In this document: positions 1-64,000 of the stretch, piece after piece | Position numbering within the stretch: position 1 is the first letter of the stretch | How the letters are laid out: every line of letters starts with the position of its first letter | Source: an uncultured Rikenellaceae bacterium | Lineage (GTDB): Bacteria; Bacteroidota; Bacteroidia; Bacteroidales; VadinHA17 | Direction: 5' to 3' | Assembly (NCBI GenBank): GCA_964634565.1 | Contig: CAZWLP010000006.1 | Span: 6,242 to 70,241 of the forward strand | DNA: 64,000 bases | Position numbers and translations under genes: made by a program | The notes under the pieces: model-generated | Told to the model about the DNA's origin: nothing | The model's database searches: none | What the model saw: the letters and a program-made list of their open reading frames with translations, nothing else

Positions 1-127
1 CAAGAGCAAGCTCATTTCTTCTTTTATCCTGTTCATTTTTAAAGCTTTGCTTTATGGCAAAGTAAGCAGTAATAAGTACAAGCAGGGCAGGGATTGTTAC
101 CAGTAGAATATCTTTTGCAGTTTCCAT
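1..127 (-). CDS. Hypothetical membrane protein, N-terminal fragment (continues beyond the window start)
   Basis: The reverse complement of 127..1 reads ATG GAA ACT..., giving METAKDILLVTIPALLVLITAYFAIKQSFKNEQDKRRNELAL. This is one hydrophobic helix followed by a charged segment, and the frame stays open to the window edge. It is too short for the ORF track. Confidence 0.35.
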   Translation of the reverse strand, partial: METAKDILLVTIPALLVLITAYFAIKQSFKNEQDKRRNELAL

Positions 128-172
128 TATTGATATTTTTTGAATCTATTACAAACCTATAATAAAAATTTG

Positions 173-244
173 AAGATTGTAAGATTATGGGATTGTAAGA
201 TTAAAAGATTAAAAGATTGTAAGATTATAAGATTATAAGATTGT
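173..244. repeat. Tandem array of nine 8-bp units, consensus AAGATTNN (aagattgt/aagattat/gggattgt/aagattaa...)
   Basis: Counted directly. Units start at 173, 181, 189, 197, 205, 213, 221, 229 and 237. The array lies in the divergent intergenic region upstream of the aminotransferase gene. Confidence 0.9.
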
Positions 245-270
245 ATGGTAATATTTCCTCTGCCCTTCCT

Positions 271-299
271 GCCCACCGATGCCTTCGGCGCAGGTGGGT
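271..299 (+). other. GC-rich stem-loop inside a polypyrimidine tract (possible 5' UTR structure)
   Basis: cccacc (272-277) is complementary to ggtggg (293-298). An inner gcc/ggc pair (281-283 with 287-289) is also possible. The hairpin sits in a C/T-rich region at 245-345 that contains rc-heptamers (ctcttac/ctcttat). Confidence 0.4.
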
Positions 300-435
300 G
301 CTCTTACCTCTTATCTCTTACCTTTATGCTCTTTTCCTGCCCTTCAACATACTCCTGAAAAGCTTTTCATTTATTGCTATAATAATTTCAACTAAACTGC
401 TAATTTTGCTTTTATTACATAAAAAATTCTTAGAA

Positions 436-1629
436 ATGGAATATCTATCTGATCGACTAAAATCATTATCAGTATCACAGACCCTTGCTATGGCTCAGAA
501 GAGTCGCGAGATGAAAGCAAAAGGTATTGATGTAATAAACCTTGCCATTGGTGAGCCCGATTTTCATACTCCTGATGATATAAAGGAAGCGGCAAAGAAG
601 GCTATAGACGATAATTATACATCTTATCCTCCCGTACCGGGTTATGCTGATTTGAGGGAAGCAATATCCCTTAAATTCAAGGAAGAAAACGGACTGGATT
701 ATTCACCTGAGCAAATAATAGTTTCAGGAGGTGGAAAGCATTCCCTGATTAATGTGATACTAACTATTGTGAACCCTGGTGATGAGGTTATTATTTTAGC
801 ACCCTACTGGGTAAGTTATTACGATCAGATTATCCTTGCAGAGGGAAAGCCGGTAATAATTAATACAACAATTGATAATGACTTTAAGGCAACAGCAGAA
901 GAGATTGAAGCAGCAATAACACCCAAAACCAGGGCAATACTGTTTAATTCGCCTTCTAATCCGACAGGAATGGTTTACACAAGGGATGAGATGGAGAGTA
1001 TAGCACGTGTAATTGAGAAACATGAAGGTGTTTTTGTGCTTTCCGATGAGATATATGAGCATATTACTTTTAGCGGAGAGCATATAAGTATGGCTTCATT
1101 TGATTTTATCTACGACAGGGTAATAACAATAAATGGAGTATCCAAGGGATATGCAATGACAGGCTGGAGGATAGGCTATATTGGTGCTCCTCTGTGGATA
1201 GCCAGGGGCGTTAATAAGCTGCAGGGACAGTTTACTTCAGGAGTATCATCAATATCACAGAGGGCTGCGCTGGCAGCAGTTACCTCAAAGACAGATTCAA
1301 AAGAGAAGATGAGAGATGCTTTTCTTAAAAGAAGGGATCTTGTTTGTGGTTTATTAGATGAGATAGATGGACTGAAGGTAAGAGTTCCACAGGGTGCTTT
1401 TTATGTATTCCCGGAAGTAAGCTATTTTGTAGGTAAGAGTGATGGGGAAAATGTAATAAAAGATTCTACTGATCTGGCAATGTATTTACTCGAGAAGGCT
1501 CATGTTGCTACAGTGGGTGGTGCAGGTTTCGGCTCTCCCGATTGCCTGAGGCTTTCATACGCAGCATCAGATCAGGAACTTATTGAAGCAATCAGGCGGA
1601 TTAAAGAGGCACTGGCTAAGCTAAAATAG
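436..1629 (+). CDS. Aspartate (or aspartate/prephenate) aminotransferase, class I PLP enzyme
   Basis: The ORF is 241..1629, but homology-like sequence begins at the ATG at 436 (MEYLSDRLKSLSVSQTLAM...). It carries INLAIGEPDF, NSPSNPTG and the PLP-lysine motif SKGYAMTGWRIGY. The upstream 65 codons are polypyrimidine low complexity and start at TTG. Confidence 0.85.
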   Translation: MEYLSDRLKSLSVSQTLAMAQKSREMKAKGIDVINLAIGEPDFHTPDDIKEAAKKAIDDNYTSYPPVPGYADLREAISLKFKEENGLDYSPEQIIVSGGGKHSLINVILTIVNPGDEVIILAPYWVSYYDQIILAEGKPVIINTTIDNDFKATAEEIEAAITPKTRAILFNSPSNPTGMVYTRDEMESIARVIEKHEGVFVLSDEIYEHITFSGEHISMASFDFIYDRVITINGVSKGYAMTGWRIGYIGAPLWIARGVNKLQGQFTSGVSSISQRAALAAVTSKTDSKEKMRDAFLKRRDLVCGLLDEIDGLKVRVPQGAFYVFPEVSYFVGKSDGENVIKDSTDLAMYLLEKAHVATVGGAGFGSPDCLRLSYAASDQELIEAIRRIKEALAKLK

Positions 1630-1691
1630 TTACAGGTTACTAGTTGCAAGATGCAAGTTACTAGTTACAAGTTGCAAGTTTAACCTGCAAT
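1629..1691. repeat. Tandem array of nine 7-bp units (gttacag/gttacta/gttgcaa/gatgcaa/gttacta/gttacaa/gttgcaa/gtttaac/ctgcaat)
   Basis: Counted directly. The array fills the gap between two convergent stop codons. caggtta (1633-1639) and taacctg (1680-1686) are reverse complements, and ttgcaa is palindromic, so the array can fold. Confidence 0.85.
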
Positions 1692-1704
1692 CAGAAAACT
1701 GTAC

Positions 1705-2256
1705 CTAGTAACTATTATACGAAACCACATCATCAAATGCCCTCCTGCTTTTGTTCCTGGTTGGTTTGGCAGGGTAGCCTACTGCTATTAGCAGTTCGGC
1801 TCTTTTGTTTGCAGGTATATTCAGCAGCTTTTTGACTTCTTTTTCATTAAACCACCCCAGCATACAGCTTCCAAGCCCTTCAGCAGCGGCCTGGAGGCAA
1901 ATGTTCTCGGCAGCAATACCAACATCAATAAGAGAATAATCCTTATCCTTTATGGCTCCGCCAACCTGTGCGATTGGTTTTGATTTCTCCCTTACAATAA
2001 CAATAAATACAGGTACCTGATCGGTAAAGCGGTTAAACCCCAGTGCCTTGGCAGATGCTGCCTCTGATACCTTTTTTAATAACTCAGGATCGTCTACGAC
2101 TATAAACTTCCATGGTTGTGAATTACAGGCCGAAGGGGCCAGTCTGCCTGCTTCAAGCATCCGTTCCAGCTTCTCTTTCTCAACCTGCTTATTGATATAT
2201 GCTCTATCGCTTTGCCTGCTGCTTATTCGGGCTAGCATTTCTTCGCCACTAATCAT
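1705..2256 (-). CDS. Nitroreductase family protein
   Basis: 183 aa. The RLAPSACNSQPWKFIVV motif is typical of the NADH oxidase/flavin nitroreductase fold. Confidence 0.75.
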   Translation of the reverse strand: MISGEEMLARISSRQSDRAYINKQVEKEKLERMLEAGRLAPSACNSQPWKFIVVDDPELLKKVSEAASAKALGFNRFTDQVPVFIVIVREKSKPIAQVGGAIKDKDYSLIDVGIAAENICLQAAAEGLGSCMLGWFNEKEVKKLLNIPANKRAELLIAVGYPAKPTRNKSRRAFDDVVSYNSY

Positions 2257-2285
2257 ATTGTTGTATTTGATAAACTTATTTAACC

Positions 2286-2924
2286 TTATTTACTGTCTTG
2301 TCCTTTCCAGAGAAACTTATTTTCCTCTCCTCTCCAAAGTTTGATAATATTCTTTTTATGTGTCAGGATAATTGCTGCCCCGATTAGAATTGAAAATATC
2401 TTAAATATCAACGAGGGAGTATCAAATAAGAATAGAAGAAAGAGAGGAAAAGACAGTCCGGCCGACATTGAACTTACAGAAACATAGCCTGTTATAAGCA
2501 GAACAATCAGAAATACAACAAAGCACGATATTGTAATAAGCGGGCTTAGTGAAAGTAGTACACCAAAAGTAGTTGCAACTCCCTTTCCTCCTTTAAATCC
2601 GGCAAATGCAGGGAATACATGACCTGCTATTGCAATTGATCCGGTAAGTATTTGAAGATTTACCAGTTCAGCAGATCCGCTTTCAGCCAGGTTGAAAATA
2701 AAGGGGAGGCTTGCTGCCAGCCATCCCTTACCAATATCAATAATTAATACCGGTATACCGGTGCTCCAGCCAAGTACCCTTATCGTATTTGTCGCACCTG
2801 CATTACCACTTCCGTGATCACGGATATCCAGGTTGTGGAATAGTTTTCCAGCCCATACAGCAGTGGCAATTGAGCCAAGTGCATAGGCTGCAAGGCAGGT
2901 AAGTATTAGCAGTTTAACATTCAT
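2286..2924 (-). CDS. plsY: Glycerol-3-phosphate acyltransferase PlsY
   Basis: 212-aa polytopic membrane protein with the GSGNAGATN and FKGGKGVAT motifs. Confidence 0.85.
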   Translation of the reverse strand: MNVKLLILTCLAAYALGSIATAVWAGKLFHNLDIRDHGSGNAGATNTIRVLGWSTGIPVLIIDIGKGWLAASLPFIFNLAESGSAELVNLQILTGSIAIAGHVFPAFAGFKGGKGVATTFGVLLSLSPLITISCFVVFLIVLLITGYVSVSSMSAGLSFPLFLLFLFDTPSLIFKIFSILIGAAIILTHKKNIIKLWRGEENKFLWKGQDSK

Positions 2925-2938
2925 AATATTTGCTGAAA

Positions 2939-4558
2939 TTAGAGCACAGGTCCATATTGCATCATCTCTTTTATCCGGTCATTATATGTAAACCTCTGGA
3001 AATTTTCTATAAACAGGTCAGCCAGGTTAACTGCAGCAATATGCCATTCCTTAGGACTTGACCATGAGTTTCTCGGATCAAGAAGATTTGTATCAACCCC
3101 TTCTAGCCTGTCGGGGATTGACAATCCAAATACAGGGATATCACTGAACGATGCCTCGTTAATTGATCCATCAAGAATGGAGTTGATAATTGTACGGGTT
3201 GGTTTAATGTCTATTCTGTTTCCTACTCCATATTTTCCTCCTACCCATCCTGTATTTACGAGCCATGCATCAGCATTGTGTTGCTCCATCTTTCTTATCA
3301 GCTCATGGGCGTATATTGAAGGGTCAAGTAGCAGGAAGGCAGCACCAAAACAGGCTGAAAATGATGGCACCGGTTCTTTGATCCCCAGTTCTGTACCTGC
3401 AACTTTCGCAGTATATCCGCTTACAAAGTAATAGCCTGTCTGTCCCTTGCTAAGCTTTGAGACAGGAGGAAGAACACCAAAGGCATCTGCTGTTAAGAAT
3501 ATTACTTTCTGAGCATGGCCGGCCTTTGATACAGGCTTAACAATATTCTTAATATGGTAAATAGGGTATGAAACTCTTGTGTTTTCAGTTTTCCTGTTAT
3601 CATCAAAATTTATCTTACCGTCGCGGTGTACTACAACATTCTCAAGCAGGGCATCCCTTTTAATAGCATTATATATATCCGGTTCCTTGTCTTTGCTAAG
3701 ATGGATGCACTTAGCATAACAACCTCCCTCAAAATTAAAAATACCATCGTCATCCCAGCCGTGCTCATCATCACCTATCAATGCCCTGTCCGGGTCGGTC
3801 GATAATGTTGTTTTACCGGTACCTGACAGACCAAAGAATATAGCAACGTCACCTTTTTTCCCGACATTTGCCGAGCAATGCATAGCGGCAATACCCTGTA
3901 AGGGCAGGTAGTAGTTCATTACCGAGAATATTCCTTTTTTCATCTCACCGCCATACCATGATCCACCAACGACAGCCATTCCCTTTGTAAGGTCGAAAAA
4001 AACAAAAGTATCTGAATGAAGGCCCATCTCTTTCCAGTCGGGGTTGTTGGTTTTAGATGCGGTAAGAAAGACAAAATCTGGTTCAAAACTTTCAAGCTCT
4101 TCCTCAGTTGGCCTGATAAACATATTTTTAACAAAGTGTGCCTGCCAGGCCACTTCCATTATAAATCTTACCCTAAGGCGGGTGGACTCATTGGCTCCGC
4201 AGTAACAGTCTACCACAAATAACCTTTTTTCAGACAATTGTCTGGCAGCGAGTTTGTGACAATGATCCCATGTTTTCTGGTCTATAGGTTTATTATCAGA
4301 AACAATAGAATTGTCAGTTTTCCACCAGACAGTATCTTTTGTCTTTTCATCCTTAACAATATATTTATCCTTTGGCGATCTTCCGGTATATATACCTGTA
4401 TCAACAGCAACTGCTCCGCTTTTGGTAATGAGCCCCATCTCAAATCTTTCAAGGCCGGACCTGGTTTCTTCAATAAATAGTTTTTCATAACCGGGATTAT
4501 AGATTATCTCAACTGGGTCAGAAATACCATAGCCTGCAAGAGCATCTTTAGTAATCAT
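2939..4558 (-). CDS. pckA: Phosphoenolpyruvate carboxykinase (ATP)
   Basis: 539 aa. Kinase-1a motif [11 protein letters not shown], plus IGDDEHGW and length typical of ATP-PEPCK. Confidence 0.93.
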
Positions 4559-4748
4559 ATCGGCGGTGTTTTTAGGGTTAATAATTTATAATATTAGATG
4601 TAATTGTATCAAAGGTAATAAAATCAAAAATAGTTCTGAATCTAAAAAAGATGTTCCTGCCTTAATTTAACCTGATGGGATTGAATTAATGAACAAACAT
4701 GCCTCTTTAAAGGTTTGTATAATAAATAATTATTATAAATATAGAAAT

Positions 4749-5342
4749 ATGAAAAAGTTAGTTTTTAGTATTATAATGCAACTGGTAATTGTATTTATGT
4801 TTTCTACTGTGCTATCCGCGCAGGATTATAATGTTAATACAGATAAAACTGTAGTAAACTGGGAAGGCTCAAAAGTTGTTGCCGGATCTCATGAAGGAAG
4901 CATTCAGGTAAAGTCCGGAAATCTTTTATTAAAGGAAGGGCTAATTGTTTCAGGTAAGGTCCTTATTGATATGACAACTATAATTGATACCGACCTGGAG
5001 GGTGCAATGAAGGAAAAACTGGAAGGTCATCTTAAATCTGATGATTTTTTTGGTGTCGGTAAATTTCCCGAGGCAAGTCTTGAAGTGAAAGACTCTGAAA
5101 GAATTGATGCTAATAAAATAAGGGTAAATGGAATGCTTACAATAAAGGGGCATACAAATCCTGTAAGCTTTGAAAGCTCAGTAGATAAGGTTGATGATGC
5201 CATATTGTTTGAGGGTAGTATGGAGATTGACAGATCTCTGTATGATGTTCGTTTTGGTTCTGGTAAATTCTTCGATAATCTTGGAGATAAGGCTATAAAT
5301 GATATCTTTACTCTTCAATTCGAGCTTCTCCTGGAGAAATAG
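4749..5342 (+). CDS. YceI family periplasmic polyisoprenoid-binding protein
   Basis: Start taken at the ATG at 4749 (MKKLVFSIIMQLVIVFMFSTVLSA, a signal peptide). The body resembles YceI (VNWEGSK...HEG..., GHTNPVSF). Confidence 0.7.
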   Translation: MKKLVFSIIMQLVIVFMFSTVLSAQDYNVNTDKTVVNWEGSKVVAGSHEGSIQVKSGNLLLKEGLIVSGKVLIDMTTIIDTDLEGAMKEKLEGHLKSDDFFGVGKFPEASLEVKDSERIDANKIRVNGMLTIKGHTNPVSFESSVDKVDDAILFEGSMEIDRSLYDVRFGSGKFFDNLGDKAINDIFTLQFELLLEK

Positions 5343-5380
5343 TGGAGGAGCACTATTTTTAACCAACCTTAAGAATAATT

Positions 5381-5959
5381 ATGGATAAGAGTATTAAAGG
5401 AAGTGAAACAGAAAAGAATTTATTAAAAGCATTTGCCGGCGAATCTCAGGCTAAGAACAGGTATGAATTTGCAGCCAAGGTTGCCAAAAAAGAAGGTTAT
5501 GAGCAGATATCTGCAATATTTCTTGAAACAGCAATGCAGGAGCAAACTCATGCAAAAAGGTTTTTTAAGTTTCTTGAAGGTGGTGGAGTGGAAATAACAG
5601 CCATGTATCCTGCGGGCATTATTGGAACAACCAGTGAAAACCTGGAACATGCTGCTGAAGGTGAACATGAGGAATGGGCTGAGTTATATCCTGAATTTGC
5701 AAGGATAGCCGAGGAAGAAGGATTTAAGGAGGTCTCTGTTGCTTTTAAAGCAATTGCCAAAGCCGAGAAAGTGCACGAAGACAGGTATCGTAAATTGCTT
5801 GAAAATCTTATGGGCAACAGGGTATTTGAAAGAGAGGACAAGGTTTTCTGGTATTGCAGGAAATGCGGATATGTTCACTTTAGTAAAAAGCCCCTGAAGA
5901 ATTGTCCGGCATGTCTCCATCCTTATACTTATACTGAGATATTCTCGGAGAACTACTAA
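5381..5959 (+). CDS. rbr: Rubrerythrin
   Basis: 192 aa. N-terminal diiron four-helix ferritin-like domain (E..E..H motifs) plus a C-terminal rubredoxin-like CRKCGY...CPAC. Confidence 0.9.
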   Translation: MDKSIKGSETEKNLLKAFAGESQAKNRYEFAAKVAKKEGYEQISAIFLETAMQEQTHAKRFFKFLEGGGVEITAMYPAGIIGTTSENLEHAAEGEHEEWAELYPEFARIAEEEGFKEVSVAFKAIAKAEKVHEDRYRKLLENLMGNRVFEREDKVFWYCRKCGYVHFSKKPLKNCPACLHPYTYTEIFSENY

Positions 5960-6001
5960 TAGCAAAGAGGTAAGGGCGAAGTGCTAAGAGCAAAGAAAAA
6001 A

Positions 6002-6025
6002 GGCGTTGAATTTCAACGCCTTTTT
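6002..6025. terminator. Bidirectional rho-independent terminator between rubrerythrin (+) and ppdK (-)
   Basis: ggcgttg (6002-6008) pairs with caacgcc (6014-6020). An A-run lies upstream (5996-6001) and a T-run downstream (6021-6025). Confidence 0.75.
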
Positions 6026-6040
6026 CTTTTATCAGTAAAG

Positions 6041-6064
6041 AATCTTTAATCTTATAATCTTATA
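6041..6064. repeat. Three 8-bp units AATCTTNN, the reverse complement of the AAGATTNN array at 173-244
   Basis: aatcttta/aatcttat/aatcttat. The reverse complement of 6046-6064 is identical to 224-242 (attataagattataagatt, 19 nt). Confidence 0.85.
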
Positions 6065-6065
6065 A

Positions 6066-8774
6066 TTATTTTATATTCGCCTGTGCTGCTGCCAGCCTTG
6101 CGATAGGAACCCTGAAAGGTGAACAACTGACATAGTCCATACCTACAGAGTCGCAGAATTCAACAGAACTTGGCTCACCACCATGTTCGCCGCATATTCC
6201 AACTTTAAGATTCGGATTTGCTGATCGACCTCTTTCAGTACCCATTCTTACCAGCTGTCCTACACCTTCCTGGTCGAGTACCTGGAAGGGATCGTTCTTA
6301 AGGATTCCTTTTTCGAGATAGACAGGCAGGAATTTGCCGGCGTCATCGCGCGAATATCCGAAAGCCATCTGTGTAAGGTCGTTTGTTCCGAAAGAGAAGA
6401 ACTCAGCAACTTCACCAATTTTATCAGCTGTAAGTGCTGCTCTTGGTATTTCGATCATTGTACCCACCAGGTAGTCTACTTTAATACCTTTTTCCTCAAA
6501 AACCTTATTTGCAGTATCCCTTATAATAGTTTCCTGTAGCTTGTATTCCTCAACTGTTCCAATCAGGGGAACCATTATTTCAGGTTTTGCATCAACTCCT
6601 TGAGATTTCAGGTTACATGCTGCCTCAATAATAGCTCTTGCCTGCATCTCTGTAATTTCAGGGTAGGTGTTACCCAGTCTGCAACCACGGTGACCGAGCA
6701 TAGGGTTAAATTCGTGAAGCGATTCAACTTTTGCTTTTACAGCCTCAGCAGAAATACCCATTTCGGCAGCCATCTCGGCCTGGTTTTCTTCCTCGTGAGG
6801 AACAAATTCATGGAGTGGTGGATCAAGCAAACGAATTGTTACTCCATATCCTGCCATTGCCTTAAGTATCCCTTCAAAGTCATCTCTCTGATAGGGTAGA
6901 AGCTTTTCAAGAGCTTTCCTGCGATCAACTTCATCATCTGCAAGTATCATTTCTCTCATTGCCATTATTCTTTCTCCCTCGAAGAACATGTGTTCGGTAC
7001 GGCAAAGTCCGATACCCTTTGCCCCAAAATTTCTTGCTATCTGTGAGTCATGAGGACTATCGGCATTAGTCCTGACATCCATCCTTGTATATTTGTCAGC
7101 AATCTCCATAATACGTCCGAAATCACCACCAAGTACCGGGTCTATTGTATCTACCTTACCCTTGTATACTTCTCCTGTACTGCCATTAAGTGATATCCAG
7201 TCTCCTTCATAAAATACCATTCCGCCGGCCTTCATTGTCCTGGCCTTATAATCGATATAAATGCCACCGGCACCTGATACACAACATTTACCCATTCCGC
7301 GGGCCACAACTGCTGCATGAGAAGTCATTCCTCCTCTGGCAGTAAGTATGCCCCTTGCTATATTCATTCCTTCCAGATCTTCAGGAGATGTTTCTATTCT
7401 TACAAGAAGAGATTCTTTATATTTTGATGCTTCGTCGGCAAAGAAAACTATACGACCGGTTGCTGCTCCAGGAGAAGCTGGAAGACCTTTTGCTACAGTA
7501 GTTGCCTTCTCTAGAGCTGATTCGGCGAAAACCGGGTGCAATAATTCATCAAGTTTATTTGGTTCCTGGCGAAGCAGGGCCGTTTTCTCATCAATCTTAC
7601 CCTCATCAAGAAGGTCGATTGCAATCTTAACCATTGCTGCGCCGGTTCTTTTCCCGTTTCTTGTTTGAAGCAACCAGAGCTTACCATCCTGTATGGTAAA
7701 CTCCAGATCCTGCATATCGGAATAGTGATTCTCAAGAGTCTTTTGTGTATTAAACAGTTCCTTGTAGACCTCAGGCATAACCTCCTCGAGTGATGGAAAC
7801 TCTTCCCTTCGATCTTCTTCGCTTACATCTGCAAGTAGGGCCCATCTTTTCGATCCTTCAAGAGTTATCTGCTGAGGTGTACGTACCCCTGCAACAACGT
7901 CTTCGCCCTGGGCATCAATCAGGTATTCTCCGTTAAAGATATTTTCTCCGGTACCGGCATCACGTGTAAAGGCAACCCCTGTACCTGAATTTTGTCCCAT
8001 ATTTCCGAATACCATTGCCTGGACATTAACAGCTGTACCCCATTCTTCAGGTATATGGTTAAGCTGGCGGTAATAAATTGCCCTGTCATTCATCCAGCTA
8101 TCAAATACGGCACATACTGATCCCCAAAGCTGTTCCCATGGATCGGCAGGGAAGTCTTTCCCCGTCTTATTTTTTACTGCTTTTTTGAATTTAACTACAA
8201 GATTTTTAAGATCATCAACTGTAAGCTCATTATCGTTCATAACATTTCGCTCCATCTTCATCTCTTCGATGATCTCTTCGAATGGATCAACATCTTCCTT
8301 TGATTCGGGTTTTAATCCCAGTACAACATCACCATACATCTGTACAAATCTTCTGTATGAGTCCCATGCAAACCTTTCGTTACCTGTCTTTTTTATTAGT
8401 CCCTCTACTGAGTCATCATTCATTCCCAGGTTAAGTACTGTATCCATCATCCCTGGCATTGATACCCTGGCTCCTGATCTGACAGAAACCAGACAGGGAT
8501 TGTCCTTGCTGCCAAATTTTGTACCCATAATGGATTCAATATTCGCAATGGCAGCTTCAACTTCATCTTTAAGTAACTCGACTACTTTCTCCTGACCATA
8601 TTTATTATATTCAGTACATACCTCGGTTGTAATAGCAAATCCCGGAGGTACAGGTACCCCTATCAGGTTCATTTCACATAAATTTGCTCCCTTGCCACCC
8701 AGCAGGTTTTTCATCCCTGCATTACCTTCAGCTTTCTTATCGCCGAAAGTGTAAACTCTTTTAACCTTTGACAT
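6066..8774 (-). CDS. ppdK: Pyruvate, phosphate dikinase
   Basis: 902 aa. Carries the phosphohistidine motif GGMTSHAAVVARGMGK and a C-terminal PEP-utilising TIM-barrel domain (FFSFGTNDLTQ). Confidence 0.95.
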   Translation of the reverse strand: MSKVKRVYTFGDKKAEGNAGMKNLLGGKGANLCEMNLIGVPVPPGFAITTEVCTEYNKYGQEKVVELLKDEVEAAIANIESIMGTKFGSKDNPCLVSVRSGARVSMPGMMDTVLNLGMNDDSVEGLIKKTGNERFAWDSYRRFVQMYGDVVLGLKPESKEDVDPFEEIIEEMKMERNVMNDNELTVDDLKNLVVKFKKAVKNKTGKDFPADPWEQLWGSVCAVFDSWMNDRAIYYRQLNHIPEEWGTAVNVQAMVFGNMGQNSGTGVAFTRDAGTGENIFNGEYLIDAQGEDVVAGVRTPQQITLEGSKRWALLADVSEEDRREEFPSLEEVMPEVYKELFNTQKTLENHYSDMQDLEFTIQDGKLWLLQTRNGKRTGAAMVKIAIDLLDEGKIDEKTALLRQEPNKLDELLHPVFAESALEKATTVAKGLPASPGAATGRIVFFADEASKYKESLLVRIETSPEDLEGMNIARGILTARGGMTSHAAVVARGMGKCCVSGAGGIYIDYKARTMKAGGMVFYEGDWISLNGSTGEVYKGKVDTIDPVLGGDFGRIMEIADKYTRMDVRTNADSPHDSQIARNFGAKGIGLCRTEHMFFEGERIMAMREMILADDEVDRRKALEKLLPYQRDDFEGILKAMAGYGVTIRLLDPPLHEFVPHEEENQAEMAAEMGISAEAVKAKVESLHEFNPMLGHRGCRLGNTYPEITEMQARAIIEAACNLKSQGVDAKPEIMVPLIGTVEEYKLQETIIRDTANKVFEEKGIKVDYLVGTMIEIPRAALTADKIGEVAEFFSFGTNDLTQMAFGYSRDDAGKFLPVYLEKGILKNDPFQVLDQEGVGQLVRMGTERGRSANPNLKVGICGEHGGEPSSVEFCDSVGMDYVSCSPFRVPIARLAAAQANIK

Positions 8775-9042
8775 AATTCTATTATTTATTCAATTTATTT
8801 TACGTTCAAAATAAGTCGCAAATTTACGAAAATTATCCCAGAATATTGTAGATTTATTAATATTTTATTTAAAGGCTAAAACTCAGATAATCATATTTTT
8901 AGATATAAAAAGGTTTGGAAGAGCCAAAGTAAAATATTACACTTGATAAAATGAGTGAACATATCTAATTATCAACATAATTTTAGATATATTTTTTGGC
9001 TGGCAAAAGTCTTTTTATCAATGTAGCAAGGTATATGCGGTT

Positions 9043-10314
9043 TTATTTTGTTCTGTAACCCAGGGATTCAATCTTTTCCTTTATACGGGAAAGATCAAAT
9101 GAATTACCTTTTAAGATCAGCTCGCCGGATTTAATATCGGCATTTGCTGATTCGACCCCTTCAATGCTTAATGCACCATTTTCAACACTTGCCTTACAGT
9201 GATTACAGGTCATGCCTGTAACATTAATCGTGGTAATATTCATCATATCAACTTTTATGTTATTACTTTCAAACTTTATCTTCCGGCTTTGCAGTAGTTT
9301 TTGTATATAGCCATTTATTATCAGGACTATAAGTAGAGTTGCAGAAATATAGCCTAACCAGAGTGGGAGCATATTATGATCGTGATTCATCATATTTTCA
9401 GGAACAGCAAACCATTCTGCAGGCAGAAGATTATTAATTATTGTACCAAAGATCAGGGCTCCTCCGATTATTGAAATAAGATAGCCACCAAGAGCTTTTC
9501 TTCCTAATACCCTGGCAATCATTGTTATAGTTGCCGCATTTGTGGCCGGTCCGGCCATCAGCAGTACAAGAGCAGCTCCTGGGCTGAGGCCTTTGAGCAT
9601 CAGTATTGCAGCTACGGGAACAGATGCTGTAGCACATATATATACAGGTATTGCAGCAACCAGGACAATAAGCATTTCCAGAAAATTATTACTTGTCTGG
9701 CCTGCAAAGAAATTATCCGGTATAATTACTGCCATCAGGGCTGCAATCATTAAACCAACTACCAGCCAGCCCATAATGTCCTGCAGAAATTCGACGAAAG
9801 CATAACGAAACATTTGCTTAATCTTTGGAAACAGTCCGGGGGCTAAGTTTCTGTTATTTAAGGTTTCTTCAAAATCGTCATTTTTCTCGTTCCGTGTAAT
9901 TTGGTTTGTTATCAGTCCTCCTCCTATACCTGTGAATAATGCAATTACTGGTCTTAATAGTGCAAATGGGAGGCCCAGCAGAGAATATGTTACCATAATA
10001 GAGTCGATTCCAGTCTGTGGGGTTGATATCAAAAATGAAACAGTTGAGCCCCTGGAAGCCCCATTTTTGTAAAATGATAACCCGGTTGGGATAACACCGC
10101 AGGAGCAAAGTGGCAGTGGTACTCCTAGTAAGGATGCATTTACTACTGCGCCGCGCCTGTTGCGACCCATATATTTCTTTACTTTGTTTTTCGGGAAAAG
10201 CAGGTATAATATTCCGGCAAAGAGGAAACCCAGGAGAAGGTAGGGAGCCATCTCTGTGGTGATAAACCATAGTTCATCGAGGTATAATTTTATATATAAT
10301 GCAATATCCCTCAT
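9043..10314 (-). CDS. COG0701-type metal permease fused to a C-terminal heavy-metal-associated (HMA) domain
   Basis: 423 aa. Polytopic membrane region with LPLCSCGVIP. The C-terminal roughly 70 aa carry GMTCNHCKASVE, the HMA CxxC metal-binding motif. Confidence 0.7.
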   Translation of the reverse strand: MRDIALYIKLYLDELWFITTEMAPYLLLGFLFAGILYLLFPKNKVKKYMGRNRRGAVVNASLLGVPLPLCSCGVIPTGLSFYKNGASRGSTVSFLISTPQTGIDSIMVTYSLLGLPFALLRPVIALFTGIGGGLITNQITRNEKNDDFEETLNNRNLAPGLFPKIKQMFRYAFVEFLQDIMGWLVVGLMIAALMAVIIPDNFFAGQTSNNFLEMLIVLVAAIPVYICATASVPVAAILMLKGLSPGAALVLLMAGPATNAATITMIARVLGRKALGGYLISIIGGALIFGTIINNLLPAEWFAVPENMMNHDHNMLPLWLGYISATLLIVLIINGYIQKLLQSRKIKFESNNIKVDMMNITTINVTGMTCNHCKASVENGALSIEGVESANADIKSGELILKGNSFDLSRIKEKIESLGYRTK

Positions 10315-10364
10315 TTTATACTATTAAGGTTTGAATGTGTGTTATTGTTCAATCAAAAACATGC

Positions 10365-11276
10365 TTATTTCCCTGACCGGGGATGATGCATGTCGATTGT
10401 TTTCTTAAGATAGAGTCTGTCTATATGAGTATAGATCTCTGTAGTAAGGATGGATTCGTGCCCCAGCATCTCCTGTACAGCCCTTAGATCGGCTCCTTTT
10501 TTAATCAGGTGGGTTGCGAAAGAGTGTCTGAAGGTGTGTGGACTAACCTTCTTCTTTATCCCGGCTAAATCTGAAAGATTCTTAATTATTGTATATATCA
10601 TCTCTCTGCTTAGCATTTTCCCCCTCCGATTCAGAAATAGTATGTTTATATCAGTTATTTTTTTCAGCCTGTTTCTGTCTTCCAGGTAATTTTTTATTTC
10701 CTTTATAACAATATTATTGAGTGGCACCAGCCTTTGCTTATCGCCCTTGCCGGTAACCATGATATATTCTTCTTTAAAGTGAAGATCTGTAAGCTTTATA
10801 TTTATTAATTCAGAAACTCTTAATCCACAGCCGTATAAGGTTTCGATTATTGCCTTGTTTCTCTGTCCTTCAGCCTTGCTAAGATTAATTGATGAAATTA
10901 TGGAGTCTATTTCCTCTTCAGAAAGAACTTCAGGTAATACTCTGCCAAGCCTTGGCGATTCAATAAGGGAGGCAGGGTTTTCTACAATTTTTCCTTCAAT
11001 AAGCATATACCTGAAAAAGCTCCTGACACCCGACAGTATCCTTGACTGAGTCCTGGGGTTATCAATATTCAGCCATATAATAAAACCCTTGATATCCTCA
11101 AAGGTGATAGAATCTGGCGATTTTGAATTTAACTCCGATATCGAAAATTTTTCAAGAAGAGCCACATCGTGCATATAGGCTTCTACAGAGTTATCTGAAA
11201 GTGACTTTTCAATTTTCAGAAAAGATTCAAATTCCTTAATAACTTCCATCCAAGTATCATCCCTGGAATCATTCAT
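10365..11276 (-). CDS. xerD: Tyrosine recombinase XerD
   Basis: 303 aa. Catalytic region HTFRHSFATHLI...LGHESILTTEIYTH is present. Divergent from aroQ, as is common in Bacteroidota. Confidence 0.8.
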   Translation of the reverse strand: MNDSRDDTWMEVIKEFESFLKIEKSLSDNSVEAYMHDVALLEKFSISELNSKSPDSITFEDIKGFIIWLNIDNPRTQSRILSGVRSFFRYMLIEGKIVENPASLIESPRLGRVLPEVLSEEEIDSIISSINLSKAEGQRNKAIIETLYGCGLRVSELINIKLTDLHFKEEYIMVTGKGDKQRLVPLNNIVIKEIKNYLEDRNRLKKITDINILFLNRRGKMLSREMIYTIIKNLSDLAGIKKKVSPHTFRHSFATHLIKKGADLRAVQEMLGHESILTTEIYTHIDRLYLKKTIDMHHPRSGK

Positions 11277-11382
11277 ATATGGAGTATTACTGATATTACA
11301 AATTTAGTAACATTATTGGCTTGGTAATTTAAGGAATGGATTTTTAGTATCTTTGTTTGCAAATATATTATATTACCTGTTT

Positions 11383-11811
11383 ATGCTTATTACAATTATT
11401 AACGGACCAAATTTAAATCTTCTCGGGAAAAGGGAGAACACGATTTATGGTGAGCAGTCTTATGATTCAATACTTGAATCACTTAAGACGAAGTATGCGG
11501 GTGTGGATTTAAGATTCTTCCAGTCGAATATAGAGGGGGAAATTGTTAATTTCTTACAAGATTTATCCGGCGAAAGCGATGGAATTATTCTGAATGCCGG
11601 TGGGTATACTCATACTTCAGTTGCAATAAGGGATGCAGTAATAGCTATTAAAATACCTGTTATTGAGGTACATATAAGTAATATTATGAAGAGGGAGGAG
11701 TTCAGGCATAAATCTCTCTTATCATCGGTTTGTTCAGGAACGATGTTTGGATTTGGCAGCAGGGTATACGAGCTGGCACTGGAAGCTTTTGTCAGGGAAA
11801 TAATAAAATAG
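11383..11811 (+). CDS. aroQ: Type II 3-dehydroquinate dehydratase
   Basis: Start taken at the ATG at 11383 (MLITIINGPNLNLLGKRE...). HISNI and GGYTHTS motifs are present. The ORF-track start at 11353 is TTG. Confidence 0.9.
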   Translation: MLITIINGPNLNLLGKRENTIYGEQSYDSILESLKTKYAGVDLRFFQSNIEGEIVNFLQDLSGESDGIILNAGGYTHTSVAIRDAVIAIKIPVIEVHISNIMKREEFRHKSLLSSVCSGTMFGFGSRVYELALEAFVREIIK

Positions 11812-13248
11812 ATGATTAAAATGGATAGAAAACGGACCAAGGTTGTTGCAACCATTTCAGATAAGAGATCGGAACCGGAATTTATAAGGCAACTCTATGA
11901 AGCAGGCATGGATGTTGTGAGGATCAATACTGCTCACCAGGATATTGAAACAACACTGAGGGTAATTGAGAATGTAAGGAAGGTTTCTGATAAAATTCCC
12001 TTCTTACTCGATACCAAAGGTCCTGAAGTCAGGACTACCATATGTGACGGTGAAGTTATGCTTTTTAAAGGACAGGAGATCAAGATAGTAGGTGAGCCTG
12101 ATGTTCATTCATCTTCATCATGCATATCGGTTTCTTATAAGGACTTTGCCAGAGATGTGCCACTGAAATCCAGTGTATTGATTGATGATGGCGATCTTGA
12201 ATTGCTTGTTAAGTCGAAGGACGGTAATACTCTGGTATGTGAGGTAATGAATGATGCACACCTGGGGTCAAGAAAGAGCGTTAACGTGCCGAATGTCAGG
12301 ATAAACCTGCCATCATTAAGTGAAAAGGACAGGAGGTATATTCAATTTGCCATTGAAAATGGGATAGATTTTATAGCACACTCTTTTGTAAGAAATGCCC
12401 AGGATGTAATTGATATACAAAATATTCTGGATAAGCATAACAGTGATATTAAGATAATTGCAAAAATAGAAAACCAGCAGGGAGTTGATAATCTGGGTGA
12501 GATTCTTGAACATTCCTATGGTGTAATGGTAGCAAGAGGAGATCTGGCAATTGAGATTCCTTACGAGCGAATTCCTGGTATTCAGCGTAAAATAATAGAA
12601 CGATGCATTAAGAAAAGGAAGCCGGTTATTGTTGCAACCCAGATGCTTCATTCAATGATAAACAACCCGCGTCCAACCCGTGCTGAAGTAAGTGATATAG
12701 CCAGTGCTATTTATACTCAGACCGATGCTATTATGCTAAGCGGAGAGACTGCCTATGGAAAATACCCGGTAGAGGCAGTTAAGATAATGTCGAGGGTAGC
12801 AAAGGAGGTAGAGAAAAATAAGGTAAAATTCCTTGAACTGCCTTCCGGTAACCTTACCGGTGAGGTATCGGCTTATCTGGCGAAGGTAGCTGTAAAAACT
12901 GCCTCAAGGGTAGGTGCCAAGTGTATTATATGTGATACCGTAAGAGGCAGGACGGTCAGGAATATGGCATCTTTCAGAGGAATAAATTATGTAATGGCAC
13001 AGTGTTATTCCTCCAGAACTATGAGAGAATTGGCTCTTTCCTATGGTGTATATGCATCCCTGCAGGAGAAGCATAAGTCATCTGATATGTTTCTGAAAGT
13101 TGCACTTTCAGGTTTACTTAAAACGGAAGATCTGAAAGATGAGGATATGATTGTTGTTCTTGCCGGAAACTTTTCGAGAGGATCAGGCTCTTCCTATATA
13201 GAGGTTGGCTCTGTCGAATATCTTAAAGAGAGAGCAGGTGGAGCCTGA
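11812..13248 (+). CDS. pyk: Pyruvate kinase
   Basis: 478 aa with TKGPEVRT, MVARGDLAIEIP and ATQMLHSM motifs. Its ATG directly follows the aroQ TAG stop. Confidence 0.93.
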   Translation: MIKMDRKRTKVVATISDKRSEPEFIRQLYEAGMDVVRINTAHQDIETTLRVIENVRKVSDKIPFLLDTKGPEVRTTICDGEVMLFKGQEIKIVGEPDVHSSSSCISVSYKDFARDVPLKSSVLIDDGDLELLVKSKDGNTLVCEVMNDAHLGSRKSVNVPNVRINLPSLSEKDRRYIQFAIENGIDFIAHSFVRNAQDVIDIQNILDKHNSDIKIIAKIENQQGVDNLGEILEHSYGVMVARGDLAIEIPYERIPGIQRKIIERCIKKRKPVIVATQMLHSMINNPRPTRAEVSDIASAIYTQTDAIMLSGETAYGKYPVEAVKIMSRVAKEVEKNKVKFLELPSGNLTGEVSAYLAKVAVKTASRVGAKCIICDTVRGRTVRNMASFRGINYVMAQCYSSRTMRELALSYGVYASLQEKHKSSDMFLKVALSGLLKTEDLKDEDMIVVLAGNFSRGSGSSYIEVGSVEYLKERAGGA

Positions 13249-13297
13249 CTATGTTGGTCTGATTTTTGATGTATTTCAGGGTTTTTTATCAAGATGA

Positions 13298-13792
13298 ATG
13301 GTTAAATTGTTCTTCATATTAATTGCCATGCTGCCGTTTCATCCGGTTCATGTATCAATGTCAAGTTTGTATCGGGATAGCGAAAGTGATAAGCTTATGC
13401 TTTCTGTTAGGATGTACACTGATGATCTGGCTTTGGATCTTTATAGATTGTATGATGCAGAAGGCGTTTACTCTGAGTTTGATCATCTTTTTACCTTTAC
13501 GGGTTCAGACTCATATTATGAACAATATATCAGCGATCATTTTAATATACTTTTTGACGGGAAAGCTTCTGTTTTAAAATTTGATAAAAAGGAAATTCTT
13601 GATCTTGAAACATTATTGTACTTTTCAGTTGATACAGATAAAGATAAACCTGGAAGGATAAGTGTTATAAATAAAATACTTACCGGTATGTACAACGATC
13701 AGGTTAACCTGTTTATCCTGAAATTAAATGATACCGAGAAGGGAGTTAAATTCACTGCCTCCAGTACCGAAGAGGTATTTGTGGGTAACTAA
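13298..13792 (+). CDS. Hypothetical protein, possibly DUF6702 family
   Basis: 164 aa. A short hydrophobic N-terminus is followed by HPVHVSMSSL....L.L.VRMYTDDLALDL, a pattern I recall from the Bacteroidota DUF6702 family. This is a memory-based assignment. Confidence 0.45.
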   Translation: MVKLFFILIAMLPFHPVHVSMSSLYRDSESDKLMLSVRMYTDDLALDLYRLYDAEGVYSEFDHLFTFTGSDSYYEQYISDHFNILFDGKASVLKFDKKEILDLETLLYFSVDTDKDKPGRISVINKILTGMYNDQVNLFILKLNDTEKGVKFTASSTEEVFVGN

Positions 13793-13809
13793 ACTGTAAT
13801 GAGATATCA

Positions 13810-16419
13810 ATGAAGCAAAAAATTCTAATATTTCTACTTATAATACTGACATCCAGGACATATGCTACGCATAACAGGGCAGGAGAGATTACTTACAGAC
13901 AGATATCTGATCTTACTTATGAAATTACTATAACAACATTTACCTATGTTTTAAGCCTGGCCGACAGGAATGCTCTTGAGGTTAGCTGGGGTGATAACAC
14001 CACATCAATAGCACCAAGGGTTGAATTACAGCAGCTTCCTAATTATTACCAGAGGAATGTATATAAGATTCAGCATACATATCCGGGATCTGGTGTTTAT
14101 AAAATAGTGGTGCAGGATCCCAACAGGAATGATGGGATTAATAATATACCTAACTCTGTTAATGTCGTATTTTCAATATCTACCATCTTACTGGCAGATC
14201 CAAATATTGGATATAATAATACCCCTGCACTATTGAATCCGCCCTACGATAAGGCAGCCCTTGGTCACAGGTTTATACATAACCCGGGAGCATTTGATAT
14301 TGATGGCGACAGTCTTTCTTACCGTCTTACAGTTTGTACAAGAGAGGATGGTATTCCTATTGAGAATTATACTTACCCGCCTGCTTCAGTTGAATTTTAT
14401 ATTGATTCGCTAACAGGAGACCTGGTCTGGGATTCTCCGATGGAACTGGGCCGGTATAATGTTGCAATTGAGATTAATGAGTGGAGAATGGGATATAAGA
14501 TAGGATCGGTTGTAAGGGATATGCAGATTGATGTTTATGAGACCGATAATAATCCACCTCTTAACGGTCCGCTTGATAATTTCTGTATAGAAGCTGGAGA
14601 TTCGGTAGAATTTGATGTAACTGCTACAGATGAAGATGGAGATATTATGACTCTGCTTGCAACATCAGGACTATTCACATTTAATAGCTGTGTACCCACC
14701 TTCGACAGTATATCGGTCGGCCCGGGTACAGCCACTTACAGGTTTAAATGGATTAGTTGTCATGATGCTGTTCGCGACCAGCCCTATGATATTCTGATTA
14801 AATCGGAGGATAATAATCCTGAAATAGAATTATTTGATCTCGATAATTTTCATATTAAGGTACTTGGCCCATCACCGGCTCTTTTAAGCGCATCCCCTCA
14901 GGGTAAGTTTGTCAGGCTTAGCTGGGACAGCTATGAAACAGATATAATAAAAGGTTATAATATTTATCGTCGGGTTAATCCTACTTCCTTTGTTCCCGAC
15001 TCATGTACTAATGGAATTCCTGACTACCTTGGCTTTGAACTGGTTGGTTTTGCTTCAGGCTATAATACACTTAACTTTACTGATACAAACAGTGATAAGG
15101 GACTGGAAAATGGTGTTCAGTATAGCTACAGGATTGTCGCAGTATATCCTAATGGTGCGGAGAGTAAAACATCGAATGAGATTACTACAGCACTTATTTC
15201 CGGCGTACCGGTAATAGTTAAGGCAAGTGTACTTGAGACCGATGCTATTAACGGGAAGGTGCTTTTAGAGTGGCTTAAGCCGGATCAACTTGATACCATC
15301 CCCGCATTGGGGCCTTTTGATGTACTCGTCTCAAGATCTGAAGGGATTACAGGAGATAATTTTCAGTTAATAAAAACCTTCACCGATCTGAATGATACTA
15401 CCCTTGTGGATTCTTTAATAAATACTGTAGATCAGGCATATATCTACAGGGTGGAAATTTATAATAATGAAATTGATAATGAAGGCTTTATAGGAGATCC
15501 AGGAATTGCATCCACACCTTATATGGATTTGTCTACAGGTGATAAGAAGGTAAATATCAATATAAGTATAAATGTTCCATGGATTAATACTGACTATATA
15601 ATATACAGGTATAATGACCTGAGTACCGACTGGGATTCTATAGGATCAACAAATCTGCTGAGCTATGTTGATGGCGGACTGCTTAATGGTCAGAATTATT
15701 GTTACTATATTAAGTCAGAGGGTGAGTATAAGAGTCCGACCCTGCCCGACAGTATTGTTAATTTTTCGCAGCGGGCCTGTATGGTTCCATACGATAACGA
15801 GCCGCCCTGTACTCCGGATCTGGAGGTATCTACCAACTGTGATGATCTTTATAACTTTCTCGTATGGGATTATGAAGACCCGGCATGTTTTGATGATGTG
15901 GCAGGATATAATATTTATTATAAGGGAGATTTCTCTGCGAGTCTGGAGTTCCTTTATGAAGTTGAATCGCCGGATACCTTAAATTACAGACATGATTTAA
16001 ATAAACCAGGGCAAATTGTAGCGGGTTGTTACGCAGTATCTGCTTACGACAGTAATGGCAATGAAAGTCCGAGATCCATTACCATATGCGTTGATTCCTG
16101 TAACTTTTACGAGATTCCAAATGTATTTACGCCAAATGGAGATGGTAAGAATGATCTTCTTATTGCCAAGACTTCAGGATTGATTGAAAAAGTTGATTTC
16201 AGGTTATTTAACCGTACCGGCATTGAGATTTTCAGAACATCTGAGCCCCGGCTCGACTGGAACGGAACGTATAAGGGCGATCTGATAGCCCCTGGTGTGT
16301 ATTTTTATCAGTGTGATGTATTTGAAAGAAGGATTAGCGGACTTGAACAGTATCACCTTTCGGGTTTTATTCATATAATAACCGAAAAGGGTGCAAATCC
16401 GGTAATTATTGAATATTAA
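13810..16419 (+). CDS. T9SS type-B sorting-domain (gliding-motility-associated C-terminal domain) surface protein
   Basis: 869 aa with a signal peptide and an N-terminal HNRAGEITY motif. The C-terminal FTPNGDGKNDLL...LFNRTG...W.G...G...GVYFY motif is typical of the CHU_C/type-B CTD. Confidence 0.8.
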   Translation: MKQKILIFLLIILTSRTYATHNRAGEITYRQISDLTYEITITTFTYVLSLADRNALEVSWGDNTTSIAPRVELQQLPNYYQRNVYKIQHTYPGSGVYKIVVQDPNRNDGINNIPNSVNVVFSISTILLADPNIGYNNTPALLNPPYDKAALGHRFIHNPGAFDIDGDSLSYRLTVCTREDGIPIENYTYPPASVEFYIDSLTGDLVWDSPMELGRYNVAIEINEWRMGYKIGSVVRDMQIDVYETDNNPPLNGPLDNFCIEAGDSVEFDVTATDEDGDIMTLLATSGLFTFNSCVPTFDSISVGPGTATYRFKWISCHDAVRDQPYDILIKSEDNNPEIELFDLDNFHIKVLGPSPALLSASPQGKFVRLSWDSYETDIIKGYNIYRRVNPTSFVPDSCTNGIPDYLGFELVGFASGYNTLNFTDTNSDKGLENGVQYSYRIVAVYPNGAESKTSNEITTALISGVPVIVKASVLETDAINGKVLLEWLKPDQLDTIPALGPFDVLVSRSEGITGDNFQLIKTFTDLNDTTLVDSLINTVDQAYIYRVEIYNNEIDNEGFIGDPGIASTPYMDLSTGDKKVNINISINVPWINTDYIIYRYNDLSTDWDSIGSTNLLSYVDGGLLNGQNYCYYIKSEGEYKSPTLPDSIVNFSQRACMVPYDNEPPCTPDLEVSTNCDDLYNFLVWDYEDPACFDDVAGYNIYYKGDFSASLEFLYEVESPDTLNYRHDLNKPGQIVAGCYAVSAYDSNGNESPRSITICVDSCNFYEIPNVFTPNGDGKNDLLIAKTSGLIEKVDFRLFNRTGIEIFRTSEPRLDWNGTYKGDLIAPGVYFYQCDVFERRISGLEQYHLSGFIHIITEKGANPVIIEY

Positions 16420-16428
16420 GTGCATATT

Positions 16429-17634
16429 ATGAAGCTAAAAACAGGAATTCTGATTCTTTTAAGCGGTATTGCTCTGAGCAGTCCGGCACAGGACATGAAT
16501 GATCTAATCAGAAGATCGGCAGCAAGGCTTGAAAACGGGCAGTATTCCAGTGCGGCTGAATTATGCAGGGAGGCACTGTCGACAGATAAGGATTACAGGC
16601 TATATCTTATTATGGCAGATGCACAATTAGCTATGGGACTGAGTTCTGAGGCTGAAGATTTATATCAGAAGGCCAGTAATATTGTTGATGGAGCCGGCGA
16701 CTTTGGACTTGCAATTATCTATGCCGACAGAAATGATCCCCAAAAGATGGTATATCATCTTGAAAAACACCTCAGGTCGCCATTTAAGAAGACCGAATCG
16801 GAAATATTGCTTAACGATCATTTTACCTCTTTGCAATCTTCTATGGAATGGAAAAACCTATGGAAGCGATCCTGGTATACCGAATTAGAAAAAGGATTAT
16901 CTGAGGCACTTTATCTGATAGAAAATTCCAGGCTGGAAGAGCTTGAGCATCTTGAAAATAATCTTCTTCCGTTATATAGTGATAAGCCTTCAATGCAATA
17001 TCTCCAGGGACTTGTAAGTATGGCACATGGAGATATAAGGGGAGCACAGGATAAAATCAGGAAATCTATAAGTGAAGGATATATTAATCCTGGTGCTTAC
17101 CTGAATTTTATTGATATTTTGATTAAAGACAGGAATTATGCAGAAGCAGCGAATATAAGCGAAAAGGCTAATGAGCTTTTCCCTTCTGAATCATTGTTTG
17201 TTCTTAAGCTGGCAGAGTCAAACAGGCTATTGGGAGATCGTGATAGAGCAGCCGAACTTGTGAAATACTACCTTTTTTTATATCCGGATAGCGAAGCAGG
17301 CTTATCTATGGCAGGGCAAATATCTAACGAGAAAAGAAGCTATAGCGAGGCACTTAAATATTTTACAAGAAGTATTGATCTATATCCAGGCAATGCAGAT
17401 CATTATATTGACAGGGCTGATGTTTATAGCCGTACACAGACCTGGCAGTACGCTATTACAGATTACTCCATGGCTCTTGATCTTGATCCCGGGAATGGAG
17501 ATGTCTATTATAAAAAGGGAAGTGCACTTTTAAGGATTGGAAATATCGATGATGCCTGTCGTGATTTCAGGATGGCTCTTAAGTATGGTAATAAAAAAGC
17601 TGCATCAGAGATTAATAAGCACTGTATTCGTTAA
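16429..17634 (+). CDS. Tetratricopeptide-repeat protein, secreted
   Basis: Start taken at the ATG at 16429 (MKLKTGILILLSGIALSSPAQ, a signal peptide). Several TPR-like A..Y..AL...P repeats are present. Confidence 0.7.
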   Translation: MKLKTGILILLSGIALSSPAQDMNDLIRRSAARLENGQYSSAAELCREALSTDKDYRLYLIMADAQLAMGLSSEAEDLYQKASNIVDGAGDFGLAIIYADRNDPQKMVYHLEKHLRSPFKKTESEILLNDHFTSLQSSMEWKNLWKRSWYTELEKGLSEALYLIENSRLEELEHLENNLLPLYSDKPSMQYLQGLVSMAHGDIRGAQDKIRKSISEGYINPGAYLNFIDILIKDRNYAEAANISEKANELFPSESLFVLKLAESNRLLGDRDRAAELVKYYLFLYPDSEAGLSMAGQISNEKRSYSEALKYFTRSIDLYPGNADHYIDRADVYSRTQTWQYAITDYSMALDLDPGNGDVYYKKGSALLRIGNIDDACRDFRMALKYGNKKAASEINKHCIR

Positions 17635-17659
17635 TTAACATATAGAGTTACTTATAACA

Positions 17660-20600
17660 TTATCTTGAATGCAGTAGGATTTTATCGTACAGTTCTTTAG
17701 GTTTAAATGGCTTGAGTATATAATCGTTGATATTAAGTCCTTCAATCTTATCTTCATGTTCCGACATTATAGCTGCAGTAAGTGCAATAATAGGAATATC
17801 TTTGATTTCCGGTTTTTCAGACTCCCTTATAATTCCCGATGCTTCAATGCCATCCATTTCGGGCATATGTAGATCCATTAAGATAAGATCGTACTCGTTG
17901 TTTTGTATCATGTCAAGTGCAATTTTCCCATTTTCGGCATGACTCACAATTATTCCCCACTTTGAGAGGAACTTATTAGCCACAAAGAAATTTATCTTAT
18001 TATCTTCTGCGATAAGTACTCTTTTACCTGTCAGCTGATCAAGTGTTCCTTCTTCTATTGATTGACTTCCCTTACTTGCTGAACTTGTTGCTGAAAGAAT
18101 AAACTTAAGTGTAAAACTGAAGCTGGATCCCTTTCCTATATCACTTTTAACCTCTATTTTACTACCCTGAAGCTCGATTAGTTTCTTAACAATTGATAGT
18201 CCCAGACCGGTGCCGCCATATTTTCTCGTTGTATCTTCCGATGCCTGGGTGTAGCTTTCAAAAATTGTATCAAGCTTGTCTTTTGGGATACCGATACCAG
18301 TATCTTCAACGGAGAAGCGTATTTCAATATCTTTTTCGTCTCTTTGTAACTCATCTATTTTTAGTTTAATAGAACCTGCAGAAGTGAATTTTAAAGAGTT
18401 TGAAAGCAGGTTTGAAAGTATCTGGTTAAGTCTTATCGGGTCACCAATAACTTCAGATGGCAGGGTTTCAGAGCGCTCAATAACAAATTGCAGTCCTTTC
18501 TCATCCGTCCTGAATGAGTAAGTTCTTTTAAGATCGTTAATAAAGTCATGGAGATTAAAGATGGTCTTCTCGAAAACTATCATACCTGATTCCATCTTAT
18601 TAAAATCAAGTACATCATTTACCAGTGTAAGCAGGTGATTACCGGAGAAACGAAGTGTTTTAATATATTCCATCTGATCGCTTCTGGGATTTCCCTGCAA
18701 CAGAAGGTTAGTTATGCCTAATACTTCATTTAGAGGTGTTCTTATCTCATGACTCATAGTTGACATAAACTGTTGTTTTAACCTTGCAGCTTCTTCAGCC
18801 TTCTTCCTTTCGATCACAAGGTTAGCAAGCATTTCCTTTCTCTGTATTACAAGGGCAATCTGGTTACCTATAATATCTATTACCTGGAGGTCGTGATTGG
18901 TAAATACAGATTCATCCTCATAATCCTGGAGAACCATGGCACCTATAATCTTATTATTAATTGTTAATGGCACTCCAAGCCAAACCTTGCATTCGGTTCC
19001 AACAAGGTCTATTAATTTGGCTTTTTCCAGTTTTTCAATGTCCTTTTGTCTCAGCAGAGTGGGTTTGCCTTCATTAATAAGCCATCCGGTAAGAGTTCCT
19101 TTGGTTGGAACCATATCAAATTGATCTTTCTCATCATTATATAATGGAAGGCTTAGTGTTTGATCGTTCTCATTATATAGTACTATATAGAAATTCTTGG
19201 TGTTGTAAAGCCTGCTTATCTCATTCTTGAATATTGTGAAGATATCCTGGAATTCGGTTTGAGTAAGAGCCACATTGGAAATATTCTGGACAACAGCTTT
19301 AAGATCACTTTCCTTCTGTTGGTCTGAAATATTCCTGTAGATAGCGAATAAAGATGTAGTGAAGTCATTAAAAGAAACTGGCTTAATAAGGAGAGATACA
19401 AATATTATCTCACCATTTTTTCTTTTTCTGTAAGTTTCAACCGCTATGGTTTCGTTTTTACTGGCCCTGTTGGTAAATTGTTTTCCTTCATCAGGTATAT
19501 TGTCAGGAATTATCAGATTGTCAATATTCTTTCCTAAACATTCCTCTTCGCTATATCCAAATTCCCTTATAAACTCCCTGTTAACTCTCTCTATTGTTCC
19601 ATCCTGACTGGTCTGCACAATGCTTTCAGGAGCTGACTCAATAAGTGTTTCAAGTTGGATTTTTTCTCTTAGGATTTCATTCTGTATCTTTTTCTTCTCT
19701 GTTATGTCTGTTAGAACACCTCTGTATCCCAGTAGTTTACCTCCTTTATTATAGATTCCTGTAGTCTGTGAGAGCACCTGTATCTCTTCTCCGTCTGATG
19801 TGCAGGCCAGATATTCATTTGATATAATAACTCCAGGTTTATCAATCTTTTTTAAATTATTAAATACTTTTTTAAGTTCCGATTCGTGGAACATGTTCCT
19901 TATAGATAGGCCTTTATCCATATCGTCCCTGGTATAGCCAAATTTTGTAAGGCCGTTTGAGTTTGCAAAGGTAAGTTTGCCTTTCAGGCTGATTTCGAAT
20001 ACCCCATTGGGGATCATTTCTGCAAATCGTTCAAAAATATCTCCCTGTGTTAAGAGTTCTTTTTCTCTTGATCTCTGGATTACTCCAGGTTCCCAGATAA
20101 GTATTACTTCACCTGTGTTAAGCCTTATACCAAAGTAATAGCCTTCATCTTCCTTATCAAAATCAAGGATGGTCTGTTTATTCGGCTGGCCTGTAAGTAC
20201 TATTTTACCAATTAATTCCAGGATAATATCTTTATTTTTTATATCCAGCTGATTAAGGTCCCTGCCAATTATCTTATCAGGATCCATACCCCTGAACTCA
20301 ATAGAATCATTATTAATATATTCCAGTATAAATCTGCCCTTTGAGTCTGGGTTTACTATCATTACAAAGTTCGTAAGAGACTCGAAAAGATCTCTAAGGC
20401 GCTCGAAGGTCTGGTTGATATCATCGACTGTTGATTCGTTTGAGATTACAGGCGTGTAGCTTGTTAGAAGGAATCGGTCTTCTCCAATAATAACGGGTTC
20501 TGCCGAGAACTTAAAATCTTTAACTTCTCCTTTTTTTGTCTTTATCGTGATATTAAAATCCTTAACCTTTTTTAATCTTGGCAGTTTGCGGATGAATTTA

Positions 20601-20893
20601 TCACTTTGAACAATATTGGCAAAAAGATCTATATCATCTGAATTTTTACCAATAATATCTTCTCTTTTATAGCCCAGGGTATCGAGGAAGTTCTGATTTA
20701 CTTCAATGTATCTTCCATCAGAAAGATTACTTATAGCCATCATCTGTGGTGTAGACCTGAATACATCTATAATCCTGTTCTTGCTTTCTTCAATTACTTT
20801 GAGATCCCTGATATTCCTTTTAAGCTCAGAGTTCTCTTGCTTGAGGGCAGCCACTTGTCTTTGGAGATCTTCAATTGAATATTGGTTTTTCAT
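17660..20893 (-). CDS. Soluble hybrid sensor histidine kinase/response regulator (coiled coil, multiple PAS, GAF, HisKA, HATPase_c, REC)
   Basis: 1077 aa with H-box MSHEIRTPLN, G-box GTGLGLSIVKKL and receiver LILMDLHMPEMDG. No hydrophobic transmembrane segment is visible. Confidence 0.85.
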   Translation of the reverse strand: MKNQYSIEDLQRQVAALKQENSELKRNIRDLKVIEESKNRIIDVFRSTPQMMAISNLSDGRYIEVNQNFLDTLGYKREDIIGKNSDDIDLFANIVQSDKFIRKLPRLKKVKDFNITIKTKKGEVKDFKFSAEPVIIGEDRFLLTSYTPVISNESTVDDINQTFERLRDLFESLTNFVMIVNPDSKGRFILEYINNDSIEFRGMDPDKIIGRDLNQLDIKNKDIILELIGKIVLTGQPNKQTILDFDKEDEGYYFGIRLNTGEVILIWEPGVIQRSREKELLTQGDIFERFAEMIPNGVFEISLKGKLTFANSNGLTKFGYTRDDMDKGLSIRNMFHESELKKVFNNLKKIDKPGVIISNEYLACTSDGEEIQVLSQTTGIYNKGGKLLGYRGVLTDITEKKKIQNEILREKIQLETLIESAPESIVQTSQDGTIERVNREFIREFGYSEEECLGKNIDNLIIPDNIPDEGKQFTNRASKNETIAVETYRKRKNGEIIFVSLLIKPVSFNDFTTSLFAIYRNISDQQKESDLKAVVQNISNVALTQTEFQDIFTIFKNEISRLYNTKNFYIVLYNENDQTLSLPLYNDEKDQFDMVPTKGTLTGWLINEGKPTLLRQKDIEKLEKAKLIDLVGTECKVWLGVPLTINNKIIGAMVLQDYEDESVFTNHDLQVIDIIGNQIALVIQRKEMLANLVIERKKAEEAARLKQQFMSTMSHEIRTPLNEVLGITNLLLQGNPRSDQMEYIKTLRFSGNHLLTLVNDVLDFNKMESGMIVFEKTIFNLHDFINDLKRTYSFRTDEKGLQFVIERSETLPSEVIGDPIRLNQILSNLLSNSLKFTSAGSIKLKIDELQRDEKDIEIRFSVEDTGIGIPKDKLDTIFESYTQASEDTTRKYGGTGLGLSIVKKLIELQGSKIEVKSDIGKGSSFSFTLKFILSATSSASKGSQSIEEGTLDQLTGKRVLIAEDNKINFFVANKFLSKWGIIVSHAENGKIALDMIQNNEYDLILMDLHMPEMDGIEASGIIRESEKPEIKDIPIIALTAAIMSEHEDKIEGLNINDYILKPFKPKELYDKILLHSR

Positions 20894-20951
20894 CCTGGGT
20901 ATATATTCAGTTTTCTGAAATTATGTAAAAATATATTAAATAGTTTTATCC

Positions 20952-21602
20952 TCATCCTTCTTTTTTAAGTTTTGATATATAGTATCTGCAAAAGCTGTTA
21001 AGTCCGCATTCATTGCATAGAGGTTTACGGGCCTTGCAAATATATCTTCCGTGAAGTATTAACCAGTGATGTGCCAGCGGAATAAGGTTTTCGGGAATAT
21101 TTGCTATTAACTGTCGCTCCACTGATAAAGGTGTTTTAGCATTGCTGCTTAAACCAATCCTGTTCGATACTCTGAAGACATGAGTGTCTACTGCCATGGC
21201 AGGTTTGTTAAAAATAACAGAGGCTATAACATTTGCAGTTTTACGTCCTACACCCGGTAATCTCTGAAGCTGTTCTATATCTGAAGGAACCTTATTGCTA
21301 AATTCTTCAGCCAGCATTCTTGCCATTCCGCTCAGGTGCTTTGCCTTATTATTAGGATATGAACATGATTTAATATATTCAAATATTTCATCCTGACTGG
21401 CTGCAGCCATATCTTTTGCTGAGGGGTAACGCAAGAACAGTGCGGGAGTAATCTGGTTAACCCTCTTATCCGTACATTGAGCCGACAGTATTACTGCTAC
21501 TATAAGTTCAAAGGGGTCGCTGTACACAAGTTCGGTCTCCGCTACAGGCCTGTTTTTAAGAAAATAATCAATAGTTAGTCTGTATCTCTCTTTTTTAGTC
21601 AT
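20952..21602 (-). CDS. nth: Endonuclease III
   Basis: 216 aa with helix-hairpin-helix LPGVGRKTANV and a C-terminal Fe-S motif C.....C..C.....C. Confidence 0.9.
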   Translation of the reverse strand: MTKKERYRLTIDYFLKNRPVAETELVYSDPFELIVAVILSAQCTDKRVNQITPALFLRYPSAKDMAAASQDEIFEYIKSCSYPNNKAKHLSGMARMLAEEFSNKVPSDIEQLQRLPGVGRKTANVIASVIFNKPAMAVDTHVFRVSNRIGLSSNAKTPLSVERQLIANIPENLIPLAHHWLILHGRYICKARKPLCNECGLNSFCRYYISKLKKEG

Positions 21603-21650
21603 CAGCAGCTTTGTGAAATTTTGTTAAATTATCAGAAAAATATCATTATT

Positions 21651-21682
21651 CTTTGGAAATATAGATATGAAGTATACATTTG
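21651..21682 (+). promoter_or_regulatory. Candidate Bacteroidota primary-sigma promoter of the aromatic operon (-33 TTTG, -7 TAcaTTTG)
   Basis: TTTG lies at 21651-21654 and TACATTTG at 21675-21682, separated by 20 nt. This fits the TTTG/TAnnTTTG consensus and places a transcription start about 15 nt before the first leader ATG. Confidence 0.45.
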
Positions 21683-21703
21683 TTGAAATATTTATTTACA
21701 CAG

Positions 21704-21763
21704 ATGTACAATTACAGCCATAACTACTTTTATTTTTATTATTATTTTCCTTTAAAGAGCTAA
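21704..21763 (+). promoter_or_regulatory. Leader peptide 1 of the aromatic operon attenuator: MYNYSHNYFYFYYYFPLKS*
   Basis: Direct translation gives 19 codons, of which 7 are Tyr and 3 are Phe. Confidence 0.7.
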
Positions 21764-21796
21764 GGGCTGTTTTGAACATTGATAAATTGTTAACCG

Positions 21797-21820
21797 GTCC
21801 CTTTAAGGGACTTTTTTTTT
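21797..21820 (+). terminator. Attenuator terminator 1
   Basis: gtccct (21797-21802) pairs with agggac (21806-21811), followed by nine T (21812-21820). An aaggg copy overlaps the leader stop codon (21762-21766) and can pair with ccctt (21799-21803) instead. Confidence 0.6.
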
Positions 21821-21824
21821 GGCT

Positions 21825-21881
21825 ATGGATAAGTACAGTTCATATTACTACTATTATTTTTTTTATTATCACCCGGGATAA
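21825..21881 (+). promoter_or_regulatory. Leader peptide 2 of the aromatic operon attenuator: MDKYSSYYYYYFFYYHPG*
   Basis: Direct translation gives 18 codons, of which 8 are Tyr and 2 are Phe. It begins 4 nt after the terminator 1 T-run. Confidence 0.7.
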
Positions 21882-21910
21882 TTATTAAGGCATATATTTT
21901 AATAATTACT

Positions 21911-21937
21911 ATCCCGGATTAAACCGGGATTTTTTTT
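21911..21937 (+). terminator. Attenuator terminator 2
   Basis: atcccgg (21911-21917) pairs with ccgggat (21924-21930), followed by a T-run to 21937. An alternative, longer helix forms between 21873-21886 (ccgggataattatt, overlapping the leader 2 stop) and 21901-21917. The pheA ATG is 8 nt downstream. Confidence 0.7.
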
Positions 21938-21945
21938 ACAATAAT

Positions 21946-22755
21946 ATGAGAATAGCAATACAGGGGGAAAAAGGGAGCTTTCATGAAGAAGCAGTAAAGA
22001 GTTTTTTTATAAAAGGATCTTACGAATTAGTTTCATGTACTTCATTCGATTCAACAATTGATGCTATAAAGCAATCCAGGGCTGATATGGCTGTAATGGC
22101 AATTGAGAATGCACGTTCCGGAAGTATCTTATATAATTACTCGCTGATAAGGGAATCGGGATTAAAGGTACATGGAGAAAAAGATATAAGAATCAGGCAG
22201 AATTTAATGGCACTGCCCGGTCAGACAATTGATAATATAAATGAAGTGTGGTCACACCCCGTTGCTATTTCGCAGTGTATGAATTTTCTTAGCGCTTATC
22301 CCGAAATAAGACTGGTAGAGAAGGACGACACAGCATCCAGTGCAAGGATTATTAGTAATAATGAAATTGCAGGAGTTGCAGCGATAGGAGCAGATATAGC
22401 TGCTGAAATTTATAAGCTGAATATCCTGGCATCGGGTATTGAATCTTATAAAATGAACTATACCAGGTTCCTGCTTGTTGGCGTCGGAATGAACAATACC
22501 TATAAGGCTAATAAAGCTTCGGTTTGTTTTTCACTTGGTCATAAGCCCGGATCTCTTGCAAAGCTGCTGGTTATACTTGCAGCGATGAATATAAATTTAT
22601 CCAAGATACTATCGGTCCCTAAGATTAACAGCGACTGGGAATACCTTTTTTACCTTGATCTTGAATTTAATGGCGATACAGAGGTGGAACATATGCTAAA
22701 GGTAATTCATAATAACACAAGAGAACTGGAAGTGCTGGGTCTCTATAAGATTTAA
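21946..22755 (+). CDS. pheA: Prephenate dehydratase (PDT plus ACT domains)
   Basis: 269 aa. Starts MRIAIQGEKGSFHEEA, contains TRF, and has an ACT-like C-terminus (SLGHKPGSLAKLL). Confidence 0.88.
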   Translation: MRIAIQGEKGSFHEEAVKSFFIKGSYELVSCTSFDSTIDAIKQSRADMAVMAIENARSGSILYNYSLIRESGLKVHGEKDIRIRQNLMALPGQTIDNINEVWSHPVAISQCMNFLSAYPEIRLVEKDDTASSARIISNNEIAGVAAIGADIAAEIYKLNILASGIESYKMNYTRFLLVGVGMNNTYKANKASVCFSLGHKPGSLAKLLVILAAMNINLSKILSVPKINSDWEYLFYLDLEFNGDTEVEHMLKVIHNNTRELEVLGLYKI

Positions 22756-22766
22756 AATATATTGTA

Positions 22767-23918
22767 ATGAAAGCAGCCGGAAGATTAAATCATATAAAGG
22801 AATATTATTTTTCCATTAAACTGGATGAAATAAGACAATTGAAAGCCAGTGGTGAGGATATTATAAACCTGGGTATTGGCAGTCCGGATTTAGCCCCTTC
22901 GCCAAGGGTTATTGAAAAGGCTATCGAGACATTAAAATCCAACGACTCTCATGGTTATCAGGCATATAACAGCATCCCTGATCTGCGTCTGGCATTTAGT
23001 GAATTTTACAGTAAAGTTTATAATGTAAACCTTGATTTTGAAAAGGAGATTTTACCACTAATGGGATCAAAAGAAGGAGTAATGCATTTGAGCCTTGCTT
23101 TTCTGAATAGTGCTGATGGAGTGCTTATTCCTGATCCGGGTTATCCTGCTTATGCTTCCGCTGCTAAAATATGTGGTGCCCGGGTCTTATATTATAACCT
23201 TCTTGAGAAAAATAACTGGCTCCCTGATTTAGAAGAGCTGAGGAGCATGGATCTTTCGGGAGTAAGAATAATGTGGGTAAATTATCCGCATATGCCTACA
23301 GGCAAGGTTGCACCGGCAGGTGTACTTAAGAACCTGACAGAGTTCGGGAAAGAAAATAATATTTTGATTATAAATGATAATCCCTACAGTCTGATTCTTA
23401 ATTCAGAGCCTCTTAGTCTTCTATCTTTTGACCCCCTGAAGAACTATTCTATGGAACTAAACTCTTTGAGTAAATCCTATAATATGGCAGGTTGGCGGGT
23501 AGGGATGATTGCAGGATCTGAAGATAATATTAAAAATGTATTGAAGGTAAAGAGTAATATAGATTCGGGAATGTTTCTTCCTGTTCAGCATGCTGCTATT
23601 GAGGCTCTCAGGACAGAAGGGGAATGGATAGATAATTTAAACAGTATTTATGAAAGAAGGAGGGAGATAGTTTATAAGATATTAAATATCCTTGGATCGC
23701 CTTACAGAGAAGATCAGGCCGGCCTCTTTGTATGGTCGGGTCTGCCCCCTGCTTATGAGTCTTCCTACGATTATTCTGATTATTTGCTTAAGAAGTATGG
23801 AGTATTTATTACTCCCGGGTCTGTCTTCGGGACAAATGGCAGAAAACATATTCGTACCTCTCTTTGTTTGCCTGAAGAATTACTGCAGAAATGTTTAAAA
23901 CGAATTACATCAAAATAA
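22767..23918 (+). CDS. Class I/II PLP aminotransferase (probable aromatic/prephenate aminotransferase)
   Basis: 383 aa with the PLP-lysine motif SLSKSYNMAGWRVGM. It sits inside the aromatic operon. Confidence 0.75.
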   Translation: MKAAGRLNHIKEYYFSIKLDEIRQLKASGEDIINLGIGSPDLAPSPRVIEKAIETLKSNDSHGYQAYNSIPDLRLAFSEFYSKVYNVNLDFEKEILPLMGSKEGVMHLSLAFLNSADGVLIPDPGYPAYASAAKICGARVLYYNLLEKNNWLPDLEELRSMDLSGVRIMWVNYPHMPTGKVAPAGVLKNLTEFGKENNILIINDNPYSLILNSEPLSLLSFDPLKNYSMELNSLSKSYNMAGWRVGMIAGSEDNIKNVLKVKSNIDSGMFLPVQHAAIEALRTEGEWIDNLNSIYERRREIVYKILNILGSPYREDQAGLFVWSGLPPAYESSYDYSDYLLKKYGVFITPGSVFGTNGRKHIRTSLCLPEELLQKCLKRITSK

Positions 23919-23932
23919 TAAAATTGTAAATT

Positions 23933-25012
23933 ATGAGCGACGAACTAAGTCTCGATAATAGTCAGCTTTGCTGCCACGATAAGAGGCCTTTGCTGGTTTC
24001 AGGGCCCTGCTCGGCAGAGTCGGAATTCCAGGTGCTTGAGACTGCAAGGCAGCTAAAAGCAATAGGAATAAATATTTTCAGAGCAGGGATATGGAAACCC
24101 CGTACCCGACCTGATACCTTCGAGGGTATGGGATCAATTGCACTGCCCTGGCTTAAAAAGGCAAAGGAGGAAACCGGGATGCTGACTGCCACCGAAGTTG
24201 CTAATGTATGGCATGTTAAGGAAGCTATCAGTCATGAAGTTGATATATTGTGGATTGGTGCAAGAACTACTGCAAATCCATTTGCAGTCCAGGATATTGC
24301 CGATGCTCTCAGGGGATATAATATACCTGTATTTGTTAAGAATCCTATTAATCCTGATATTGAGCTATGGATAGGTGCCTTGCAGAGGTTAAATAAAGTA
24401 GGACTGAGGAATCTTATTGCTGTTCACAGGGGCTTTAGCTACTATGGGAAAAATTCTTATCGTAATCCGCCCCAGTGGGAAATTCCAATAGAATTGAAAA
24501 GACGAATACCTGAAATTCCTATTATAACAGATCCAAGTCATATCTGTGGCTCAAAGGATTTACTGTTTAATGTTTCTCAAACAGCTATGGATCTTGACTT
24601 TGATGGACTGTTTATGGAGTCCCATTTTAGCCCTGATAAAGCTCTAAGCGATAGGGAGCAGCAGGTTACTCCTGCTCAATTGAAGGATATTCTCGACCGG
24701 CTTATCCTTAGGAATCACGATGTTAAATCATCTCAGCAACTTGAGGGTCTGGAAGGACTAAGGCGACAGATTGACCAGTGGGATGAAGAGCTGCTGAGAG
24801 TACTGAGAAGCAGGATGGCAATTTCAGAGGCAATCGGGGATTATAAGAAGAAAGAAAATATTACCATCCTTCAAACAAACAGGTGGTCTGAGATTCTTGA
24901 AGACAGACTTCGTAAAGCAAAGACACTGGGATTAAGCGAGCAGTTTATTATTCAGTTATTTAAACAGGTACATCAGGAATCTATTAACTTTCAGAATAGA
25001 GTAATGAATTAA
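23933..25012 (+). CDS. Bifunctional 3-deoxy-7-phosphoheptulonate (DAHP) synthase (class I-beta) / chorismate mutase type II
   Basis: 359 aa. The N-terminal roughly 260 aa are KDO8PS-like (PLLVSGPCSAES, DPSH). The C-terminal roughly 90 aa form a helical CM_2 domain (RRQIDQWDEELLRVLRSRMAIS). Confidence 0.85.
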   Translation: MSDELSLDNSQLCCHDKRPLLVSGPCSAESEFQVLETARQLKAIGINIFRAGIWKPRTRPDTFEGMGSIALPWLKKAKEETGMLTATEVANVWHVKEAISHEVDILWIGARTTANPFAVQDIADALRGYNIPVFVKNPINPDIELWIGALQRLNKVGLRNLIAVHRGFSYYGKNSYRNPPQWEIPIELKRRIPEIPIITDPSHICGSKDLLFNVSQTAMDLDFDGLFMESHFSPDKALSDREQQVTPAQLKDILDRLILRNHDVKSSQQLEGLEGLRRQIDQWDEELLRVLRSRMAISEAIGDYKKKENITILQTNRWSEILEDRLRKAKTLGLSEQFIIQLFKQVHQESINFQNRVMN

Positions 25013-25054
25013 TCTGCCGGAATTAATACCTTTAAAGTTGGAAACAAGGCATAT

Positions 25055-26083
25055 ATGGAAAAAATATTCTATACAATACAGGGTAAGAGATCTGATATAA
25101 TAATCGGAAGGGCCTGGGAGCTTGTCGGTGACCTGATTCCTGCCGGACAAACTGTAATTATTACTGACAGGAATGTGTCGGGTTATTACTTAGATGAATT
25201 TCCTGATTGTAAGGTGCTTACATTGTCGCCTGGAGAGTCTTCAAAAAGCCTCTCTACTGTCGATCAGATTGTAAAAGAGTTACTTAAACTGGAGGTCGAC
25301 AGAAGCTATTTCCTTCTGGGTATAGGTGGCGGTGTTGTAAGTGATATTACGGGTTTCGTCGCATCTGTGTATATGAGAGGTGTCAGGTTCGGATTGGTAT
25401 CTACAAGTCTTTTATCGCAGGTAGATGCCAGTATCGGAGGTAAAAACGGAGTAAATAGTAGCGGGTATAAGAATGTTATAGGCTGTTTTACTCAACCTGA
25501 ATTTGTTATATGCGATACCACTATGTTAAAAACCCTTCCTTATGAGGATTTTAAGTCAGGGCTTGCAGAGATAGTTAAGTATGCACTTATACGTGATAGT
25601 AAATTATTCTGTCTTCTTGAGGAAAGGGTCTCGAGCATTAATGAAGGTAACAAATCATTAATGGATGAGATACTTAGCCGTTCGGTTAAAATAAAGATAG
25701 ATATTGTTGAAGAAGATGTAAGGGAAAAAGGGGAGAGGCGTTTACTGAATTTTGGTCATACTATTGGTCATGCTATTGAGGCAGCAAATGGTCTGAAGCA
25801 TGGACTGGCTATAGCCAGGGGTATGGTTTTCTCATCGTTAATTTCACTTGAGGAAGGTTACCTCGATAAAGATAAATACAATAGAATAATCGCCTTGTTG
25901 AAGTCATTGGGCTTGCTTGATGGAGTTCCGGGAATATCCAGTTCCTATTTAGAGATTGTAAGACGTGATAAAAAGAGAGAAAAGAATATAATTCACTTTG
26001 TTCTCTTAAATGATATTGGTAGTGCATTTATTAAGGAGATGCCACTTCAGGACCTTGTTACATGGATGGAAAATAAGATTTAG
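25055..26083 (+). CDS. aroB: 3-dehydroquinate synthase
   Basis: 342 aa with GGGVVSDITGFVAS, NFGHTIGHAIE and LKHG motifs. Confidence 0.9.
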   Translation: MEKIFYTIQGKRSDIIIGRAWELVGDLIPAGQTVIITDRNVSGYYLDEFPDCKVLTLSPGESSKSLSTVDQIVKELLKLEVDRSYFLLGIGGGVVSDITGFVASVYMRGVRFGLVSTSLLSQVDASIGGKNGVNSSGYKNVIGCFTQPEFVICDTTMLKTLPYEDFKSGLAEIVKYALIRDSKLFCLLEERVSSINEGNKSLMDEILSRSVKIKIDIVEEDVREKGERRLLNFGHTIGHAIEAANGLKHGLAIARGMVFSSLISLEEGYLDKDKYNRIIALLKSLGLLDGVPGISSSYLEIVRRDKKREKNIIHFVLLNDIGSAFIKEMPLQDLVTWMENKI

Positions 26084-26085
26084 CT

Positions 26086-27348
26086 ATGATTGCAAGGATA
26101 TATCCCTCTGATTCTTCAGGATCTGTAGTCTCGCAGGCTTCAAAGAGTTCCATGCAAAGAGCAGTAGCAGCTGCCTTATTATCAAATGGACTGTCGGTGC
26201 TTTCAAACGTATCTGATTCTGCAGATTCTCTTTCTGCCTTGAAAATGGCTGAATGCCTGGGTGCCAGTGTAGAAAGAACCGGTGATAAGGTGAATATCAG
26301 AGGTGGCTTAGATCCTGTGTGCAGGGAATTGAATTGTGGCGAATCAGGCCTCGGAGTACGATTGTTTTCAGCAATAGCATCTCTGTGCGATAAAGAAATA
26401 ACTATCAGTGGATCGGGATCTGTTATGAAACGTCCAATGGCTATGATCGAAAAGTCTTTGAAGGAGCTGGGAGCAAAGGCAGATTCTGCCCGTGGTTTTC
26501 TGCCAATTAAGATTAAGGGCCCTATTCACGGCGGTAAATTAAAGATAGACGGATCTTTTAGTTCTCAATTTATTAGTGGATTATTATTTGCTCTACCACT
26601 TCTTGAAGAAGACTCGATTCTGCTTATTGATTCATTAAAGAGTAAGCCATATATAGATTTGACCATTAGTGTTTTAGAATCATTTGGTATAAGTATTGAC
26701 AAGCATGATTACAGGGAAATATATATTAGAGGAAGGCAGGTATATAAGTCTGCCTGCTATCGTGTTGAAGAAGACTGGAGCGGAATATCATTTCTCGCAA
26801 TCCTGGGGGCAATATCAGGTCGTATATCTGTAAAGGGCTTATCACTTAATTCTGTTCAGTCTGATAAGGTAATAGTTGATGTATTGCGTAAAGCCGGTGC
26901 AGTAGTCGAGACAGTTAAAAATGAACTTATTATTGCACCGGGTAAGCTACTTAAACCCTTTGAATTTGATATATCAGATTGTCCGGATCTTGCACCTCCC
27001 TTAACTGCACTGGCAGCTTATTGTAATGGTAAGTCAGTGCTCAGGGGCACAAGCAGGCTGGCAGGAAAGGAAAGCAACAGGTCTGAAACACTGAAGCTTG
27101 AGTTTGCCAGGCTGGGGGTGAATATTGATATTCAGAACGATTCGATGGAGATTTTTGGAAAATCCAGGGTTGGCTCCGGCGAGGTTGATTCGCATGATGA
27201 TCACAGAATAGCCATGGCCCTTGCAATAGCTGCTGTGAAGGCAGAGGGGCCTGTTACAATAAACAATGCAGAAGCTATAAATAAATCTTATCCGGGATTT
27301 TTTAATGATATGGTGAAACTGGGTATAAAAGTTGAATTATTTAATTAA
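26086..27348 (+). CDS. aroA: 3-phosphoshikimate 1-carboxyvinyltransferase (EPSP synthase)
   Basis: 420 aa. SKSSMQRA, DHRIAMALAIAA and LAGKESNR-type motifs are present. Confidence 0.88.
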   Translation: MIARIYPSDSSGSVVSQASKSSMQRAVAAALLSNGLSVLSNVSDSADSLSALKMAECLGASVERTGDKVNIRGGLDPVCRELNCGESGLGVRLFSAIASLCDKEITISGSGSVMKRPMAMIEKSLKELGAKADSARGFLPIKIKGPIHGGKLKIDGSFSSQFISGLLFALPLLEEDSILLIDSLKSKPYIDLTISVLESFGISIDKHDYREIYIRGRQVYKSACYRVEEDWSGISFLAILGAISGRISVKGLSLNSVQSDKVIVDVLRKAGAVVETVKNELIIAPGKLLKPFEFDISDCPDLAPPLTALAAYCNGKSVLRGTSRLAGKESNRSETLKLEFARLGVNIDIQNDSMEIFGKSRVGSGEVDSHDDHRIAMALAIAAVKAEGPVTINNAEAINKSYPGFFNDMVKLGIKVELFN

Positions 27349-27355
27349 CTGGAAG

Positions 27356-28351
27356 ATGAATACATTTGGAAAGCTTTTCAGGGTCTCTCTATTTGGAGAA
27401 TCACACGGACCAGCCGTAGGTGTAATGATAGATGGCTGTCCGCCGGGAATTGAAATTGCAGAAGAAGAGATATTGATGGAACTCGACAGGAGGAGGCCGG
27501 GTGCAAAAGGAACAACGCCAAGGCAGGAGCATGATATACCTTCTTTTATGTCAGGAATATTCAATGGCAGAACAACTGGTGCACCAATCTTAGTATCTAC
27601 AAATAATACCAATAAGGTATCCTCTGATTATGATAAGTTTATAAATATTCCCCGCCCTGGTCATGCGGATATGACTTCCCGGATTAAATACAGGGGTTTC
27701 TCAGACCCACGTGGAGGGGGCCATTTTTCGGGCCGCCTGACATGGGGCATCGTTGTAGCAGGTGTTTTTGCCAGAAAAATTCTGGGAAATACTTTAATCA
27801 ATGCTGCTGTGTCGGAAGTTGGAGGTTCAATAGATATTGAAGACGTAATAAAATCAGCACTTGCTGACAATGATTCTGTTGGCGGAATTATTGAATGTTC
27901 TGTAAAAGGTATTCCTGCAGGCCTTGGTGAGCCTTTTTTTATGTCGCTTGAATCGCAGATATCGGCCATGGTATTCTCTATACCTGCAATAAAGGGAATA
28001 GAATTCGGGTCTGGTTTCAAATCTGCCTCTATGAGGGGTTCAGATCATAATGATATGATAATTGATAAGGAAGGAACAACAGCTACTAATAATGCAGGAG
28101 GAATAAATGGTGGTATAAGTAATGGTAATGAGATTTACTTCAGAGTTGCTGTAAAGCCAACATCAAGCATATCCACGCCGCAGGAGACTGTTGATCTTGA
28201 GAAGGATGAGCTTGTTGAACTTAGGGTAAAGGGAAGACATGATGCTTGCATTGCATTGAGAATGCCGGTAATTATTGAGTCGGCGACGGCAATTGTCATG
28301 GCCGATCTCTTATTAACAGACAGGGGAATAAATGGTGAAAGGGAAATATAA
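27356..28351 (+). CDS. aroC: Chorismate synthase
   Basis: Start taken at the ATG at 27356 (MNTFGKLFRVSLFGESHG...). The GRHD motif is present. The ORF-track start at 27332 overlaps the end of aroA. Confidence 0.88.
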   Translation: MNTFGKLFRVSLFGESHGPAVGVMIDGCPPGIEIAEEEILMELDRRRPGAKGTTPRQEHDIPSFMSGIFNGRTTGAPILVSTNNTNKVSSDYDKFINIPRPGHADMTSRIKYRGFSDPRGGGHFSGRLTWGIVVAGVFARKILGNTLINAAVSEVGGSIDIEDVIKSALADNDSVGGIIECSVKGIPAGLGEPFFMSLESQISAMVFSIPAIKGIEFGSGFKSASMRGSDHNDMIIDKEGTTATNNAGGINGGISNGNEIYFRVAVKPTSSISTPQETVDLEKDELVELRVKGRHDACIALRMPVIIESATAIVMADLLLTDRGINGEREI

Positions 28352-28353
28352 TA

Positions 28354-29142
28354 ATGATTGAAAGAATATTAATTGCGGGTGCGGGGAAAATGGGGTCATG
28401 GCTGGCTGAAACTTTATGCCTGGATTATGAGGTGGGGGTATATGACACTAATCCTGACAGCTTAAAGTATCTTTTTAATACATATAGATTTATGGAGCCT
28501 GGAGAGATCAGTGACTTTAAGCCACAGATAGTAATAAATGCTGTCGGACTTAAGCAGACAGAGCAGGCCTTTGATACCCTTTTGCCGTTTCTGCCCGAGG
28601 ATTGTATATTATCTGATATTACATCCGTTAAGAACGGTCTGGAGGAGTATTATATAAAAAGTGGTCGAAGATTTGTATCCACTCATCCCATGTTCGGGCC
28701 CACATTTGGAAATATCAGGAACCTTAGCGACCAGAATGCTATTATTATTAAAGAATCGGACCCTGCAGGAAAGAAATTTTTTATGGATTTCTATGGCTTG
28801 CTTAAACTGAAAATATTTGAATATAGTTTCGTTGAGCACGACCAGATAATTGCATATTCTTTATCTGTCCCTTTTAGTTCGACGATAGTATTTTCGGCCT
28901 GTATGAAAAAACTGGAAGTTCCGGGAACCACATTTAAGGCCCACCTGGATATAGCCAGAGGTTTGCTTTCGGAAGATGATGATTTGCTAAGCGGAATCTT
29001 ACTCAATAAATATTCCATAGGTAAACTTCAGGAGATCATGAAAAGACTGGAAGATCTTATTTCAATGCTGGAAAACAATAAGGAGGACGAGCTGCATCAG
29101 CTTTTCGACAGGCTGCGCGTTAATATTGGAGTAGCCAGCTGA
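28354..29142 (+). CDS. tyrA: Prephenate dehydrogenase
   Basis: 262 aa with a Rossmann motif IAGAGKMGSWLA and the STHPMFGP motif. Confidence 0.8.
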   Translation: MIERILIAGAGKMGSWLAETLCLDYEVGVYDTNPDSLKYLFNTYRFMEPGEISDFKPQIVINAVGLKQTEQAFDTLLPFLPEDCILSDITSVKNGLEEYYIKSGRRFVSTHPMFGPTFGNIRNLSDQNAIIIKESDPAGKKFFMDFYGLLKLKIFEYSFVEHDQIIAYSLSVPFSSTIVFSACMKKLEVPGTTFKAHLDIARGLLSEDDDLLSGILLNKYSIGKLQEIMKRLEDLISMLENNKEDELHQLFDRLRVNIGVAS

Positions 29143-30462
29143 TTATGCCATCTCCGATATTACAAGTACTCTGCTTGTAAGATCAGTAATGCAGAAACGA
29201 TTATCAATTCTGTAGCCGGCAACCCAGAATATTTTTTCGTCAGATAAAAAGATATTGATATCATTTTTCTTATTCAGTGGAATCTTCAGATCTACAAAGA
29301 AATCACTCAGTTTTTTCTTGCCTTTCATACCCAGAGGATAGAAGTAATCTCCTTCTGCCCATTTACGTATATTAAGGGGTAATTTTATCTTGTCATAGTC
29401 GAGGTATGCAGTATTTGGATCACCACTGATAGTAAGATCTGCAGCATCTACTACTTTTAATTTATACCTTCCGATATCCTGTATCTTATCAATAACCATG
29501 GTTTCAGATATATCTTGATTATGTATACTGATTCCTGATATTAGCAGCTCCTCCCTGTCTTTTAGTATAGTATGTGTTTTTGTGCTAATTTGTTTGCCCG
29601 GTGGGGCAGCAATAAGTTTTTTAAGTTCATCAATTCCATTAGCTCCTATTCCGAAGTCTTTGAAAAGTTCGTAGTAATAGAGATCTGATGGTTCTAAAAC
29701 TAATAAGTCATTTATCTTAACTGAGATATCACTATTGTTATTTACAAATATCCTGTCTCTGGCGATTTTGGTGTTTTTATCAATCACCTTCTGTACTTCC
29801 TCAAGTCGCATTATTGTAAGTTCCATAGAGGAAGAAAACGATGGATTCAGTTCTTTGAATAGTGGAATAATTTTATGTCTTATGCTATTTCTCTTATATT
29901 TTGTTTCAGTGTTAGATGAATCTTCGCGAAAAGTAATATTATTATCTGATGCATACTTTTCGATATCCTTTCTGCTTGCAAATAAAAGTGGTCTGGTCAG
30001 ATTCCCATTGGAAGGTTTAATACCCGTTAAGCCCCTTAGTCCGGTACCTCTAACAAGGTTGATAAAGAAAGTCTCAATAATATCATCCTGATTATGTCCC
30101 AGCAGAATTGAATCAAGTTTATTGGCAGATCTGACTTCCTCAAACCAATCATACCTGAGGTCTCTTGCTGCCATCTGAACTGAAAGACCATTTTGTTCTG
30201 CATACTGCATAGTATTGAAGGTTCTGACAAAGAGCTTTATGTTATTGGAAGAGCAATAATCTTCAATAAATTTCTGGTCGTTATCGGATTCCTTTCCCCG
30301 TAGTGAAAAGTTGCAGTGTGCAACAGATATTGAGTAGTTGAGTTGCCTGAATAAATGGAGCATCACCATAGAGTCTATTCCGCCGCTAACAGCCAGGAGA
30401 ATTTTATCGGTTTCTCTTAAAAGACTATTGCACTTAATATAATCTATCGTTTTTTCTAACAT
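29143..30462 (-). CDS. tilS: tRNA(Ile)-lysidine synthase
   Basis: 439 aa with the PP-loop SGGIDSMVMLH and a HNQDD-type motif. Its stop codon abuts the tyrA stop. Confidence 0.88.
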   Translation of the reverse strand: MLEKTIDYIKCNSLLRETDKILLAVSGGIDSMVMLHLFRQLNYSISVAHCNFSLRGKESDNDQKFIEDYCSSNNIKLFVRTFNTMQYAEQNGLSVQMAARDLRYDWFEEVRSANKLDSILLGHNQDDIIETFFINLVRGTGLRGLTGIKPSNGNLTRPLLFASRKDIEKYASDNNITFREDSSNTETKYKRNSIRHKIIPLFKELNPSFSSSMELTIMRLEEVQKVIDKNTKIARDRIFVNNNSDISVKINDLLVLEPSDLYYYELFKDFGIGANGIDELKKLIAAPPGKQISTKTHTILKDREELLISGISIHNQDISETMVIDKIQDIGRYKLKVVDAADLTISGDPNTAYLDYDKIKLPLNIRKWAEGDYFYPLGMKGKKKLSDFFVDLKIPLNKKNDINIFLSDEKIFWVAGYRIDNRFCITDLTSRVLVISEMA

Positions 30463-30531
30463 ACTTGTTAAAAGGAATATCTAATACAAAAATAGCTATT
30501 ATTTAGTAATGCAGGCAGCTGGCTGCAAAAA

Positions 30532-32484
30532 TCACCTGTAGTATATTATTTTTGGGGAGGTAGGATCAAAGGTTTTAGATTCGAGCAACTTCTCGCCTGA
30601 TATTTCGAAGTTTTTCGTTGTAGAATAAGGCGGACTAAATGGAAAATAGCTGAAGCGGAACTGAATTGTATTAAAGATCAGCTTATCATTTCTGATTCGA
30701 AGACCGAGACCAATTTCTGATACAAGGTTATTATTTAGTGTATATGTATTGTTGTTGGAAAATATTCCTAAATCTGTAAATCCATAAAATGCAAAGCGAA
30801 ATCCATATATATAAATAGGGGTGAATGATATGGTTTCGAGGTTTAGTATCAGTCGCTGTTCTGGTCGGATGGTATCGTTGGAAAAGCCTCTTATCCCGGC
30901 ATTATTGTTTATCCTGAGGTATTCATCATCAAAGCGGTTATATCCTCTGGTATATCTTAGACTTGCAAAATACCTGAAACGATATTTGCCCATCGTTGTG
31001 AGATTAGATATATAATTAGCTTCCATATCAAGGGCTCCCTGTTCTATGGACTCACCGTTATGGAAGAAACCTACCTGGGTATTTAAATAGAAGTATCCAA
31101 TTTTACCGGGAAAGTTAGCCATAGAAAGACCTAATCCATAATAGTTTCTTTTATTAAATTCATTGATCTCTCGTCCGAAGCTTAAGTAAAATTTACCCCC
31201 ATAGGCAATATCCTCTGTTCTGCCGTAGTTGTATATCAGGCTTGTCTTATAATAATTCTGTTTTACCAGCGATATGGATCCCAGAAGTACTCTGTATTTT
31301 TGCAATGAATAGTAAGAATTACTGGTAATCTCGGGTCGTTCATATACATTATTATTGATATATCGGCCTGATAGGATCAGTCTGGTCATATTTGATTTAT
31401 CAATCATAAAAGATCTGCCGAACCAGATATCAAGATTATTGTAATCCAGCGGCGCTCTTGTTTCCAGGGTATCAAGATCGCTGGAGGTAAATGTTTCTCT
31501 AATATTAAATCCGCCTGCATAGGTGGTGGTAGCCGAAATAAACTTCCTGTCCAGACTAAGTTCATAATATTCCTTTCCAAGTGCGTTGGAATAGGTTGCA
31601 GATGCATCTATCAATGATTTTGAGATATTTCTCATCTTATACGAAAACTGATAGCCTAAGCCATAATAATCTACATAGTAGTTATATGGAAATGATATAA
31701 CAAAATCATGGCCTAGCCCAAACAGGCTTCGCTCAAATATTTCAAGCATCCCTGACTTGGCTCCGCCAAACTCATAATTAAGTCCAAGGGAGTAAATATC
31801 TCTTGTAACAATATGTATATCAACCATTTCCTCGCTAACGGGAATCACAATTATTTTGGCATCATCAATAAATTTCAGTTTTCTGATTATTCTCTCAGAT
31901 TCGCTTAGTTCGAAAGGTGAAAATTTATCACCTTCCCTGAACATTAAATAGTTGCGAAGAACAAATTCCTTTGTTACGGGATGGGTCCTGTTCAGAAACT
32001 CTGAGAACCCTGTGGCATTATCAGACTCCGGTTCGTTAATATTTGTACCAAAGGGATCCAGTCTTTTAATTGTTATTTTCCTGATTACCTTACCTTCGCT
32101 ATCGCTGTAATCGTTGGAAACCTTTTCGCTGTGATCCAGGTAATTAGCCTCAGGTGGTAAAACTATGGCCAGGTCATATATTCTTTTAGTCAGAGATCTT
32201 CGGGAGGCTTTGGCCTGGAGCGAATCGTAGAAAACCTTTGTTCTCTGAATACTTTCAGGATCGTCGGGCAGAAGTGTATTGGAGAGGTATAATATGGTAT
32301 CGTGATTGAAATGATAGAGACTGTCGTAAAGAAATACATACGATCCCTTCTTTACTTTTAGCGGAACAAGTGATGAATTATTATTCTGAGAGAAAGTATG
32401 GGGTAAAACAAATAAGAGGATAACGACAAGCAATAGCGTTTCCTTCCTTCTTACTGACCAGAATATGATATTATTGATCAGCAT
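30532..32484 (-). CDS. Putative Omp85/BamA-family outer-membrane protein
   Basis: 650 aa with a signal/anchor. It has a POTRA-like segment (VIRKITIKRLDPFG) and a long Tyr/Gly/Asn-rich region of alternating beta-strand pattern. The assignment rests on this pattern only. Confidence 0.45.
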   Translation of the reverse strand: MLINNIIFWSVRRKETLLLVVILLFVLPHTFSQNNNSSLVPLKVKKGSYVFLYDSLYHFNHDTILYLSNTLLPDDPESIQRTKVFYDSLQAKASRRSLTKRIYDLAIVLPPEANYLDHSEKVSNDYSDSEGKVIRKITIKRLDPFGTNINEPESDNATGFSEFLNRTHPVTKEFVLRNYLMFREGDKFSPFELSESERIIRKLKFIDDAKIIVIPVSEEMVDIHIVTRDIYSLGLNYEFGGAKSGMLEIFERSLFGLGHDFVISFPYNYYVDYYGLGYQFSYKMRNISKSLIDASATYSNALGKEYYELSLDRKFISATTTYAGGFNIRETFTSSDLDTLETRAPLDYNNLDIWFGRSFMIDKSNMTRLILSGRYINNNVYERPEITSNSYYSLQKYRVLLGSISLVKQNYYKTSLIYNYGRTEDIAYGGKFYLSFGREINEFNKRNYYGLGLSMANFPGKIGYFYLNTQVGFFHNGESIEQGALDMEANYISNLTTMGKYRFRYFASLRYTRGYNRFDDEYLRINNNAGIRGFSNDTIRPEQRLILNLETISFTPIYIYGFRFAFYGFTDLGIFSNNNTYTLNNNLVSEIGLGLRIRNDKLIFNTIQFRFSYFPFSPPYSTTKNFEISGEKLLESKTFDPTSPKIIYYR

Positions 32485-32514
32485 AATGCCCTTTAAATTA
32501 AGTAATTAATAAAG

Positions 32515-33207
32515 TTATTTCTCCAGAACGTCATCCGAGTTAAACTGGAACCCAACCCTTTTCCCCGTTACTCCCTTTGAGTATTGAATTTTCGTTTGCA
32601 GCTGACCGACTGATGCAATCTTAACAGTATCATATGGCGGAACAAGTAAATCAAATTCCAGCGAGTACTGCATGGCTGTAAACAGTATTTTTTTCAGAGC
32701 TTCTCTTCCCACTTTTTCATTACCATAGTTTGAGAAAAGCATCCCCATCTGCCTTTTACCTTCAACAAAGTACTGGTCTTCCCAGTTTATAAATATTCTT
32801 CCAATCAGGTATCCCAGGTCTTCTGTTCTGGAATACTTAAAAGAGTCAGACAGGAAATTATATATATTTATTATACCAGAGTATGAGTTATTATGGTTTT
32901 TTTGGATGTACTTTGTTTTCCAAACAGGGTGATCGCGGTCGAATTCAAATACATTTGAATGCATACTGAATACGAGTATATCTCCGGCTATTTTAAGAGA
33001 AACATCAAACTTGCCGTTTTCCCTGTAAACGAGCCTGACTCTTTTGTCTGCTCCTTCCAGTTCGCGGTTAAACTCCCTGGTTATAGCTGCCAGTAACTTT
33101 CTAAGCTTATTAAAAGCTTCAGCAGTATTATCATATACCTTTTGCTTAAGTACAGATTTCTCCTGCAGCGTTTTAATAATTTCCGTCTTTTTTTCCGGAG
33201 CATTCAT
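32515..33207 (-). CDS. Hypothetical cytoplasmic protein
   Basis: 230-aa ORF with ordinary composition and no motif I recognise. Confidence 0.5.
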   Translation of the reverse strand: MNAPEKKTEIIKTLQEKSVLKQKVYDNTAEAFNKLRKLLAAITREFNRELEGADKRVRLVYRENGKFDVSLKIAGDILVFSMHSNVFEFDRDHPVWKTKYIQKNHNNSYSGIINIYNFLSDSFKYSRTEDLGYLIGRIFINWEDQYFVEGKRQMGMLFSNYGNEKVGREALKKILFTAMQYSLEFDLLVPPYDTVKIASVGQLQTKIQYSKGVTGKRVGFQFNSDDVLEK

Positions 33208-33231
33208 AGTATATTCCCTGATATAAAATTT

Positions 33232-34704
33232 TTAATATGCCCTTGCAAATATTACCCTTTTATTTGATCGTTTGCCGGAGTAAACGCATTTACCTTCCTC
33301 TTCCGTGGCATCAAATGGGATAAGCCTTATGGTTGCTTTTGTTTCCTCCTTAATTTTGTCTTCAGTCTCTCTGGTTCCATCCCAGTGAGCAGAAAGGAAA
33401 CCTCCAAGTTCGATCCTTTTCTTAAACTCTTCCCATGAGTTTACTTCAAAAATATTATTATCTCTGAATTTAAGAGATTTTAAGAAAATACTTTTCTGAA
33501 TCTCATCCAGTAGATTGCTAATATATGATGTAAGACCATCCAGAGAAACTGTTTCCTTTGTCAGAGTGTCACGGCGGGCAATCTCTACAGTGCCGTTCTC
33601 AATATCCCTGGGGCCAATTGCAATTCTGACAGGTACTCCCTTTAATTCATATTCTGCGAATTTGAATCCAGGCTTATGTGTGTCGCGATTATCATATTTT
33701 ACTGAAATACCCACTTTCTCAAGGTCTGATTTGATCTTTGATGCACTTTCGGAGATTTTATCGAGCTGACTGTCTCCTTTATATATAGGAACAATTACAA
33801 CCTGTATAGGCGCAAGGTTTGGAGGCAGTATCAATCCGTTATCGTCGGAGTGAGCCATTACAAGTGCTCCAATAAGCCTGGTTGATACACCCCATGATGT
33901 CGACCATACATGCTCAAGTTTTCCTGTCTTATCGGTAAACTGAACATCAAATGCTTTGGCAAAATTCTGGCCCAGAAAATGAGAGGTGCCTGCCTGCAAA
34001 GCTTTGCCGTCCTGCATTAGGGCCTCTATTGCCTGGGTCTCAATTGCTCCGGCAAATTTTTCTGCCTCCGACTTGGTTCCTTTCAGTACAGGTATACCCA
34101 TGTAGTTCTCAACAAAATCTGCATATAGATCGGTTATCATCCTGGTCTCAGTCTCAGCCTCCGATTTTGTTGCATGAGCCGTGTGCCCCTCCTGCCACAG
34201 GAATTCGGCTGTCCTGAGAAACAGTCTGGTCCTCATTTCCCATCTTACAACATTGGCCCACTGATTAATTAGCAGGGGCAGATCACGGTAACTCTGTATC
34301 CAGTTCTTATATGTATTCCAGATTATTGTCTCTGAAGTTGGCCTTACAATTAGTTCTTCTTCCAGCTTTGCATCAGGGTCAACAATAACACCCTTCCCAT
34401 CAGGGTCATTTTTCAGCCTGTAATGAGTAACCACAGCACATTCTTTTGCAAATCCTTCAACATGATTGGCTTCTTTGCTGAAAAATGATTTAGGAATAAA
34501 GAGAGGGAAATATGCATTCACATGTCCTGTTTCTTTGAACATCTTATCAAGTTGAGCCTGTACTTTCTCCCATATTGCATACCCATAAGGCTTAATAACC
34601 ATGCATCCTCTTACAGCAGAATTCTCAGCCAGATCTGCTTTGATTATCAAGTCGTTATACCACTGTGAATAATTATCTTCTCTTTTTGTAATAAAATCTG
34701 CCAT
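33232..34704 (-). CDS. proS: Proline--tRNA ligase (archaeal/eukaryote-like type)
   Basis: 490 aa. Class II motifs are present and the C-terminus ends ...VIFARAY, typical of this ProRS type. Confidence 0.92.
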
Positions 34705-34804
34705 CTGCTTTGGTATGGAATTTGTTAATTGTATATTAAACCAGCAATTTTAGTATTGCGCAAAGTAAATAAACTTAGTGATAATAAAAAAACGGGAGGA
34801 TATT

Positions 34805-35968
34805 ATGAAAGCAAAAATTTTACTCGGAACAATAGCAGGACTGCTGACAACAGCAGCTGTAACAATGGCCGCAGATCTTCCTGCTGATGCAACCTACGAC
34901 AGATTTGGACAGCAGGTTGTTGTAACAAAGCACTACAGGAACTATGATTATCATTATGCATCGAGGATAAACAGATTCCACAGATCTTATAATACATTCA
35001 GCTTTTATTCTCCTGTTTATACAGACTGGTACTGGTATACTTACCAGCCGGCTACATGGGGAGTAAGTATTTATGCTGGAGGAAGTGGCTTTGGATATGC
35101 TTACTCCTTCGGATACCCGGCATATAATAGAGGATATTATGATCCATGGAATAATTACGGATCTTATTACGGTGGATATTATGACTACTACCCAGGCTAT
35201 GCATATAATAGCTGGTACTATCCTCCAAGGTATAATGTAAGGATAAAGTACAGGGTAAATAACCATTATTATGCCTACAATAACTATCGCTATACAAGAA
35301 ATTATAATAATAGTCACAGGTACTATAGCGACAGGAATTACAGGAGTACTAGTAACAGGTATCCTGCAAGGGCAACCCAGACAGTCGGAAGAAGGACAAC
35401 TACAACTACAAGCAGCAGAAGTACTACAAATGTAGGCAATACAAACAGGACAAATACAAGGGTTAACCAGACCGGTGAAGTAAACAACCGCCAGAGAAAC
35501 AATACCGGCAATGCTAACAGGGTAAATAATAATAACAGGTATCACGACAGGAACCCTAATACAGGTAATAATAATAATAACAACAACAGGTATCACAACA
35601 GAAATCAGAATACTGGAAATAACCAGGGTAAAGTCGTAAACAGAACAAACAGTGTTAATCAGTCGAGAGTTAACAGAGTTAGTACTACCAGGCCCACCAA
35701 TAATCAGGGCAGAACTGTAACAAGATCTCAGACAAATACTACACGTACTACTGTAACTACACCGGCAAGGACCAGCACAAGAAAGACTGTCGCCACACCG
35801 GCAAGGACAAATAGTAACAGGGGAAGCAGTGTTACCCGGACTAATTCAACACATAAAACGGTTAAAGCTCCAACAAGGACTAATACTGTTAAGAAGAAGA
35901 GTACACCAGCAAGTAGCACAAAGAAGAGTTCTTCAAGCAAAACAACAAATAAAAAAGGCAGACGTTAG
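34805..35968 (+). CDS. Secreted low-complexity protein: Tyr/Asn/Gly-rich core plus Arg/Thr/Asn/Ser-rich basic tail
   Basis: Start taken at the ATG at 34805 (MKAKILLGTIAGLLTTAAVTMA, a signal peptide). The core reads YYDPWNNYGSYYGGYYDYYPGYAYNSWYY. The tail contains repeats (NRYHxRNxNTGNN twice; TVxTPARTxxxK repeats) and ends KKGRR. Confidence 0.65.
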   Translation: MKAKILLGTIAGLLTTAAVTMAADLPADATYDRFGQQVVVTKHYRNYDYHYASRINRFHRSYNTFSFYSPVYTDWYWYTYQPATWGVSIYAGGSGFGYAYSFGYPAYNRGYYDPWNNYGSYYGGYYDYYPGYAYNSWYYPPRYNVRIKYRVNNHYYAYNNYRYTRNYNNSHRYYSDRNYRSTSNRYPARATQTVGRRTTTTTSSRSTTNVGNTNRTNTRVNQTGEVNNRQRNNTGNANRVNNNNRYHDRNPNTGNNNNNNNRYHNRNQNTGNNQGKVVNRTNSVNQSRVNRVSTTRPTNNQGRTVTRSQTNTTRTTVTTPARTSTRKTVATPARTNSNRGSSVTRTNSTHKTVKAPTRTNTVKKKSTPASSTKKSSSSKTTNKKGRR

Positions 35969-35982
35969 TCTGCTTTTTTTTT
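35958..35982 (+). terminator. Rho-independent terminator
   Basis: gcagac (35958-35963) pairs with gtctgc (35968-35973), followed by nine T. The hairpin overlaps the stop codon. Confidence 0.75.
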
Positions 35983-36098
35983 ATGTCCGGATTTAAATTA
36001 TAAATCCAGATTTGTTTTGTATTATTAGACTGAAAAATTATTCAATATCTTGGTATGATATTTGATACTAATACTATAGAATATTAATTTCGGAGGTA

Positions 36099-37406
36099 AT
36101 GATGAAAACATATTTATATATAGCAATTTTATCCACTTTTATATTGAGCTCATGTTCGTCAGGCTTATATGTAAGTGGAGAATATGATGATTTATATTAC
36201 ACCCCTTCAGACAGGGTGGAATATGTGCAGACAGCAGAAATACCGCTTAATGCATATCAGTCTATTGATGCAATAGAAGATCAATATGCACTTGACACCC
36301 TGGTGGCTGATGAATATTTATATGATGGTGATTATGTTGACGATAAGGCTTATTCTGATGATTCCAAGGATGCCTTCGATTATTATGACAGATCATATAC
36401 TTCGAGTTTAAGCCGTTTTTATGGTAATTATTTTGATCCTTACTGGAGAGATCCTTACTACTATAATTATGGCTATCCTAGTTACAGTTTTTCATTTGGG
36501 TACAGACCTTTCGGATATTCTTCCAGCTTCTTTTATAGTCCTTATTCGTACTATGACAACTTTTACAATCCCTATTATAGAAGTTATTCGGGATGGGGCT
36601 ATTCACCATATTATTATAATAGCTACTATGGATTACCTTATTACTCTGTATACAACAATTCATATTATGTAAATAGTAGTGATAGATATTATAATACAAC
36701 TAATCAGCGTCGAAGAAGTTACAGTACTACCTCGCGTAACTATACAAGTTCTGCACGTTCAAAGGTTACATCGGTAAGCGGAGACAGAAGAGCTTCTGTA
36801 TCGGGTACTACCGGAAATGTAGCAAGCGATAGCAGAAGAACCAGCCTTGAGTCGACTTCTGTTAACAATACTTCCAGAGCGAATACTGCAGTAAGAAGTC
36901 AGGGAAGGACAGGAACCAGGGTTAATTCAACATCCTCATCTGCCCGTACAACTACTCAAAAACCTGTATATAATTCTACACAAAGAACATATAAGCCAAC
37001 ATACAATAATCCAAGGATGACTACCAGGCCATCTTATAATAACAGGGCTACTACTAACTCCAGGGTATCTACGCCTTCTAATGTAAGAAGCGTGACAAGG
37101 AGTAATGCGGGTAGTCAGAACAGGTCATCATACAATAGTTCAAATAGCTCAGTTAACAGGGCCCGATCTTCAGTATCCTCTTCAAACAGATACTCATCAC
37201 CGGCTAGAGTTAACAGCTCTTCGAGCAGGTCTGGTGTATCTGGTCGTGGGTCAGCGGTTAAATCATCAAGTTCTATTTCTTCCCGCTCGGGTACAGTCAG
37301 ATCTTCTTCAGGTAGTGGCTCGTCAAGGTCTTCCGCAGGACGATCAAGCACCGGTAGCAGTAGCAGGTCGAGCAGCTCAGGTAGCAGAACGGGTGGCAGA
37401 AGGTAA
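36099..37406 (+). CDS. Low-complexity lipoprotein: acidic/Tyr segment, Tyr/Ser/Pro-rich core, Ser/Arg-rich basic tail
   Basis: Lipobox MMKTYLYIAILSTFILSSC. The core reads RFYGNYFDPYWRDPYYYNYGYPSYSFSFGY...YSPYYYNSYYGLPYY. The tail of about 230 aa is rich in S/R/T/N and ends GGRR. The architecture parallels the upstream gene. Confidence 0.65.
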   Translation: MMKTYLYIAILSTFILSSCSSGLYVSGEYDDLYYTPSDRVEYVQTAEIPLNAYQSIDAIEDQYALDTLVADEYLYDGDYVDDKAYSDDSKDAFDYYDRSYTSSLSRFYGNYFDPYWRDPYYYNYGYPSYSFSFGYRPFGYSSSFFYSPYSYYDNFYNPYYRSYSGWGYSPYYYNSYYGLPYYSVYNNSYYVNSSDRYYNTTNQRRRSYSTTSRNYTSSARSKVTSVSGDRRASVSGTTGNVASDSRRTSLESTSVNNTSRANTAVRSQGRTGTRVNSTSSSARTTTQKPVYNSTQRTYKPTYNNPRMTTRPSYNNRATTNSRVSTPSNVRSVTRSNAGSQNRSSYNSSNSSVNRARSSVSSSNRYSSPARVNSSSSRSGVSGRGSAVKSSSSISSRSGTVRSSSGSGSSRSSAGRSSTGSSSRSSSSGSRTGGRR

Positions 37407-37488
37407 CAGAAAAATGTTTTATTAGTATTATGATTTATCCTCCATGTAGTAAAAAGGAGGTATAGGCGGGTACGTAAAATTAAAAAGA

Positions 37489-38964
37489 ATGAAAAGAATA
37501 ATTATAATAATCAGTTTTATCATAGGGTCATTTGCAGCGCTCAAAGGCCAATATGTTGATGAAGCTTTAAAATACTCACAGTTCTTCTACGGCGGAACAG
37601 CGAGGTTTCAGGCAATGGGAGGAGCGTTTACATCTCTGGGAGGCGACCTTTCGGTGCTTAGTTTGAATCCTGCAGGACTGGGGATGTTCAGATCCACAGA
37701 TGTAAGTTTCACCCCACAGATGTATTTTAATAACTCCACGACTGAATTTGGAGGAGAGATAAGTAAAGATAATGCTTATAACCTGAATATTAATCAATTT
37801 GGGATTGCTACACCGATCAGTAAGGGTGGATCTGGCAGCGGACTTGTTTCGTTAAATTTTGGATATTCATTTTCAGTTACCAATAACTTTAATGGTAATG
37901 CAATAATTAGCGGAAATCTTGGAAGCAGTTCAATGGTCGATTATTTTATGGATAATGCAGAAGGAACCGATTACCTTGATCTTACTGGTACTGAGGGGAT
38001 GGTATTTGATGCATGGATGATTGATACATTAACTAATAATTACAGCTCATATGGTTCAGCATTTTCTAACTATGGAGCCGATGCAAACTCAACATACGGG
38101 CAGGAAGTAAGAAGGATTATATCGTCGGAGGGAAGCAGCAAGGAACATTCGTTAAGCCTGGCGGCTAATTACAGCGATAAGATTTACCTGGGTTTTACTC
38201 TTGGTCTAAGCAGAATATATTCTGTTTACCAGTACGATCATCTGGAGACGGATCGGGAAGATAATATTTACCCTTTTAATCAATTCCAGTATCAGGAATA
38301 CGTTGAAACAGAAGGTAAGGGCTATTCAATTAAGCTTGGTGCTATTATACGGCCAATCGAGTCGCTGAGACTTGGATTTGCTGTTCATTCTCCAACTGTT
38401 TATCGCCTGAATGAGTATTATTATGATTACGTCTACGGGTCAACGGATGATGGACCTTCTATTGAATTTCAGGGCGATGATTTCAGTTTCTCCTATACCC
38501 TGGTTACTCCCTTGAGGATTACTACAGGAGCATCATTACAACTAGGTAAAAGAGGAATAGTCAGTGCTGATTATGAATTTATTGATTATAAGATGGCCAG
38601 GTTCTCAAAACCTTCTGATGATGGTAATTTTGCCAGAGAGAATCAGGATATTAAAAATATATTGGATGTAGCACATAACTTCAGATTTGGTGGTGAGTTC
38701 AGACTAATATCTTCGGTTTATCTGAGAGGGGGATATGCATTATATGGTAGTGGTTTTACAAAGGGTGAAGATAACAGGGATAATTCCTATAATATCCTTT
38801 CCGGCGGTATAGGTATAAGACAGAGTAATTTTTATTTTGATGTTTCATATTCTCTTAGAAGTAATACAGGAGACTATCTGATGTATCAGAATAATAACCT
38901 TGATTTTGCGAGTATCAGTTACGACAGGAGTATGATTACTGCCACAATCGGAATAAAGATGTAA
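37489..38964 (+). CDS. FadL/TodX/PorV-like outer-membrane beta-barrel protein
   Basis: 491 aa with a signal peptide. The N-terminal motif GGTARFQAMGGAFTSLGGDLSVLSLNPAGLG resembles the FadL-family G.RA.G.A...NPA signature. The rest alternates in a Tyr/Gly/Ser-rich strand pattern. Confidence 0.5.
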   Translation: MKRIIIIISFIIGSFAALKGQYVDEALKYSQFFYGGTARFQAMGGAFTSLGGDLSVLSLNPAGLGMFRSTDVSFTPQMYFNNSTTEFGGEISKDNAYNLNINQFGIATPISKGGSGSGLVSLNFGYSFSVTNNFNGNAIISGNLGSSSMVDYFMDNAEGTDYLDLTGTEGMVFDAWMIDTLTNNYSSYGSAFSNYGADANSTYGQEVRRIISSEGSSKEHSLSLAANYSDKIYLGFTLGLSRIYSVYQYDHLETDREDNIYPFNQFQYQEYVETEGKGYSIKLGAIIRPIESLRLGFAVHSPTVYRLNEYYYDYVYGSTDDGPSIEFQGDDFSFSYTLVTPLRITTGASLQLGKRGIVSADYEFIDYKMARFSKPSDDGNFARENQDIKNILDVAHNFRFGGEFRLISSVYLRGGYALYGSGFTKGEDNRDNSYNILSGGIGIRQSNFYFDVSYSLRSNTGDYLMYQNNNLDFASISYDRSMITATIGIKM

Positions 38965-38985
38965 TAAAAAATAATTATCGGATAT

Positions 38986-39024
38986 AAATAAGGATTGGTA
39001 CTATTGCTGATCCTTATTTTTTTT
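38986..39024. terminator. Bidirectional terminator at a convergent gene junction
   Basis: aaataaggat (38986-38995) pairs with atccttattt (39010-39019), a 10-bp stem with a 14-nt loop. A T-run extends to 39024. The 3' arm overlaps the last codons of the minus-strand gene. Confidence 0.6.
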
Positions 39025-39654
39025 GCAGTTAATAAGATAACTGTATGATTCAGGTCCCATATTAAATATCAGATCGAGAATTGACAGGTTGGGGATAAAT
39101 CCTTTCTCAATACTGAATACCTGGAAATACTCCGGAAGATTATCAATAAAATCATGCTTATCCTTTTTAGGATGAATAGTGTTACGAAAATCTCTGTAAC
39201 CTTCTATATTGCTGATATATGACTCAGATAAAGTAAAGCTGTCATCAATTCCGAGTATCGACATCATCTTTTCTAGTATCTCTGTATTGAGTTGAATCAG
39301 GTATTTATGATTTTTTAATATTATATCCCTGATTTCATCTATATAGAACTCATAAAAAGCAGACGAATTATAGGATGTTTCCATGGTCCTCAGGTGATTT
39401 TCCTGCCATGGACGTGAATAGTCTATTTTAAGTGATGTAATATTTACCTTATGAAAGCTTCCTCTTTCAACGGGCACCGACAGAACCTGAATTCCATTGG
39501 GCGAGTATATTTTACACCTGTTTCTATATGTTTGTTTTATATAATTATCATGCCCTTCTATTATTATTTTTTCAGCCTCTAAGAAATATGTAAAATATTG
39601 AATGGGAGGGAAATAGGCCGTAGAGAATAAGCTGACAGCAGATTTTTTATCCAT
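39001..39654 (-). CDS. WbqC-like family protein
   Basis: 217 aa. The N-terminal S.AYFPPIQYF motif and overall size match my recollection of the WbqC family (PF08889). It lies 6 nt downstream of larB on the same strand. Confidence 0.55.
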   Translation of the reverse strand: MDKKSAVSLFSTAYFPPIQYFTYFLEAEKIIIEGHDNYIKQTYRNRCKIYSPNGIQVLSVPVERGSFHKVNITSLKIDYSRPWQENHLRTMETSYNSSAFYEFYIDEIRDIILKNHKYLIQLNTEILEKMMSILGIDDSFTLSESYISNIEGYRDFRNTIHPKKDKHDFIDNLPEYFQVFSIEKGFIPNLSILDLIFNMGPESYSYLINCKKNKDQQ

Positions 39655-39660
39655 TTCAAT

Positions 39661-40407
39661 TTATAATCTGTTAATTATACTGGCATTAAATCCGGCGCCA
39701 AAGCCATTGTCGATATTAACTACACTGACTCCCGATGCACAACTTGTAAGCATTGCCAGCAGAGCCGATACACCATTAAAATTTGCTCCATAGCCAACGC
39801 TTGTGGGAACTGCTATAACCGGAGCATCCACCAGGCCGCCTACAACACTAGCCAGTGCTCCTTCCATGCCTGCAATAACCACTATTACCTTACTTTCCCT
39901 TATCTGTGGTAATTTATCAACAAGCCTGTGTATGCCGGCTACTCCGGCATCATAAAACCTGTTCACCCTGTTACCAAGCAGCTCAGCAGTAACAGCAGCT
40001 TCTTCTGCTATAGGATGGTCTGATGTGCCTGCCGTTATAATCGCGATTGGCTTCTCCTGTATTTTAGTTTCTTTATTTACGACGCTAATAATTCTGGCAT
40101 CTTCGTACCAGACTGCAGAAGGAATTACTTCCTTTACAGAATCAAATTTTTCACGGTCTGCCCTGGTTCCGATAATATTGTCGCCATGTTCGGAAATATG
40201 TTCAAAAATTCCCTTTACCTGTTTTATGGATTTCCCTTCGCAATAGACAATTTCAGGATACCCTGTTCTGAGTTCACGGTGATGATCGATCTTTGCATAG
40301 CCCAGGTCTGAGTATGGGAAGTGTTTTAATCTTTCCAGTGCTTCATCGATTGAAAGCTTATCTTCTTTTACTTCAACGAGTAATTTTTGCAGTATATTCT
40401 TATCCAT
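39661..40407 (-). CDS. larB: LarB, pyridinium-3,5-biscarboxylic acid mononucleotide synthase (PurE-like)
   Basis: 248 aa with a PurE/AIR-carboxylase-like core IAIITAGTSDHPIAEEA and GMEGALASVVGG. Confidence 0.85.
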   Translation of the reverse strand: MDKNILQKLLVEVKEDKLSIDEALERLKHFPYSDLGYAKIDHHRELRTGYPEIVYCEGKSIKQVKGIFEHISEHGDNIIGTRADREKFDSVKEVIPSAVWYEDARIISVVNKETKIQEKPIAIITAGTSDHPIAEEAAVTAELLGNRVNRFYDAGVAGIHRLVDKLPQIRESKVIVVIAGMEGALASVVGGLVDAPVIAVPTSVGYGANFNGVSALLAMLTSCASGVSVVNIDNGFGAGFNASIINRL

Positions 40408-40421
40408 CCTTCAAGTATTTT

Positions 40422-41225
40422 TTATTTATCTCTGATAATATTAAGACTACCCATTTTATATCCCTCCATATCAAGTGTAATATGCTTAATACCAAGCTCT
40501 TTAAGTCTGCTTATAATTACAGATCTTACTTTATTTTTATTTATTTCTTCTATATATTTCGGATAGCATTCCAGTCTGGCTATATCACCATGAAGTCTCA
40601 CCCTGGTACCGGCGAATCCCAGGTCCTTAATAAATAACTCGGCCTGTTCAATTATATAGAGCATTTTTTCGTCAACTTCGGTGTCGTGAGGAATCCTTGT
40701 CAGAAGGCAGGCATAAGCGGGTTTATTCCATATTTCAAGTTCCCAGCTTTTCAGTTGTTCTCTTATTTCTTCTTTTGTAATCCCCGATTTTATCAGAGGG
40801 CTAAGTATCTTAAGCTCATCAAGGGCTCTTATACCTGGCCTGTAGTCGCTAAGATCATCAGCATTACTGCCATCCACAATAATATTGAATTGATTTTCCC
40901 CGGCGTAATTTTTTATTTCAGAAAACAGTACCTTCTTACATCTGTAGCACCTGTCATGTGGATTTGAAATAATTGACCGGGGGAAGGGCAAATCAACTAC
41001 TTTATGTTCAATATTATACTCCTGGCAGAAACTTATTGCTTCATCTACCTCCCATTGAGGTATATAAGGTGTTTTTACTGTGAGTGCTCTGACTTTAAGC
41101 TTAAATATTCTGGCTATGGTATAAAGAAGAAAAGTACTGTCGACACCACCTGAAAATGCAAGTAATATACGATCAGACTGACTAAACAATCCTTTTAATT
41201 TTCCTATCTTCTTATCTATTGTCAA
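40422..41225 (-). CDS. larE: LarE, ATP-dependent sacrificial sulfur transferase
   Basis: 267 aa with the PP-loop AFSGGVDSTFLL and the candidate sacrificial Cys in PAYACLLTRIP. Confidence 0.85.
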   Translation of the reverse strand: MTIDKKIGKLKGLFSQSDRILLAFSGGVDSTFLLYTIARIFKLKVRALTVKTPYIPQWEVDEAISFCQEYNIEHKVVDLPFPRSIISNPHDRCYRCKKVLFSEIKNYAGENQFNIIVDGSNADDLSDYRPGIRALDELKILSPLIKSGITKEEIREQLKSWELEIWNKPAYACLLTRIPHDTEVDEKMLYIIEQAELFIKDLGFAGTRVRLHGDIARLECYPKYIEEINKNKVRSVIISRLKELGIKHITLDMEGYKMGSLNIIRDK

Positions 41226-41227
41226 TA

Positions 41228-42400
41228 TTAGTTGTTTTTAGCCGATTCCATAACAATCCTGAAGACCTCCTTGATAGGGATATTATTTTGTAGAGAGATT
41301 TTAATGCAATCATTATATTCAGGTTTAGCAGAAACCATTTTACCCTCGTAAAAGCCATATTTCATTGTAATCTCTCCAATGGGGGTAATAATCTTTTTAA
41401 ATTGTCTTTCAAGAGATAACTTTTCGACTGGCAATATTCTTAATCCCAGAGTAGTAGAGTGTGTAAATAAAATCTGTTTTACTTTTTCAATACTTTCATT
41501 AAAAGATAAAACAGAAACCTTTGTTCCTGGTCGTCCCTTTTTCATAATAATCTGAGTAAGAAAAACATCTGAGGCTCCTGCTTCAAGCAGTCTCTCCGTT
41601 AAGGAATCATACCACTCAGGGTTCATATCATCTATATTGCACTCCAGCAATGAAGATTTGTCTCCACCTGTTTTTTCTTCAGATTCTTCTCCCAGATGTA
41701 CTCTTAGAATATTTGGTCTGGACTCATTAACCTTGTGCCCGATACCATATCCCGAGGAAGAAATAGTCATCCTGTTCTCTATGTTGAAAACATCTCCAAG
41801 GGTTTTAACAATTGTTGCTCCTGTAGGAGTGGTTGCTTCAAAGTCAACACCTCCGGTAGAAACGGGTATGTCTTTAATTATTTCGGCTGTAGCAGGTGCC
41901 GGGACAGGAAGATTGCCATGAGCGCATTTAACAAATCCACCACCCAGTTCCAGTCTGGAAATAATTACCCTGTCGACATTTAATTTATGATAACAGATAG
42001 CAGCCCCAACTATGTCGATAATTGAATCTATTGCCCCAACTTCGTGAAAGTGAATTTTTTCCTTACTCGTATTATGGACCTTTGCTTCTGCTTCAGCTAC
42101 CAGGTCAAACATAAGCATGCTTGTCAGCTTAACCTTATTGTCGAGCTTACTATCAGTAATAATCCTGGCTATATCAGAAAGATGTCTGTGTGATTTATCT
42201 TCTTTTGTCTGTTTTACAGTTACTTTCGTCCCAAAAATACCGTGTCTCTGGTCTTTTTCTACAATTAATTCCCAACCATCAAGATTGAGTTTGTTTAATT
42301 CATTTATTAAATACATGCTATCAATCCCAAGATCAATCATTGCAGCAAGGTTCATATCCCCGCTTATCCCGGAGAAACAATCATAGTATAGAATTTTCAT
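41228..42400 (-). CDS. larC: LarC, nickel insertase for the nickel-pincer nucleotide cofactor (DUF111)
   Basis: 390 aa with the N-terminal MKILYYDCFSGISGDM motif. It is a single unsplit polypeptide. Confidence 0.85.
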   Translation of the reverse strand: MKILYYDCFSGISGDMNLAAMIDLGIDSMYLINELNKLNLDGWELIVEKDQRHGIFGTKVTVKQTKEDKSHRHLSDIARIITDSKLDNKVKLTSMLMFDLVAEAEAKVHNTSKEKIHFHEVGAIDSIIDIVGAAICYHKLNVDRVIISRLELGGGFVKCAHGNLPVPAPATAEIIKDIPVSTGGVDFEATTPTGATIVKTLGDVFNIENRMTISSSGYGIGHKVNESRPNILRVHLGEESEEKTGGDKSSLLECNIDDMNPEWYDSLTERLLEAGASDVFLTQIIMKKGRPGTKVSVLSFNESIEKVKQILFTHSTTLGLRILPVEKLSLERQFKKIITPIGEITMKYGFYEGKMVSAKPEYNDCIKISLQNNIPIKEVFRIVMESAKNN

Positions 42401-42523
42401 AATGCAGATGTTATAAAACTGGTGCTAATATAGCACTATGCTTACGAATATGAATAAAAATATTGTATTTTGCGTGCAGTATAGACGATGCCATTGCGGG
42501 CTTAGAATTTTTAATTATTGAAT

Positions 42524-43444
42524 ATGAAAAGGAGAGATTTCTTAAAAAAGTCGGTGAGTGCAGGCCTTGTTGCAGGTGTAGCATATAAGGTTGGTGGATA
42601 TAATAATCTTTATGGATCAACACCATCGTTGCAGCTTCCGGATCTTGTTGCAGTAATGGGAGGAAGCCCTGATGCAATGTTTGATAAAGGTATCAGTGCA
42701 CTCGGAGGTATGACAAATTTTGTAAAAAAAGACCAGACGGTTGTTATAAAACCAAATATGGCATGGGATCGTACACCGGAGATAGGGGCTAATACAAATC
42801 CTGTACTTATCGGGAGGATTGTTGAGCATTGCCTCAAAGCAGGAGCTAAAAGAGTTTATGTATTTGATAATGCAACCCACAACTGGGTAAAAGCATATAA
42901 GACATCAGGGATAGAGAAAGCTGCAAAATCGGCTGGTGCAAGGATGGTTCCGGGTGATTCAGAAAGTTATTACCAGGAAGTATCCATTAAGGGAGCAAAG
43001 GTTTTGAAAACAACCAAGGTTCATGAATTGATTCTTGAGTCGGATGTATTTATAAATGTACCTGTACTGAAGCATCATTCTTCAACGAAGATGACGGCAT
43101 CATTAAAGAACCTGATGGGAGCTGTATGGGACAGGAAGTGGTGGCATTCTAATAATCTTCATCAGTGTATTGCAGATTTTGGCCTCTTTGAAAAGAAGCC
43201 AGCATTAAATGTTATCGACTGTTATAATGTTATGATGAGAAACGGACCACAGGGAGTATCGGTGGCAGATGTTGTAAATATGAAGGCTCAGATCTTATCT
43301 GCTGATATGGTTGCAGCAGATTCAGCCGCAGCGATGATGATTAAGAAGGAACCCGGGCAGATTGATTATATTCCTCTTGCATATGAGTTGGGTATTGGAG
43401 AAATGGATCTGTCGCGTTTGCAGATCAATAGGATATCAATGTAA
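42524..43444 (+). CDS. Tat-exported DUF362 domain protein
   Basis: Start taken at the ATG at 42524. It has the twin-arginine signal MKRRDFLKKSVSAGLVAGVA. The DUF362-like body (VVIKPNMAW...LKHHSSTKMT) is a memory-based assignment. Only 3 Cys residues are present and no Fe-S motif. Confidence 0.6.
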   Translation: MKRRDFLKKSVSAGLVAGVAYKVGGYNNLYGSTPSLQLPDLVAVMGGSPDAMFDKGISALGGMTNFVKKDQTVVIKPNMAWDRTPEIGANTNPVLIGRIVEHCLKAGAKRVYVFDNATHNWVKAYKTSGIEKAAKSAGARMVPGDSESYYQEVSIKGAKVLKTTKVHELILESDVFINVPVLKHHSSTKMTASLKNLMGAVWDRKWWHSNNLHQCIADFGLFEKKPALNVIDCYNVMMRNGPQGVSVADVVNMKAQILSADMVAADSAAAMMIKKEPGQIDYIPLAYELGIGEMDLSRLQINRISM

Positions 43445-43456
43445 ATATGCCGGCAA

Positions 43457-45040
43457 ATGAATAGTCCTCTTTTAAAAAAGATCAGGTTTCTGCTTGCTTT
43501 ACTGGTCTTAGTGTTATTTATCCTCTCGTTTATAGATTTTAGATATTTACTCCCCGAGAAGTGGTTTGGGATATTACTATATCTGCAATTTACTCCATCG
43601 CTGCTTAAATTTATGGATGCTCCTTCAATTCTTGCAAGCGGATTTATAGTTGTAGCTGCACTAACTGTTTTTACCGGCCGATCCTATTGTTCCTTTCTTT
43701 GTCCCCTGGGTATCCTTCAGGATGCAATAAGCAGGGCCGGTGGAAAAGTTAAACGTCGCAACAGAAGGTATGGATTTAAGAAGCCACATACTATTTTAAG
43801 GTATTTGTTACTGGCTATTACTCTGATTGTAGCTCTCTCAGGATCAATACACCTGATAGCTCTTTTAGATCCCTATAGTATTTTTGGAAGGTTTGTAACG
43901 TATTTTTTTCAACCACTTATAGTTACTCTTAATAATATTGTTGCATGGATTGCCACTAAGTTTGATTACTATGAAATTTTTAAGGTTGAGTATATTAAGA
44001 TACCTCTGATTGTATATCTGATACCCCTTCTTTTCCTGGTTTTGGTTTCCTATATGTCTTTTACCAGGGGAAGGTTGTACTGCAATACCTTATGTCCTGT
44101 TGGTACACTTCTTGGACTCCTGTCCAAGGTGTCTGTTTTCAGGATTACTATTGATAAGCAATCCTGTACTCATTGTGGAAGATGTGCCATTAATTGTAAG
44201 GCCTCCTGCATTGATTTTCTGAATGAGGATATTGATGAAAGCAGATGTGTAACATGTTTTAATTGTCTTACGGTTTGTCCTGATAATGCAATTAAATATG
44301 GTTTGCCCGTGAGAATAAAGAATAAGCCCGTGGTGACTGAGAAAGTTGATTCGTCTAAGCGCAGGTTTATTGCAGGTTCAATAGGCGCTCTCGCTGCTGC
44401 TACTGGTGTTGCCAGGGCGCAGGATGTGCCTGCCAATAAGGAAGCACCTGTTCCGACCAAGGAATCGACCGTTAAGGAAAATAAAACATACCCCGTATGT
44501 CCGTATGGTGCAGTAAGTCTGGAACATTTCAATTCATATTGTACTGCATGTTCGCTTTGCATAAATGCTTGCCCTGAGCAGGTTATAGTGCCGTCATTTA
44601 TGGAATACGGTCTGGCCGGTATTATGCAGCCAAGGATGGATTATCATAAGAGCTTCTGCAATTTTGATTGCACCAGGTGTACAGATATTTGTCCGACAGG
44701 TGCTCTCCTGCCTCTGACAGTAGAAGCTAAAAAGCTTACTCAGATTGGGAAAGTCACCTTTATTAAGGAGAACTGTATAGTTGAGACAGAGAGAACTGAC
44801 TGCGGTGCATGTTCTGAACATTGTCCTACAAAGGCAGTTTACATGGTCCCTTTTAAGGGTAACCTCGTTATTCCGGAGGTTAATAATAAGCTATGTGTAG
44901 GATGTGGTGCATGTGAATATGCATGCCCGACAAAACCTTTTAAGGCAATTTTTGTTGATGGCAATCCAATACACCTCGATGCAGAAAAACCTGCATCTGA
45001 GTCATTGAAAGTTGAAAAGATGGAAGAATTTCCATTCTAG
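43457..45040 (+). CDS. Membrane polyferredoxin, NapH-like N-terminal half fused to NapG-like C-terminal half
   Basis: 527 aa. The hydrophobic N-terminal region carries two CX3CP motifs (CSFLCPLG, CNTLCPVG) and two CxxCxxCxxxCP clusters. An internal twin-arginine-like hydrophobic segment (SSKRRFIAGSIGALAAATGVARA) is followed by four more Cys clusters. Confidence 0.7.
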   Translation: MNSPLLKKIRFLLALLVLVLFILSFIDFRYLLPEKWFGILLYLQFTPSLLKFMDAPSILASGFIVVAALTVFTGRSYCSFLCPLGILQDAISRAGGKVKRRNRRYGFKKPHTILRYLLLAITLIVALSGSIHLIALLDPYSIFGRFVTYFFQPLIVTLNNIVAWIATKFDYYEIFKVEYIKIPLIVYLIPLLFLVLVSYMSFTRGRLYCNTLCPVGTLLGLLSKVSVFRITIDKQSCTHCGRCAINCKASCIDFLNEDIDESRCVTCFNCLTVCPDNAIKYGLPVRIKNKPVVTEKVDSSKRRFIAGSIGALAAATGVARAQDVPANKEAPVPTKESTVKENKTYPVCPYGAVSLEHFNSYCTACSLCINACPEQVIVPSFMEYGLAGIMQPRMDYHKSFCNFDCTRCTDICPTGALLPLTVEAKKLTQIGKVTFIKENCIVETERTDCGACSEHCPTKAVYMVPFKGNLVIPEVNNKLCVGCGACEYACPTKPFKAIFVDGNPIHLDAEKPASESLKVEKMEEFPF

Positions 45041-45172
45041 AAGATTGTTTTCCAGGTGTTGCAGATAAGAATTATAATTTTCAAAAAAAAGTCAATAAAA
45101 TATGACTTTTGTCTGCATAAATTAAGCAATATTAAGTTTATGTTTGTAAAACATAAATAATCCTTAAGTTTA

Positions 45173-45586
45173 ATGGAACCAACGCATATTGAACACATTG
45201 GTATAGCCGTAAAATCGCTCGATGAGGCTATCCCATTTTATGAGAATATTTTTGGTCTTAAATGCTACAATATTGAGGAGGTAAGAGACCAAAAGGTGAA
45301 GACCGCATTTTTTAAAATAGGCGACACCAAGATTGAATTACTGGAATCAACAGATCCTGATGGACCAATAGGTAAGTTTATCGAGAAAAGAGGAGAAGGA
45401 ATACACCATATGGCCTTTGCCGTTAAGGATATTAATAGTAAGCTTGCAGAGGTAGAGCTGAAAGGAGTTAGGCTGATCGACAGGGAGGCGCGCTCTGGAG
45501 CAGAAGGACTTGATATAGGCTTCCTGCATCCAAAGTCAACTTTTGGTGTACTTACAGAGCTTTGTGAAGATAATTCAGGTAAATAG
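45173..45586 (+). CDS. mce: Methylmalonyl-CoA epimerase (VOC/glyoxalase fold)
   Basis: 137 aa with IEHIGIAV...G.GIHHMAF...HPKS motifs. It lies directly upstream of the decarboxylase genes. Confidence 0.8.
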
Positions 45587-45603
45587 AAATAATCTTTAGT
45601 CAG

Positions 45604-47163
45604 ATGAGTAGTCAGGATAAAATAAATCAACTTATTGATCTTCGGGAGCAAGCCAAACTGGGCGGTGGTCTGAAAAGGATAGAGTCACAGCATAAAAAAG
45701 GAAAATTAACTGCCAGAGAAAGGATTGATATTCTTCTTGATGAGGGTAGTTTTGAGGAATTTGACATGTTTGTTAAACACCGGACTGAAGATTTTGGACT
45801 GGGTGACAAGAAATTCCTTTCAGATGGTGTTGTAACAGGTCATGGCACTATTGATGGAAGGGTAGTTTACATTTTTTCGCAGGATTTTACCGTTTTTGGA
45901 GGCTCTCTTTCCGAAACCTTTGCAGCTAAAATTTGTAAAATAATGGATCAGGCAATGAAGGTTGGAGCACCTGTAATTGGAATTAATGATAGTGGCGGTG
46001 CAAGAATACAGGAGGGTGTAAGGAGTCTGGCCGGATATGCCGAGATATTTGAACGTAATATTATGGCATCGGGTGTAATACCACAAATATCAGCTATTTT
46101 CGGTCCATGCGCAGGAGGTGCAGTATATTCGCCAGCTCTTACTGATTATATTATTATGAGCGAGGAGAGCAGCTATATGTTCGTTACCGGCCCAAAAGTC
46201 ACTAAAACAGTTACAGGAGAAGAGATATCAATAGAAGATCTGGGTGGTGCAAGGGTTCACTCAACAAAATCTGGTGTAGCTCATTTTGTTTCTGAAGATG
46301 AGGAAGAAGGTTTATTATTAATCAGAAAACTCCTGAGTTATTTGCCTCAGAATAATCTGGAGGATCCACCTCTTTCGGATTGTAATGATCCTATAGACCG
46401 ACTGGAGGATGATCTGAATCTAATTATTCCGGAAAATACGAATCAACCTTACAATGTAAAAGATATAATATATAAGATTGTTGATAATGAAGAATTTCTG
46501 GAGGTACACGGTAATTATGCAAAAAATATTATTGTGGGACATGCCAAGTTTGATGGTATGTCGGTTGGCATAATTGCTAACCAGCCTAACTTTCTTGCCG
46601 GGGTACTGGATATAGAGGCATCGAGAAAAGCTGCAAGGTTTGTAAGATTCTGCGACGCTTTTAATATACCATTGGTTACCCTGGTTGATGTTCCTGGCTT
46701 TTTACCAGGTAGTAATCAGGAATATGGCGGAATTATTATTCATGGAGCCAAACTGATGTTTGCATATGGAGAGGCTACTGTCCCAAAGATTACAATTACC
46801 CTGCGTAAATCATATGGAGGTGCCCACTGTGTTATGTCATCAAAGCAACTTAAGGGAGATATTAATTATGCATGGCCTTCTGCAGAAATAGCAGTAATGG
46901 GCCCTCGTGGGGCAATTGAAGTACTTGAGGGTAAGAAAATTAGTGAGATTGAGAACCCGGAAGAAAGGGCTAAGTACGTTGCTGAGAAGGAGGAGGAATA
47001 CCGCGATAAATTTGCAAATCCATATGAGGCAGCTAAATTCGGATTTCTTGATGACGTGATTGAACCAAGAAATACACGCTTCAGGATAATAAGGGCTCTT
47101 AGAACACTTACAACAAAGAAAGATCCACTGCCTTTGAAAAAGCATTCAAATATACCTTTATAG
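45604..47163 (+). CDS. mmdA: Methylmalonyl-CoA decarboxylase alpha subunit (acyl-CoA carboxyltransferase)
   Basis: 519 aa of the carboxyl_trans family ([25 protein letters not shown]), sitting next to the membrane and biotin subunits. Confidence 0.8.
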
Positions 47164-47173
47164 AGCAGAATCT

Positions 47174-47545
47174 ATGAATACAGCATTATTACTTATACCC
47201 GCCGCATTCTCGGGCATCAATAAAGAGGCCGGCATTATTGTTTTGATCGGATACCTTATCGTCTTTATTGCTCTTATAGTACTTTACCTTGTGTTCAGAT
47301 ATATGGTGCCGCTTATTCTTAAGATTAAGCTATACAGAAGGGCTGCAAGGGAGGGCAGACACCTTGATGAATCTGAAAAAACTCAAATGACAGGTGCGGT
47401 TAATGCTGCAATTGCAACAGCTCTTTACCTTTATTTTAACGAACAACATGATGTTGAGAGCAACATTATAACAATAAGGAAAGTTTCCAGGGCATATTCA
47501 CCTTGGAGCTCAAAAATACATAGTATGAAAAACCTTCAACGTTAA
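47174..47545 (+). CDS. OadG/MmdD-like small membrane subunit of the Na+-translocating decarboxylase
   Basis: 123 aa with a single N-terminal transmembrane helix. The call rests on its position between the alpha and biotin-carrier subunits. Confidence 0.6.
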   Translation: MNTALLLIPAAFSGINKEAGIIVLIGYLIVFIALIVLYLVFRYMVPLILKIKLYRRAAREGRHLDESEKTQMTGAVNAAIATALYLYFNEQHDVESNIITIRKVSRAYSPWSSKIHSMKNLQR

Positions 47546-47555
47546 CCAGGGATTA

Positions 47556-47975
47556 ATGAAGAATTATAAATTTACTATCAGTGGACATACTTACGAGGTC
47601 GATATCCTTGATTTTGAAGGAGATCTGGCTAAGATCGAAGTAAACGGAACACCATATATGGTTGAAATTCATCAGCAGGTAAAGCATCAAAAAACTCCTA
47701 CTCTTGTAAGGCCTGTTATGAAAGAACCTAATAAATCTATTGAAAAGAAAGAGGGATCTACCAGGCTTGCTATTAAGGCTCCTCTTCCTGGTATTATCCT
47801 TGAACTGTCTGTTAAAGAGGGGGACATGGTTAAGAAAGGCCAGAAGCTTGCAGTAATGGAAGCAATGAAAATGGAAAACGAGATAAAGGCAGAGAAGGAT
47901 GGGGAGATAGTTTCTGTTAAAATAAGTCAGGGACAATCTGTTCTGCAGGATGAAGTGTTAATCGAAATAGGCTGA
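47556..47975 (+). CDS. Biotin carboxyl carrier subunit (MmdC-like)
   Basis: 139 aa with the biotinyl-lysine motif EAMKMENEI. Confidence 0.85.
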   Translation: MKNYKFTISGHTYEVDILDFEGDLAKIEVNGTPYMVEIHQQVKHQKTPTLVRPVMKEPNKSIEKKEGSTRLAIKAPLPGIILELSVKEGDMVKKGQKLAVMEAMKMENEIKAEKDGEIVSVKISQGQSVLQDEVLIEIG

Positions 47976-47977
47976 TA

Positions 47978-49315
47978 ATGAAGAGGTTTATTACTGTCAT
48001 TGCGATCCTTAGTGTTTTAAGTATAACATGGACTGCTTTTGTAAAGCCGGAAAAAGACTCTAACAGGGATAATCTTTCGCAAAAAGTTGAAAATGTATCT
48101 GCAGGCTCACAGGAATTAGAAAAGGATAGTCCTGGCTTATCAGGTTTAAAGAAATTCTGGGATTATTCCGGATTCAGGAATGCTACCCGCGGACACCTGA
48201 TAATGATAGTGGTGGGTTTGTTCTTTATTTTTCTTGCCATAAAGTATGACTATGAACCCTTATTGCTTATCCCTATTGGTACGGGAATACTGATAGGGAA
48301 TATCCCCTTTTATCAGGATGGAGGTTATAATCTGCAGCTTGGCATATATCAAAGTGGTAGTGTAATGAACTACCTTTACTTTGGGGTATTAAAAGGGGTA
48401 TACCCTCCATTGATATTCCTTGGCATAGGGGCTATGACCGACTTTTCATCTCTTTTATCCAATCCCAGGCTTATGATCCTTGGAGCTGCGGCACAGATTG
48501 GTATATTTATTACATTTCTGGGGGCCCTGCTTTTTGGCTTTGCGCCACCTGAGGCAGGTGCAATTGGAATTATCGGGGGAGCCGATGGCCCTACTGCTAT
48601 ATTTCTTTCATCAAGGCTGGCTAATGGTGTAAACATTCTTGCAGATGGTACTACTGTGAAGAACCTGATTGCCCCAATAGCTATTGCAGCATATTCCTAT
48701 ATGGCTCTTGTACCTGTTATTCAGCCGCCAATAATGAGGCTGCTTACAACTAAGAAGGAACGATTGATCAGGATGAAGCCTCCAAGGCAGGTTTCTAAAG
48801 TAGAAAAGATAATATTCCCGATAATAGGTTTGCTCTTAACCGCATTTATTTCGCCCAGCTCACTGCCATTGCTTGGTATGTTGTTTTTTGGGAATCTTTT
48901 GAAAGAGTCGGGCGTAACAAAGCGACTGGCAGAGACAGCCAGGACCTCAATGGTTGATATTGTAACAATATTACTTGGTATAACTGTTGGTGCATCTACG
49001 CAGGCAGATATTTTTCTGACTCCTGACTCCATGTTTATCTTTGCGCTGGGAGCAGTTTCTTTTGTTATAGCAACAGCAGGTGGATTGATTTTTGCCAAAT
49101 TTATGAATATATTCCTGAAAGGTGATAATAAGATTAATCCTCTTGTTGGAGCCGCAGGAGTATCTGCAGTGCCGGATGCTGCCAGGGTAGTACAGAATGA
49201 AGGATTAAAGGCTGATCCAACCAATCATCTGCTTATGCATGCAATGACTCCTAATGTGGCAGGTGTAATTGGCTCGGCAGTTGCTGCTGGTATTTTATTA
49301 AGTTTCCTTGGATAA
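47978..49315 (+). CDS. mmdB: Na+-translocating decarboxylase beta subunit (OadB/MmdB family)
   Basis: 445-aa polytopic membrane protein with OAD_beta-type motifs (GAMTDFS, GGADGPT, AAGVSAVP). Confidence 0.85.
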   Translation: MKRFITVIAILSVLSITWTAFVKPEKDSNRDNLSQKVENVSAGSQELEKDSPGLSGLKKFWDYSGFRNATRGHLIMIVVGLFFIFLAIKYDYEPLLLIPIGTGILIGNIPFYQDGGYNLQLGIYQSGSVMNYLYFGVLKGVYPPLIFLGIGAMTDFSSLLSNPRLMILGAAAQIGIFITFLGALLFGFAPPEAGAIGIIGGADGPTAIFLSSRLANGVNILADGTTVKNLIAPIAIAAYSYMALVPVIQPPIMRLLTTKKERLIRMKPPRQVSKVEKIIFPIIGLLLTAFISPSSLPLLGMLFFGNLLKESGVTKRLAETARTSMVDIVTILLGITVGASTQADIFLTPDSMFIFALGAVSFVIATAGGLIFAKFMNIFLKGDNKINPLVGAAGVSAVPDAARVVQNEGLKADPTNHLLMHAMTPNVAGVIGSAVAAGILLSFLG

Positions 49316-49360
49316 ACCCTTGCTATTAGCTAGGTTTGGAATATTCTCAAAGAGATATCT

Positions 49361-50581
49361 ATGAAAAATAATGTTTCCATAACAGGTAATTCCGGCCCAA
49401 AGGTAAGATCTGATTGCGAGGTCAGACTGGTTATTTCAGGTAATAAAGAAAATATAATTCAGATAGAATCAAAGGTTTCATCCATGTATGGACGATCGAT
49501 AAAGTCCATTATCGAAGATATATTTAAGTATTATAGTATTACCGGAGCCGAACTAAGTATTAATGATAAAGGAGCACTGCCATTTGTGATTGCTGCGAGG
49601 GTAGAGGCTGCAATAAAGGAGTGTATTGATACAGATAAGGAGTATCTGCCAGAGATGATTCCTGAAAATCTATATAGTTCCGATTATTCGCGTTATCGCT
49701 TTAGCCGTCTTTATCTTCCAGGCAATACTCCAAGTATGATGTTAAATGCCGGCTTGCACTCTCCTGATGGAATAATACTGGACCTGGAAGATTCAGTTGC
49801 TCCGGAAAAGAAAAATGAGGCCAGGTACCTTGTAAGAAACGCACTTAGATCTCTTAATTTTTATGGGGTGGAGCGTATGGTAAGAATTAACCAGGGTGAA
49901 ATGGGTCTTTCAGACCTTAAGTATATTGTTCCACATAATGTACACCTGATACTGGTTCCTAAATGTGAAAGTGCTGAATATATATCCGGGCTGGAGGAAG
50001 AAATAGACCGTATCAGGAAAAAAAATAGTATTAAGAATAAAATTTTCCTGATGCCAATACTTGAGAGTGCGCTGGGAATTGAAAAGGCTTTTGAAATCGC
50101 TGTGGCCAGTAAGAATGTTGTTGCCCTTGCTATAGGGCTTGAAGATTATACAGCAGATATTGGTGTTCAGAGAACAAATAGCGGAGAAGAGTCATTATAT
50201 GCCAGAATGAAACTGGTAAATGCTGCCAAAGCTGCTGGAGTTCAGCCTATAGATTCAGTATTTTCTGATGTTTCAGATATGGATGCCCTGAAAGAAAATG
50301 TACTCAGGTCAAAAGCACTGGGTTTTGAAGGTATGGGATGTATTCACCCTCGCCAGATAAATGTAATACAAAGGGCATTTGCTCCGGATTCTGAAGAGAT
50401 AGAGAAAGCATCGAGGATAGTTAATGCCTTTAGAGAAGCAGAAAAACAGGGCTTAGGCGTGGTAGCGCTCGGATCTAAGATGATTGATCCTCCCGTTGTA
50501 AAAAGAGCAATAAGAACCATCACTCTTGCTGAAAAACTAAGCCTGTTACCTGAGGATTGGAAAACTAAGTATAACGATTAA
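49361..50581 (+). CDS. Citrate lyase acyl-carrier (CitD) domain fused to citryl-CoA lyase beta subunit (CitE)
   Basis: 406 aa. The N-terminal roughly 95 aa are CitD-like (...RSDCEVRL...NDKGALPFVIAARVEAA). The remainder belongs to the HpcH/CitE family (LYLPGNTPSMM...ILDLEDSVAP...GFEGMGCIHPRQ). Confidence 0.75.
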   Translation: MKNNVSITGNSGPKVRSDCEVRLVISGNKENIIQIESKVSSMYGRSIKSIIEDIFKYYSITGAELSINDKGALPFVIAARVEAAIKECIDTDKEYLPEMIPENLYSSDYSRYRFSRLYLPGNTPSMMLNAGLHSPDGIILDLEDSVAPEKKNEARYLVRNALRSLNFYGVERMVRINQGEMGLSDLKYIVPHNVHLILVPKCESAEYISGLEEEIDRIRKKNSIKNKIFLMPILESALGIEKAFEIAVASKNVVALAIGLEDYTADIGVQRTNSGEESLYARMKLVNAAKAAGVQPIDSVFSDVSDMDALKENVLRSKALGFEGMGCIHPRQINVIQRAFAPDSEEIEKASRIVNAFREAEKQGLGVVALGSKMIDPPVVKRAIRTITLAEKLSLLPEDWKTKYND

Positions 50582-50602
50582 CTTCCTTATTGTATATTTG
50601 TT

Positions 50603-52159
50603 ATGAGCACAAAACTTGTTAAGAATGCGCTTGGAAGAATGGTTGTAAGCGAGCTAAACGGAGAGGTAGCCATTCCCTTTCAGGGTGTAGGTAAATATCG
50701 GCCGGATAGTTACAAACATGCACCGAAGATATCAAGCTGTGCCGATTTTCCGCTCGACGGCAATAAACAGGTGAAATCAATCAGGGAAGCACTTAAAAAA
50801 AGTGGTTTAAAAGATGGTATGACAATATCTACCCATCATCATTTCAGAAATGGAGATCTTGTTGCAAATATGGTTTTTGATGCAGTTAAGGAATTGGGAG
50901 TTAAAGATATAAGATGGTTTCCTTCTGCCTCTTTTCCATGTCATGAACACCTGATACAATATCTGGAAGACGGAACTATTCATCATATCGAGGGAAGCAT
51001 GAATGGCCCACTGGGTAAATATGTTTCTGAAGGCAGGATGAAGGGAACAGGTGTTCTCCGGTCACACGGAGGAAGATACCAGTCGGTCCAGGATGGAGAG
51101 GTGAAGATAGATATTGCCATTATTGGGGCCCCTGCAGCCGATCCATTCGGCAATGCAAATGGATTGCAGGGGGAATCGGCATGTGGATTGCTGGGATTTG
51201 CCCTGGCTGACTCGCAGTATGCTGATAAGGTTATTATTGTTACTGATAATCTGGTAGATTTTCCCTGCATACCCTGGCAGATACAGGGAAATTATGTTGA
51301 TTATACCGTAGTGGTCGACAAGATTGGGATTCCGGATAGAATAATATCGGGCACAACAGTAATTACCAGGTCGCCCGACAGGTTGTTGCTTGCAGAGATG
51401 ACAGCCAGGTTTTGTGATGAAGCCGGTATAATAAAGGATGGATTTTCATTTCAGAGCGGGGCAGGAGGGACCTCTCTTGCTGTAGGTGAATTTTTTAAGG
51501 AGATAATGAAGAAGAAAGGCATTAAAGCCAGGTTTGCCAGAGGAGGAAGTAATAAGTACCTTGTATCGATGCTTGAAGAGGGTCTGGTAGATTATATACT
51601 GGATGGTCAGACCTTTGACCTGGATGGCGTAACTTCAATGGCTAATAATCCTGATCATGTGTGGACAAGCCCGTTTACCAGTTATAATTACCATGGTAAG
51701 GGTAATTTTGCCGGTATGGTTGATGTTGTTATACTTGGAGCAACAGAAGTTGATGTTAATTTCAATGCCAATGTTGTTACACATTCTGATGGTTATCTTT
51801 TGCACGGAATAGGTGGATGGCAAAATTGTCTTTTTTCCAAAACAGTTATACTTCCGCTTCCTCTTTTCAGGGATAGAATACCTGTTGTAATTGATGAGGT
51901 AACAACTCTGTGTGGTCCCGGAGAATTAATTGATGTAATTGTTACAGAAAGAGGCATTGCTATTAACCCACGGAGGAAGGATCTCCTGGAAAAACTTAAG
52001 GATTCAGATCTGCCACTTAAGACAATAGAAGAACTTAAAGAAGAGGCCGAAAGGATATGTGGTAAGCCTGAGAAGGCTGATCTTTCAGACGACATAATAG
52101 CTGTTGTTAAATGGGTGGATGGTACAATAATTGACGTTGTAAGACGTGTTACTGTTTAA
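50603..52159 (+). CDS. citF: Citrate lyase alpha subunit (citrate CoA-transferase)
   Basis: 518 aa. Length and motifs (ISTHHHFRNGD, FQSGAGGTSLAV) are as in CitF. Confidence 0.8.
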   Translation: MSTKLVKNALGRMVVSELNGEVAIPFQGVGKYRPDSYKHAPKISSCADFPLDGNKQVKSIREALKKSGLKDGMTISTHHHFRNGDLVANMVFDAVKELGVKDIRWFPSASFPCHEHLIQYLEDGTIHHIEGSMNGPLGKYVSEGRMKGTGVLRSHGGRYQSVQDGEVKIDIAIIGAPAADPFGNANGLQGESACGLLGFALADSQYADKVIIVTDNLVDFPCIPWQIQGNYVDYTVVVDKIGIPDRIISGTTVITRSPDRLLLAEMTARFCDEAGIIKDGFSFQSGAGGTSLAVGEFFKEIMKKKGIKARFARGGSNKYLVSMLEEGLVDYILDGQTFDLDGVTSMANNPDHVWTSPFTSYNYHGKGNFAGMVDVVILGATEVDVNFNANVVTHSDGYLLHGIGGWQNCLFSKTVILPLPLFRDRIPVVIDEVTTLCGPGELIDVIVTERGIAINPRRKDLLEKLKDSDLPLKTIEELKEEAERICGKPEKADLSDDIIAVVKWVDGTIIDVVRRVTV

Positions 52160-52195
52160 TTTCTAATATAAAATTTTTTACAAAATATTTTTTCT

Positions 52196-52354
52196 ATGAA
52201 GAAGTGCATTATTTGTGGATATATTTATAATCCTGAAGAAGGAGATCCAGTAGGAGGTGTCGTTCCAGGTACTGCTTTTGAAGATATAGATGAAGAGTGG
52301 AAATGCCCGCTATGCAGTGCAGGTAAAGAAGAGTTCGAAGACTTCGAGTTTTAG
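52196..52354 (+). CDS. Rubredoxin (52 aa, below the ORF-track length cut-off)
   Basis: Manual translation gives [52 protein letters not shown]. It has two CxxC pairs with canonical rubredoxin spacing and context (CxxCGY..., W.CP.C). Confidence 0.85.
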
Positions 52355-52379
52355 TTTCTGTTATTATTTGCCTGTTATA

Positions 52380-53831
52380 TTATGCATCTGGAATATTCTG
52401 TATTACATTAAGAAGTAAATCCCAGAATTTTTGGGTCGTATTTATATTTATCTTTTCCTCGGGAGTATGAGCTCCCTTTATTGTTGGTCCGAATGAGATC
52501 ATATCAAGACCGGGATATTTTTCCAGTATCAATCCACATTCAAGACCAGCATGAATGGCCCGGACCACCGGTTCTGTTCCAAATATGTTCCTGTACGATT
52601 CTGCTGTAATTTTAAGAATCTCCGAGTCAGTGTCAGGCTCCCACCCCGGATAACCATCTGAATGCTTAACAATTGCATCACTATCACTAAATATCTTTGC
52701 TATCCGGGATGCAAGAAGCTGCTTGGATTTATCATTAGAACTTCTCTGGCTTGTTACAACCTTGATTATCTTATCATCCATCTTTACAGATGCCAGGTTA
52801 GTTGATGTTTCAACCAGTCCTTTCATAGTTGGCGACCATGCAATTACTCCATGCGGGCACAGCTGAAGGCTTTTAAGCAGATTTTCCTGACTTGATCTGT
52901 TAATAATAGTTCCATTACCATCGTATGGTTCTATATTAATCGACAAATTTGCTTCGCTTGATGAAAATTCGCCCCTGATTTCCTTTTCCAGATTGCTTAT
53001 TGCTGATATAAGATCATCTTTACTGGCTTTGCTGTAGACAACAGAAAATGCCTCTCTGGGAATGGCATTTCTTAGGTTGCCGGCATCCAGATCTGAGATA
53101 TTTATTCCAAACAGATGGTCTAATTCGTTGATTACCTTTGTAATAACTTTTACAGAGTTAGCATATCCATTATGTATCTCATCTCCAGAATGGCCACCAT
53201 GAAGGCCGGTTACAGAGATTTTGAATGATGATTTGTTGCTTTCTGCCTTTTCCCTCTTATAATTGAAAAAAGAAACTGTATCTATTCCCCCTGCACATCC
53301 AATAAAGAGCTCTCCTTCATCTTCAGAATCGAGGTTAAGCAAAATCTTGCTGTTAAAGAATCCGGGTTCCAGGTTAATTGCCCCTGTCATGCCAGATTCT
53401 TCATCGACAGTAAAAAGGGATTCTATTTTGCCGCTTTTTATTCCTGGATCTGTCATTGCTGCCATCTGGGCAGCCATCCCAATTCCGTCGTCGGCTCCGA
53501 GGGTAGTAATTTTTGCTGTTACCCAGCCATCTTCAATTATTGGAACAATAGGATCTGTAAGCCAGTTGTGCTCTGTCTCTGCATCTTTTTCCCCAACCAT
53601 ATCCATATGACTTTGCAAAACGATGCATTTCCTGCTTTCATAACCCGGATCTGCTTCCTTGGTAATCAGAATATTACCAACCTTATCTTCATCAACCCTG
53701 AGTTTGTTCCTTATAGCGAAATCCTTAAGGAAGATTCTGATATTCCCTTCATTTTTCGATAATCTTGGTATTTTGCAGATTTCTTCAAAATAACCCCAGA
53801 CTATCTTAGGTTCTAAATGACTGATTACCAT
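52380..53831 (-). CDS. pepD: Aminoacyl-histidine dipeptidase (M20 family, PepD)
   Basis: 483 aa. N-terminal LEP..VW.YFEEI..IPR.S, plus the HMDMV and DDGIGMA motifs. Confidence 0.85.
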   Translation of the reverse strand: MVISHLEPKIVWGYFEEICKIPRLSKNEGNIRIFLKDFAIRNKLRVDEDKVGNILITKEADPGYESRKCIVLQSHMDMVGEKDAETEHNWLTDPIVPIIEDGWVTAKITTLGADDGIGMAAQMAAMTDPGIKSGKIESLFTVDEESGMTGAINLEPGFFNSKILLNLDSEDEGELFIGCAGGIDTVSFFNYKREKAESNKSSFKISVTGLHGGHSGDEIHNGYANSVKVITKVINELDHLFGINISDLDAGNLRNAIPREAFSVVYSKASKDDLISAISNLEKEIRGEFSSSEANLSINIEPYDGNGTIINRSSQENLLKSLQLCPHGVIAWSPTMKGLVETSTNLASVKMDDKIIKVVTSQRSSNDKSKQLLASRIAKIFSDSDAIVKHSDGYPGWEPDTDSEILKITAESYRNIFGTEPVVRAIHAGLECGLILEKYPGLDMISFGPTIKGAHTPEEKININTTQKFWDLLLNVIQNIPDA

Positions 53832-53991
53832 TATAAAATACAGATATTAACAGTAGTGAGTATTATTATTACTAAGTTACAAAAAAAAGATAATATTTTT
53901 CTATTATGTATGTTATATGTCCTTTGCAGGGATTAAAAAAGTTCTTATTTTAACTCGCTGAATATTATATTAATCTAAGTAATTGACGATT

Positions 53992-55185
53992 ATGAGCAAA
54001 AGAAAGATTGTTTCTCTTCCCGGCGACGGGATAGGTGAAGTAGTACTGCAACAGGCAATAAGAGTGCTTGATAAAGCTGGTTTTGAAGCAGAATATCTTC
54101 ATGGCGATATAGGATGGGAATTCTGGTGTAAGGAAGGAAACCCACTACCTCAGCGTACCATTGATCTGATTGCTGAACATAAGATTGCTCTTTTTGGCGC
54201 GATAACATCCAAACCAAAGGATGAAGCCTTCGAAGAGCTTGATATTAACCTGAGGGAAAAGGGTCTGGTTTATGCAAGTCCGATAGTTGGCTTAAGGCAA
54301 CATTTCAATCTTGATATTTGTTTGCGTCCCTGTCGCACTTATAAGGGAAATCCACTTAACTTTATTAAAAGAGGCAAAGATGGATCGGCAGAAGAACCAT
54401 ATGTTGATGTTGCAATATTTCGTCAGAATACAGAGGGATTATATGGGGGCGTTGAATGGACCAATCCCCCTGCTCAGGTCTACGATGCTCTTATGACTCA
54501 CCCCAAGTTCAGGAAGAATTTTGGTAATGCACCGGTTGAAGAAATATCGGTATCGACAAGAATTTTTACAGCCAGGGCAACAGAAAGAATACTGCGAGCT
54601 GCTTTTGAGCATGCCAGAAAATATGGATATAAATCAGTTACCGTTTGTGAAAAGCCAAACGTAATAAGGGAAACATCCGGAATGATGTTGTTAAAGGCTA
54701 AAGAGTTACAGAAGAACGAATATCCTGATATACAACTCTGGAATACTAATATTGATGCGCAGATGATGTGGCTGACCAAGAATCCGGAAGACTACGGTGT
54801 TATCGTTGCAGGTAATATGTTTGGTGATATTGTTTCGGATGCTTTTGCCGGTCTGATAGGTGGACTTGGATTCGCCTGCTCAGCACAGTTCTCAGCCGAT
54901 GGGATTGCCGTTTTTGAACCAACACACGGATCTGCACCAAAATATGCTGATTATAATACCTCAATAGTTAATCCGATTGCAATGATAGAGTCTGCATGTA
55001 TGATGCTCGATTATATCGAAGAGCAGGATATTGCTGCTAAAATCAGGAAAGCTGTAGCCCAGGTGGTTGAAGAGGGCAAGGTAAAGACCTACGATATGAT
55101 GAAGATGACCGGAAGGGAAGATGTTGTAGACAACGGAGCTGCTTCAACAATTGAGATGGCTGATGCTATTATTTCTAAATTGTGA
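53992..55185 (+). CDS. Isocitrate/isopropylmalate dehydrogenase family protein (probably isocitrate dehydrogenase)
   Basis: Start taken at the ATG at 53992 (MSKRKIVSLPGDGIGEVV). LRPCRTY, FRQNTEGLYGG.EW and NMFGDIVSD motifs are present. Substrate specificity is not resolvable by eye. Confidence 0.7.
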   Translation: MSKRKIVSLPGDGIGEVVLQQAIRVLDKAGFEAEYLHGDIGWEFWCKEGNPLPQRTIDLIAEHKIALFGAITSKPKDEAFEELDINLREKGLVYASPIVGLRQHFNLDICLRPCRTYKGNPLNFIKRGKDGSAEEPYVDVAIFRQNTEGLYGGVEWTNPPAQVYDALMTHPKFRKNFGNAPVEEISVSTRIFTARATERILRAAFEHARKYGYKSVTVCEKPNVIRETSGMMLLKAKELQKNEYPDIQLWNTNIDAQMMWLTKNPEDYGVIVAGNMFGDIVSDAFAGLIGGLGFACSAQFSADGIAVFEPTHGSAPKYADYNTSIVNPIAMIESACMMLDYIEEQDIAAKIRKAVAQVVEEGKVKTYDMMKMTGREDVVDNGAASTIEMADAIISKL

Positions 55186-55201
55186 TAGTAAAGATAAGCG
55201 T

Positions 55202-55759
55202 ATGAAAACTGATGTATTCGAATTATGGCCCGAGCTGGAATGGATTAAGGATAAAGATCTGCGTGAAAAAACTGCCAGGGTATGGGAGCTGGCTCTTGAG
55301 AGATCTGTCCTGAATGCTGATGATCTGAACAGGATACCATTTACTTTGCTCTGCGGACCTGATCTTAAAGTTAGTTTTATGGCGCATAAAAGATGCGTTG
55401 TTCATGTTGCCAGGGAAAGTGGTATAAAGATGAATGAGTTCTTTAAGGATGAGCTTCCGGTAAATATGGATATTCTGATTTCAGGGGCTATACTTGCTGA
55501 CGTTGGTAAACTGCTGGAATATGTTCTTGACAGCGATGGCAATGCAGTGCAGGGTAGCTATGGAAAATACCTGAGACATCCGTTTTCAGGAGTTGCACTT
55601 GCCGAAGAGTGCAAGCTTCCACCGGAAGTAAGCCATATTATTGCCGCACATGCAGGGGAAGGTGATCATGTTAAAAGAACAACTGAAGCTTATGTTGTTC
55701 ATCATGCTGACTTTATGACTTTCCTGCCATTTAAGAGCAGGTTGATAATCGATCGATAA
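55202..55759 (+). CDS. HD-domain metal-dependent phosphohydrolase (unknown specificity)
   Basis: Start taken at the ATG at 55202 (MKTDVFELWPE...). H...HD-like residues are present (HVARESG, AAHAGEGDH, VVHHAD). Confidence 0.55.
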   Translation: MKTDVFELWPELEWIKDKDLREKTARVWELALERSVLNADDLNRIPFTLLCGPDLKVSFMAHKRCVVHVARESGIKMNEFFKDELPVNMDILISGAILADVGKLLEYVLDSDGNAVQGSYGKYLRHPFSGVALAEECKLPPEVSHIIAAHAGEGDHVKRTTEAYVVHHADFMTFLPFKSRLIIDR

Positions 55760-55781
55760 GAGTATTTATAAGACCTTATAG

Positions 55782-55806
55782 AAGGGGGCTTTGCCCCCTT
55801 TTTTTT
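55782..55806 (+). terminator. Rho-independent terminator
   Basis: aagggggc (55782-55789) pairs with gccccctt (55793-55800), with loop ttt. A T-run extends to 55806. Confidence 0.8.
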
Positions 55807-57718
55807 ATCCCAGCTTCATTCTCTCCACGGCTTCAATATTAAGCTCATTCGTAACCGCTTTTGCAGCAGGGGTGTAAAGAAACTCAATCAGGTCTGCATA
55901 CTTTTCTGTTACCTTTCCCCTTATTACTTTTACTGTAGCATTTACCAGCCCGTTTTCTTCGGTAAATCCTTCGTCAAGTATTCCAATAGCTGCAGGCAAC
56001 CATCTTTGAGGGAACATTTTTGCATACTTCCCATTTGTGCGGTACTCATTTACCTCTTCTTCTATAAGCATTAATATTGCTTTCTGACCTTCCTCAGAGT
56101 CGGCCGTAAGCCTTTTATCGTCCAGATATGCTTTTAAGGCATGCTGGTTGGGGACAATAAGTGCAACTGTATATGGTCTCTGGTTATTACTAAGAATGCA
56201 CTGATCAATATACTTAGATTGTTCTGTTAATGCCTCTTCAATACTTTCAGGACTGTATTTTTCACCGTCGTCTGAAATAAGAAGGCTCTTAAATCTTCCC
56301 AGCACATATAAGAAGCCATCTTTATCAAGGTAACCAAGATCGCCTGTATGCAGCCATCCGTCCCTTATAACCTCTTTTGTTGCACTTTCATTCTTCCAGT
56401 AGGCATGCATTACATTTCCGCCCTTGATTACTATTTCTCCACTTTCACCTTCAGGCAATGCATTTCCTTCTTCATCACATATTTTAATTTCCATATTATT
56501 GACAGGCGCACCTGAGGAACCCAGCTTATGCTTGTGCTTGGCATTTGCTGATATTACAGGGGATGCTTCTGAAAGACCATATCCCTGGAAAACAGGTGCT
56601 CCTATAGCATAGAAATACCTCTGTAACTCCATATCCAGGAGTGCTGCTCCTCCAACAAAATATTCAAGTTCACCTCCAAAAATATCTCTGATCTTACTGA
56701 ATATTAATTTATCAAACAGCTTTATAAGAGGTAGTTTTATTTTTTGTAATCCCCTGCCCTTATTCCATCCTTCTTTATTGTACGAATAGCTTAGCTTTAA
56801 ACCAATCTCAAACAGGAAGCTGGTTAACTTACCCTTTTCCTTAATTCCCCTGTCAATATTTTTCCTGAAATTTTTCGAAACGGCAGGTGCACTCATAAGG
56901 ATATTTGGCCGTATTTCTTTAAGACAGGAAGGAAGGTTTCGCAGGGTCTCAAGTGGTGTCTTACCTCTTTTAACTGATGCAATACTTGCTCCCTTTCCCA
57001 TAAATGCAAATATTCCCGTTGTATGCGCAAATGAATGGTCCCAGGGTAAAAACAGAAGTGTTTTAAAGAAAGGAGGAATATCAATCAGGCTATAAGCCTG
57101 ATATACATTTGTTATATAATTCCCATGTGTCAGTATTATTCCTTTTGGGTCGGCAGTTGTTCCCGAAGTATAGCATATATTAGCATAGTTGTCTGGTTTA
57201 ATGCCTTTGTATATTTTTTCAAAAGCTTCCCTGTTGACAGGGTCTTCAAGCCAGTTACGTCCTGACTTTCTTATCTCGTTAAAATGAATTTCATTCTCGG
57301 CGTACTCTTCGCGGGTTTCAAAATATATTATCTTTTCAATGGTTTTGCATTCGTCCAGAACCTCATGTAGTTTTTGAGCCTGTACAGACGATACCATTAC
57401 AAAGCGAGAGTCTGAATGATTTAGCCGGAACTTTACTTCATCAGCATTTAATTTAACAGATAATGGTACGTTAACTGCTCCGATATAAAGTATGCCTAAT
57501 TCGCCTATTACCCAGTTATTACATCCTTCGGAAAGTAAACTTATTCTATCACCTTCCTTTATTCCCATTTGTAACAGGCCGGCTGCAAACTCGTGAACCT
57601 GTTTTCTGGTTTCACTATAGCTTGTTCCCTCGTATTTATCCTGTAGTTTTTCCCACAGATAAACATTATCTGAATACTTCTCAACGTTCTCTTCAAAAAA
57701 TTGAATAATAGATTTCAT
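55805..57718 (-). CDS. Long-chain fatty-acid--CoA ligase (AMP-binding family)
   Basis: 637 aa with the AMP-binding motif YTSGTTADPKGIILTHGN and GWLHTGDLG. Confidence 0.8.
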   Translation of the reverse strand: MKSIIQFFEENVEKYSDNVYLWEKLQDKYEGTSYSETRKQVHEFAAGLLQMGIKEGDRISLLSEGCNNWVIGELGILYIGAVNVPLSVKLNADEVKFRLNHSDSRFVMVSSVQAQKLHEVLDECKTIEKIIYFETREEYAENEIHFNEIRKSGRNWLEDPVNREAFEKIYKGIKPDNYANICYTSGTTADPKGIILTHGNYITNVYQAYSLIDIPPFFKTLLFLPWDHSFAHTTGIFAFMGKGASIASVKRGKTPLETLRNLPSCLKEIRPNILMSAPAVSKNFRKNIDRGIKEKGKLTSFLFEIGLKLSYSYNKEGWNKGRGLQKIKLPLIKLFDKLIFSKIRDIFGGELEYFVGGAALLDMELQRYFYAIGAPVFQGYGLSEASPVISANAKHKHKLGSSGAPVNNMEIKICDEEGNALPEGESGEIVIKGGNVMHAYWKNESATKEVIRDGWLHTGDLGYLDKDGFLYVLGRFKSLLISDDGEKYSPESIEEALTEQSKYIDQCILSNNQRPYTVALIVPNQHALKAYLDDKRLTADSEEGQKAILMLIEEEVNEYRTNGKYAKMFPQRWLPAAIGILDEGFTEENGLVNATVKVIRGKVTEKYADLIEFLYTPAAKAVTNELNIEAVERMKLG

Positions 57719-57875
57719 TCCTGGATATTTTACTTGTTTCTTAATCTATCTAAGATAAATATTTTTTTTGTAGTTATGCCCAGAGTATACCATCAACTGT
57801 CTTCAGACGTTAATAATTTGTATATTTGTGGTGGATATACTTGAAATAATGCTTTTTAACTTAAAATTTATAAAG

Positions 57876-58349
57876 ATGCGTAATACACTAATTATTGCTG
57901 TCGCTCTCCTCTTATCACTCTCTTCATGTAAATTTATCAAAGAAAAAGGCTGGTTTGGAACCAGTAAGGCAGATACACTTGTTGCCTGGCAGGCAAAACA
58001 GGATTCGATCAGGCTTGCTGACTCAGTAGCAATTGAGATAGAGAAGATGAAGATGATAGAACAGGCAAGGTTAGACTCGCTTCAGGCGATTGAGGATGAA
58101 CGACAGGAGTGGGAGGCCCGCTATAAATATCATATTATAGTTGGCAGCTTTCTAACACCCGAATATGCAAAGGACTATGTCGATATGTACAAATCTATGG
58201 GTTATGATGCAAAAATTGTAATGGACTCAGCCAACAGATTCAACCTGGTTTCGGCAGAAGTTCATGAATCTATCTCTGAAGCTATTAACCGACTGGTATG
58301 CTATCAGGATACTGTTAATTTTGAATCCTGGCTCTATATTAAAAATTAA
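57876..58349 (+). CDS. SPOR-domain lipoprotein
   Basis: Start taken at the ATG at 57876 (MRNTLIIAVALLLSLSSC, a lipobox). The C-terminus is SPOR-like (YHIIVGSFLTPEYAKDYV....GYDAKIV). Confidence 0.6.
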   Translation: MRNTLIIAVALLLSLSSCKFIKEKGWFGTSKADTLVAWQAKQDSIRLADSVAIEIEKMKMIEQARLDSLQAIEDERQEWEARYKYHIIVGSFLTPEYAKDYVDMYKSMGYDAKIVMDSANRFNLVSAEVHESISEAINRLVCYQDTVNFESWLYIKN

Positions 58350-59620
58350 GATCTGAATATAGTTTGTTCCCTGTCAGGTCCAACAGAGATTAACGATACA
58401 GGAAGGCCTGTTTCCTTCTCAATTAATGTTACATAGTTTTTCAGAGCTAGGGGAAGTAATTTATAATCCCTTATTTTGGTTATATCTTCCTGCCATCCTT
58501 CAATCTCAATAAACTGAGGTATTCCGGTTGTCTGGTGATCGAAAGGTATTTCATCGCTAATATTATCGCCAAACATATAAGCAGTACATATTCGAATAGT
58601 ATCAAAGCCGGTCAGGACATCAGCCTTGGTCATGTAAAGCTGCGTAACACCGTTTATCATGCACGAATATTTTAATGCAGGAAGGTCGAGCCAGCCCGTT
58701 CTTCTTGGCCTTCCCGTTGTGGATCCATATTCAAATCCCTGGTCACGCAGTTTCTGACCCAGATCATTATCCTGTTCGGTAGGGAAGGGGCCACTGCCTA
58801 CTCTCGTGCAATACGCTTTAAAGATGCCGAATATTTCGCCAATTGACCTGGGCGAAACACCCATACCTGTACAGGCCCCTGCACTAACTGTATTGGATGA
58901 AGTAACAAAGGGATAAGATCCAAAATCTATATCAAGAAGTGTTCCCTGTGCTCCTTCGGCAAGGATTTTCCTACCCGATGTCAATGCCTTATTAATCAGG
59001 TACTCAGTATTAATAATATTGAATTTTTTTATCAGATCAATTCCTTCAAACCAGCCTGCTTCATATTCACTTAAATTATAGTCAAGGTCGTAATTCTTAA
59101 GAATATCAATGTGCCTGAGTATATGCTGATCGTAGATATCCCGGAAATTATCCTTTAAGATATCACCGACTCTCAGTCCGTTGCGGCTTGTCTTATCGGT
59201 ATAGGCCGGACCAATACCTTTTAGCGTGGAGCCAATCTTAGATTTGCCTTTCGACTTCTCATAGGCTGTATCAAGTATCCTGTGAGTAGGTAAGATCAAA
59301 TGAGCCTTGGATGAAATTATCAGATTGTTAAACAGGTCGGGAGCTTCTGAAATAAGCTCATCAATTTCCTTTTTAAACACTGAAGGATCGAGTACAACAC
59401 CATTTCCGATTATATTTATCTTGTCGGGGTGAAATATCCCTGAAGGAATAGTATGAAGAATATATTTCTTGTTGTTAAACTCGAGGGTATGTCCTGCATT
59501 GGGTCCTCCCTGAAATCTTGTAATAATATCATATTCAGGAGTTAATGCATCAACAATCTTCCCTTTTCCTTCGTCTCCCCATTGTAATCCCAGCAGGACA
59601 TCTATCTTGTTCATATACAA
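58346..59620 (-). CDS. purA: Adenylosuccinate synthase
   Basis: 424 aa with the QWGDEGKGK P-loop and the GIGPAY and TGWLD-type motifs. Its stop overlaps the convergent SPOR gene stop by 4 nt (ttaa). Confidence 0.93.
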   Translation of the reverse strand: MYMNKIDVLLGLQWGDEGKGKIVDALTPEYDIITRFQGGPNAGHTLEFNNKKYILHTIPSGIFHPDKINIIGNGVVLDPSVFKKEIDELISEAPDLFNNLIISSKAHLILPTHRILDTAYEKSKGKSKIGSTLKGIGPAYTDKTSRNGLRVGDILKDNFRDIYDQHILRHIDILKNYDLDYNLSEYEAGWFEGIDLIKKFNIINTEYLINKALTSGRKILAEGAQGTLLDIDFGSYPFVTSSNTVSAGACTGMGVSPRSIGEIFGIFKAYCTRVGSGPFPTEQDNDLGQKLRDQGFEYGSTTGRPRRTGWLDLPALKYSCMINGVTQLYMTKADVLTGFDTIRICTAYMFGDNISDEIPFDHQTTGIPQFIEIEGWQEDITKIRDYKLLPLALKNYVTLIEKETGLPVSLISVGPDREQTIFRS

Positions 59621-59717
59621 ATGTATAATATTAAAAAAGAGTTCGCAAAATACGCTTTTTTTTCCTTAATTTCTATTGAAATGGTATGTTGTTAATAACT
59701 AAAGAGGCAGGTTGTAA

Positions 59718-60173
59718 CTATTCTTTTTCTTCGCTATTGTCTTTCCTGACGCCGTAGATATAAAGGGAGTGATAGAGTGGTTTGAAGTTATTTAATTCGC
59801 ATGCTGTATTTATAATCTCATGAATTCTGGGGTCGCAAAATTCAATAACTTTACCCGAATCAGTATCGATAAGATGATCATGCTGTCCGCACTGGTAGGC
59901 ACGTTCAAATTGAGCAATGTTTTTTCCAAACTGGTGTTTAATTACAAGGTTACAATCAAGGAGAAGTTCAATAGTATTATATAGAGTCGCACGGCTAACC
60001 CTGTAATTTTTATTCTTCATAAAGATATAGAGTGACTCAATATCAAAGTGCCCCGTCCTGGAGTAAATTTCATCCAGAATAGCAAATCTCTCAGGTGTTT
60101 TCCTGTGTCCCTTTTTTTCAAGGTATTCTGTAAAGATTTGCTTTACTGTTTTCCTTGTCTCTTCACTAATCAT
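59718..60173 (-). CDS. Fur family transcriptional regulator
   Basis: 151 aa with a winged-helix N-terminus ([11 protein letters not shown]) and an HDHLID metal-site region. Confidence 0.75.
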
Positions 60174-60255
60174 ATTTAGTCTTGATTAAAATAATAAAAT
60201 TAGTTGTTTTTTACTTAATTCCCAATAAGTCTGTAAAACATTATAGTACGGAGGT

Positions 60256-62499
60256 TTAAGCGAAATTTTCCACTCTTTTTACACTATCAACGCCCTTTAT
60301 ACTAACAAGTTTAAGAATCAGGTTGTTAAGGTCCTTGCTATGATGCACATACAGATCTATAGTACCTTCAAAAATACCGTCATGAACCGTTACATTTACA
60401 TTCCGCATATTTACATTCAGCTCATCTGATATTATACCGGTAACCTCGCTTACAATTCCTATCCGGTCAATACCGGTAAGCTGAATTCTTGCCAGGAAGG
60501 ATACAATTTTATGAATGGTCCATTTTACTGCTACGAGCCTGTTGCCTTCACTCGACATTAATCTTATTGCTACCGGGCATTTGGGTTTGTGAATTATTAT
60601 TGAATTATCCGGAGACAGGTATCCAATTACTTCATCTCCGGGTATAGGTTTGCAGCATTTGGCAATTTCGTATGATTGACCGTTATCATCAACACTTTCC
60701 CTTATAAGATATGGCTCCCTCTTATCGATCTTATTAATATTTTCACGAGTTTTCTTATCAGTTTTTTGGAAAGCTGCAAGTTTCAGTTCCCAGTACTTTA
60801 CAATCTTATTGCTGGGGTTTTTTCTTACGATCTTCTTGATATTATTAAGTGATATGGATTCTGAACCTACCTTATTATAAAGTTCTTCTTTTGACAATAC
60901 ATCGTATGCAGGCAGAAGTTTTTCAAACAGATCTGATCCTGGTTTATTAATACCAATTTCCTGAAGTTTCTCATCGAGTATCTTCTTCCCTCTGGCATTT
61001 ATAATCTTAATCTCAGCCCTCAGAGATTGTTTAATGGCAGATTTTGCTTTTGCAAGCGTTGCAAAATCAAGCCATTCTTTTACCGGACTTGCTTTTTCAC
61101 TTGTGATAATTTCAACCTGGTCGCCACTCTGCAAAATAGTGTTCAGTGGCATCAGTTTGTAATTTATTTTTGTACCGATGGCATTATTACCTACCTCTGT
61201 ATGTATTTCATAAGCGAAATCAATTGCAGTGGCTCCTTTTGGCAGAGTAATAATATTACCTTTAGGTGTAAACACCATTATCTCCGAGGAGAAGAGGTTC
61301 ATCTTAAATTCATCCAGAAATTCAATAGGATCCTGACTAGGATTATCAAGCATTTCCCGGATCTTCTTAATCCATTTATCAAGTTCGCTTTCCGAAGAAT
61401 TATCGCCCTTATATTTCCAGTGCGATGCATATCCTCTTTCGGCGAATTCATCCATCCTGGCACTCCGGATCTGTACTTCAACCCATCTTCCGTGTGGTCC
61501 CATTACAGTCAGGTGCAGGGCTTCATAACCATTTGCCTTAGGTCTGCTTACCCAGTCCCGAAGCCTGTCAGGCTTCGGCATATATATGTCTGTAATGGCT
61601 GAGTAGATATTCCAGCATGTTGTTTTCTCAGGAATATTTTCCTGGGCTTCAAAAACAATCCTGACCGCAAGTATATCGTATATCTCCTCGAACGGAACAT
61701 TTTTGGTTTGCATCTTTTTCCAGACAGAGTAAATCGACTTGGGTCTGCCGGTTATATCAAATTTTAGTCCGTCGGCTTCCAGCTTCTCAATTATGGGTAG
61801 CGAGAAACGGTTTATCATTGACTGATTACGCTTCTCACCATGTTTCATCTTCCTGGTTATCTCGTCATAAATCTTTGGGTGCCGGTATTTGAGACTCAGA
61901 TCCTCCAGTTCGGTCTTTATCGCAAACAGACCAAGTCTGTGGGCAAGCGGAGCATATAAGTAGATGGTTTCTCCTGCAACCTTCATCTTCTTCCTTTCAG
62001 GCAGAGAATCCAGAGTTCTCATATTATGAAGCCTGTCTGCAGTCTTAATCAGAATTACCCTGAGATCGTCTGAGAGGGTAAGTAACATTTTTCTGAAATT
62101 TTCGGCCTGCAGGGAGTTATTTTCATTATTATAGGTGCCTGATATTTTAGTAAGCCCATCTATTATAGAAGCAATTTTATCGCCAAAATGCATCCTGATG
62201 TCATCAAGAGTATATTCTGTATCCTCAACCACATCATGTAAGAGAGCACTTGCAATAGACTTTGCGCCAAGACCGATCTCATGATTTACAATTTTTGCTA
62301 CTTCTATGGGGTGAATAATATAGGGTTCACCTGATCGGCGTCGCATATTAATATGCGCCTTATTAGCCAGATCAAATGCCTTTCCTATTAATTCCTTATC
62401 GCCTGGTTTATTACACCTGAGCAGGTTATTAATAAGTTCTTTATATTCGCGATTGATCAGCGTGAAATCTTCCTCTGTGAATATATCTTTCTTCCCCAT
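60256..62499 (-). CDS. Bifunctional (p)ppGpp synthetase/hydrolase (RelA/SpoT homologue)
   Basis: HD hydrolase motif (HDVVEDT), RelA_SpoT synthetase region, then TGS and ACT-like C-terminal domains. Start taken at the ATG at 62499 (MGKKDIF...). The ORF-track start at 62523 is TTG. Confidence 0.88.
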   Translation of the reverse strand: MGKKDIFTEEDFTLINREYKELINNLLRCNKPGDKELIGKAFDLANKAHINMRRRSGEPYIIHPIEVAKIVNHEIGLGAKSIASALLHDVVEDTEYTLDDIRMHFGDKIASIIDGLTKISGTYNNENNSLQAENFRKMLLTLSDDLRVILIKTADRLHNMRTLDSLPERKKMKVAGETIYLYAPLAHRLGLFAIKTELEDLSLKYRHPKIYDEITRKMKHGEKRNQSMINRFSLPIIEKLEADGLKFDITGRPKSIYSVWKKMQTKNVPFEEIYDILAVRIVFEAQENIPEKTTCWNIYSAITDIYMPKPDRLRDWVSRPKANGYEALHLTVMGPHGRWVEVQIRSARMDEFAERGYASHWKYKGDNSSESELDKWIKKIREMLDNPSQDPIEFLDEFKMNLFSSEIMVFTPKGNIITLPKGATAIDFAYEIHTEVGNNAIGTKINYKLMPLNTILQSGDQVEIITSEKASPVKEWLDFATLAKAKSAIKQSLRAEIKIINARGKKILDEKLQEIGINKPGSDLFEKLLPAYDVLSKEELYNKVGSESISLNNIKKIVRKNPSNKIVKYWELKLAAFQKTDKKTRENINKIDKREPYLIRESVDDNGQSYEIAKCCKPIPGDEVIGYLSPDNSIIIHKPKCPVAIRLMSSEGNRLVAVKWTIHKIVSFLARIQLTGIDRIGIVSEVTGIISDELNVNMRNVNVTVHDGIFEGTIDLYVHHSKDLNNLILKLVSIKGVDSVKRVENFA

Positions 62500-62568
62500 A
62501 TTGTTGTATAACGCCGTATACAAAGATAAATATTAATAAGGCAATGCAAACACTAAAAATTGTCAATA

Positions 62569-64000
62569 TTAGTTAAAAATAATTGTTACTGTTCCTTTTC
62601 TAAAAATTTCCTTTCCTCCTGGTGTTGTTAGCTCAATAAACCACAGATATACATCAGGTTGAAGAGTTTTCCCCCCATGTGTTCCATCCCACTGCTCAAG
62701 ATAATCATCTGTACTGAAAACAGTTATTCCTGAGCGGGTTTTAATATATAGCCGGTATTTTTTTGGTGTAAAGGGAATAGTAGGATAGAAGGTTTCGTTT
62801 AGGAGGTCTCCGTCGGGGGTAAATGCGTTTGGAACAAATATTTCAGTCGGAGTATTTATGCAACTTATCTGAGATATGCTATTGTTATTTATGGAGTAAG
62901 GATTATTGTGCTCAATAGCTTCAACCTGATAGCAGATATAGTCGTCGTTATTTTGATAAATAAAGTTTTTCATCGGTTCCTGGTAGATCGTGTCGCCCGG
63001 AGGATTAGAGGCAATAAATGTCTTTTGTTCATTTATTATACGGTAAATATTATACTCCAATAAATCTCCGTTAAAATCGAGATAATCCGACCATTTTATT
63101 TTAATCTCTTTTTGTTCAATTACAATATCAGTGGCAATAGCTGTAATCAGATTTGAATATACTACTGCCAGGTTGCATATATTGATCGCTGAAAGTCTGA
63201 AGTATACCGGAGCGCTCTTAATAATGCCTGCCTGCTCTGTGATATTGCCGGTATTGTTATTTATATCTTTAATTGCTGTAAAGGGTCCATTGGGATTATC
63301 AGCCTTTTCCAGGCGGAATAGTTCTATTTCTGAATCAGTGTCGTAAGTAAAAGATACTTCAATATTATTCTGATTATCAATCCTCGAATAGTCTCCGTTT
63401 ATCCACAGAGGAGGTCTTATAATATCTGTTTCAATACAATTTCTGTTGGATGAAGATATATATGCTCCCTCGATATGTGCTTCAACGCGAAAGCAGTAAG
63501 TATGATCAGTTTCAAAATTTTCATATAAATAAGTAGTGATGCCGCCTGCTGTACTTCCTGTGATTGATTCCGGTCCACTGTCTTTAGAAACATAAATTGA
63601 ATATTCATTAACAGGGAAGGGAGAATCATTATACTGGTTCCAGTTAATTATTATTCTTTGATTGCAGGTGTCGAGCAGTGTAGATGCGAAAATGGTATGC
63701 AATGGGTTGGAGAGCAGACTAACATTATCTGATGAGTCGATTGCTGCAATAACATAGTCGATACTGTAACTGTTTGCAAAGGCTGCGGTATAAATATAGC
63801 TTGTAGCCAGGGGATCGAATACTGTATCAACAGGTTCACCCTGTCCGTTGCTGTAGGTATATATTACGTAGGCAGCTACATCCGGAGAGCCTCCCGGAGT
63901 CCATAGAAGGTGTGAAAATCCGTTTGCCGGGTCTACAGTAACCTGAGTAAGTTGAGGTGAAACGGGACTTTCATTATCCTGCCCTATAAGGTTTATTGGC
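62569..64000 (-). CDS. T9SS type-B sorting-domain surface protein, 5'-truncated by the window end
   Basis: C-terminal motif VPNAFTPDGDLLNETF...W.G...G......VY.W. I translated the frame upstream of the tracked TTG start at 63702 and it stays open to base 64000. The gene therefore begins outside the window. Confidence 0.75.
   Translation of the reverse strand, partial: PINLIGQDNESPVSPQLTQVTVDPANGFSHLLWTPGGSPDVAAYVIYTYSNGQGEPVDTVFDPLATSYIYTAAFANSYSIDYVIAAIDSSDNVSLLSNPLHTIFASTLLDTCNQRIIINWNQYNDSPFPVNEYSIYVSKDSGPESITGSTAGGITTYLYENFETDHTYCFRVEAHIEGAYISSSNRNCIETDIIRPPLWINGDYSRIDNQNNIEVSFTYDTDSEIELFRLEKADNPNGPFTAIKDINNNTGNITEQAGIIKSAPVYFRLSAINICNLAVVYSNLITAIATDIVIEQKEIKIKWSDYLDFNGDLLEYNIYRIINEQKTFIASNPPGDTIYQEPMKNFIYQNNDDYICYQVEAIEHNNPYSINNNSISQISCINTPTEIFVPNAFTPDGDLLNETFYPTIPFTPKKYRLYIKTRSGITVFSTDDYLEQWDGTHGGKTLQPDVYLWFIELTTPGGKEIFRKGTVTIIFN

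Follow-up and report, generated by a model that had tools for sequence, protein, structure and literature searches.

Two predicted Tyr/Phe leader-peptide attenuators in series upstream of the pheA operon in a Bacteroidales clade

The pheA operon in the stretch of uncultured Rikenellaceae DNA analysed here (64,000 nt, hereafter the window) is preceded by a 295-nt leader on the plus strand, in which two units, each composed of a mini-ORF, a hairpin and a T-run, lie between a promoter and seven genes. Very probably, the two units work in series as ribosome-mediated transcription attenuators that both sense the charging of Tyr- and Phe-tRNA. The type of switch is well known; a doubled form conserved within one clade is an uncommon variant of it. 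The anatomy, much of which had been read from the sequence in a first-pass annotation, is correctly placed and above chance: among 916 ATG mini-ORFs (8–40 codons, both strands of the 64-kb window), just these two exceed 50% Phe plus Tyr, and they adjoin each other directly 5′ of pheA. The features of the leader and operon, in window coordinates, are as follows.

21652..21682, plus strand: Bacteroidetes-type promoter, read from the sequence (−33 TTTG at 21652–21655, 19-nt spacer, −7 TAcaTTTG at 21675–21682)
21702..21781, plus strand: predicted "1:2" anti-antiterminator 1, a pairing of the leader 5′ end and its ATG (about 21702–21719) with the post-stop segment (about 21765–21781)
21704..21763, plus strand: leader ORF 1, MYNYSHNYFYFYYYFPLKS and stop; 7 Tyr and 3 Phe, 10 of 19 residues; run Y8–F15 at 21725–21748
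21762..21803, plus strand: predicted antiterminator 1, in which AAGGGCUG (21762–21769) pairs with CGG-U-CCCUU (21795–21803), the terminator 5′ arm
21796..21820, plus strand: predicted intrinsic terminator 1, GGTCCCT-TTA-AGGGACT, 7 bp at 21796–21812, T9 at 21812–21820
21825..21881, plus strand: leader ORF 2, MDKYSSYYYYYFFYYHPG and stop; 8 Tyr and 2 Phe, 10 of 18 residues; run Y7–Y15 at 21843–21869
21873..21917, plus strand: predicted antiterminator 2, in which 21873–21890 pairs with 21897–21906 and 21910–21917 (AUCCCGG, the terminator 5′ arm)
21911..21937, plus strand: predicted intrinsic terminator 2, ATCCCGG-ATTAAA-CCGGGAT, 7 bp at 21911–21930, T-run to 21937
21946–22755, plus strand: pheA, prephenate dehydratase (NCBIfam match below cut-off but specific)
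22767–23918, plus strand: aminotransferase (NCBIfam)
23933–25012, plus strand: DAHP synthase/chorismate mutase, DAHPS/CM (NCBIfam match below cut-off but specific)
25055–26083, plus strand: aroB (NCBIfam match above cut-off)
26086–27348, plus strand: aroA (NCBIfam match above cut-off)
27332–28351, plus strand: aroC (NCBIfam match above cut-off)
28354–29142, plus strand: divergent prephenate-dehydrogenase-like (TyrA-like) gene (NCBIfam match below cut-off but specific)

Translation from the ATGs at 21704 and 21825 yields the Tyr/Phe-rich peptides that the first-pass annotation described, and the hairpins and T-runs that it placed behind them are present in both modules. Both terminator stems are short, at 7 bp each, with hairpin energies of −9.0 kcal/mol for terminator 1 and −11.0 kcal/mol for terminator 2. 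The ATG of ORF 2 lies 4 nt past the terminator-1 T-run in a start context that is U-rich, not A-rich; a Shine-Dalgarno sequence is not expected in Bacteroidota. The genes 3′ of the leader serve Phe and Tyr synthesis according to NCBIfam and form an operon (21946..29142, plus strand) with intergenic gaps of at most 42 nt, the following gene being on the opposite strand. With pheA and a prephenate-dehydrogenase-like gene both found, the earlier reading of an operon encoding prephenate dehydratase and prephenate dehydrogenase is borne out.

The tandem form defines an exclusive PheA clade (7 of 138 sequences). It comprises the window and the loci L081, L002, L011/L088/L090 and L030, which span 61–72% PheA identity; L108 probably belongs to the same clade. 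The second F/Y-rich ORF of the window recurs in L081, L002, L011/L088/L090 and L030, and in none of the five lineages has either module lost its ORF, its aromatic run, the antiterminator strand beside the stop codon, its hairpin or its T-run, so that the tandem duplication noted in the window is conserved in one PheA clade. From this comparison, the tandem form appears to be selected. A two-input response had also been suggested. Both modules carry Tyr and Phe codons in 5/5 lineages, module 2 being slightly more Tyr-weighted, and a division of the modules into Tyr and Phe inputs is therefore ruled out.

The promoter proposed upstream of the modules is recognisable in its two boxes, which are kept at the equivalent place in L081, L002 and L030. 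Transcription would start near 21688–21692. No second TAnnTTTG box was found between the modules, from which we infer that both modules are co-transcribed on a single transcript. The distances from ATG1 to ATG2 and from ATG2 to the pheA ATG are each exactly 121 nt in the window, as had been pointed out, but spacings in the relatives range from 113 to 135 nt; because the equality is not conserved there, it is incidental, and a 121-nt periodicity is ruled out as a functional feature. Identity between the two modules is only about 55%, much of it due to common codon and T-run composition, and TRF finds no repeat, which rules out a recent tandem repeat.

In the proposed mechanism, a ribosome would translate a mini-ORF of 18–19 codons, over half of them Tyr or Phe. 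When Tyr- and Phe-tRNA are well charged, the ribosome would reach the stop codon and cover AAGGGCUG in module 1 or CCGGGAU in module 2. The covered segment is a copy of the terminator 3′ arm, and with it masked the terminator hairpin and U-run would form and RNA polymerase would stop. If either charged tRNA runs short, the ribosome would stall early in the aromatic run and leave the stop-codon segment free to pair with the terminator 5′ arm, and through this antiterminator the polymerase would read on. The extra 1:2 pairing of module 1 would favour termination when the leader is untranslated. Since the polymerase must pass both terminators, operon expression would approximate the product of two read-through probabilities, and compared with one module the series may give a lower basal leak and a steeper response.

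The central element of this scheme, a leader stop region that copies the terminator 3′ arm and can sequester the 5′ arm, was part of the first-pass annotation and is recovered by complementarity in the wider family and in 10/10 tandem modules. In single-module relatives the duplex between the stop region and the terminator 5′ arm has a median of −15.4 kcal/mol (z = −5.3), with 96% of sequences at p ≤ 0.05. When the RNA made before the 3′ arm is folded, the 5′ arm is sequestered in 10/10 modules of the five tandem lineages, despite their diverged spacers. Folding with and without a ribosome mask, as had been suggested, reveals a switch that follows mask position in both modules: the antiterminator forms while the mask lies on the early run, and the terminator once it has moved on to the stop codon. 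In these masked folds, stalling at the end of either run would place the ribosome over the antiterminator strand itself, and therefore only the early codons would be productive sensors.

Covariation was assessed with per-sequence duplex and fold tests and anchor-extracted segments in place of RNAalifold, which recovered just 3 pairs from a MAFFT alignment of 124 leaders, as the variable terminator loops are misaligned there. In the anchor-extracted segments, 81% of cells pair compared with 77.4 ± 1.0 in shuffles (0/500 reach this value), 16 cells carry double changes (1/500 shuffles), and register slides score lower. Covariation is thus modest but above control, its modest extent being due to the high conservation of the segments.

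In module 1, AAGGG is present at both 21762–21766 and 21805–21809, the copy noted earlier, and the antiterminator strand AAGGGCUG overlaps the ORF 1 stop codon TAA (21761–21763). The antiterminator 1 duplex is marginal in the window (−9.3 kcal/mol, z = −1.7, p = 0.05 against shuffles), and compensatory changes maintain it in L030 (GGGGCU:AGCCCC) and L081 (AGGGAC:GUCCCU). With the 3′ arm present, module 1 has a longer alternative helix (21748–21757/21801–21810 and 21764–21769/21795–21800). For the 1:2 pairing, the first-pass annotation had proposed a leader-internal CCTTTA; this motif is at 21749–21754, but the CCUUUA:UAAGGG hairpin that it forms is weak (−3.8 kcal/mol). A stronger 1:2 pairing, between the leader 5′ end and the post-stop segment, reaches −15.9 kcal/mol (z = −3.7, p = 0.003) and appears in the minimum-energy fold of the free RNA; its equivalent is significant in 81% of single-module relatives.

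Module 2 has no 1:2 pairing, and its untranslated fold is the antiterminator. CCGGGAT is duplicated at 21873–21879 and 21924–21930 as annotated, and in the RNA the CCGGGAU of antiterminator 2 overlaps the ORF 2 stop codon TAA (21879–21881). The alternative helix proposed to compete with the 7-bp terminator exists, but its given length of about 14 bp is too short: it comprises 18 bp with a 3-nt bulge (−17.7 kcal/mol), and the antiterminator 2 duplex is far below shuffles (−15.0 kcal/mol, z = −6.5). Terminator and antiterminator states are nearly iso-energetic (−17.8 vs −17.7), and the outcome would therefore depend on kinetics. The stop segment of module 2 reads UUGGGAU in L081 and shows a compensatory change in L011 (GGGGACC:GGUCCC). 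The near-identical strains L162 and L164, which retain the tandem form, carry C21873T, a single change that spares the pairing (C-G to U·G) and alters the peptide (Pro17 to Ser).

Beyond the tandem clade, 124 distinct sequences (alignment A4) define a Tyr/Phe leader family upstream of Bacteroidales pheA. Its pattern is an F/Y-rich ORF of about 20 codons, a stop and a GGG(G)AUUUUUGU-like segment, about 85 nt 5′ of pheA, and this segment is complementary to the terminator 5′ arm CAAGGGUCCC. F/Y leader ORFs stand 5′ of pheA in most of 161 related loci. The conserved aromatic mini-ORFs that the first-pass annotation proposed to seek in orthologous upstream regions are found in frame at about 120 distinct Bacteroidales pheA loci, as F/Y-rich orthologues of leader ORF 1. 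Selection acts on the leader reading frame, in which the mean F+Y count is 9.8, compared with 3.3 and 4.7 in the other two frames (n = 121 distinct leaders). For Phe and Tyr alike, both codons occur (TTT 442, TTC 209, TAT 336, TAC 202). The leader ATG and stop are conserved, the stop sitting on the antiterminator strand, and the peptide outside the F/Y run varies freely. Module 1 aligns with this family in its stop plus GGGCTGTTTTG and in its terminator (GGTCCC..GGGAC), which is homologous to the GGGTCCC...GGGACCC terminator of single-module loci; this makes module 1 an orthologue of the ancestral single module. Only the tandem clade has terminators of the TCCCGG...CCGGGA type, and module 2 is clade-specific.

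We weighed three other accounts of the leader. One module might do all the work, the other being either a duplicate in decay or a partial terminator that acts constitutively and simply lowers expression. The weak antiterminator 1 of the window, a similarly weak one in module 1 of L002 (p = 0.22) and the tendency of tandem-clade terminators (−8 to −15 kcal/mol) to fall short of the single-module median of −15.6 would fit such a loss, but a relic would decay across divergence of this extent, and all parts of both modules are kept over the five lineages; we regard this account as unlikely. The hairpins might instead act mainly on translation or mRNA stability, for example with hairpin 2 modulating pheA initiation. 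Hairpin 2 lies 16–35 nt 5′ of the pheA ATG and terminator 2 ends 8 nt short of it, and initiation in Bacteroidota reportedly relies on unstructured, A-rich upstream sequence. Against this, a run of 7–9 U follows both hairpins in every lineage, a signature of intrinsic termination without a role in a purely translational switch, and hairpin 1 is distant from the structural genes. We therefore hold this account, which is compatible with attenuation, to be very unlikely as the main mode of action.

It is extremely unlikely that a trans-acting factor, either a protein or uncharged tRNA as in T-boxes, binds the U/A-rich runs and that the ORFs are incidental or encode functional aromatic peptides. 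Reading-frame selection, the conserved ATG and stop and the placement of that stop on the antiterminator strand argue against this possibility, as do the Pro17 to Ser polymorphism that keeps the RNA pairing and the variable peptide outside the run. In addition, Rfam searches recovered neither a T-box nor another match above chance-level scores. No Rfam family reaches its gathering score in the 64-kb window, and at E ≤ 10 across 21550–22000 neither RF01859 (Phe_leader), RF01692 (Bacteroid-trp) nor a T-box was found; rseX, anti-hemB and Trp_leader (17.1 bits vs gathering 41) are chance-level matches driven by the terminators. The Rfam "aspC motif" (18 bits vs 100) is likewise ruled out, being an unrelated riboswitch candidate 5′ of aminotransferase genes (PMC11109978). 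The element is thus not a member of Rfam Phe_leader.

Comparative and folding evidence, all computational, supports the serial attenuators first suggested by analogy to pheL, trpL and hisL, with Tyr and Phe sensed together. Like E. coli pheL (RF01859) and trpL/hisL/thrL/leuL, the window leader combines a short ORF rich in codons of the regulated amino acid with an intrinsic terminator before the first structural gene and a mutually exclusive antiterminator that ribosome position would govern; module 1 also has the classical 1:2 pairing favouring termination without translation. Unlike the pheL type, with which it has no sequence or structure homology (RF01859 being absent at E ≤ 10), it would sense Tyr and Phe together, plus Trp in some relatives, the 5′ strand of its antiterminator overlaps the stop codon itself, and its two modules stand in series in a phylum without Shine-Dalgarno-led initiation.

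Leader-peptide attenuation is not a novelty in Bacteroidota: a pheA-aspC3 "leader peptide attenuation element" (THC0290_N_0195) is annotated in Flavobacterium psychrophilum, where transcriptome data indicate condition-dependent read-through of the pheA 5′ region (Guerin et al. 2021, PMC9723704), and Rfam holds the Bacteroidota leader family Bacteroid-trp (RF01692). The pheA leader of that species precedes the same first genes (pheA, then an aminotransferase) and has an FYFYW run and, near the ORF end, a segment GGGAUUGU whose complement is the terminator 5′ arm ACAAUCCCG, with a U-run behind the terminator; unlike the window it has a single module, a 27-codon ORF and a shorter operon downstream. 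An nhmmer search with the Bacteroidales family profile gave no match to this leader, which thus has no detectable nucleotide homology to the profile.

Serial leaders have precedents as well. The Salmonella mgtCBR "tandem attenuators" likewise place two short ORFs in one 5′ leader, and translation of each controls the choice between stem-loops and the entry of transcription into the coding region (Lee & Groisman 2012, PMC3641672). The mgtCBR leader is reportedly not built on canonical hairpin plus U-run terminators, whereas each window module has its own intrinsic terminator. The window modules also share one Tyr/Phe codon input, unlike the two mgtCBR ORFs, which reportedly answer different signals, ATP and proline-tRNA charging. 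Tandem riboswitches and T-boxes, such as the tandem TPP riboswitches of Bacillus anthracis, are serial sensor-plus-terminator units for the same signal and are thought to yield a steeper, more digital response; their sensor is a ligand- or tRNA-binding RNA fold, in contrast to the translating ribosome on a leader ORF proposed here. The same serial architecture in the same phylum is found in the F. psychrophilum ilvE 5′ region (Table S7, PMC9723704), where Ile-rich MRKFNIIPSIIIAIVIITTAKGML, MTTNTIIIISIIIRSFE and MTTNTIIIIISIIIRSFE are each followed by a hairpin and T-run. The amino acid and operon differ, and the last two ilvE modules are near-identical recent duplicates, whereas the window pair is old and has diverged to about 55% identity. 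In the available parts of that article the authors name only the first peptide, and the series goes uncommented (PMC9723704).

We tentatively raise the possibility, which we consider less probable than serial attenuation itself, that the doubled leader is a selected two-stage gate, long kept in one Bacteroidales clade, and not a redundant duplicate. Stage 1, if untranslated, would terminate by default via the 1:2 pairing, and stage 2, which lacks this pairing, would by default be read through. The operon would then fire only when translation runs and Tyr/Phe-tRNA is short, in a multiplicative, ultrasensitive manner. The doubling may have arisen at the same time as aroB, aroA and aroC of the common pathway were fused to the pheA operon; single-module loci end at DAHPS/CM, the point to which their gene order was read.

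The mechanism class has been known for decades and a pheA case has already been reported in another Bacteroidota species. A large family of predicted Tyr/Phe leader-peptide attenuators before Bacteroidales pheA operons is missing from Rfam and can now be annotated, which assigns regulation to the aromatic amino-acid pathways of many uncultured Bacteroidales from gut, sediment and sludge. The tandem clade provides a natural comparison of one attenuator with two in series, and could test whether serial ribosome-sensing units sharpen a response, as proposed for tandem riboswitches. The system would also reveal how ribosome and polymerase are coupled where initiation proceeds without Shine-Dalgarno pairing. 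A two-stage gate, if true, would make this leader the first serial leader-peptide attenuator to be characterised for an amino-acid operon, and a natural test bed for transcription–translation coupling in a phylum without Shine-Dalgarno initiation.

The leader region is flanked by the gene for endonuclease III on the minus strand and by seven tightly packed plus-strand genes, whose identities were assigned by NCBIfam:

20952-21602, minus strand: endonuclease III gene (nth)
21603-21945: leader region
21652-21682, plus strand: Bacteroidetes-type promoter (TTTG, 19 nt, TAcaTTTG), preceding ORF1 and at the same position in relatives
21704-21763, plus strand: ORF1, encoding MYNYSHNYFYFYYYFPLKS
21796-21812, plus strand: hairpin of module 1, then T9
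21825-21881, plus strand: ORF2, encoding MDKYSSYYYYYFFYYHPG
21911-21930, plus strand: hairpin of module 2, then a T-run
21946-22755, plus strand: prephenate dehydratase (pheA)
22767-23918, plus strand: aminotransferase
23933-25012, plus strand: DAHP synthase fused to chorismate mutase (DAHPS/CM)
25055-26083, plus strand: aroB
26086-27348, plus strand: aroA
27332-28351, plus strand: aroC
28354-29142, plus strand: divergent prephenate-dehydrogenase-like protein (58.7 bits, below the curated cut-off of 310)

The first-pass annotation had located the mini-ORFs, hairpins, T-runs and promoter, and all of its coordinates were confirmed in the sequence, as were the start-to-start spacing of 121/121 nt and the twofold occurrence of both CCGGGAT and AAGGG. 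ORF1 and ORF2 are the only two of 916 ATG mini-ORFs (8-40 codons) in the whole window with >50% Tyr/Phe. No other amino-acid-run mini-ORF resembling a leader peptide occurs in the 64 kb, nor do tRNA genes, tmRNA genes or Rfam families at gathering score.

We compared the leader with related pheA loci (80 genome loci and 80 metagenome loci), a syntenic contig that is 72% identical (L081) and four near-identical strains (L162-L165). The PheA homologues come without exception from uncultured Bacteroidales or Bacteroidota. Nearly every locus with sufficient upstream DNA has an ATG-started, Phe/Tyr-rich ORF of ~20 codons, which stops ~85 nt upstream of pheA (consensus MNIVYNYFISFYYFYFYFKNR). Among 121 distinct leaders, the mean Phe + Tyr count is 9.8 in the ORF frame, whereas the two remaining frames average 3.3 and 4.7, and both synonymous codons are used for each residue, indicating that the reading frame is under selection. 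The aromatic-rich mini-ORFs are thus conserved upstream of pheA, and the leader of the window is a conserved element rather than a chance pattern. Under strict criteria, 104 of 147 loci carry one ORF-plus-terminator module and 7 carry two; in most of the rest, the ORF is present with a hairpin or T-run that is imperfect, or the locus is incomplete. In a subgroup of six loci (L001, L060, L073, L084, L087, L091), pheA directly follows a leuB-like gene and has no Phe/Tyr leader ORF or terminator upstream, so the attenuator was either lost or never acquired there. Some leaders (L003, L006, L009 and similar) carry Trp codons: in one subgroup Trp interrupts the Phe/Tyr stretch (..YYFWFYF..), and L011 has an ORF2 (L011:2867-2935) that ends in WW; these codons suggest that some lineages sense all three aromatic amino acids. 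Two loci have an extra ~110-nt insert between the leader terminator and pheA (L005:about 2890-3000; L086:about 890-1040). The insert contains GAAACCCACGTG ... CATGTGGGTTCC, a long inverted repeat, and is possibly a mobile or structured element of small size.

In single-module relatives, GGGGAUUUUUGU follows the stop codon and complements CAAGGGUCCCC, the 5′ arm of the terminator. This duplex has a median of -15.4 kcal/mol (z = -5.3 versus shuffles), with p <= 0.05 in 96% of sequences. When segments were taken by anchors independent of pairing, 81% of cells paired versus 77.4 +/- 1.0 in shuffles (0/500 as high), 16 cells carried double changes (1/500 shuffles), and sliding the antiterminator register lowered the score in every case. 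Compensatory changes include GGGGA:UCCCC to GGGGC:GCCCC (L029, L045, L030) and G-C to A-U at the first pair. In module 2 of the window, CCGGGAU (21873-21879) overlaps the stop codon and lengthens an AT-rich hairpin into an antiterminator of -17.7 kcal/mol that captures AUCCCGG (21911-17). The alternative helix proposed here at first pass is upheld in its pairing (duplex z = -6.5), but its length is 18 bp, not ~14 bp. The module 1 antiterminator, in which the stop-overlapping AAGGGCUG (21762-21769) pairs with the 5′ arm (21795-21803), is weaker (p = 0.05). With folds limited to RNA existing before each terminator 3′ arm is transcribed, the stop-codon segment sequesters the terminator 5′ arm in 10/10 modules from five tandem lineages, despite their differing spacers.

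Folding with a ribosome-like mask reproduced the expected switch as the mask moved: at the early aromatic run the antiterminator strand stays free, while at the stop codon it is removed, leaving just the terminator to form. Stalling on the final codons of the run would cover the antiterminator strand, making the first Tyr and Phe codons the effective sensors. In module 1 the ORF 5′ end also pairs with the post-stop segment (-15.9 kcal/mol, z = -3.7), analogous to the 1:2 helix of trpL, and 81% of single-module relatives have an equivalent. The CCUUUA:UAAGGG hairpin first suggested for this role is weak by comparison (-3.8 kcal/mol). Untranslated module 1 RNA folds as this 1:2 pairing plus the terminator. 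No module 2 sequence contains a 1:2 pairing; when untranslated, module 2 folds into the antiterminator.

The window, L081, L002, L011 (also L088 and L090) and L030 each have two modules, and the incomplete locus L108 has a module-2-type terminator. Neighbour joining of 138 distinct PheA sequences places these loci in one exclusive clade. Module 1 can be aligned to the one module that other lineages possess (stop + GGG..UUUUG, terminator GGUCCC..GGGAC); module 2, with GGGAU at the stop and terminator (A/G)UCCCGG..CCGGGAU, is restricted to this clade. The doubling therefore arose once, and it has been retained across PheA divergence to 61-72% identity. The serial arrangement described at first pass is present in five lineages. 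At ~55% identity between modules, a recent repeat origin is ruled out. A division of inputs, with one module sensing Tyr and the other Phe, is likewise excluded because both codon types are present in both modules; module 2 is slightly more Tyr-weighted in all five lineages. Tandem-clade terminators (-8 to -15 kcal/mol) tend to be weaker than the single-module median of -15.6. The sole leader polymorphism among the near-identical strains, C21873T (T in L162 and L164), turns an antiterminator C-G into U.G, preserving the pairing, and changes Pro17 of ORF2 to Ser; it is the RNA that is constrained rather than the peptide.

The operon is also rearranged. Single-module relatives have the order pheA, aminotransferase, canonical tyrA (319 bits; L005:5072-5914), DAHPS/CM. 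In the tandem clade the order is pheA, aminotransferase, DAHPS/CM, aroB and onward, with aroB, aroA and aroC joined to the pheA operon. As expected at first pass, the operon combines prephenate dehydratase with a prephenate-dehydrogenase-like gene, the latter a weak NCBIfam match. On the other side, nth adjoins a minus-strand gene for a 1077-aa hybrid sensor kinase (17660-20893; PAS, GAF, HisKA, HATPase and receiver domains per syntenic loci), which is syntenic in L081 and L162-L165 and has no apparent link to the attenuator.

We propose that a single transcript carries two ribosome-mediated attenuators in series. A leader translated through to its stop codon would terminate its module, and a ribosome stalled at the early Tyr or Phe codons would permit read-through. 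The structures, their conservation and the frame selection are observed here, and leader translation, stalling and termination are inferred, as is any benefit of the series. Operon output would then approximate the product of two read-through probabilities.

E. coli pheL, trpL and hisL follow the same logic. The leader matches no Rfam leader family. Attenuators were reportedly predicted in Bacteroidetes/Chlorobi by Vitreschak et al. in 2004 and Lopatovskaya et al. in 2010. Leader-peptide attenuation in Bacteroidota is already documented, and Rfam includes a Bacteroid-trp family. Guerin et al. describe an F. psychrophilum pheA leader peptide with an FYFYW run and read-through in minimal medium (PMC9723704); a profile search detected no nucleotide homology between that element and the Bacteroidales leader family. 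The leader of the window is a real regulatory element, well conserved and of a known kind. Salmonella mgtCBR provides a precedent for serial leader ORFs (PMC3641672). Table S7 of PMC9723704 prints the ilvE 5′ region of F. psychrophilum, in which there are three Ile-rich mini-ORFs (MRKFNIIPSIIIAIVIITTAKGML, MTTNTIIIISIIIRSFE, MTTNTIIIIISIIIRSFE), each followed by a hairpin and T-run; the table names only the first peptide. Serial leader-peptide attenuators thus recur in Bacteroidota. The mechanism was already described, as was its occurrence ahead of pheA in this phylum; the conserved doubling of the attenuator is a new variation on it.

Follow-up and report, generated by a model that had tools for sequence, protein, structure and literature searches.

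Our study identified a conserved pair of genes in an uncultured Rikenellaceae bacterium, a DUF362 gene with a twin-arginine signal and a polyferredoxin (PFD) gene, which likely form a two-gene periplasmic redox module beside a likely cofactor factory, the lar operon for the nickel-pincer cofactor (NPN). Our preferred reading, held with moderate confidence, is that the DUF362 protein would be a LarA-like enzyme that is loaded with the nickel-pincer cofactor, exported by Tat and connected to the quinone pool. Because the module adjoins nickel-pincer genes, it may put that rare cofactor to a new use linked to respiration.

The gene pair and the adjacent lar operon

The features of the locus are listed below, with positions in the window, that is, the whole stretch of 64,000 nucleotides that was analysed.

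39661..40407, minus strand: larB, NaAD carboxylase/hydrolase (NF033503, 300 bits, cut-off 175)
40422..41225, minus strand: larE, sulfur insertase of the CXXC-C ([4Fe-4S]) type (TIGR00268, 270 bits, cut-off 150)
41228..42400, minus strand: larC, nickel-inserting cyclometallase, fused LarC1 (TIGR00299, 205 bits, cut-off 90) and LarC2 (NF052512, 141.6 bits, cut-off 50)
42401..42523, no strand: intergenic region shared by the divergent larC and DUF362 genes, about 123-124 nt by the coordinates
42524..43444, plus strand: DUF362 gene, 306 aa, ATG start (MKRRDFLKK...), PF04015, LarA-like fold by model and Foldseek
42524..42628, plus strand: twin-arginine signal peptide region of the DUF362 protein, residues 1-35, with RR at residues 3-4
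43076..43147, plus strand: His185-x9-Lys195...His208 stretch of the DUF362 protein, candidate counterpart of LarA His174, Lys184 and His200
43457..45040, plus strand: polyferredoxin gene, 527 aa, NapH-NapG fusion assigned by sequence to the PFD family (two Pfam Fer4_5 matches and several Fer4 families)
43688..43705, plus strand: first CX3CP motif, C78SFLCP (C78-P83), in the cytoplasmic loop after TM2, invariant in 73 orthologues
44081..44098, plus strand: second CX3CP motif, C209NTLCP (C209-P214), after TM4, invariant in 73 orthologues
44165..44278, plus strand: cytoplasmic-side [4Fe-4S] motif pair (C237-C274, with conserved C251), Fer4_21/Fer4_10 at residues 230-280, Cys invariant
44351..44419, plus strand: internal twin-arginine motif K301-R302-R303-F304 and weakly hydrophobic TM5, residues 299-321
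44540..44926, plus strand: NapG-like domain with four [4Fe-4S] motifs (C362-C490), predicted periplasmic (Pfam Fer4, partial NapG/NapF matches)

Both open reading frames are as the original prediction had described them, a 306-aa DUF362 gene with a Tat signal and, 12 nt after its TAA stop (43442-43444), a 527-aa polyferredoxin gene whose ATG is at 43457; an alternative TTG start of the DUF362 gene is present at 42518. Conservation of the pair in gene neighbourhoods, which that prediction had set as a check, was borne out: among loci with enough flanking DNA, drawn from several phyla, the PFD gene adjoins a DUF362 gene in 71 of 71 genome loci and 53 of 56 metagenome loci, which is far beyond chance. 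The pair is also kept in relatives of only about 35% identity, in Desulfurivibrio alkaliphilus and in a Nitrospiraceae genome, and Parabacteroides distasonis carries it as well. Desulfurivibrio is closely related to the organism from which the studied PFD came. In a distant clade, an amidase, a phosphoglycerate mutase and ETF are conserved but infrequent neighbours that give no functional hint, and the 173-aa membrane protein encoded upstream of the module in 12 lar-less loci has no Pfam match.

Divergent from the pair, LarB, LarC and LarE all score above their NCBIfam equivalog cut-offs and make up a complete nickel-pincer cofactor operon (39661-42400). LarE carries SGGVDS, C93xxC96 and C173, the CXXC-C motif having been defined in PMC9283937. 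No Rfam match was found in the shared intergenic region or elsewhere in the window, and promoter and terminator scans of the window were at or below chance.

Lar genes occur in 28 of the 49 well-flanked Bacteroidales-type loci, where a 12-kb block is syntenic throughout, so that together they represent little more than a single evolutionary event. This synteny leaves room for a reading that we consider rather unlikely, in which the two proteins do form a periplasmic redox pair but DUF362 uses another cofactor or none, the lar operon being a synteny neighbour that serves a client elsewhere. It agrees with the absence of lar near the pair in many phyla, namely, within reach, from all 89 Nitrospirota/Desulfobacterota-type loci (20 of them with good flanks) and from the surroundings of the module in Desulfurivibrio, Ignavibacteria, Prolixibacteraceae and P. 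distasonis; plasmid searches returned one Parabacteroides copy of the pair with no lar nearby, and no Parabacteroides LarC record. In Bacteroidales, moreover, the FadL-like, WbqC-like and methylmalonyl-CoA epimerase flanking genes are co-conserved with lar, and two loci (L032 and L054) keep WbqC and have no lar. Two observations from the gene neighbourhoods argue against it. First, Gammaproteobacteria (Competibacteraceae, Chromatiaceae) have a second gene order, a very compact DUF362-PFD-larC-larE-larB operon of these five genes only. Second, neither the window nor the first 80 loci yielded a larA gene or LarA homologue.

Likeness of the DUF362 protein to LarA

The DUF362 protein matches PF04015 over profile positions 1-199 of 200 (E 2.3e-49, 168.6 bits, cut-off 24) and no other Pfam family, a match to PF09861 (LarA_N) being absent. 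As originally described, it contains exactly three Cys (C103, C215, C233), and neither the sequence nor Pfam reveals an Fe-S, haem or Moco motif. The Tat signal proposed for it holds: K-R-R-D-F-L-K-K lies at residues 2-9, 110 of 127 diverse relatives have an RRxhh motif within their first 40 aa, and RR is invariant among close relatives, although no clear AxA cleavage site is seen in the signal region. Tat export implies that a cofactor is loaded in the cytoplasm, yet the protein has none of the motifs just named. The original prediction had left the nature of the cofactor entirely open, overlooking the divergent lar operon and the LarA-like fold, which together give a concrete cofactor hypothesis. 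The family is large: at E<=1e-3 it comprises 7,342 cluster representatives, among them a cyanobacterial branch of the Npun_F2552-like kind. Some longer members look like fusions, but their extra length holds no informative domain and probably reflects mis-called starts.

In its AF2 model (pLDDT 86.4, below 50 for residues 1-35), the protein looks like a trimmed relative of the lactate racemase LarA. All 19 Foldseek matches in the PDB with E<=1e-3 are LarA-family nickel-pincer enzymes (E 3.6e-6 to 6.5e-4, 242-283 aligned columns, query-normalised TM 0.39-0.53), and the matches that follow them have E about 1e-2. DUF362 and LarA_N share Pfam clan CL0471 (PMC11770544). We compared the LarA site residues given in PMC12611868, where His174 is catalytic, Lys184 tethers the cofactor and His200 is a nickel ligand. 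The candidate counterparts H185, K195 and H208 are at least 93% conserved (K195 95%, H208 93%) in 127 relatives of 31-53% identity. H185 is aligned with His174 and K195 with Lys184 in all four DUF362-LarA alignments, the profile alignment not being significant by itself, whereas H208 falls opposite His200 in the three-sequence alignment only and is paired differently in the twelve-sequence one. N78 lies opposite the ribose-binding LarA D72 in two alignments; R83 lies opposite LarA R75 in one, and another places T84 there. Of the two catalytic His of LarA, His174 alone has a match, in H185: no conserved DUF362 His corresponds to His108, the region having D115 and His at variable positions 116/119. 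LarA homologues with a single His do exist (PMC12611868).

It is important to note that the likeness lies in the fold, and that sequence comparison does not place DUF362 in the LarA superfamily (DUF2088/PF09861). Searches of the PDB by phmmer and hmmsearch with the DUF362 protein and profile returned chance matches only and did not find LarA, and the close-relative alignment was too low in diversity for hhalign to detect anything against a single LarA. A richer profile-profile alignment is collinear but borderline (E 0.057, score 21.7); column-shuffled controls reach 24.6, and therefore we claim no sequence-level proof for the residue equivalences. A residue alignment of this kind also suits the reading in which the lar operon serves another client. 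That reading is opposed by the LarA-like fold with a conserved His-x9-Lys at the place that aligns with the LarA pair, and by the fact that a Tat substrate with no recognisable cofactor motif calls for an explanation.

Compared with LarA (DUF2088, PDB 5HUQ), the DUF362 protein thus shares the fold, the Pfam clan, a His-x9-Lys pair as candidate counterpart of His174/Lys184 and the adjacency of larB, larC and larE. It differs in being about 150 residues shorter, in lacking the PF09861 match and a conserved His108, in its Tat export and in being obligatorily paired with an Fe-S electron carrier. That pairing points to net redox chemistry and not to racemisation. It bears on another explanation, in which DUF362 works in the periplasm as an NPN-dependent racemase or epimerase, like LarA without net redox turnover, and the polyferredoxin only maintains an oxidation-sensitive cofactor by occasional electrons. 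A seven-cluster, putatively quinone-linked membrane protein kept strictly adjacent across phyla would be a heavy cost for maintenance alone, and the second catalytic His of LarA is not conserved. We thus find this explanation improbable, even though every LarA-fold enzyme characterised is a racemase or an epimerase (PMC11770544, PMC13524815), NPN holoproteins have been described as labile (PMC11796402) and one catalytic His position is kept.

The polyferredoxin and its internal twin-arginine motif

The fusion proposed by the original prediction, with NapH features followed by NapG features in one 527-aa chain, agrees with our analysis. The NapH architecture of four TM segments, two CX3CP motifs and two clusters (C237-C274) is present, hydropathy and charge bias fit the NapH topology, and the loop at residues 80-112 contains 9 Lys/Arg. 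Four cluster motifs (C362-C490) follow the internal twin-arginine motif as in NapG, and hydropathy, charge and the homologue discussed below predict that this C-terminal domain is periplasmic. The NCBIfam matches to NapH (E 9e-26), NapF and NapG are partial and below threshold: the NapH models TIGR02163 and NF007013 give 87.9 and 90.6 bits (cut-offs 213 and 234), and the NapG models TIGR00397 and NF007012 give 44.7 and 45 bits (cut-offs 179 and 269). Among 73 orthologues, 29 of the 30 Cys are invariant, including all 16 of the NapG-like domain, and C348 is present in 29%. Three of the C-terminal Cys groups are of the CxxCxxCxxxC form, and the third group consists of C440, C449, C452 and C456. 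The AlphaFold model of the polyferredoxin (pLDDT 48) was too poor for a fold comparison.

On sequence grounds, we assign the window polyferredoxin to PFD, the family with dual Sec/Tat targeting that Tooke et al. 2017 described (PMC5449189). [quoted passage not shown] Both proteins have five hydrophobic segments, two CX3CP motifs, cytoplasmic clusters, a twin-arginine motif right before a weakly hydrophobic TMD5 and a four-cluster C-terminal domain. The window protein is a distant Bacteroidales member and has K-R-R where MLMS-1 has R-R-R, about half of its orthologues having KR. Its internal segment (residues 299-321, SSKRRFIAGSIGALAAATGVARA) shows the family pattern of a TMD5 of low hydrophobicity followed by a positive charge: residues 305-321 stay below a threshold of 1.3 that TM1-4 exceed, on the simple Kyte-Doolittle scale rather than the delta-G predictor of PMC5449189, and R319 comes after the segment. 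A basic pair precedes this segment in all 73 orthologues (RR in 37, KR in 34, RK in 2), and the motif [KR]R-x-F-[ILV] is kept in every one.

In the MLMS-1 PFD, changing RR to KK abolished the Tat-dependent export of reporters fused after TMD5, and the weak hydrophobicity of TMD5 was needed for the hand-over from Sec to Tat (PMC5449189). A working Tat signal has thus been demonstrated in the MLMS-1 member of this family, so the internal motif of the window protein is probably not the fossil that the original prediction took it to be. The corresponding explanation, that the segment is a dead napH-napG relic acting as an ordinary Sec helix and that DUF362 is a terminal oxidoreductase of wholly obscure cofactor, draws on the NapH-plus-NapG architecture and on KR replacing RR in 34 of 73 orthologues, but is very improbable given the universally kept basic pair and x-F-[ILV], the weak hydrophobicity that the hand-over requires and the RR-to-KK result in the homologous protein. 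From what is established about Tat substrates, moreover, a domain already translocated by Sec could not acquire its four Fe-S clusters.

Biogenesis was the sole subject studied for the MLMS-1 PFD, and DUF362 does not occur in the text of PMC5449189; the pairing of PFD with DUF362 is absent from Tooke et al. 2017. With its conserved signal and conserved pairing, DUF362 is the obvious periplasmic partner of the polyferredoxin, as had been suggested, and we propose that it is the periplasmic catalytic subunit.

A proposed nickel-pincer redox module

Returning to the nickel-pincer reading, the DUF362 protein would bind NPN, probably via Lys195, before folded export by Tat. The polyferredoxin would be inserted by Sec (TM1-4) and Tat (TM5), so as to place its CX3CP pair and two [4Fe-4S] clusters towards the cytoplasm and the four-cluster NapG-like domain towards the periplasm. 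In contact with DUF362, this domain would link the DUF362 active site to the menaquinone pool by electron transfer. Running in one direction, the pair would be a quinone-linked dehydrogenase of a periplasmic substrate; in the other, it would be a quinol-driven reductase. By analogy with the chemistry of the LarA family and NphT, a hydroxy-acid or sugar-like substrate is plausible. Besides the lar-less loci and the borderline residue alignment, a further point weighs against this reading: NPN is known to us only as a hydride carrier, and we know of no precedent for its coupling to one-electron Fe-S clusters.

Several known systems resemble parts of this scheme. Like NapGH of E. coli and Wolinella succinogenes, the module combines a NapH-like part, which lies in the membrane and carries CX3CP motifs and two clusters, with a putatively Tat-dependent NapG-like part of four clusters, and is presumed to lead electrons from quinol to an enzyme in the periplasm; unlike NapGH, it holds both parts in one chain scoring far under the NapH and NapG family cut-offs, napA, napB and napC genes are absent, and the partner is a DUF362 protein rather than a molybdoenzyme. 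In MsrPQ (YedYZ), a dedicated membrane protein likewise feeds electrons from the quinone pool to a periplasmic enzyme that bears a cofactor and is exported by Tat, but the two are a dihaem membrane protein and a molybdopterin enzyme, unrelated in sequence to the present pair; Tooke et al. named MsrPQ as the split counterpart of the other fused family in their study (PMC5449189). NphT, an NPN-dependent hydride transferase of the aldo-keto-reductase fold, was found via larBCE adjacency without larA (PMC13524815). It shares that adjacency with DUF362 and is a precedent for NPN in non-LarA enzymes with a conserved Lys and His; it differs from DUF362 in its TIM-barrel fold, its cytoplasmic location and its lack of an Fe-S partner.

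Genomes that make NPN but lack LarA amount to about 15% (PMC11796402), so NPN should have other clients. The locus names a testable candidate, a LarA-fold protein with a putatively retained His/Lys pair beside larBCE in two gene orders, and the published E. coli co-expression system (PMC11796402) is suited to a direct test of DUF362. The locus further supplies a partner for a polyferredoxin family so far studied only as a model of Sec/Tat membrane insertion. The NPN-using scaffolds known to us are limited to LarA, an aldo-keto reductase and an ornithine cyclodeaminase (in dinucleotide form). Tentatively, Tat-exported DUF362 proteins might be a new nickel-pincer class, the first known outside the cytoplasm and the first known to exchange electrons with an Fe-S chain and the quinone pool, in net respiratory redox rather than an internal hydride shuttle, and the family could account for part of the NPN-making genomes that lack LarA. 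If true, nickel-pincer chemistry would be coupled to the respiratory chain in common anaerobes, including human-gut relatives such as P. distasonis.

The DUF362-polyferredoxin pair and the family of its polyferredoxin

Both open reading frames agree with the original prediction in their coordinates, in the 12 nt between the DUF362 stop codon and the polyferredoxin ATG, in cysteine count and in motif layout. The DUF362 sequence starts MKRRDFLKK, contains three cysteines and lacks any cluster motif. The genes considered here are as follows.

37489-38964, forward: 491 aa, signal peptide, weak match to UPF0164
39001-39654, reverse: WbqC-like gene (PF08889), starting 6 nt after larB
39661-40407, reverse: larB, well above the NCBIfam equivalog cut-off
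40422-41225, reverse: larE, well above the NCBIfam equivalog cut-off
41228-42400, reverse: larC, well above the NCBIfam equivalog cut-off
42524-43444, forward: DUF362 gene (PF04015, E 2.3e-49)
43457-45040, forward: polyferredoxin gene, 527 aa, open reading frame with Fer4-type motifs
45173-52159, forward: methylmalonyl-CoA epimerase, carboxyltransferase, small membrane and biotin-carrier subunits, OadB-like pump subunit and citrate lyase (ACP-beta fusion and CitF)

Within the polyferredoxin, encoded on the forward strand, domain matches and sequence (for the internal segment, sequence) give this layout.

C78, C82 and C209, C213: two Fer4_5/CX3CP motifs
C237-C274: two cluster motifs
Residues 299-321: internal segment SSKRRFIAGSIGALAAATGVARA
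C362-C490: four further cluster motifs

The NCBIfam models of NapH, NapF and NapG match this protein partially, all below threshold. Polytopic polyferredoxins (PFD), exemplified by Q1NSB0 of delta proteobacterium MLMS-1, were described by Tooke et al. 2017 (PMC5449189) as fusions of NapH and NapG. They have five transmembrane domains, and a twin-arginine motif is conserved immediately N-terminal to the weakly hydrophobic TMD5; in the MLMS-1 protein, export was seen for reporters fused after TMD5, with RR-to-KK controls among the constructs. For our comparison, the supplement of PMC5449189 supplied residues 1-364 of Q1NSB0; residues 41-312 of the window polyferredoxin are collinear with 45-351 (27% identity, E 4e-18), the RR motif included. 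Motif layout, partial matches and collinearity bear out the predicted joining of NapH and NapG features in one chain, and, judged by sequence, the protein is a new member of the already described PFD family.

The original prediction had also taken the internal Tat-like segment for a fossil of gene fusion, a view weakened by the retention of [KR]R-x-F-[ILV] in all 73 orthologues (RR in 37, KR in 34, RK in 2) and by reporter export after TMD5 in the homologous PFD. Simple hydropathy predicts TM1 to TM4 at residues 9-27, 55-73, 117-135 and 180-198, with a strongly basic loop C-terminal to TM2, and leaves the fifth hydrophobic segment below threshold. The topology is that of NapH with a Tat-type segment after it; together with the kept motif and the PFD homology, it makes a working Tat signal the best reading of the internal motif. 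Among the same orthologues, 29 of the 30 cysteines are invariant, and C348 is present in 29%. At its end (44405-44422) the fifth segment reads ARA/Q, similar to a signal-peptidase site at which the periplasmic domain would be cut free; orthologues do not conserve this sequence. The AlphaFold model of the polyferredoxin was poor (pLDDT 48) and was left out of the analysis.

Conservation of the pair across phyla

Species-representative genomes were scanned and yielded 80 loci from Bacteroidales, Prolixibacteraceae, Ignavibacteria/Melioribacter, Opitutales, Desulfobacterales and Competibacteraceae; 71 of these have at least 1.7 kb of downstream DNA, and in all 71 the polyferredoxin lies downstream of DUF362. 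Metagenomes were scanned with a Nitrospirota-type DUF362 as the seed; there the polyferredoxin follows DUF362 at 53 of the 56 loci with enough flanking DNA, and two further loci (L155 and L158) keep the adjacency in reversed order, polyferredoxin upstream. DUF362 relatives at only ~35-40% identity still have the partner, and a reverse search from the MLMS-1 PFD recovered homologues in Desulfurivibrio alkaliphilus AHT2 and one Nitrospiraceae genome, each with a DUF362 gene immediately upstream. The predicted association is thus conserved. One exception is a Candidatus Contendobacter scaffold (L170): the genes after DUF362 (7001-7906) are unrelated and lie on the opposite strand, and neither the polyferredoxin nor lar genes are close by, unlike in its Competibacteraceae and Chromatiaceae relatives. 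The pair also occurs in Parabacteroides distasonis (NZ_OY725750.1, 118059-120596), where the annotation says no more than 'DUF362 domain-containing' and '4Fe-4S dicluster domain-containing'. DUF362 is absent from the text of Tooke et al. 2017, no description of the pairing was found in the literature searched, and we regard this obligate pairing as new.

Nickel-pincer genes and the likeness of DUF362 to LarA

The original prediction called the DUF362 cofactor unknown, overlooking larC, larE and larB directly upstream on the opposite strand, a complete pathway for the nickel-pincer nucleotide (NPN). These lar genes are ordinary. The window LarE carries an SGGVDS loop (SGGXDS) and the CXXC-C motif (C93xxC96, C173) that marks the catalytic [4Fe-4S]-dependent type, as described in Thermotoga maritima; its NCBIfam label, 'sacrificial sulfur transferase', is at odds with that motif. 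No LarA homologue was detectable in the window, its nearest genes included, or in the first 80 loci; larBCE occur without larA in about 15% of genomes. The NPN users known from the literature up to 2026 are LarA homologues, the aldo-keto reductase NphT and an ornithine cyclodeaminase using the dinucleotide form.

By tblastn, lar genes are present in 39 of the 80 first-set loci (28 of the 49 with good flanks), nearly all of Bacteroidales/Rikenellaceae type. Such loci share a block of FadL-like, WbqC-like, larB, larE and larC genes divergent from DUF362, PFD and methylmalonyl-CoA epimerase, larE being missing from some; because the whole block is syntenic, they count as roughly one evolutionary event. 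A compact co-directional operon, DUF362-PFD-larC-larE-larB, in one Competibacteraceae and one Chromatiaceae genome links the lar genes to the pair independently; in the former, larC starts 6 nt after the polyferredoxin stop, and polA comes after the cluster. No lar genes were within reach in 89 loci of the distant (Nitrospirota/Desulfobacterota-type) clade, at the Desulfurivibrio or Nitrospiraceae locus, or within 9 kb of the P. distasonis pair.

The WbqC-like gene accompanies lar in 31 of 33 loci and lies beside DUF362 in two lar-free ones (L032, L054). The 491-aa protein is probably an outer-membrane beta-barrel; in 28 loci its gene is conserved along with the lar block and lies upstream of it. 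The genes at 45173-52159 together resemble a sodium-pumping methylmalonyl-CoA decarboxylase with a citrate lyase; many Bacteroidales loci share this run in synteny, and it is probably unrelated to our finding. In 12 lar-free loci (L016, L036, L038, L043, L044, L052, L062, L064, L068, L069, L073, L075) a ~173-aa multi-pass membrane protein with no Pfam match is encoded ~650 nt upstream of DUF362 on the opposite strand; it may be a transporter associated with the module.

The AlphaFold model of DUF362 is confident (pLDDT 86.4; residues 1-35, the signal peptide, disordered), and LarA-family nickel-pincer enzymes (5HUQ, 2YJG, 6D6Z/7S91, 9EIA, 9Q3J, 4NAR) account for all 19 of its PDB matches at E<=1e-3, over 242-283 columns, the next best matches having E ~1e-2. 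On this model, the protein is LarA-like, and one Pfam clan holds both LarA_N and DUF362. A profile search of 1.84 billion representatives gave 7,342 DUF362 relatives. Among 127 full-length relatives (31-53% identity), 110 have a twin-arginine motif near the N-terminus, and positions at least 93% conserved include K76-P77-N78, K183, H185, K195, N196, G199, H208 and D232. LarA profiles were built from PDB chains and nine plasmid-borne larA genes, after the L. plantarum LarA sequence had been verified against 5HUQ. In every profile-profile alignment H185 falls on LarA His174 and K195 on Lys184, the cofactor-tethering residue of LarA, with nine-residue spacing in both proteins. N78 matches the ribose-binding Asp72 in the two long alignments; H208 matches the nickel ligand His200 in one alignment and not in another; R83 matches Arg75 in the 12-sequence alignment only, T84 standing opposite it in the 3-sequence one. 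LarA His108 has no conserved counterpart among the relatives. The best alignment score, 21.7 (E 0.057), is not above the best of 30 column-shuffled controls (24.6), so these equivalences are unproven by sequence statistics; they are consistent with the fold match.

The window DUF362 also gave a sub-threshold match (E 7.8e-16) to NCBIfam NF052623, the cyanobacterial Npun_F2552 family. NPN production without LarA has been reported for cyanobacteria, and this family, with no mention found in the literature searched, may be worth testing as an NPN client.

A putative periplasmic redox module

We infer, as a second new element, that the exported DUF362 belongs among the nickel-pincer enzymes. NPN would be produced in the cytoplasm and then loaded onto DUF362, which would account for Tat use by a protein with no other cofactor motif. 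The polyferredoxin would be inserted by Sec and Tat together, and its periplasmic four-cluster domain would join DUF362 to the quinone pool via the NapH-like part. The main chemical objection to this redox reading is that NPN is known solely as a hydride carrier. LarA enzymes act on 2-hydroxy acids and NphT on sugars; CBM9 and dockerin modules fused to some DUF362 domains offer speculative hints of carbohydrate-derived substrates. We give an even chance to the full reading, an NPN-loaded, LarA-like exported DUF362 wired to the quinone pool. We consider it highly probable that the gene pair makes up a Tat-dependent periplasmic redox module. P. distasonis, a cultivable human gut species, may provide an experimental host for the pair.
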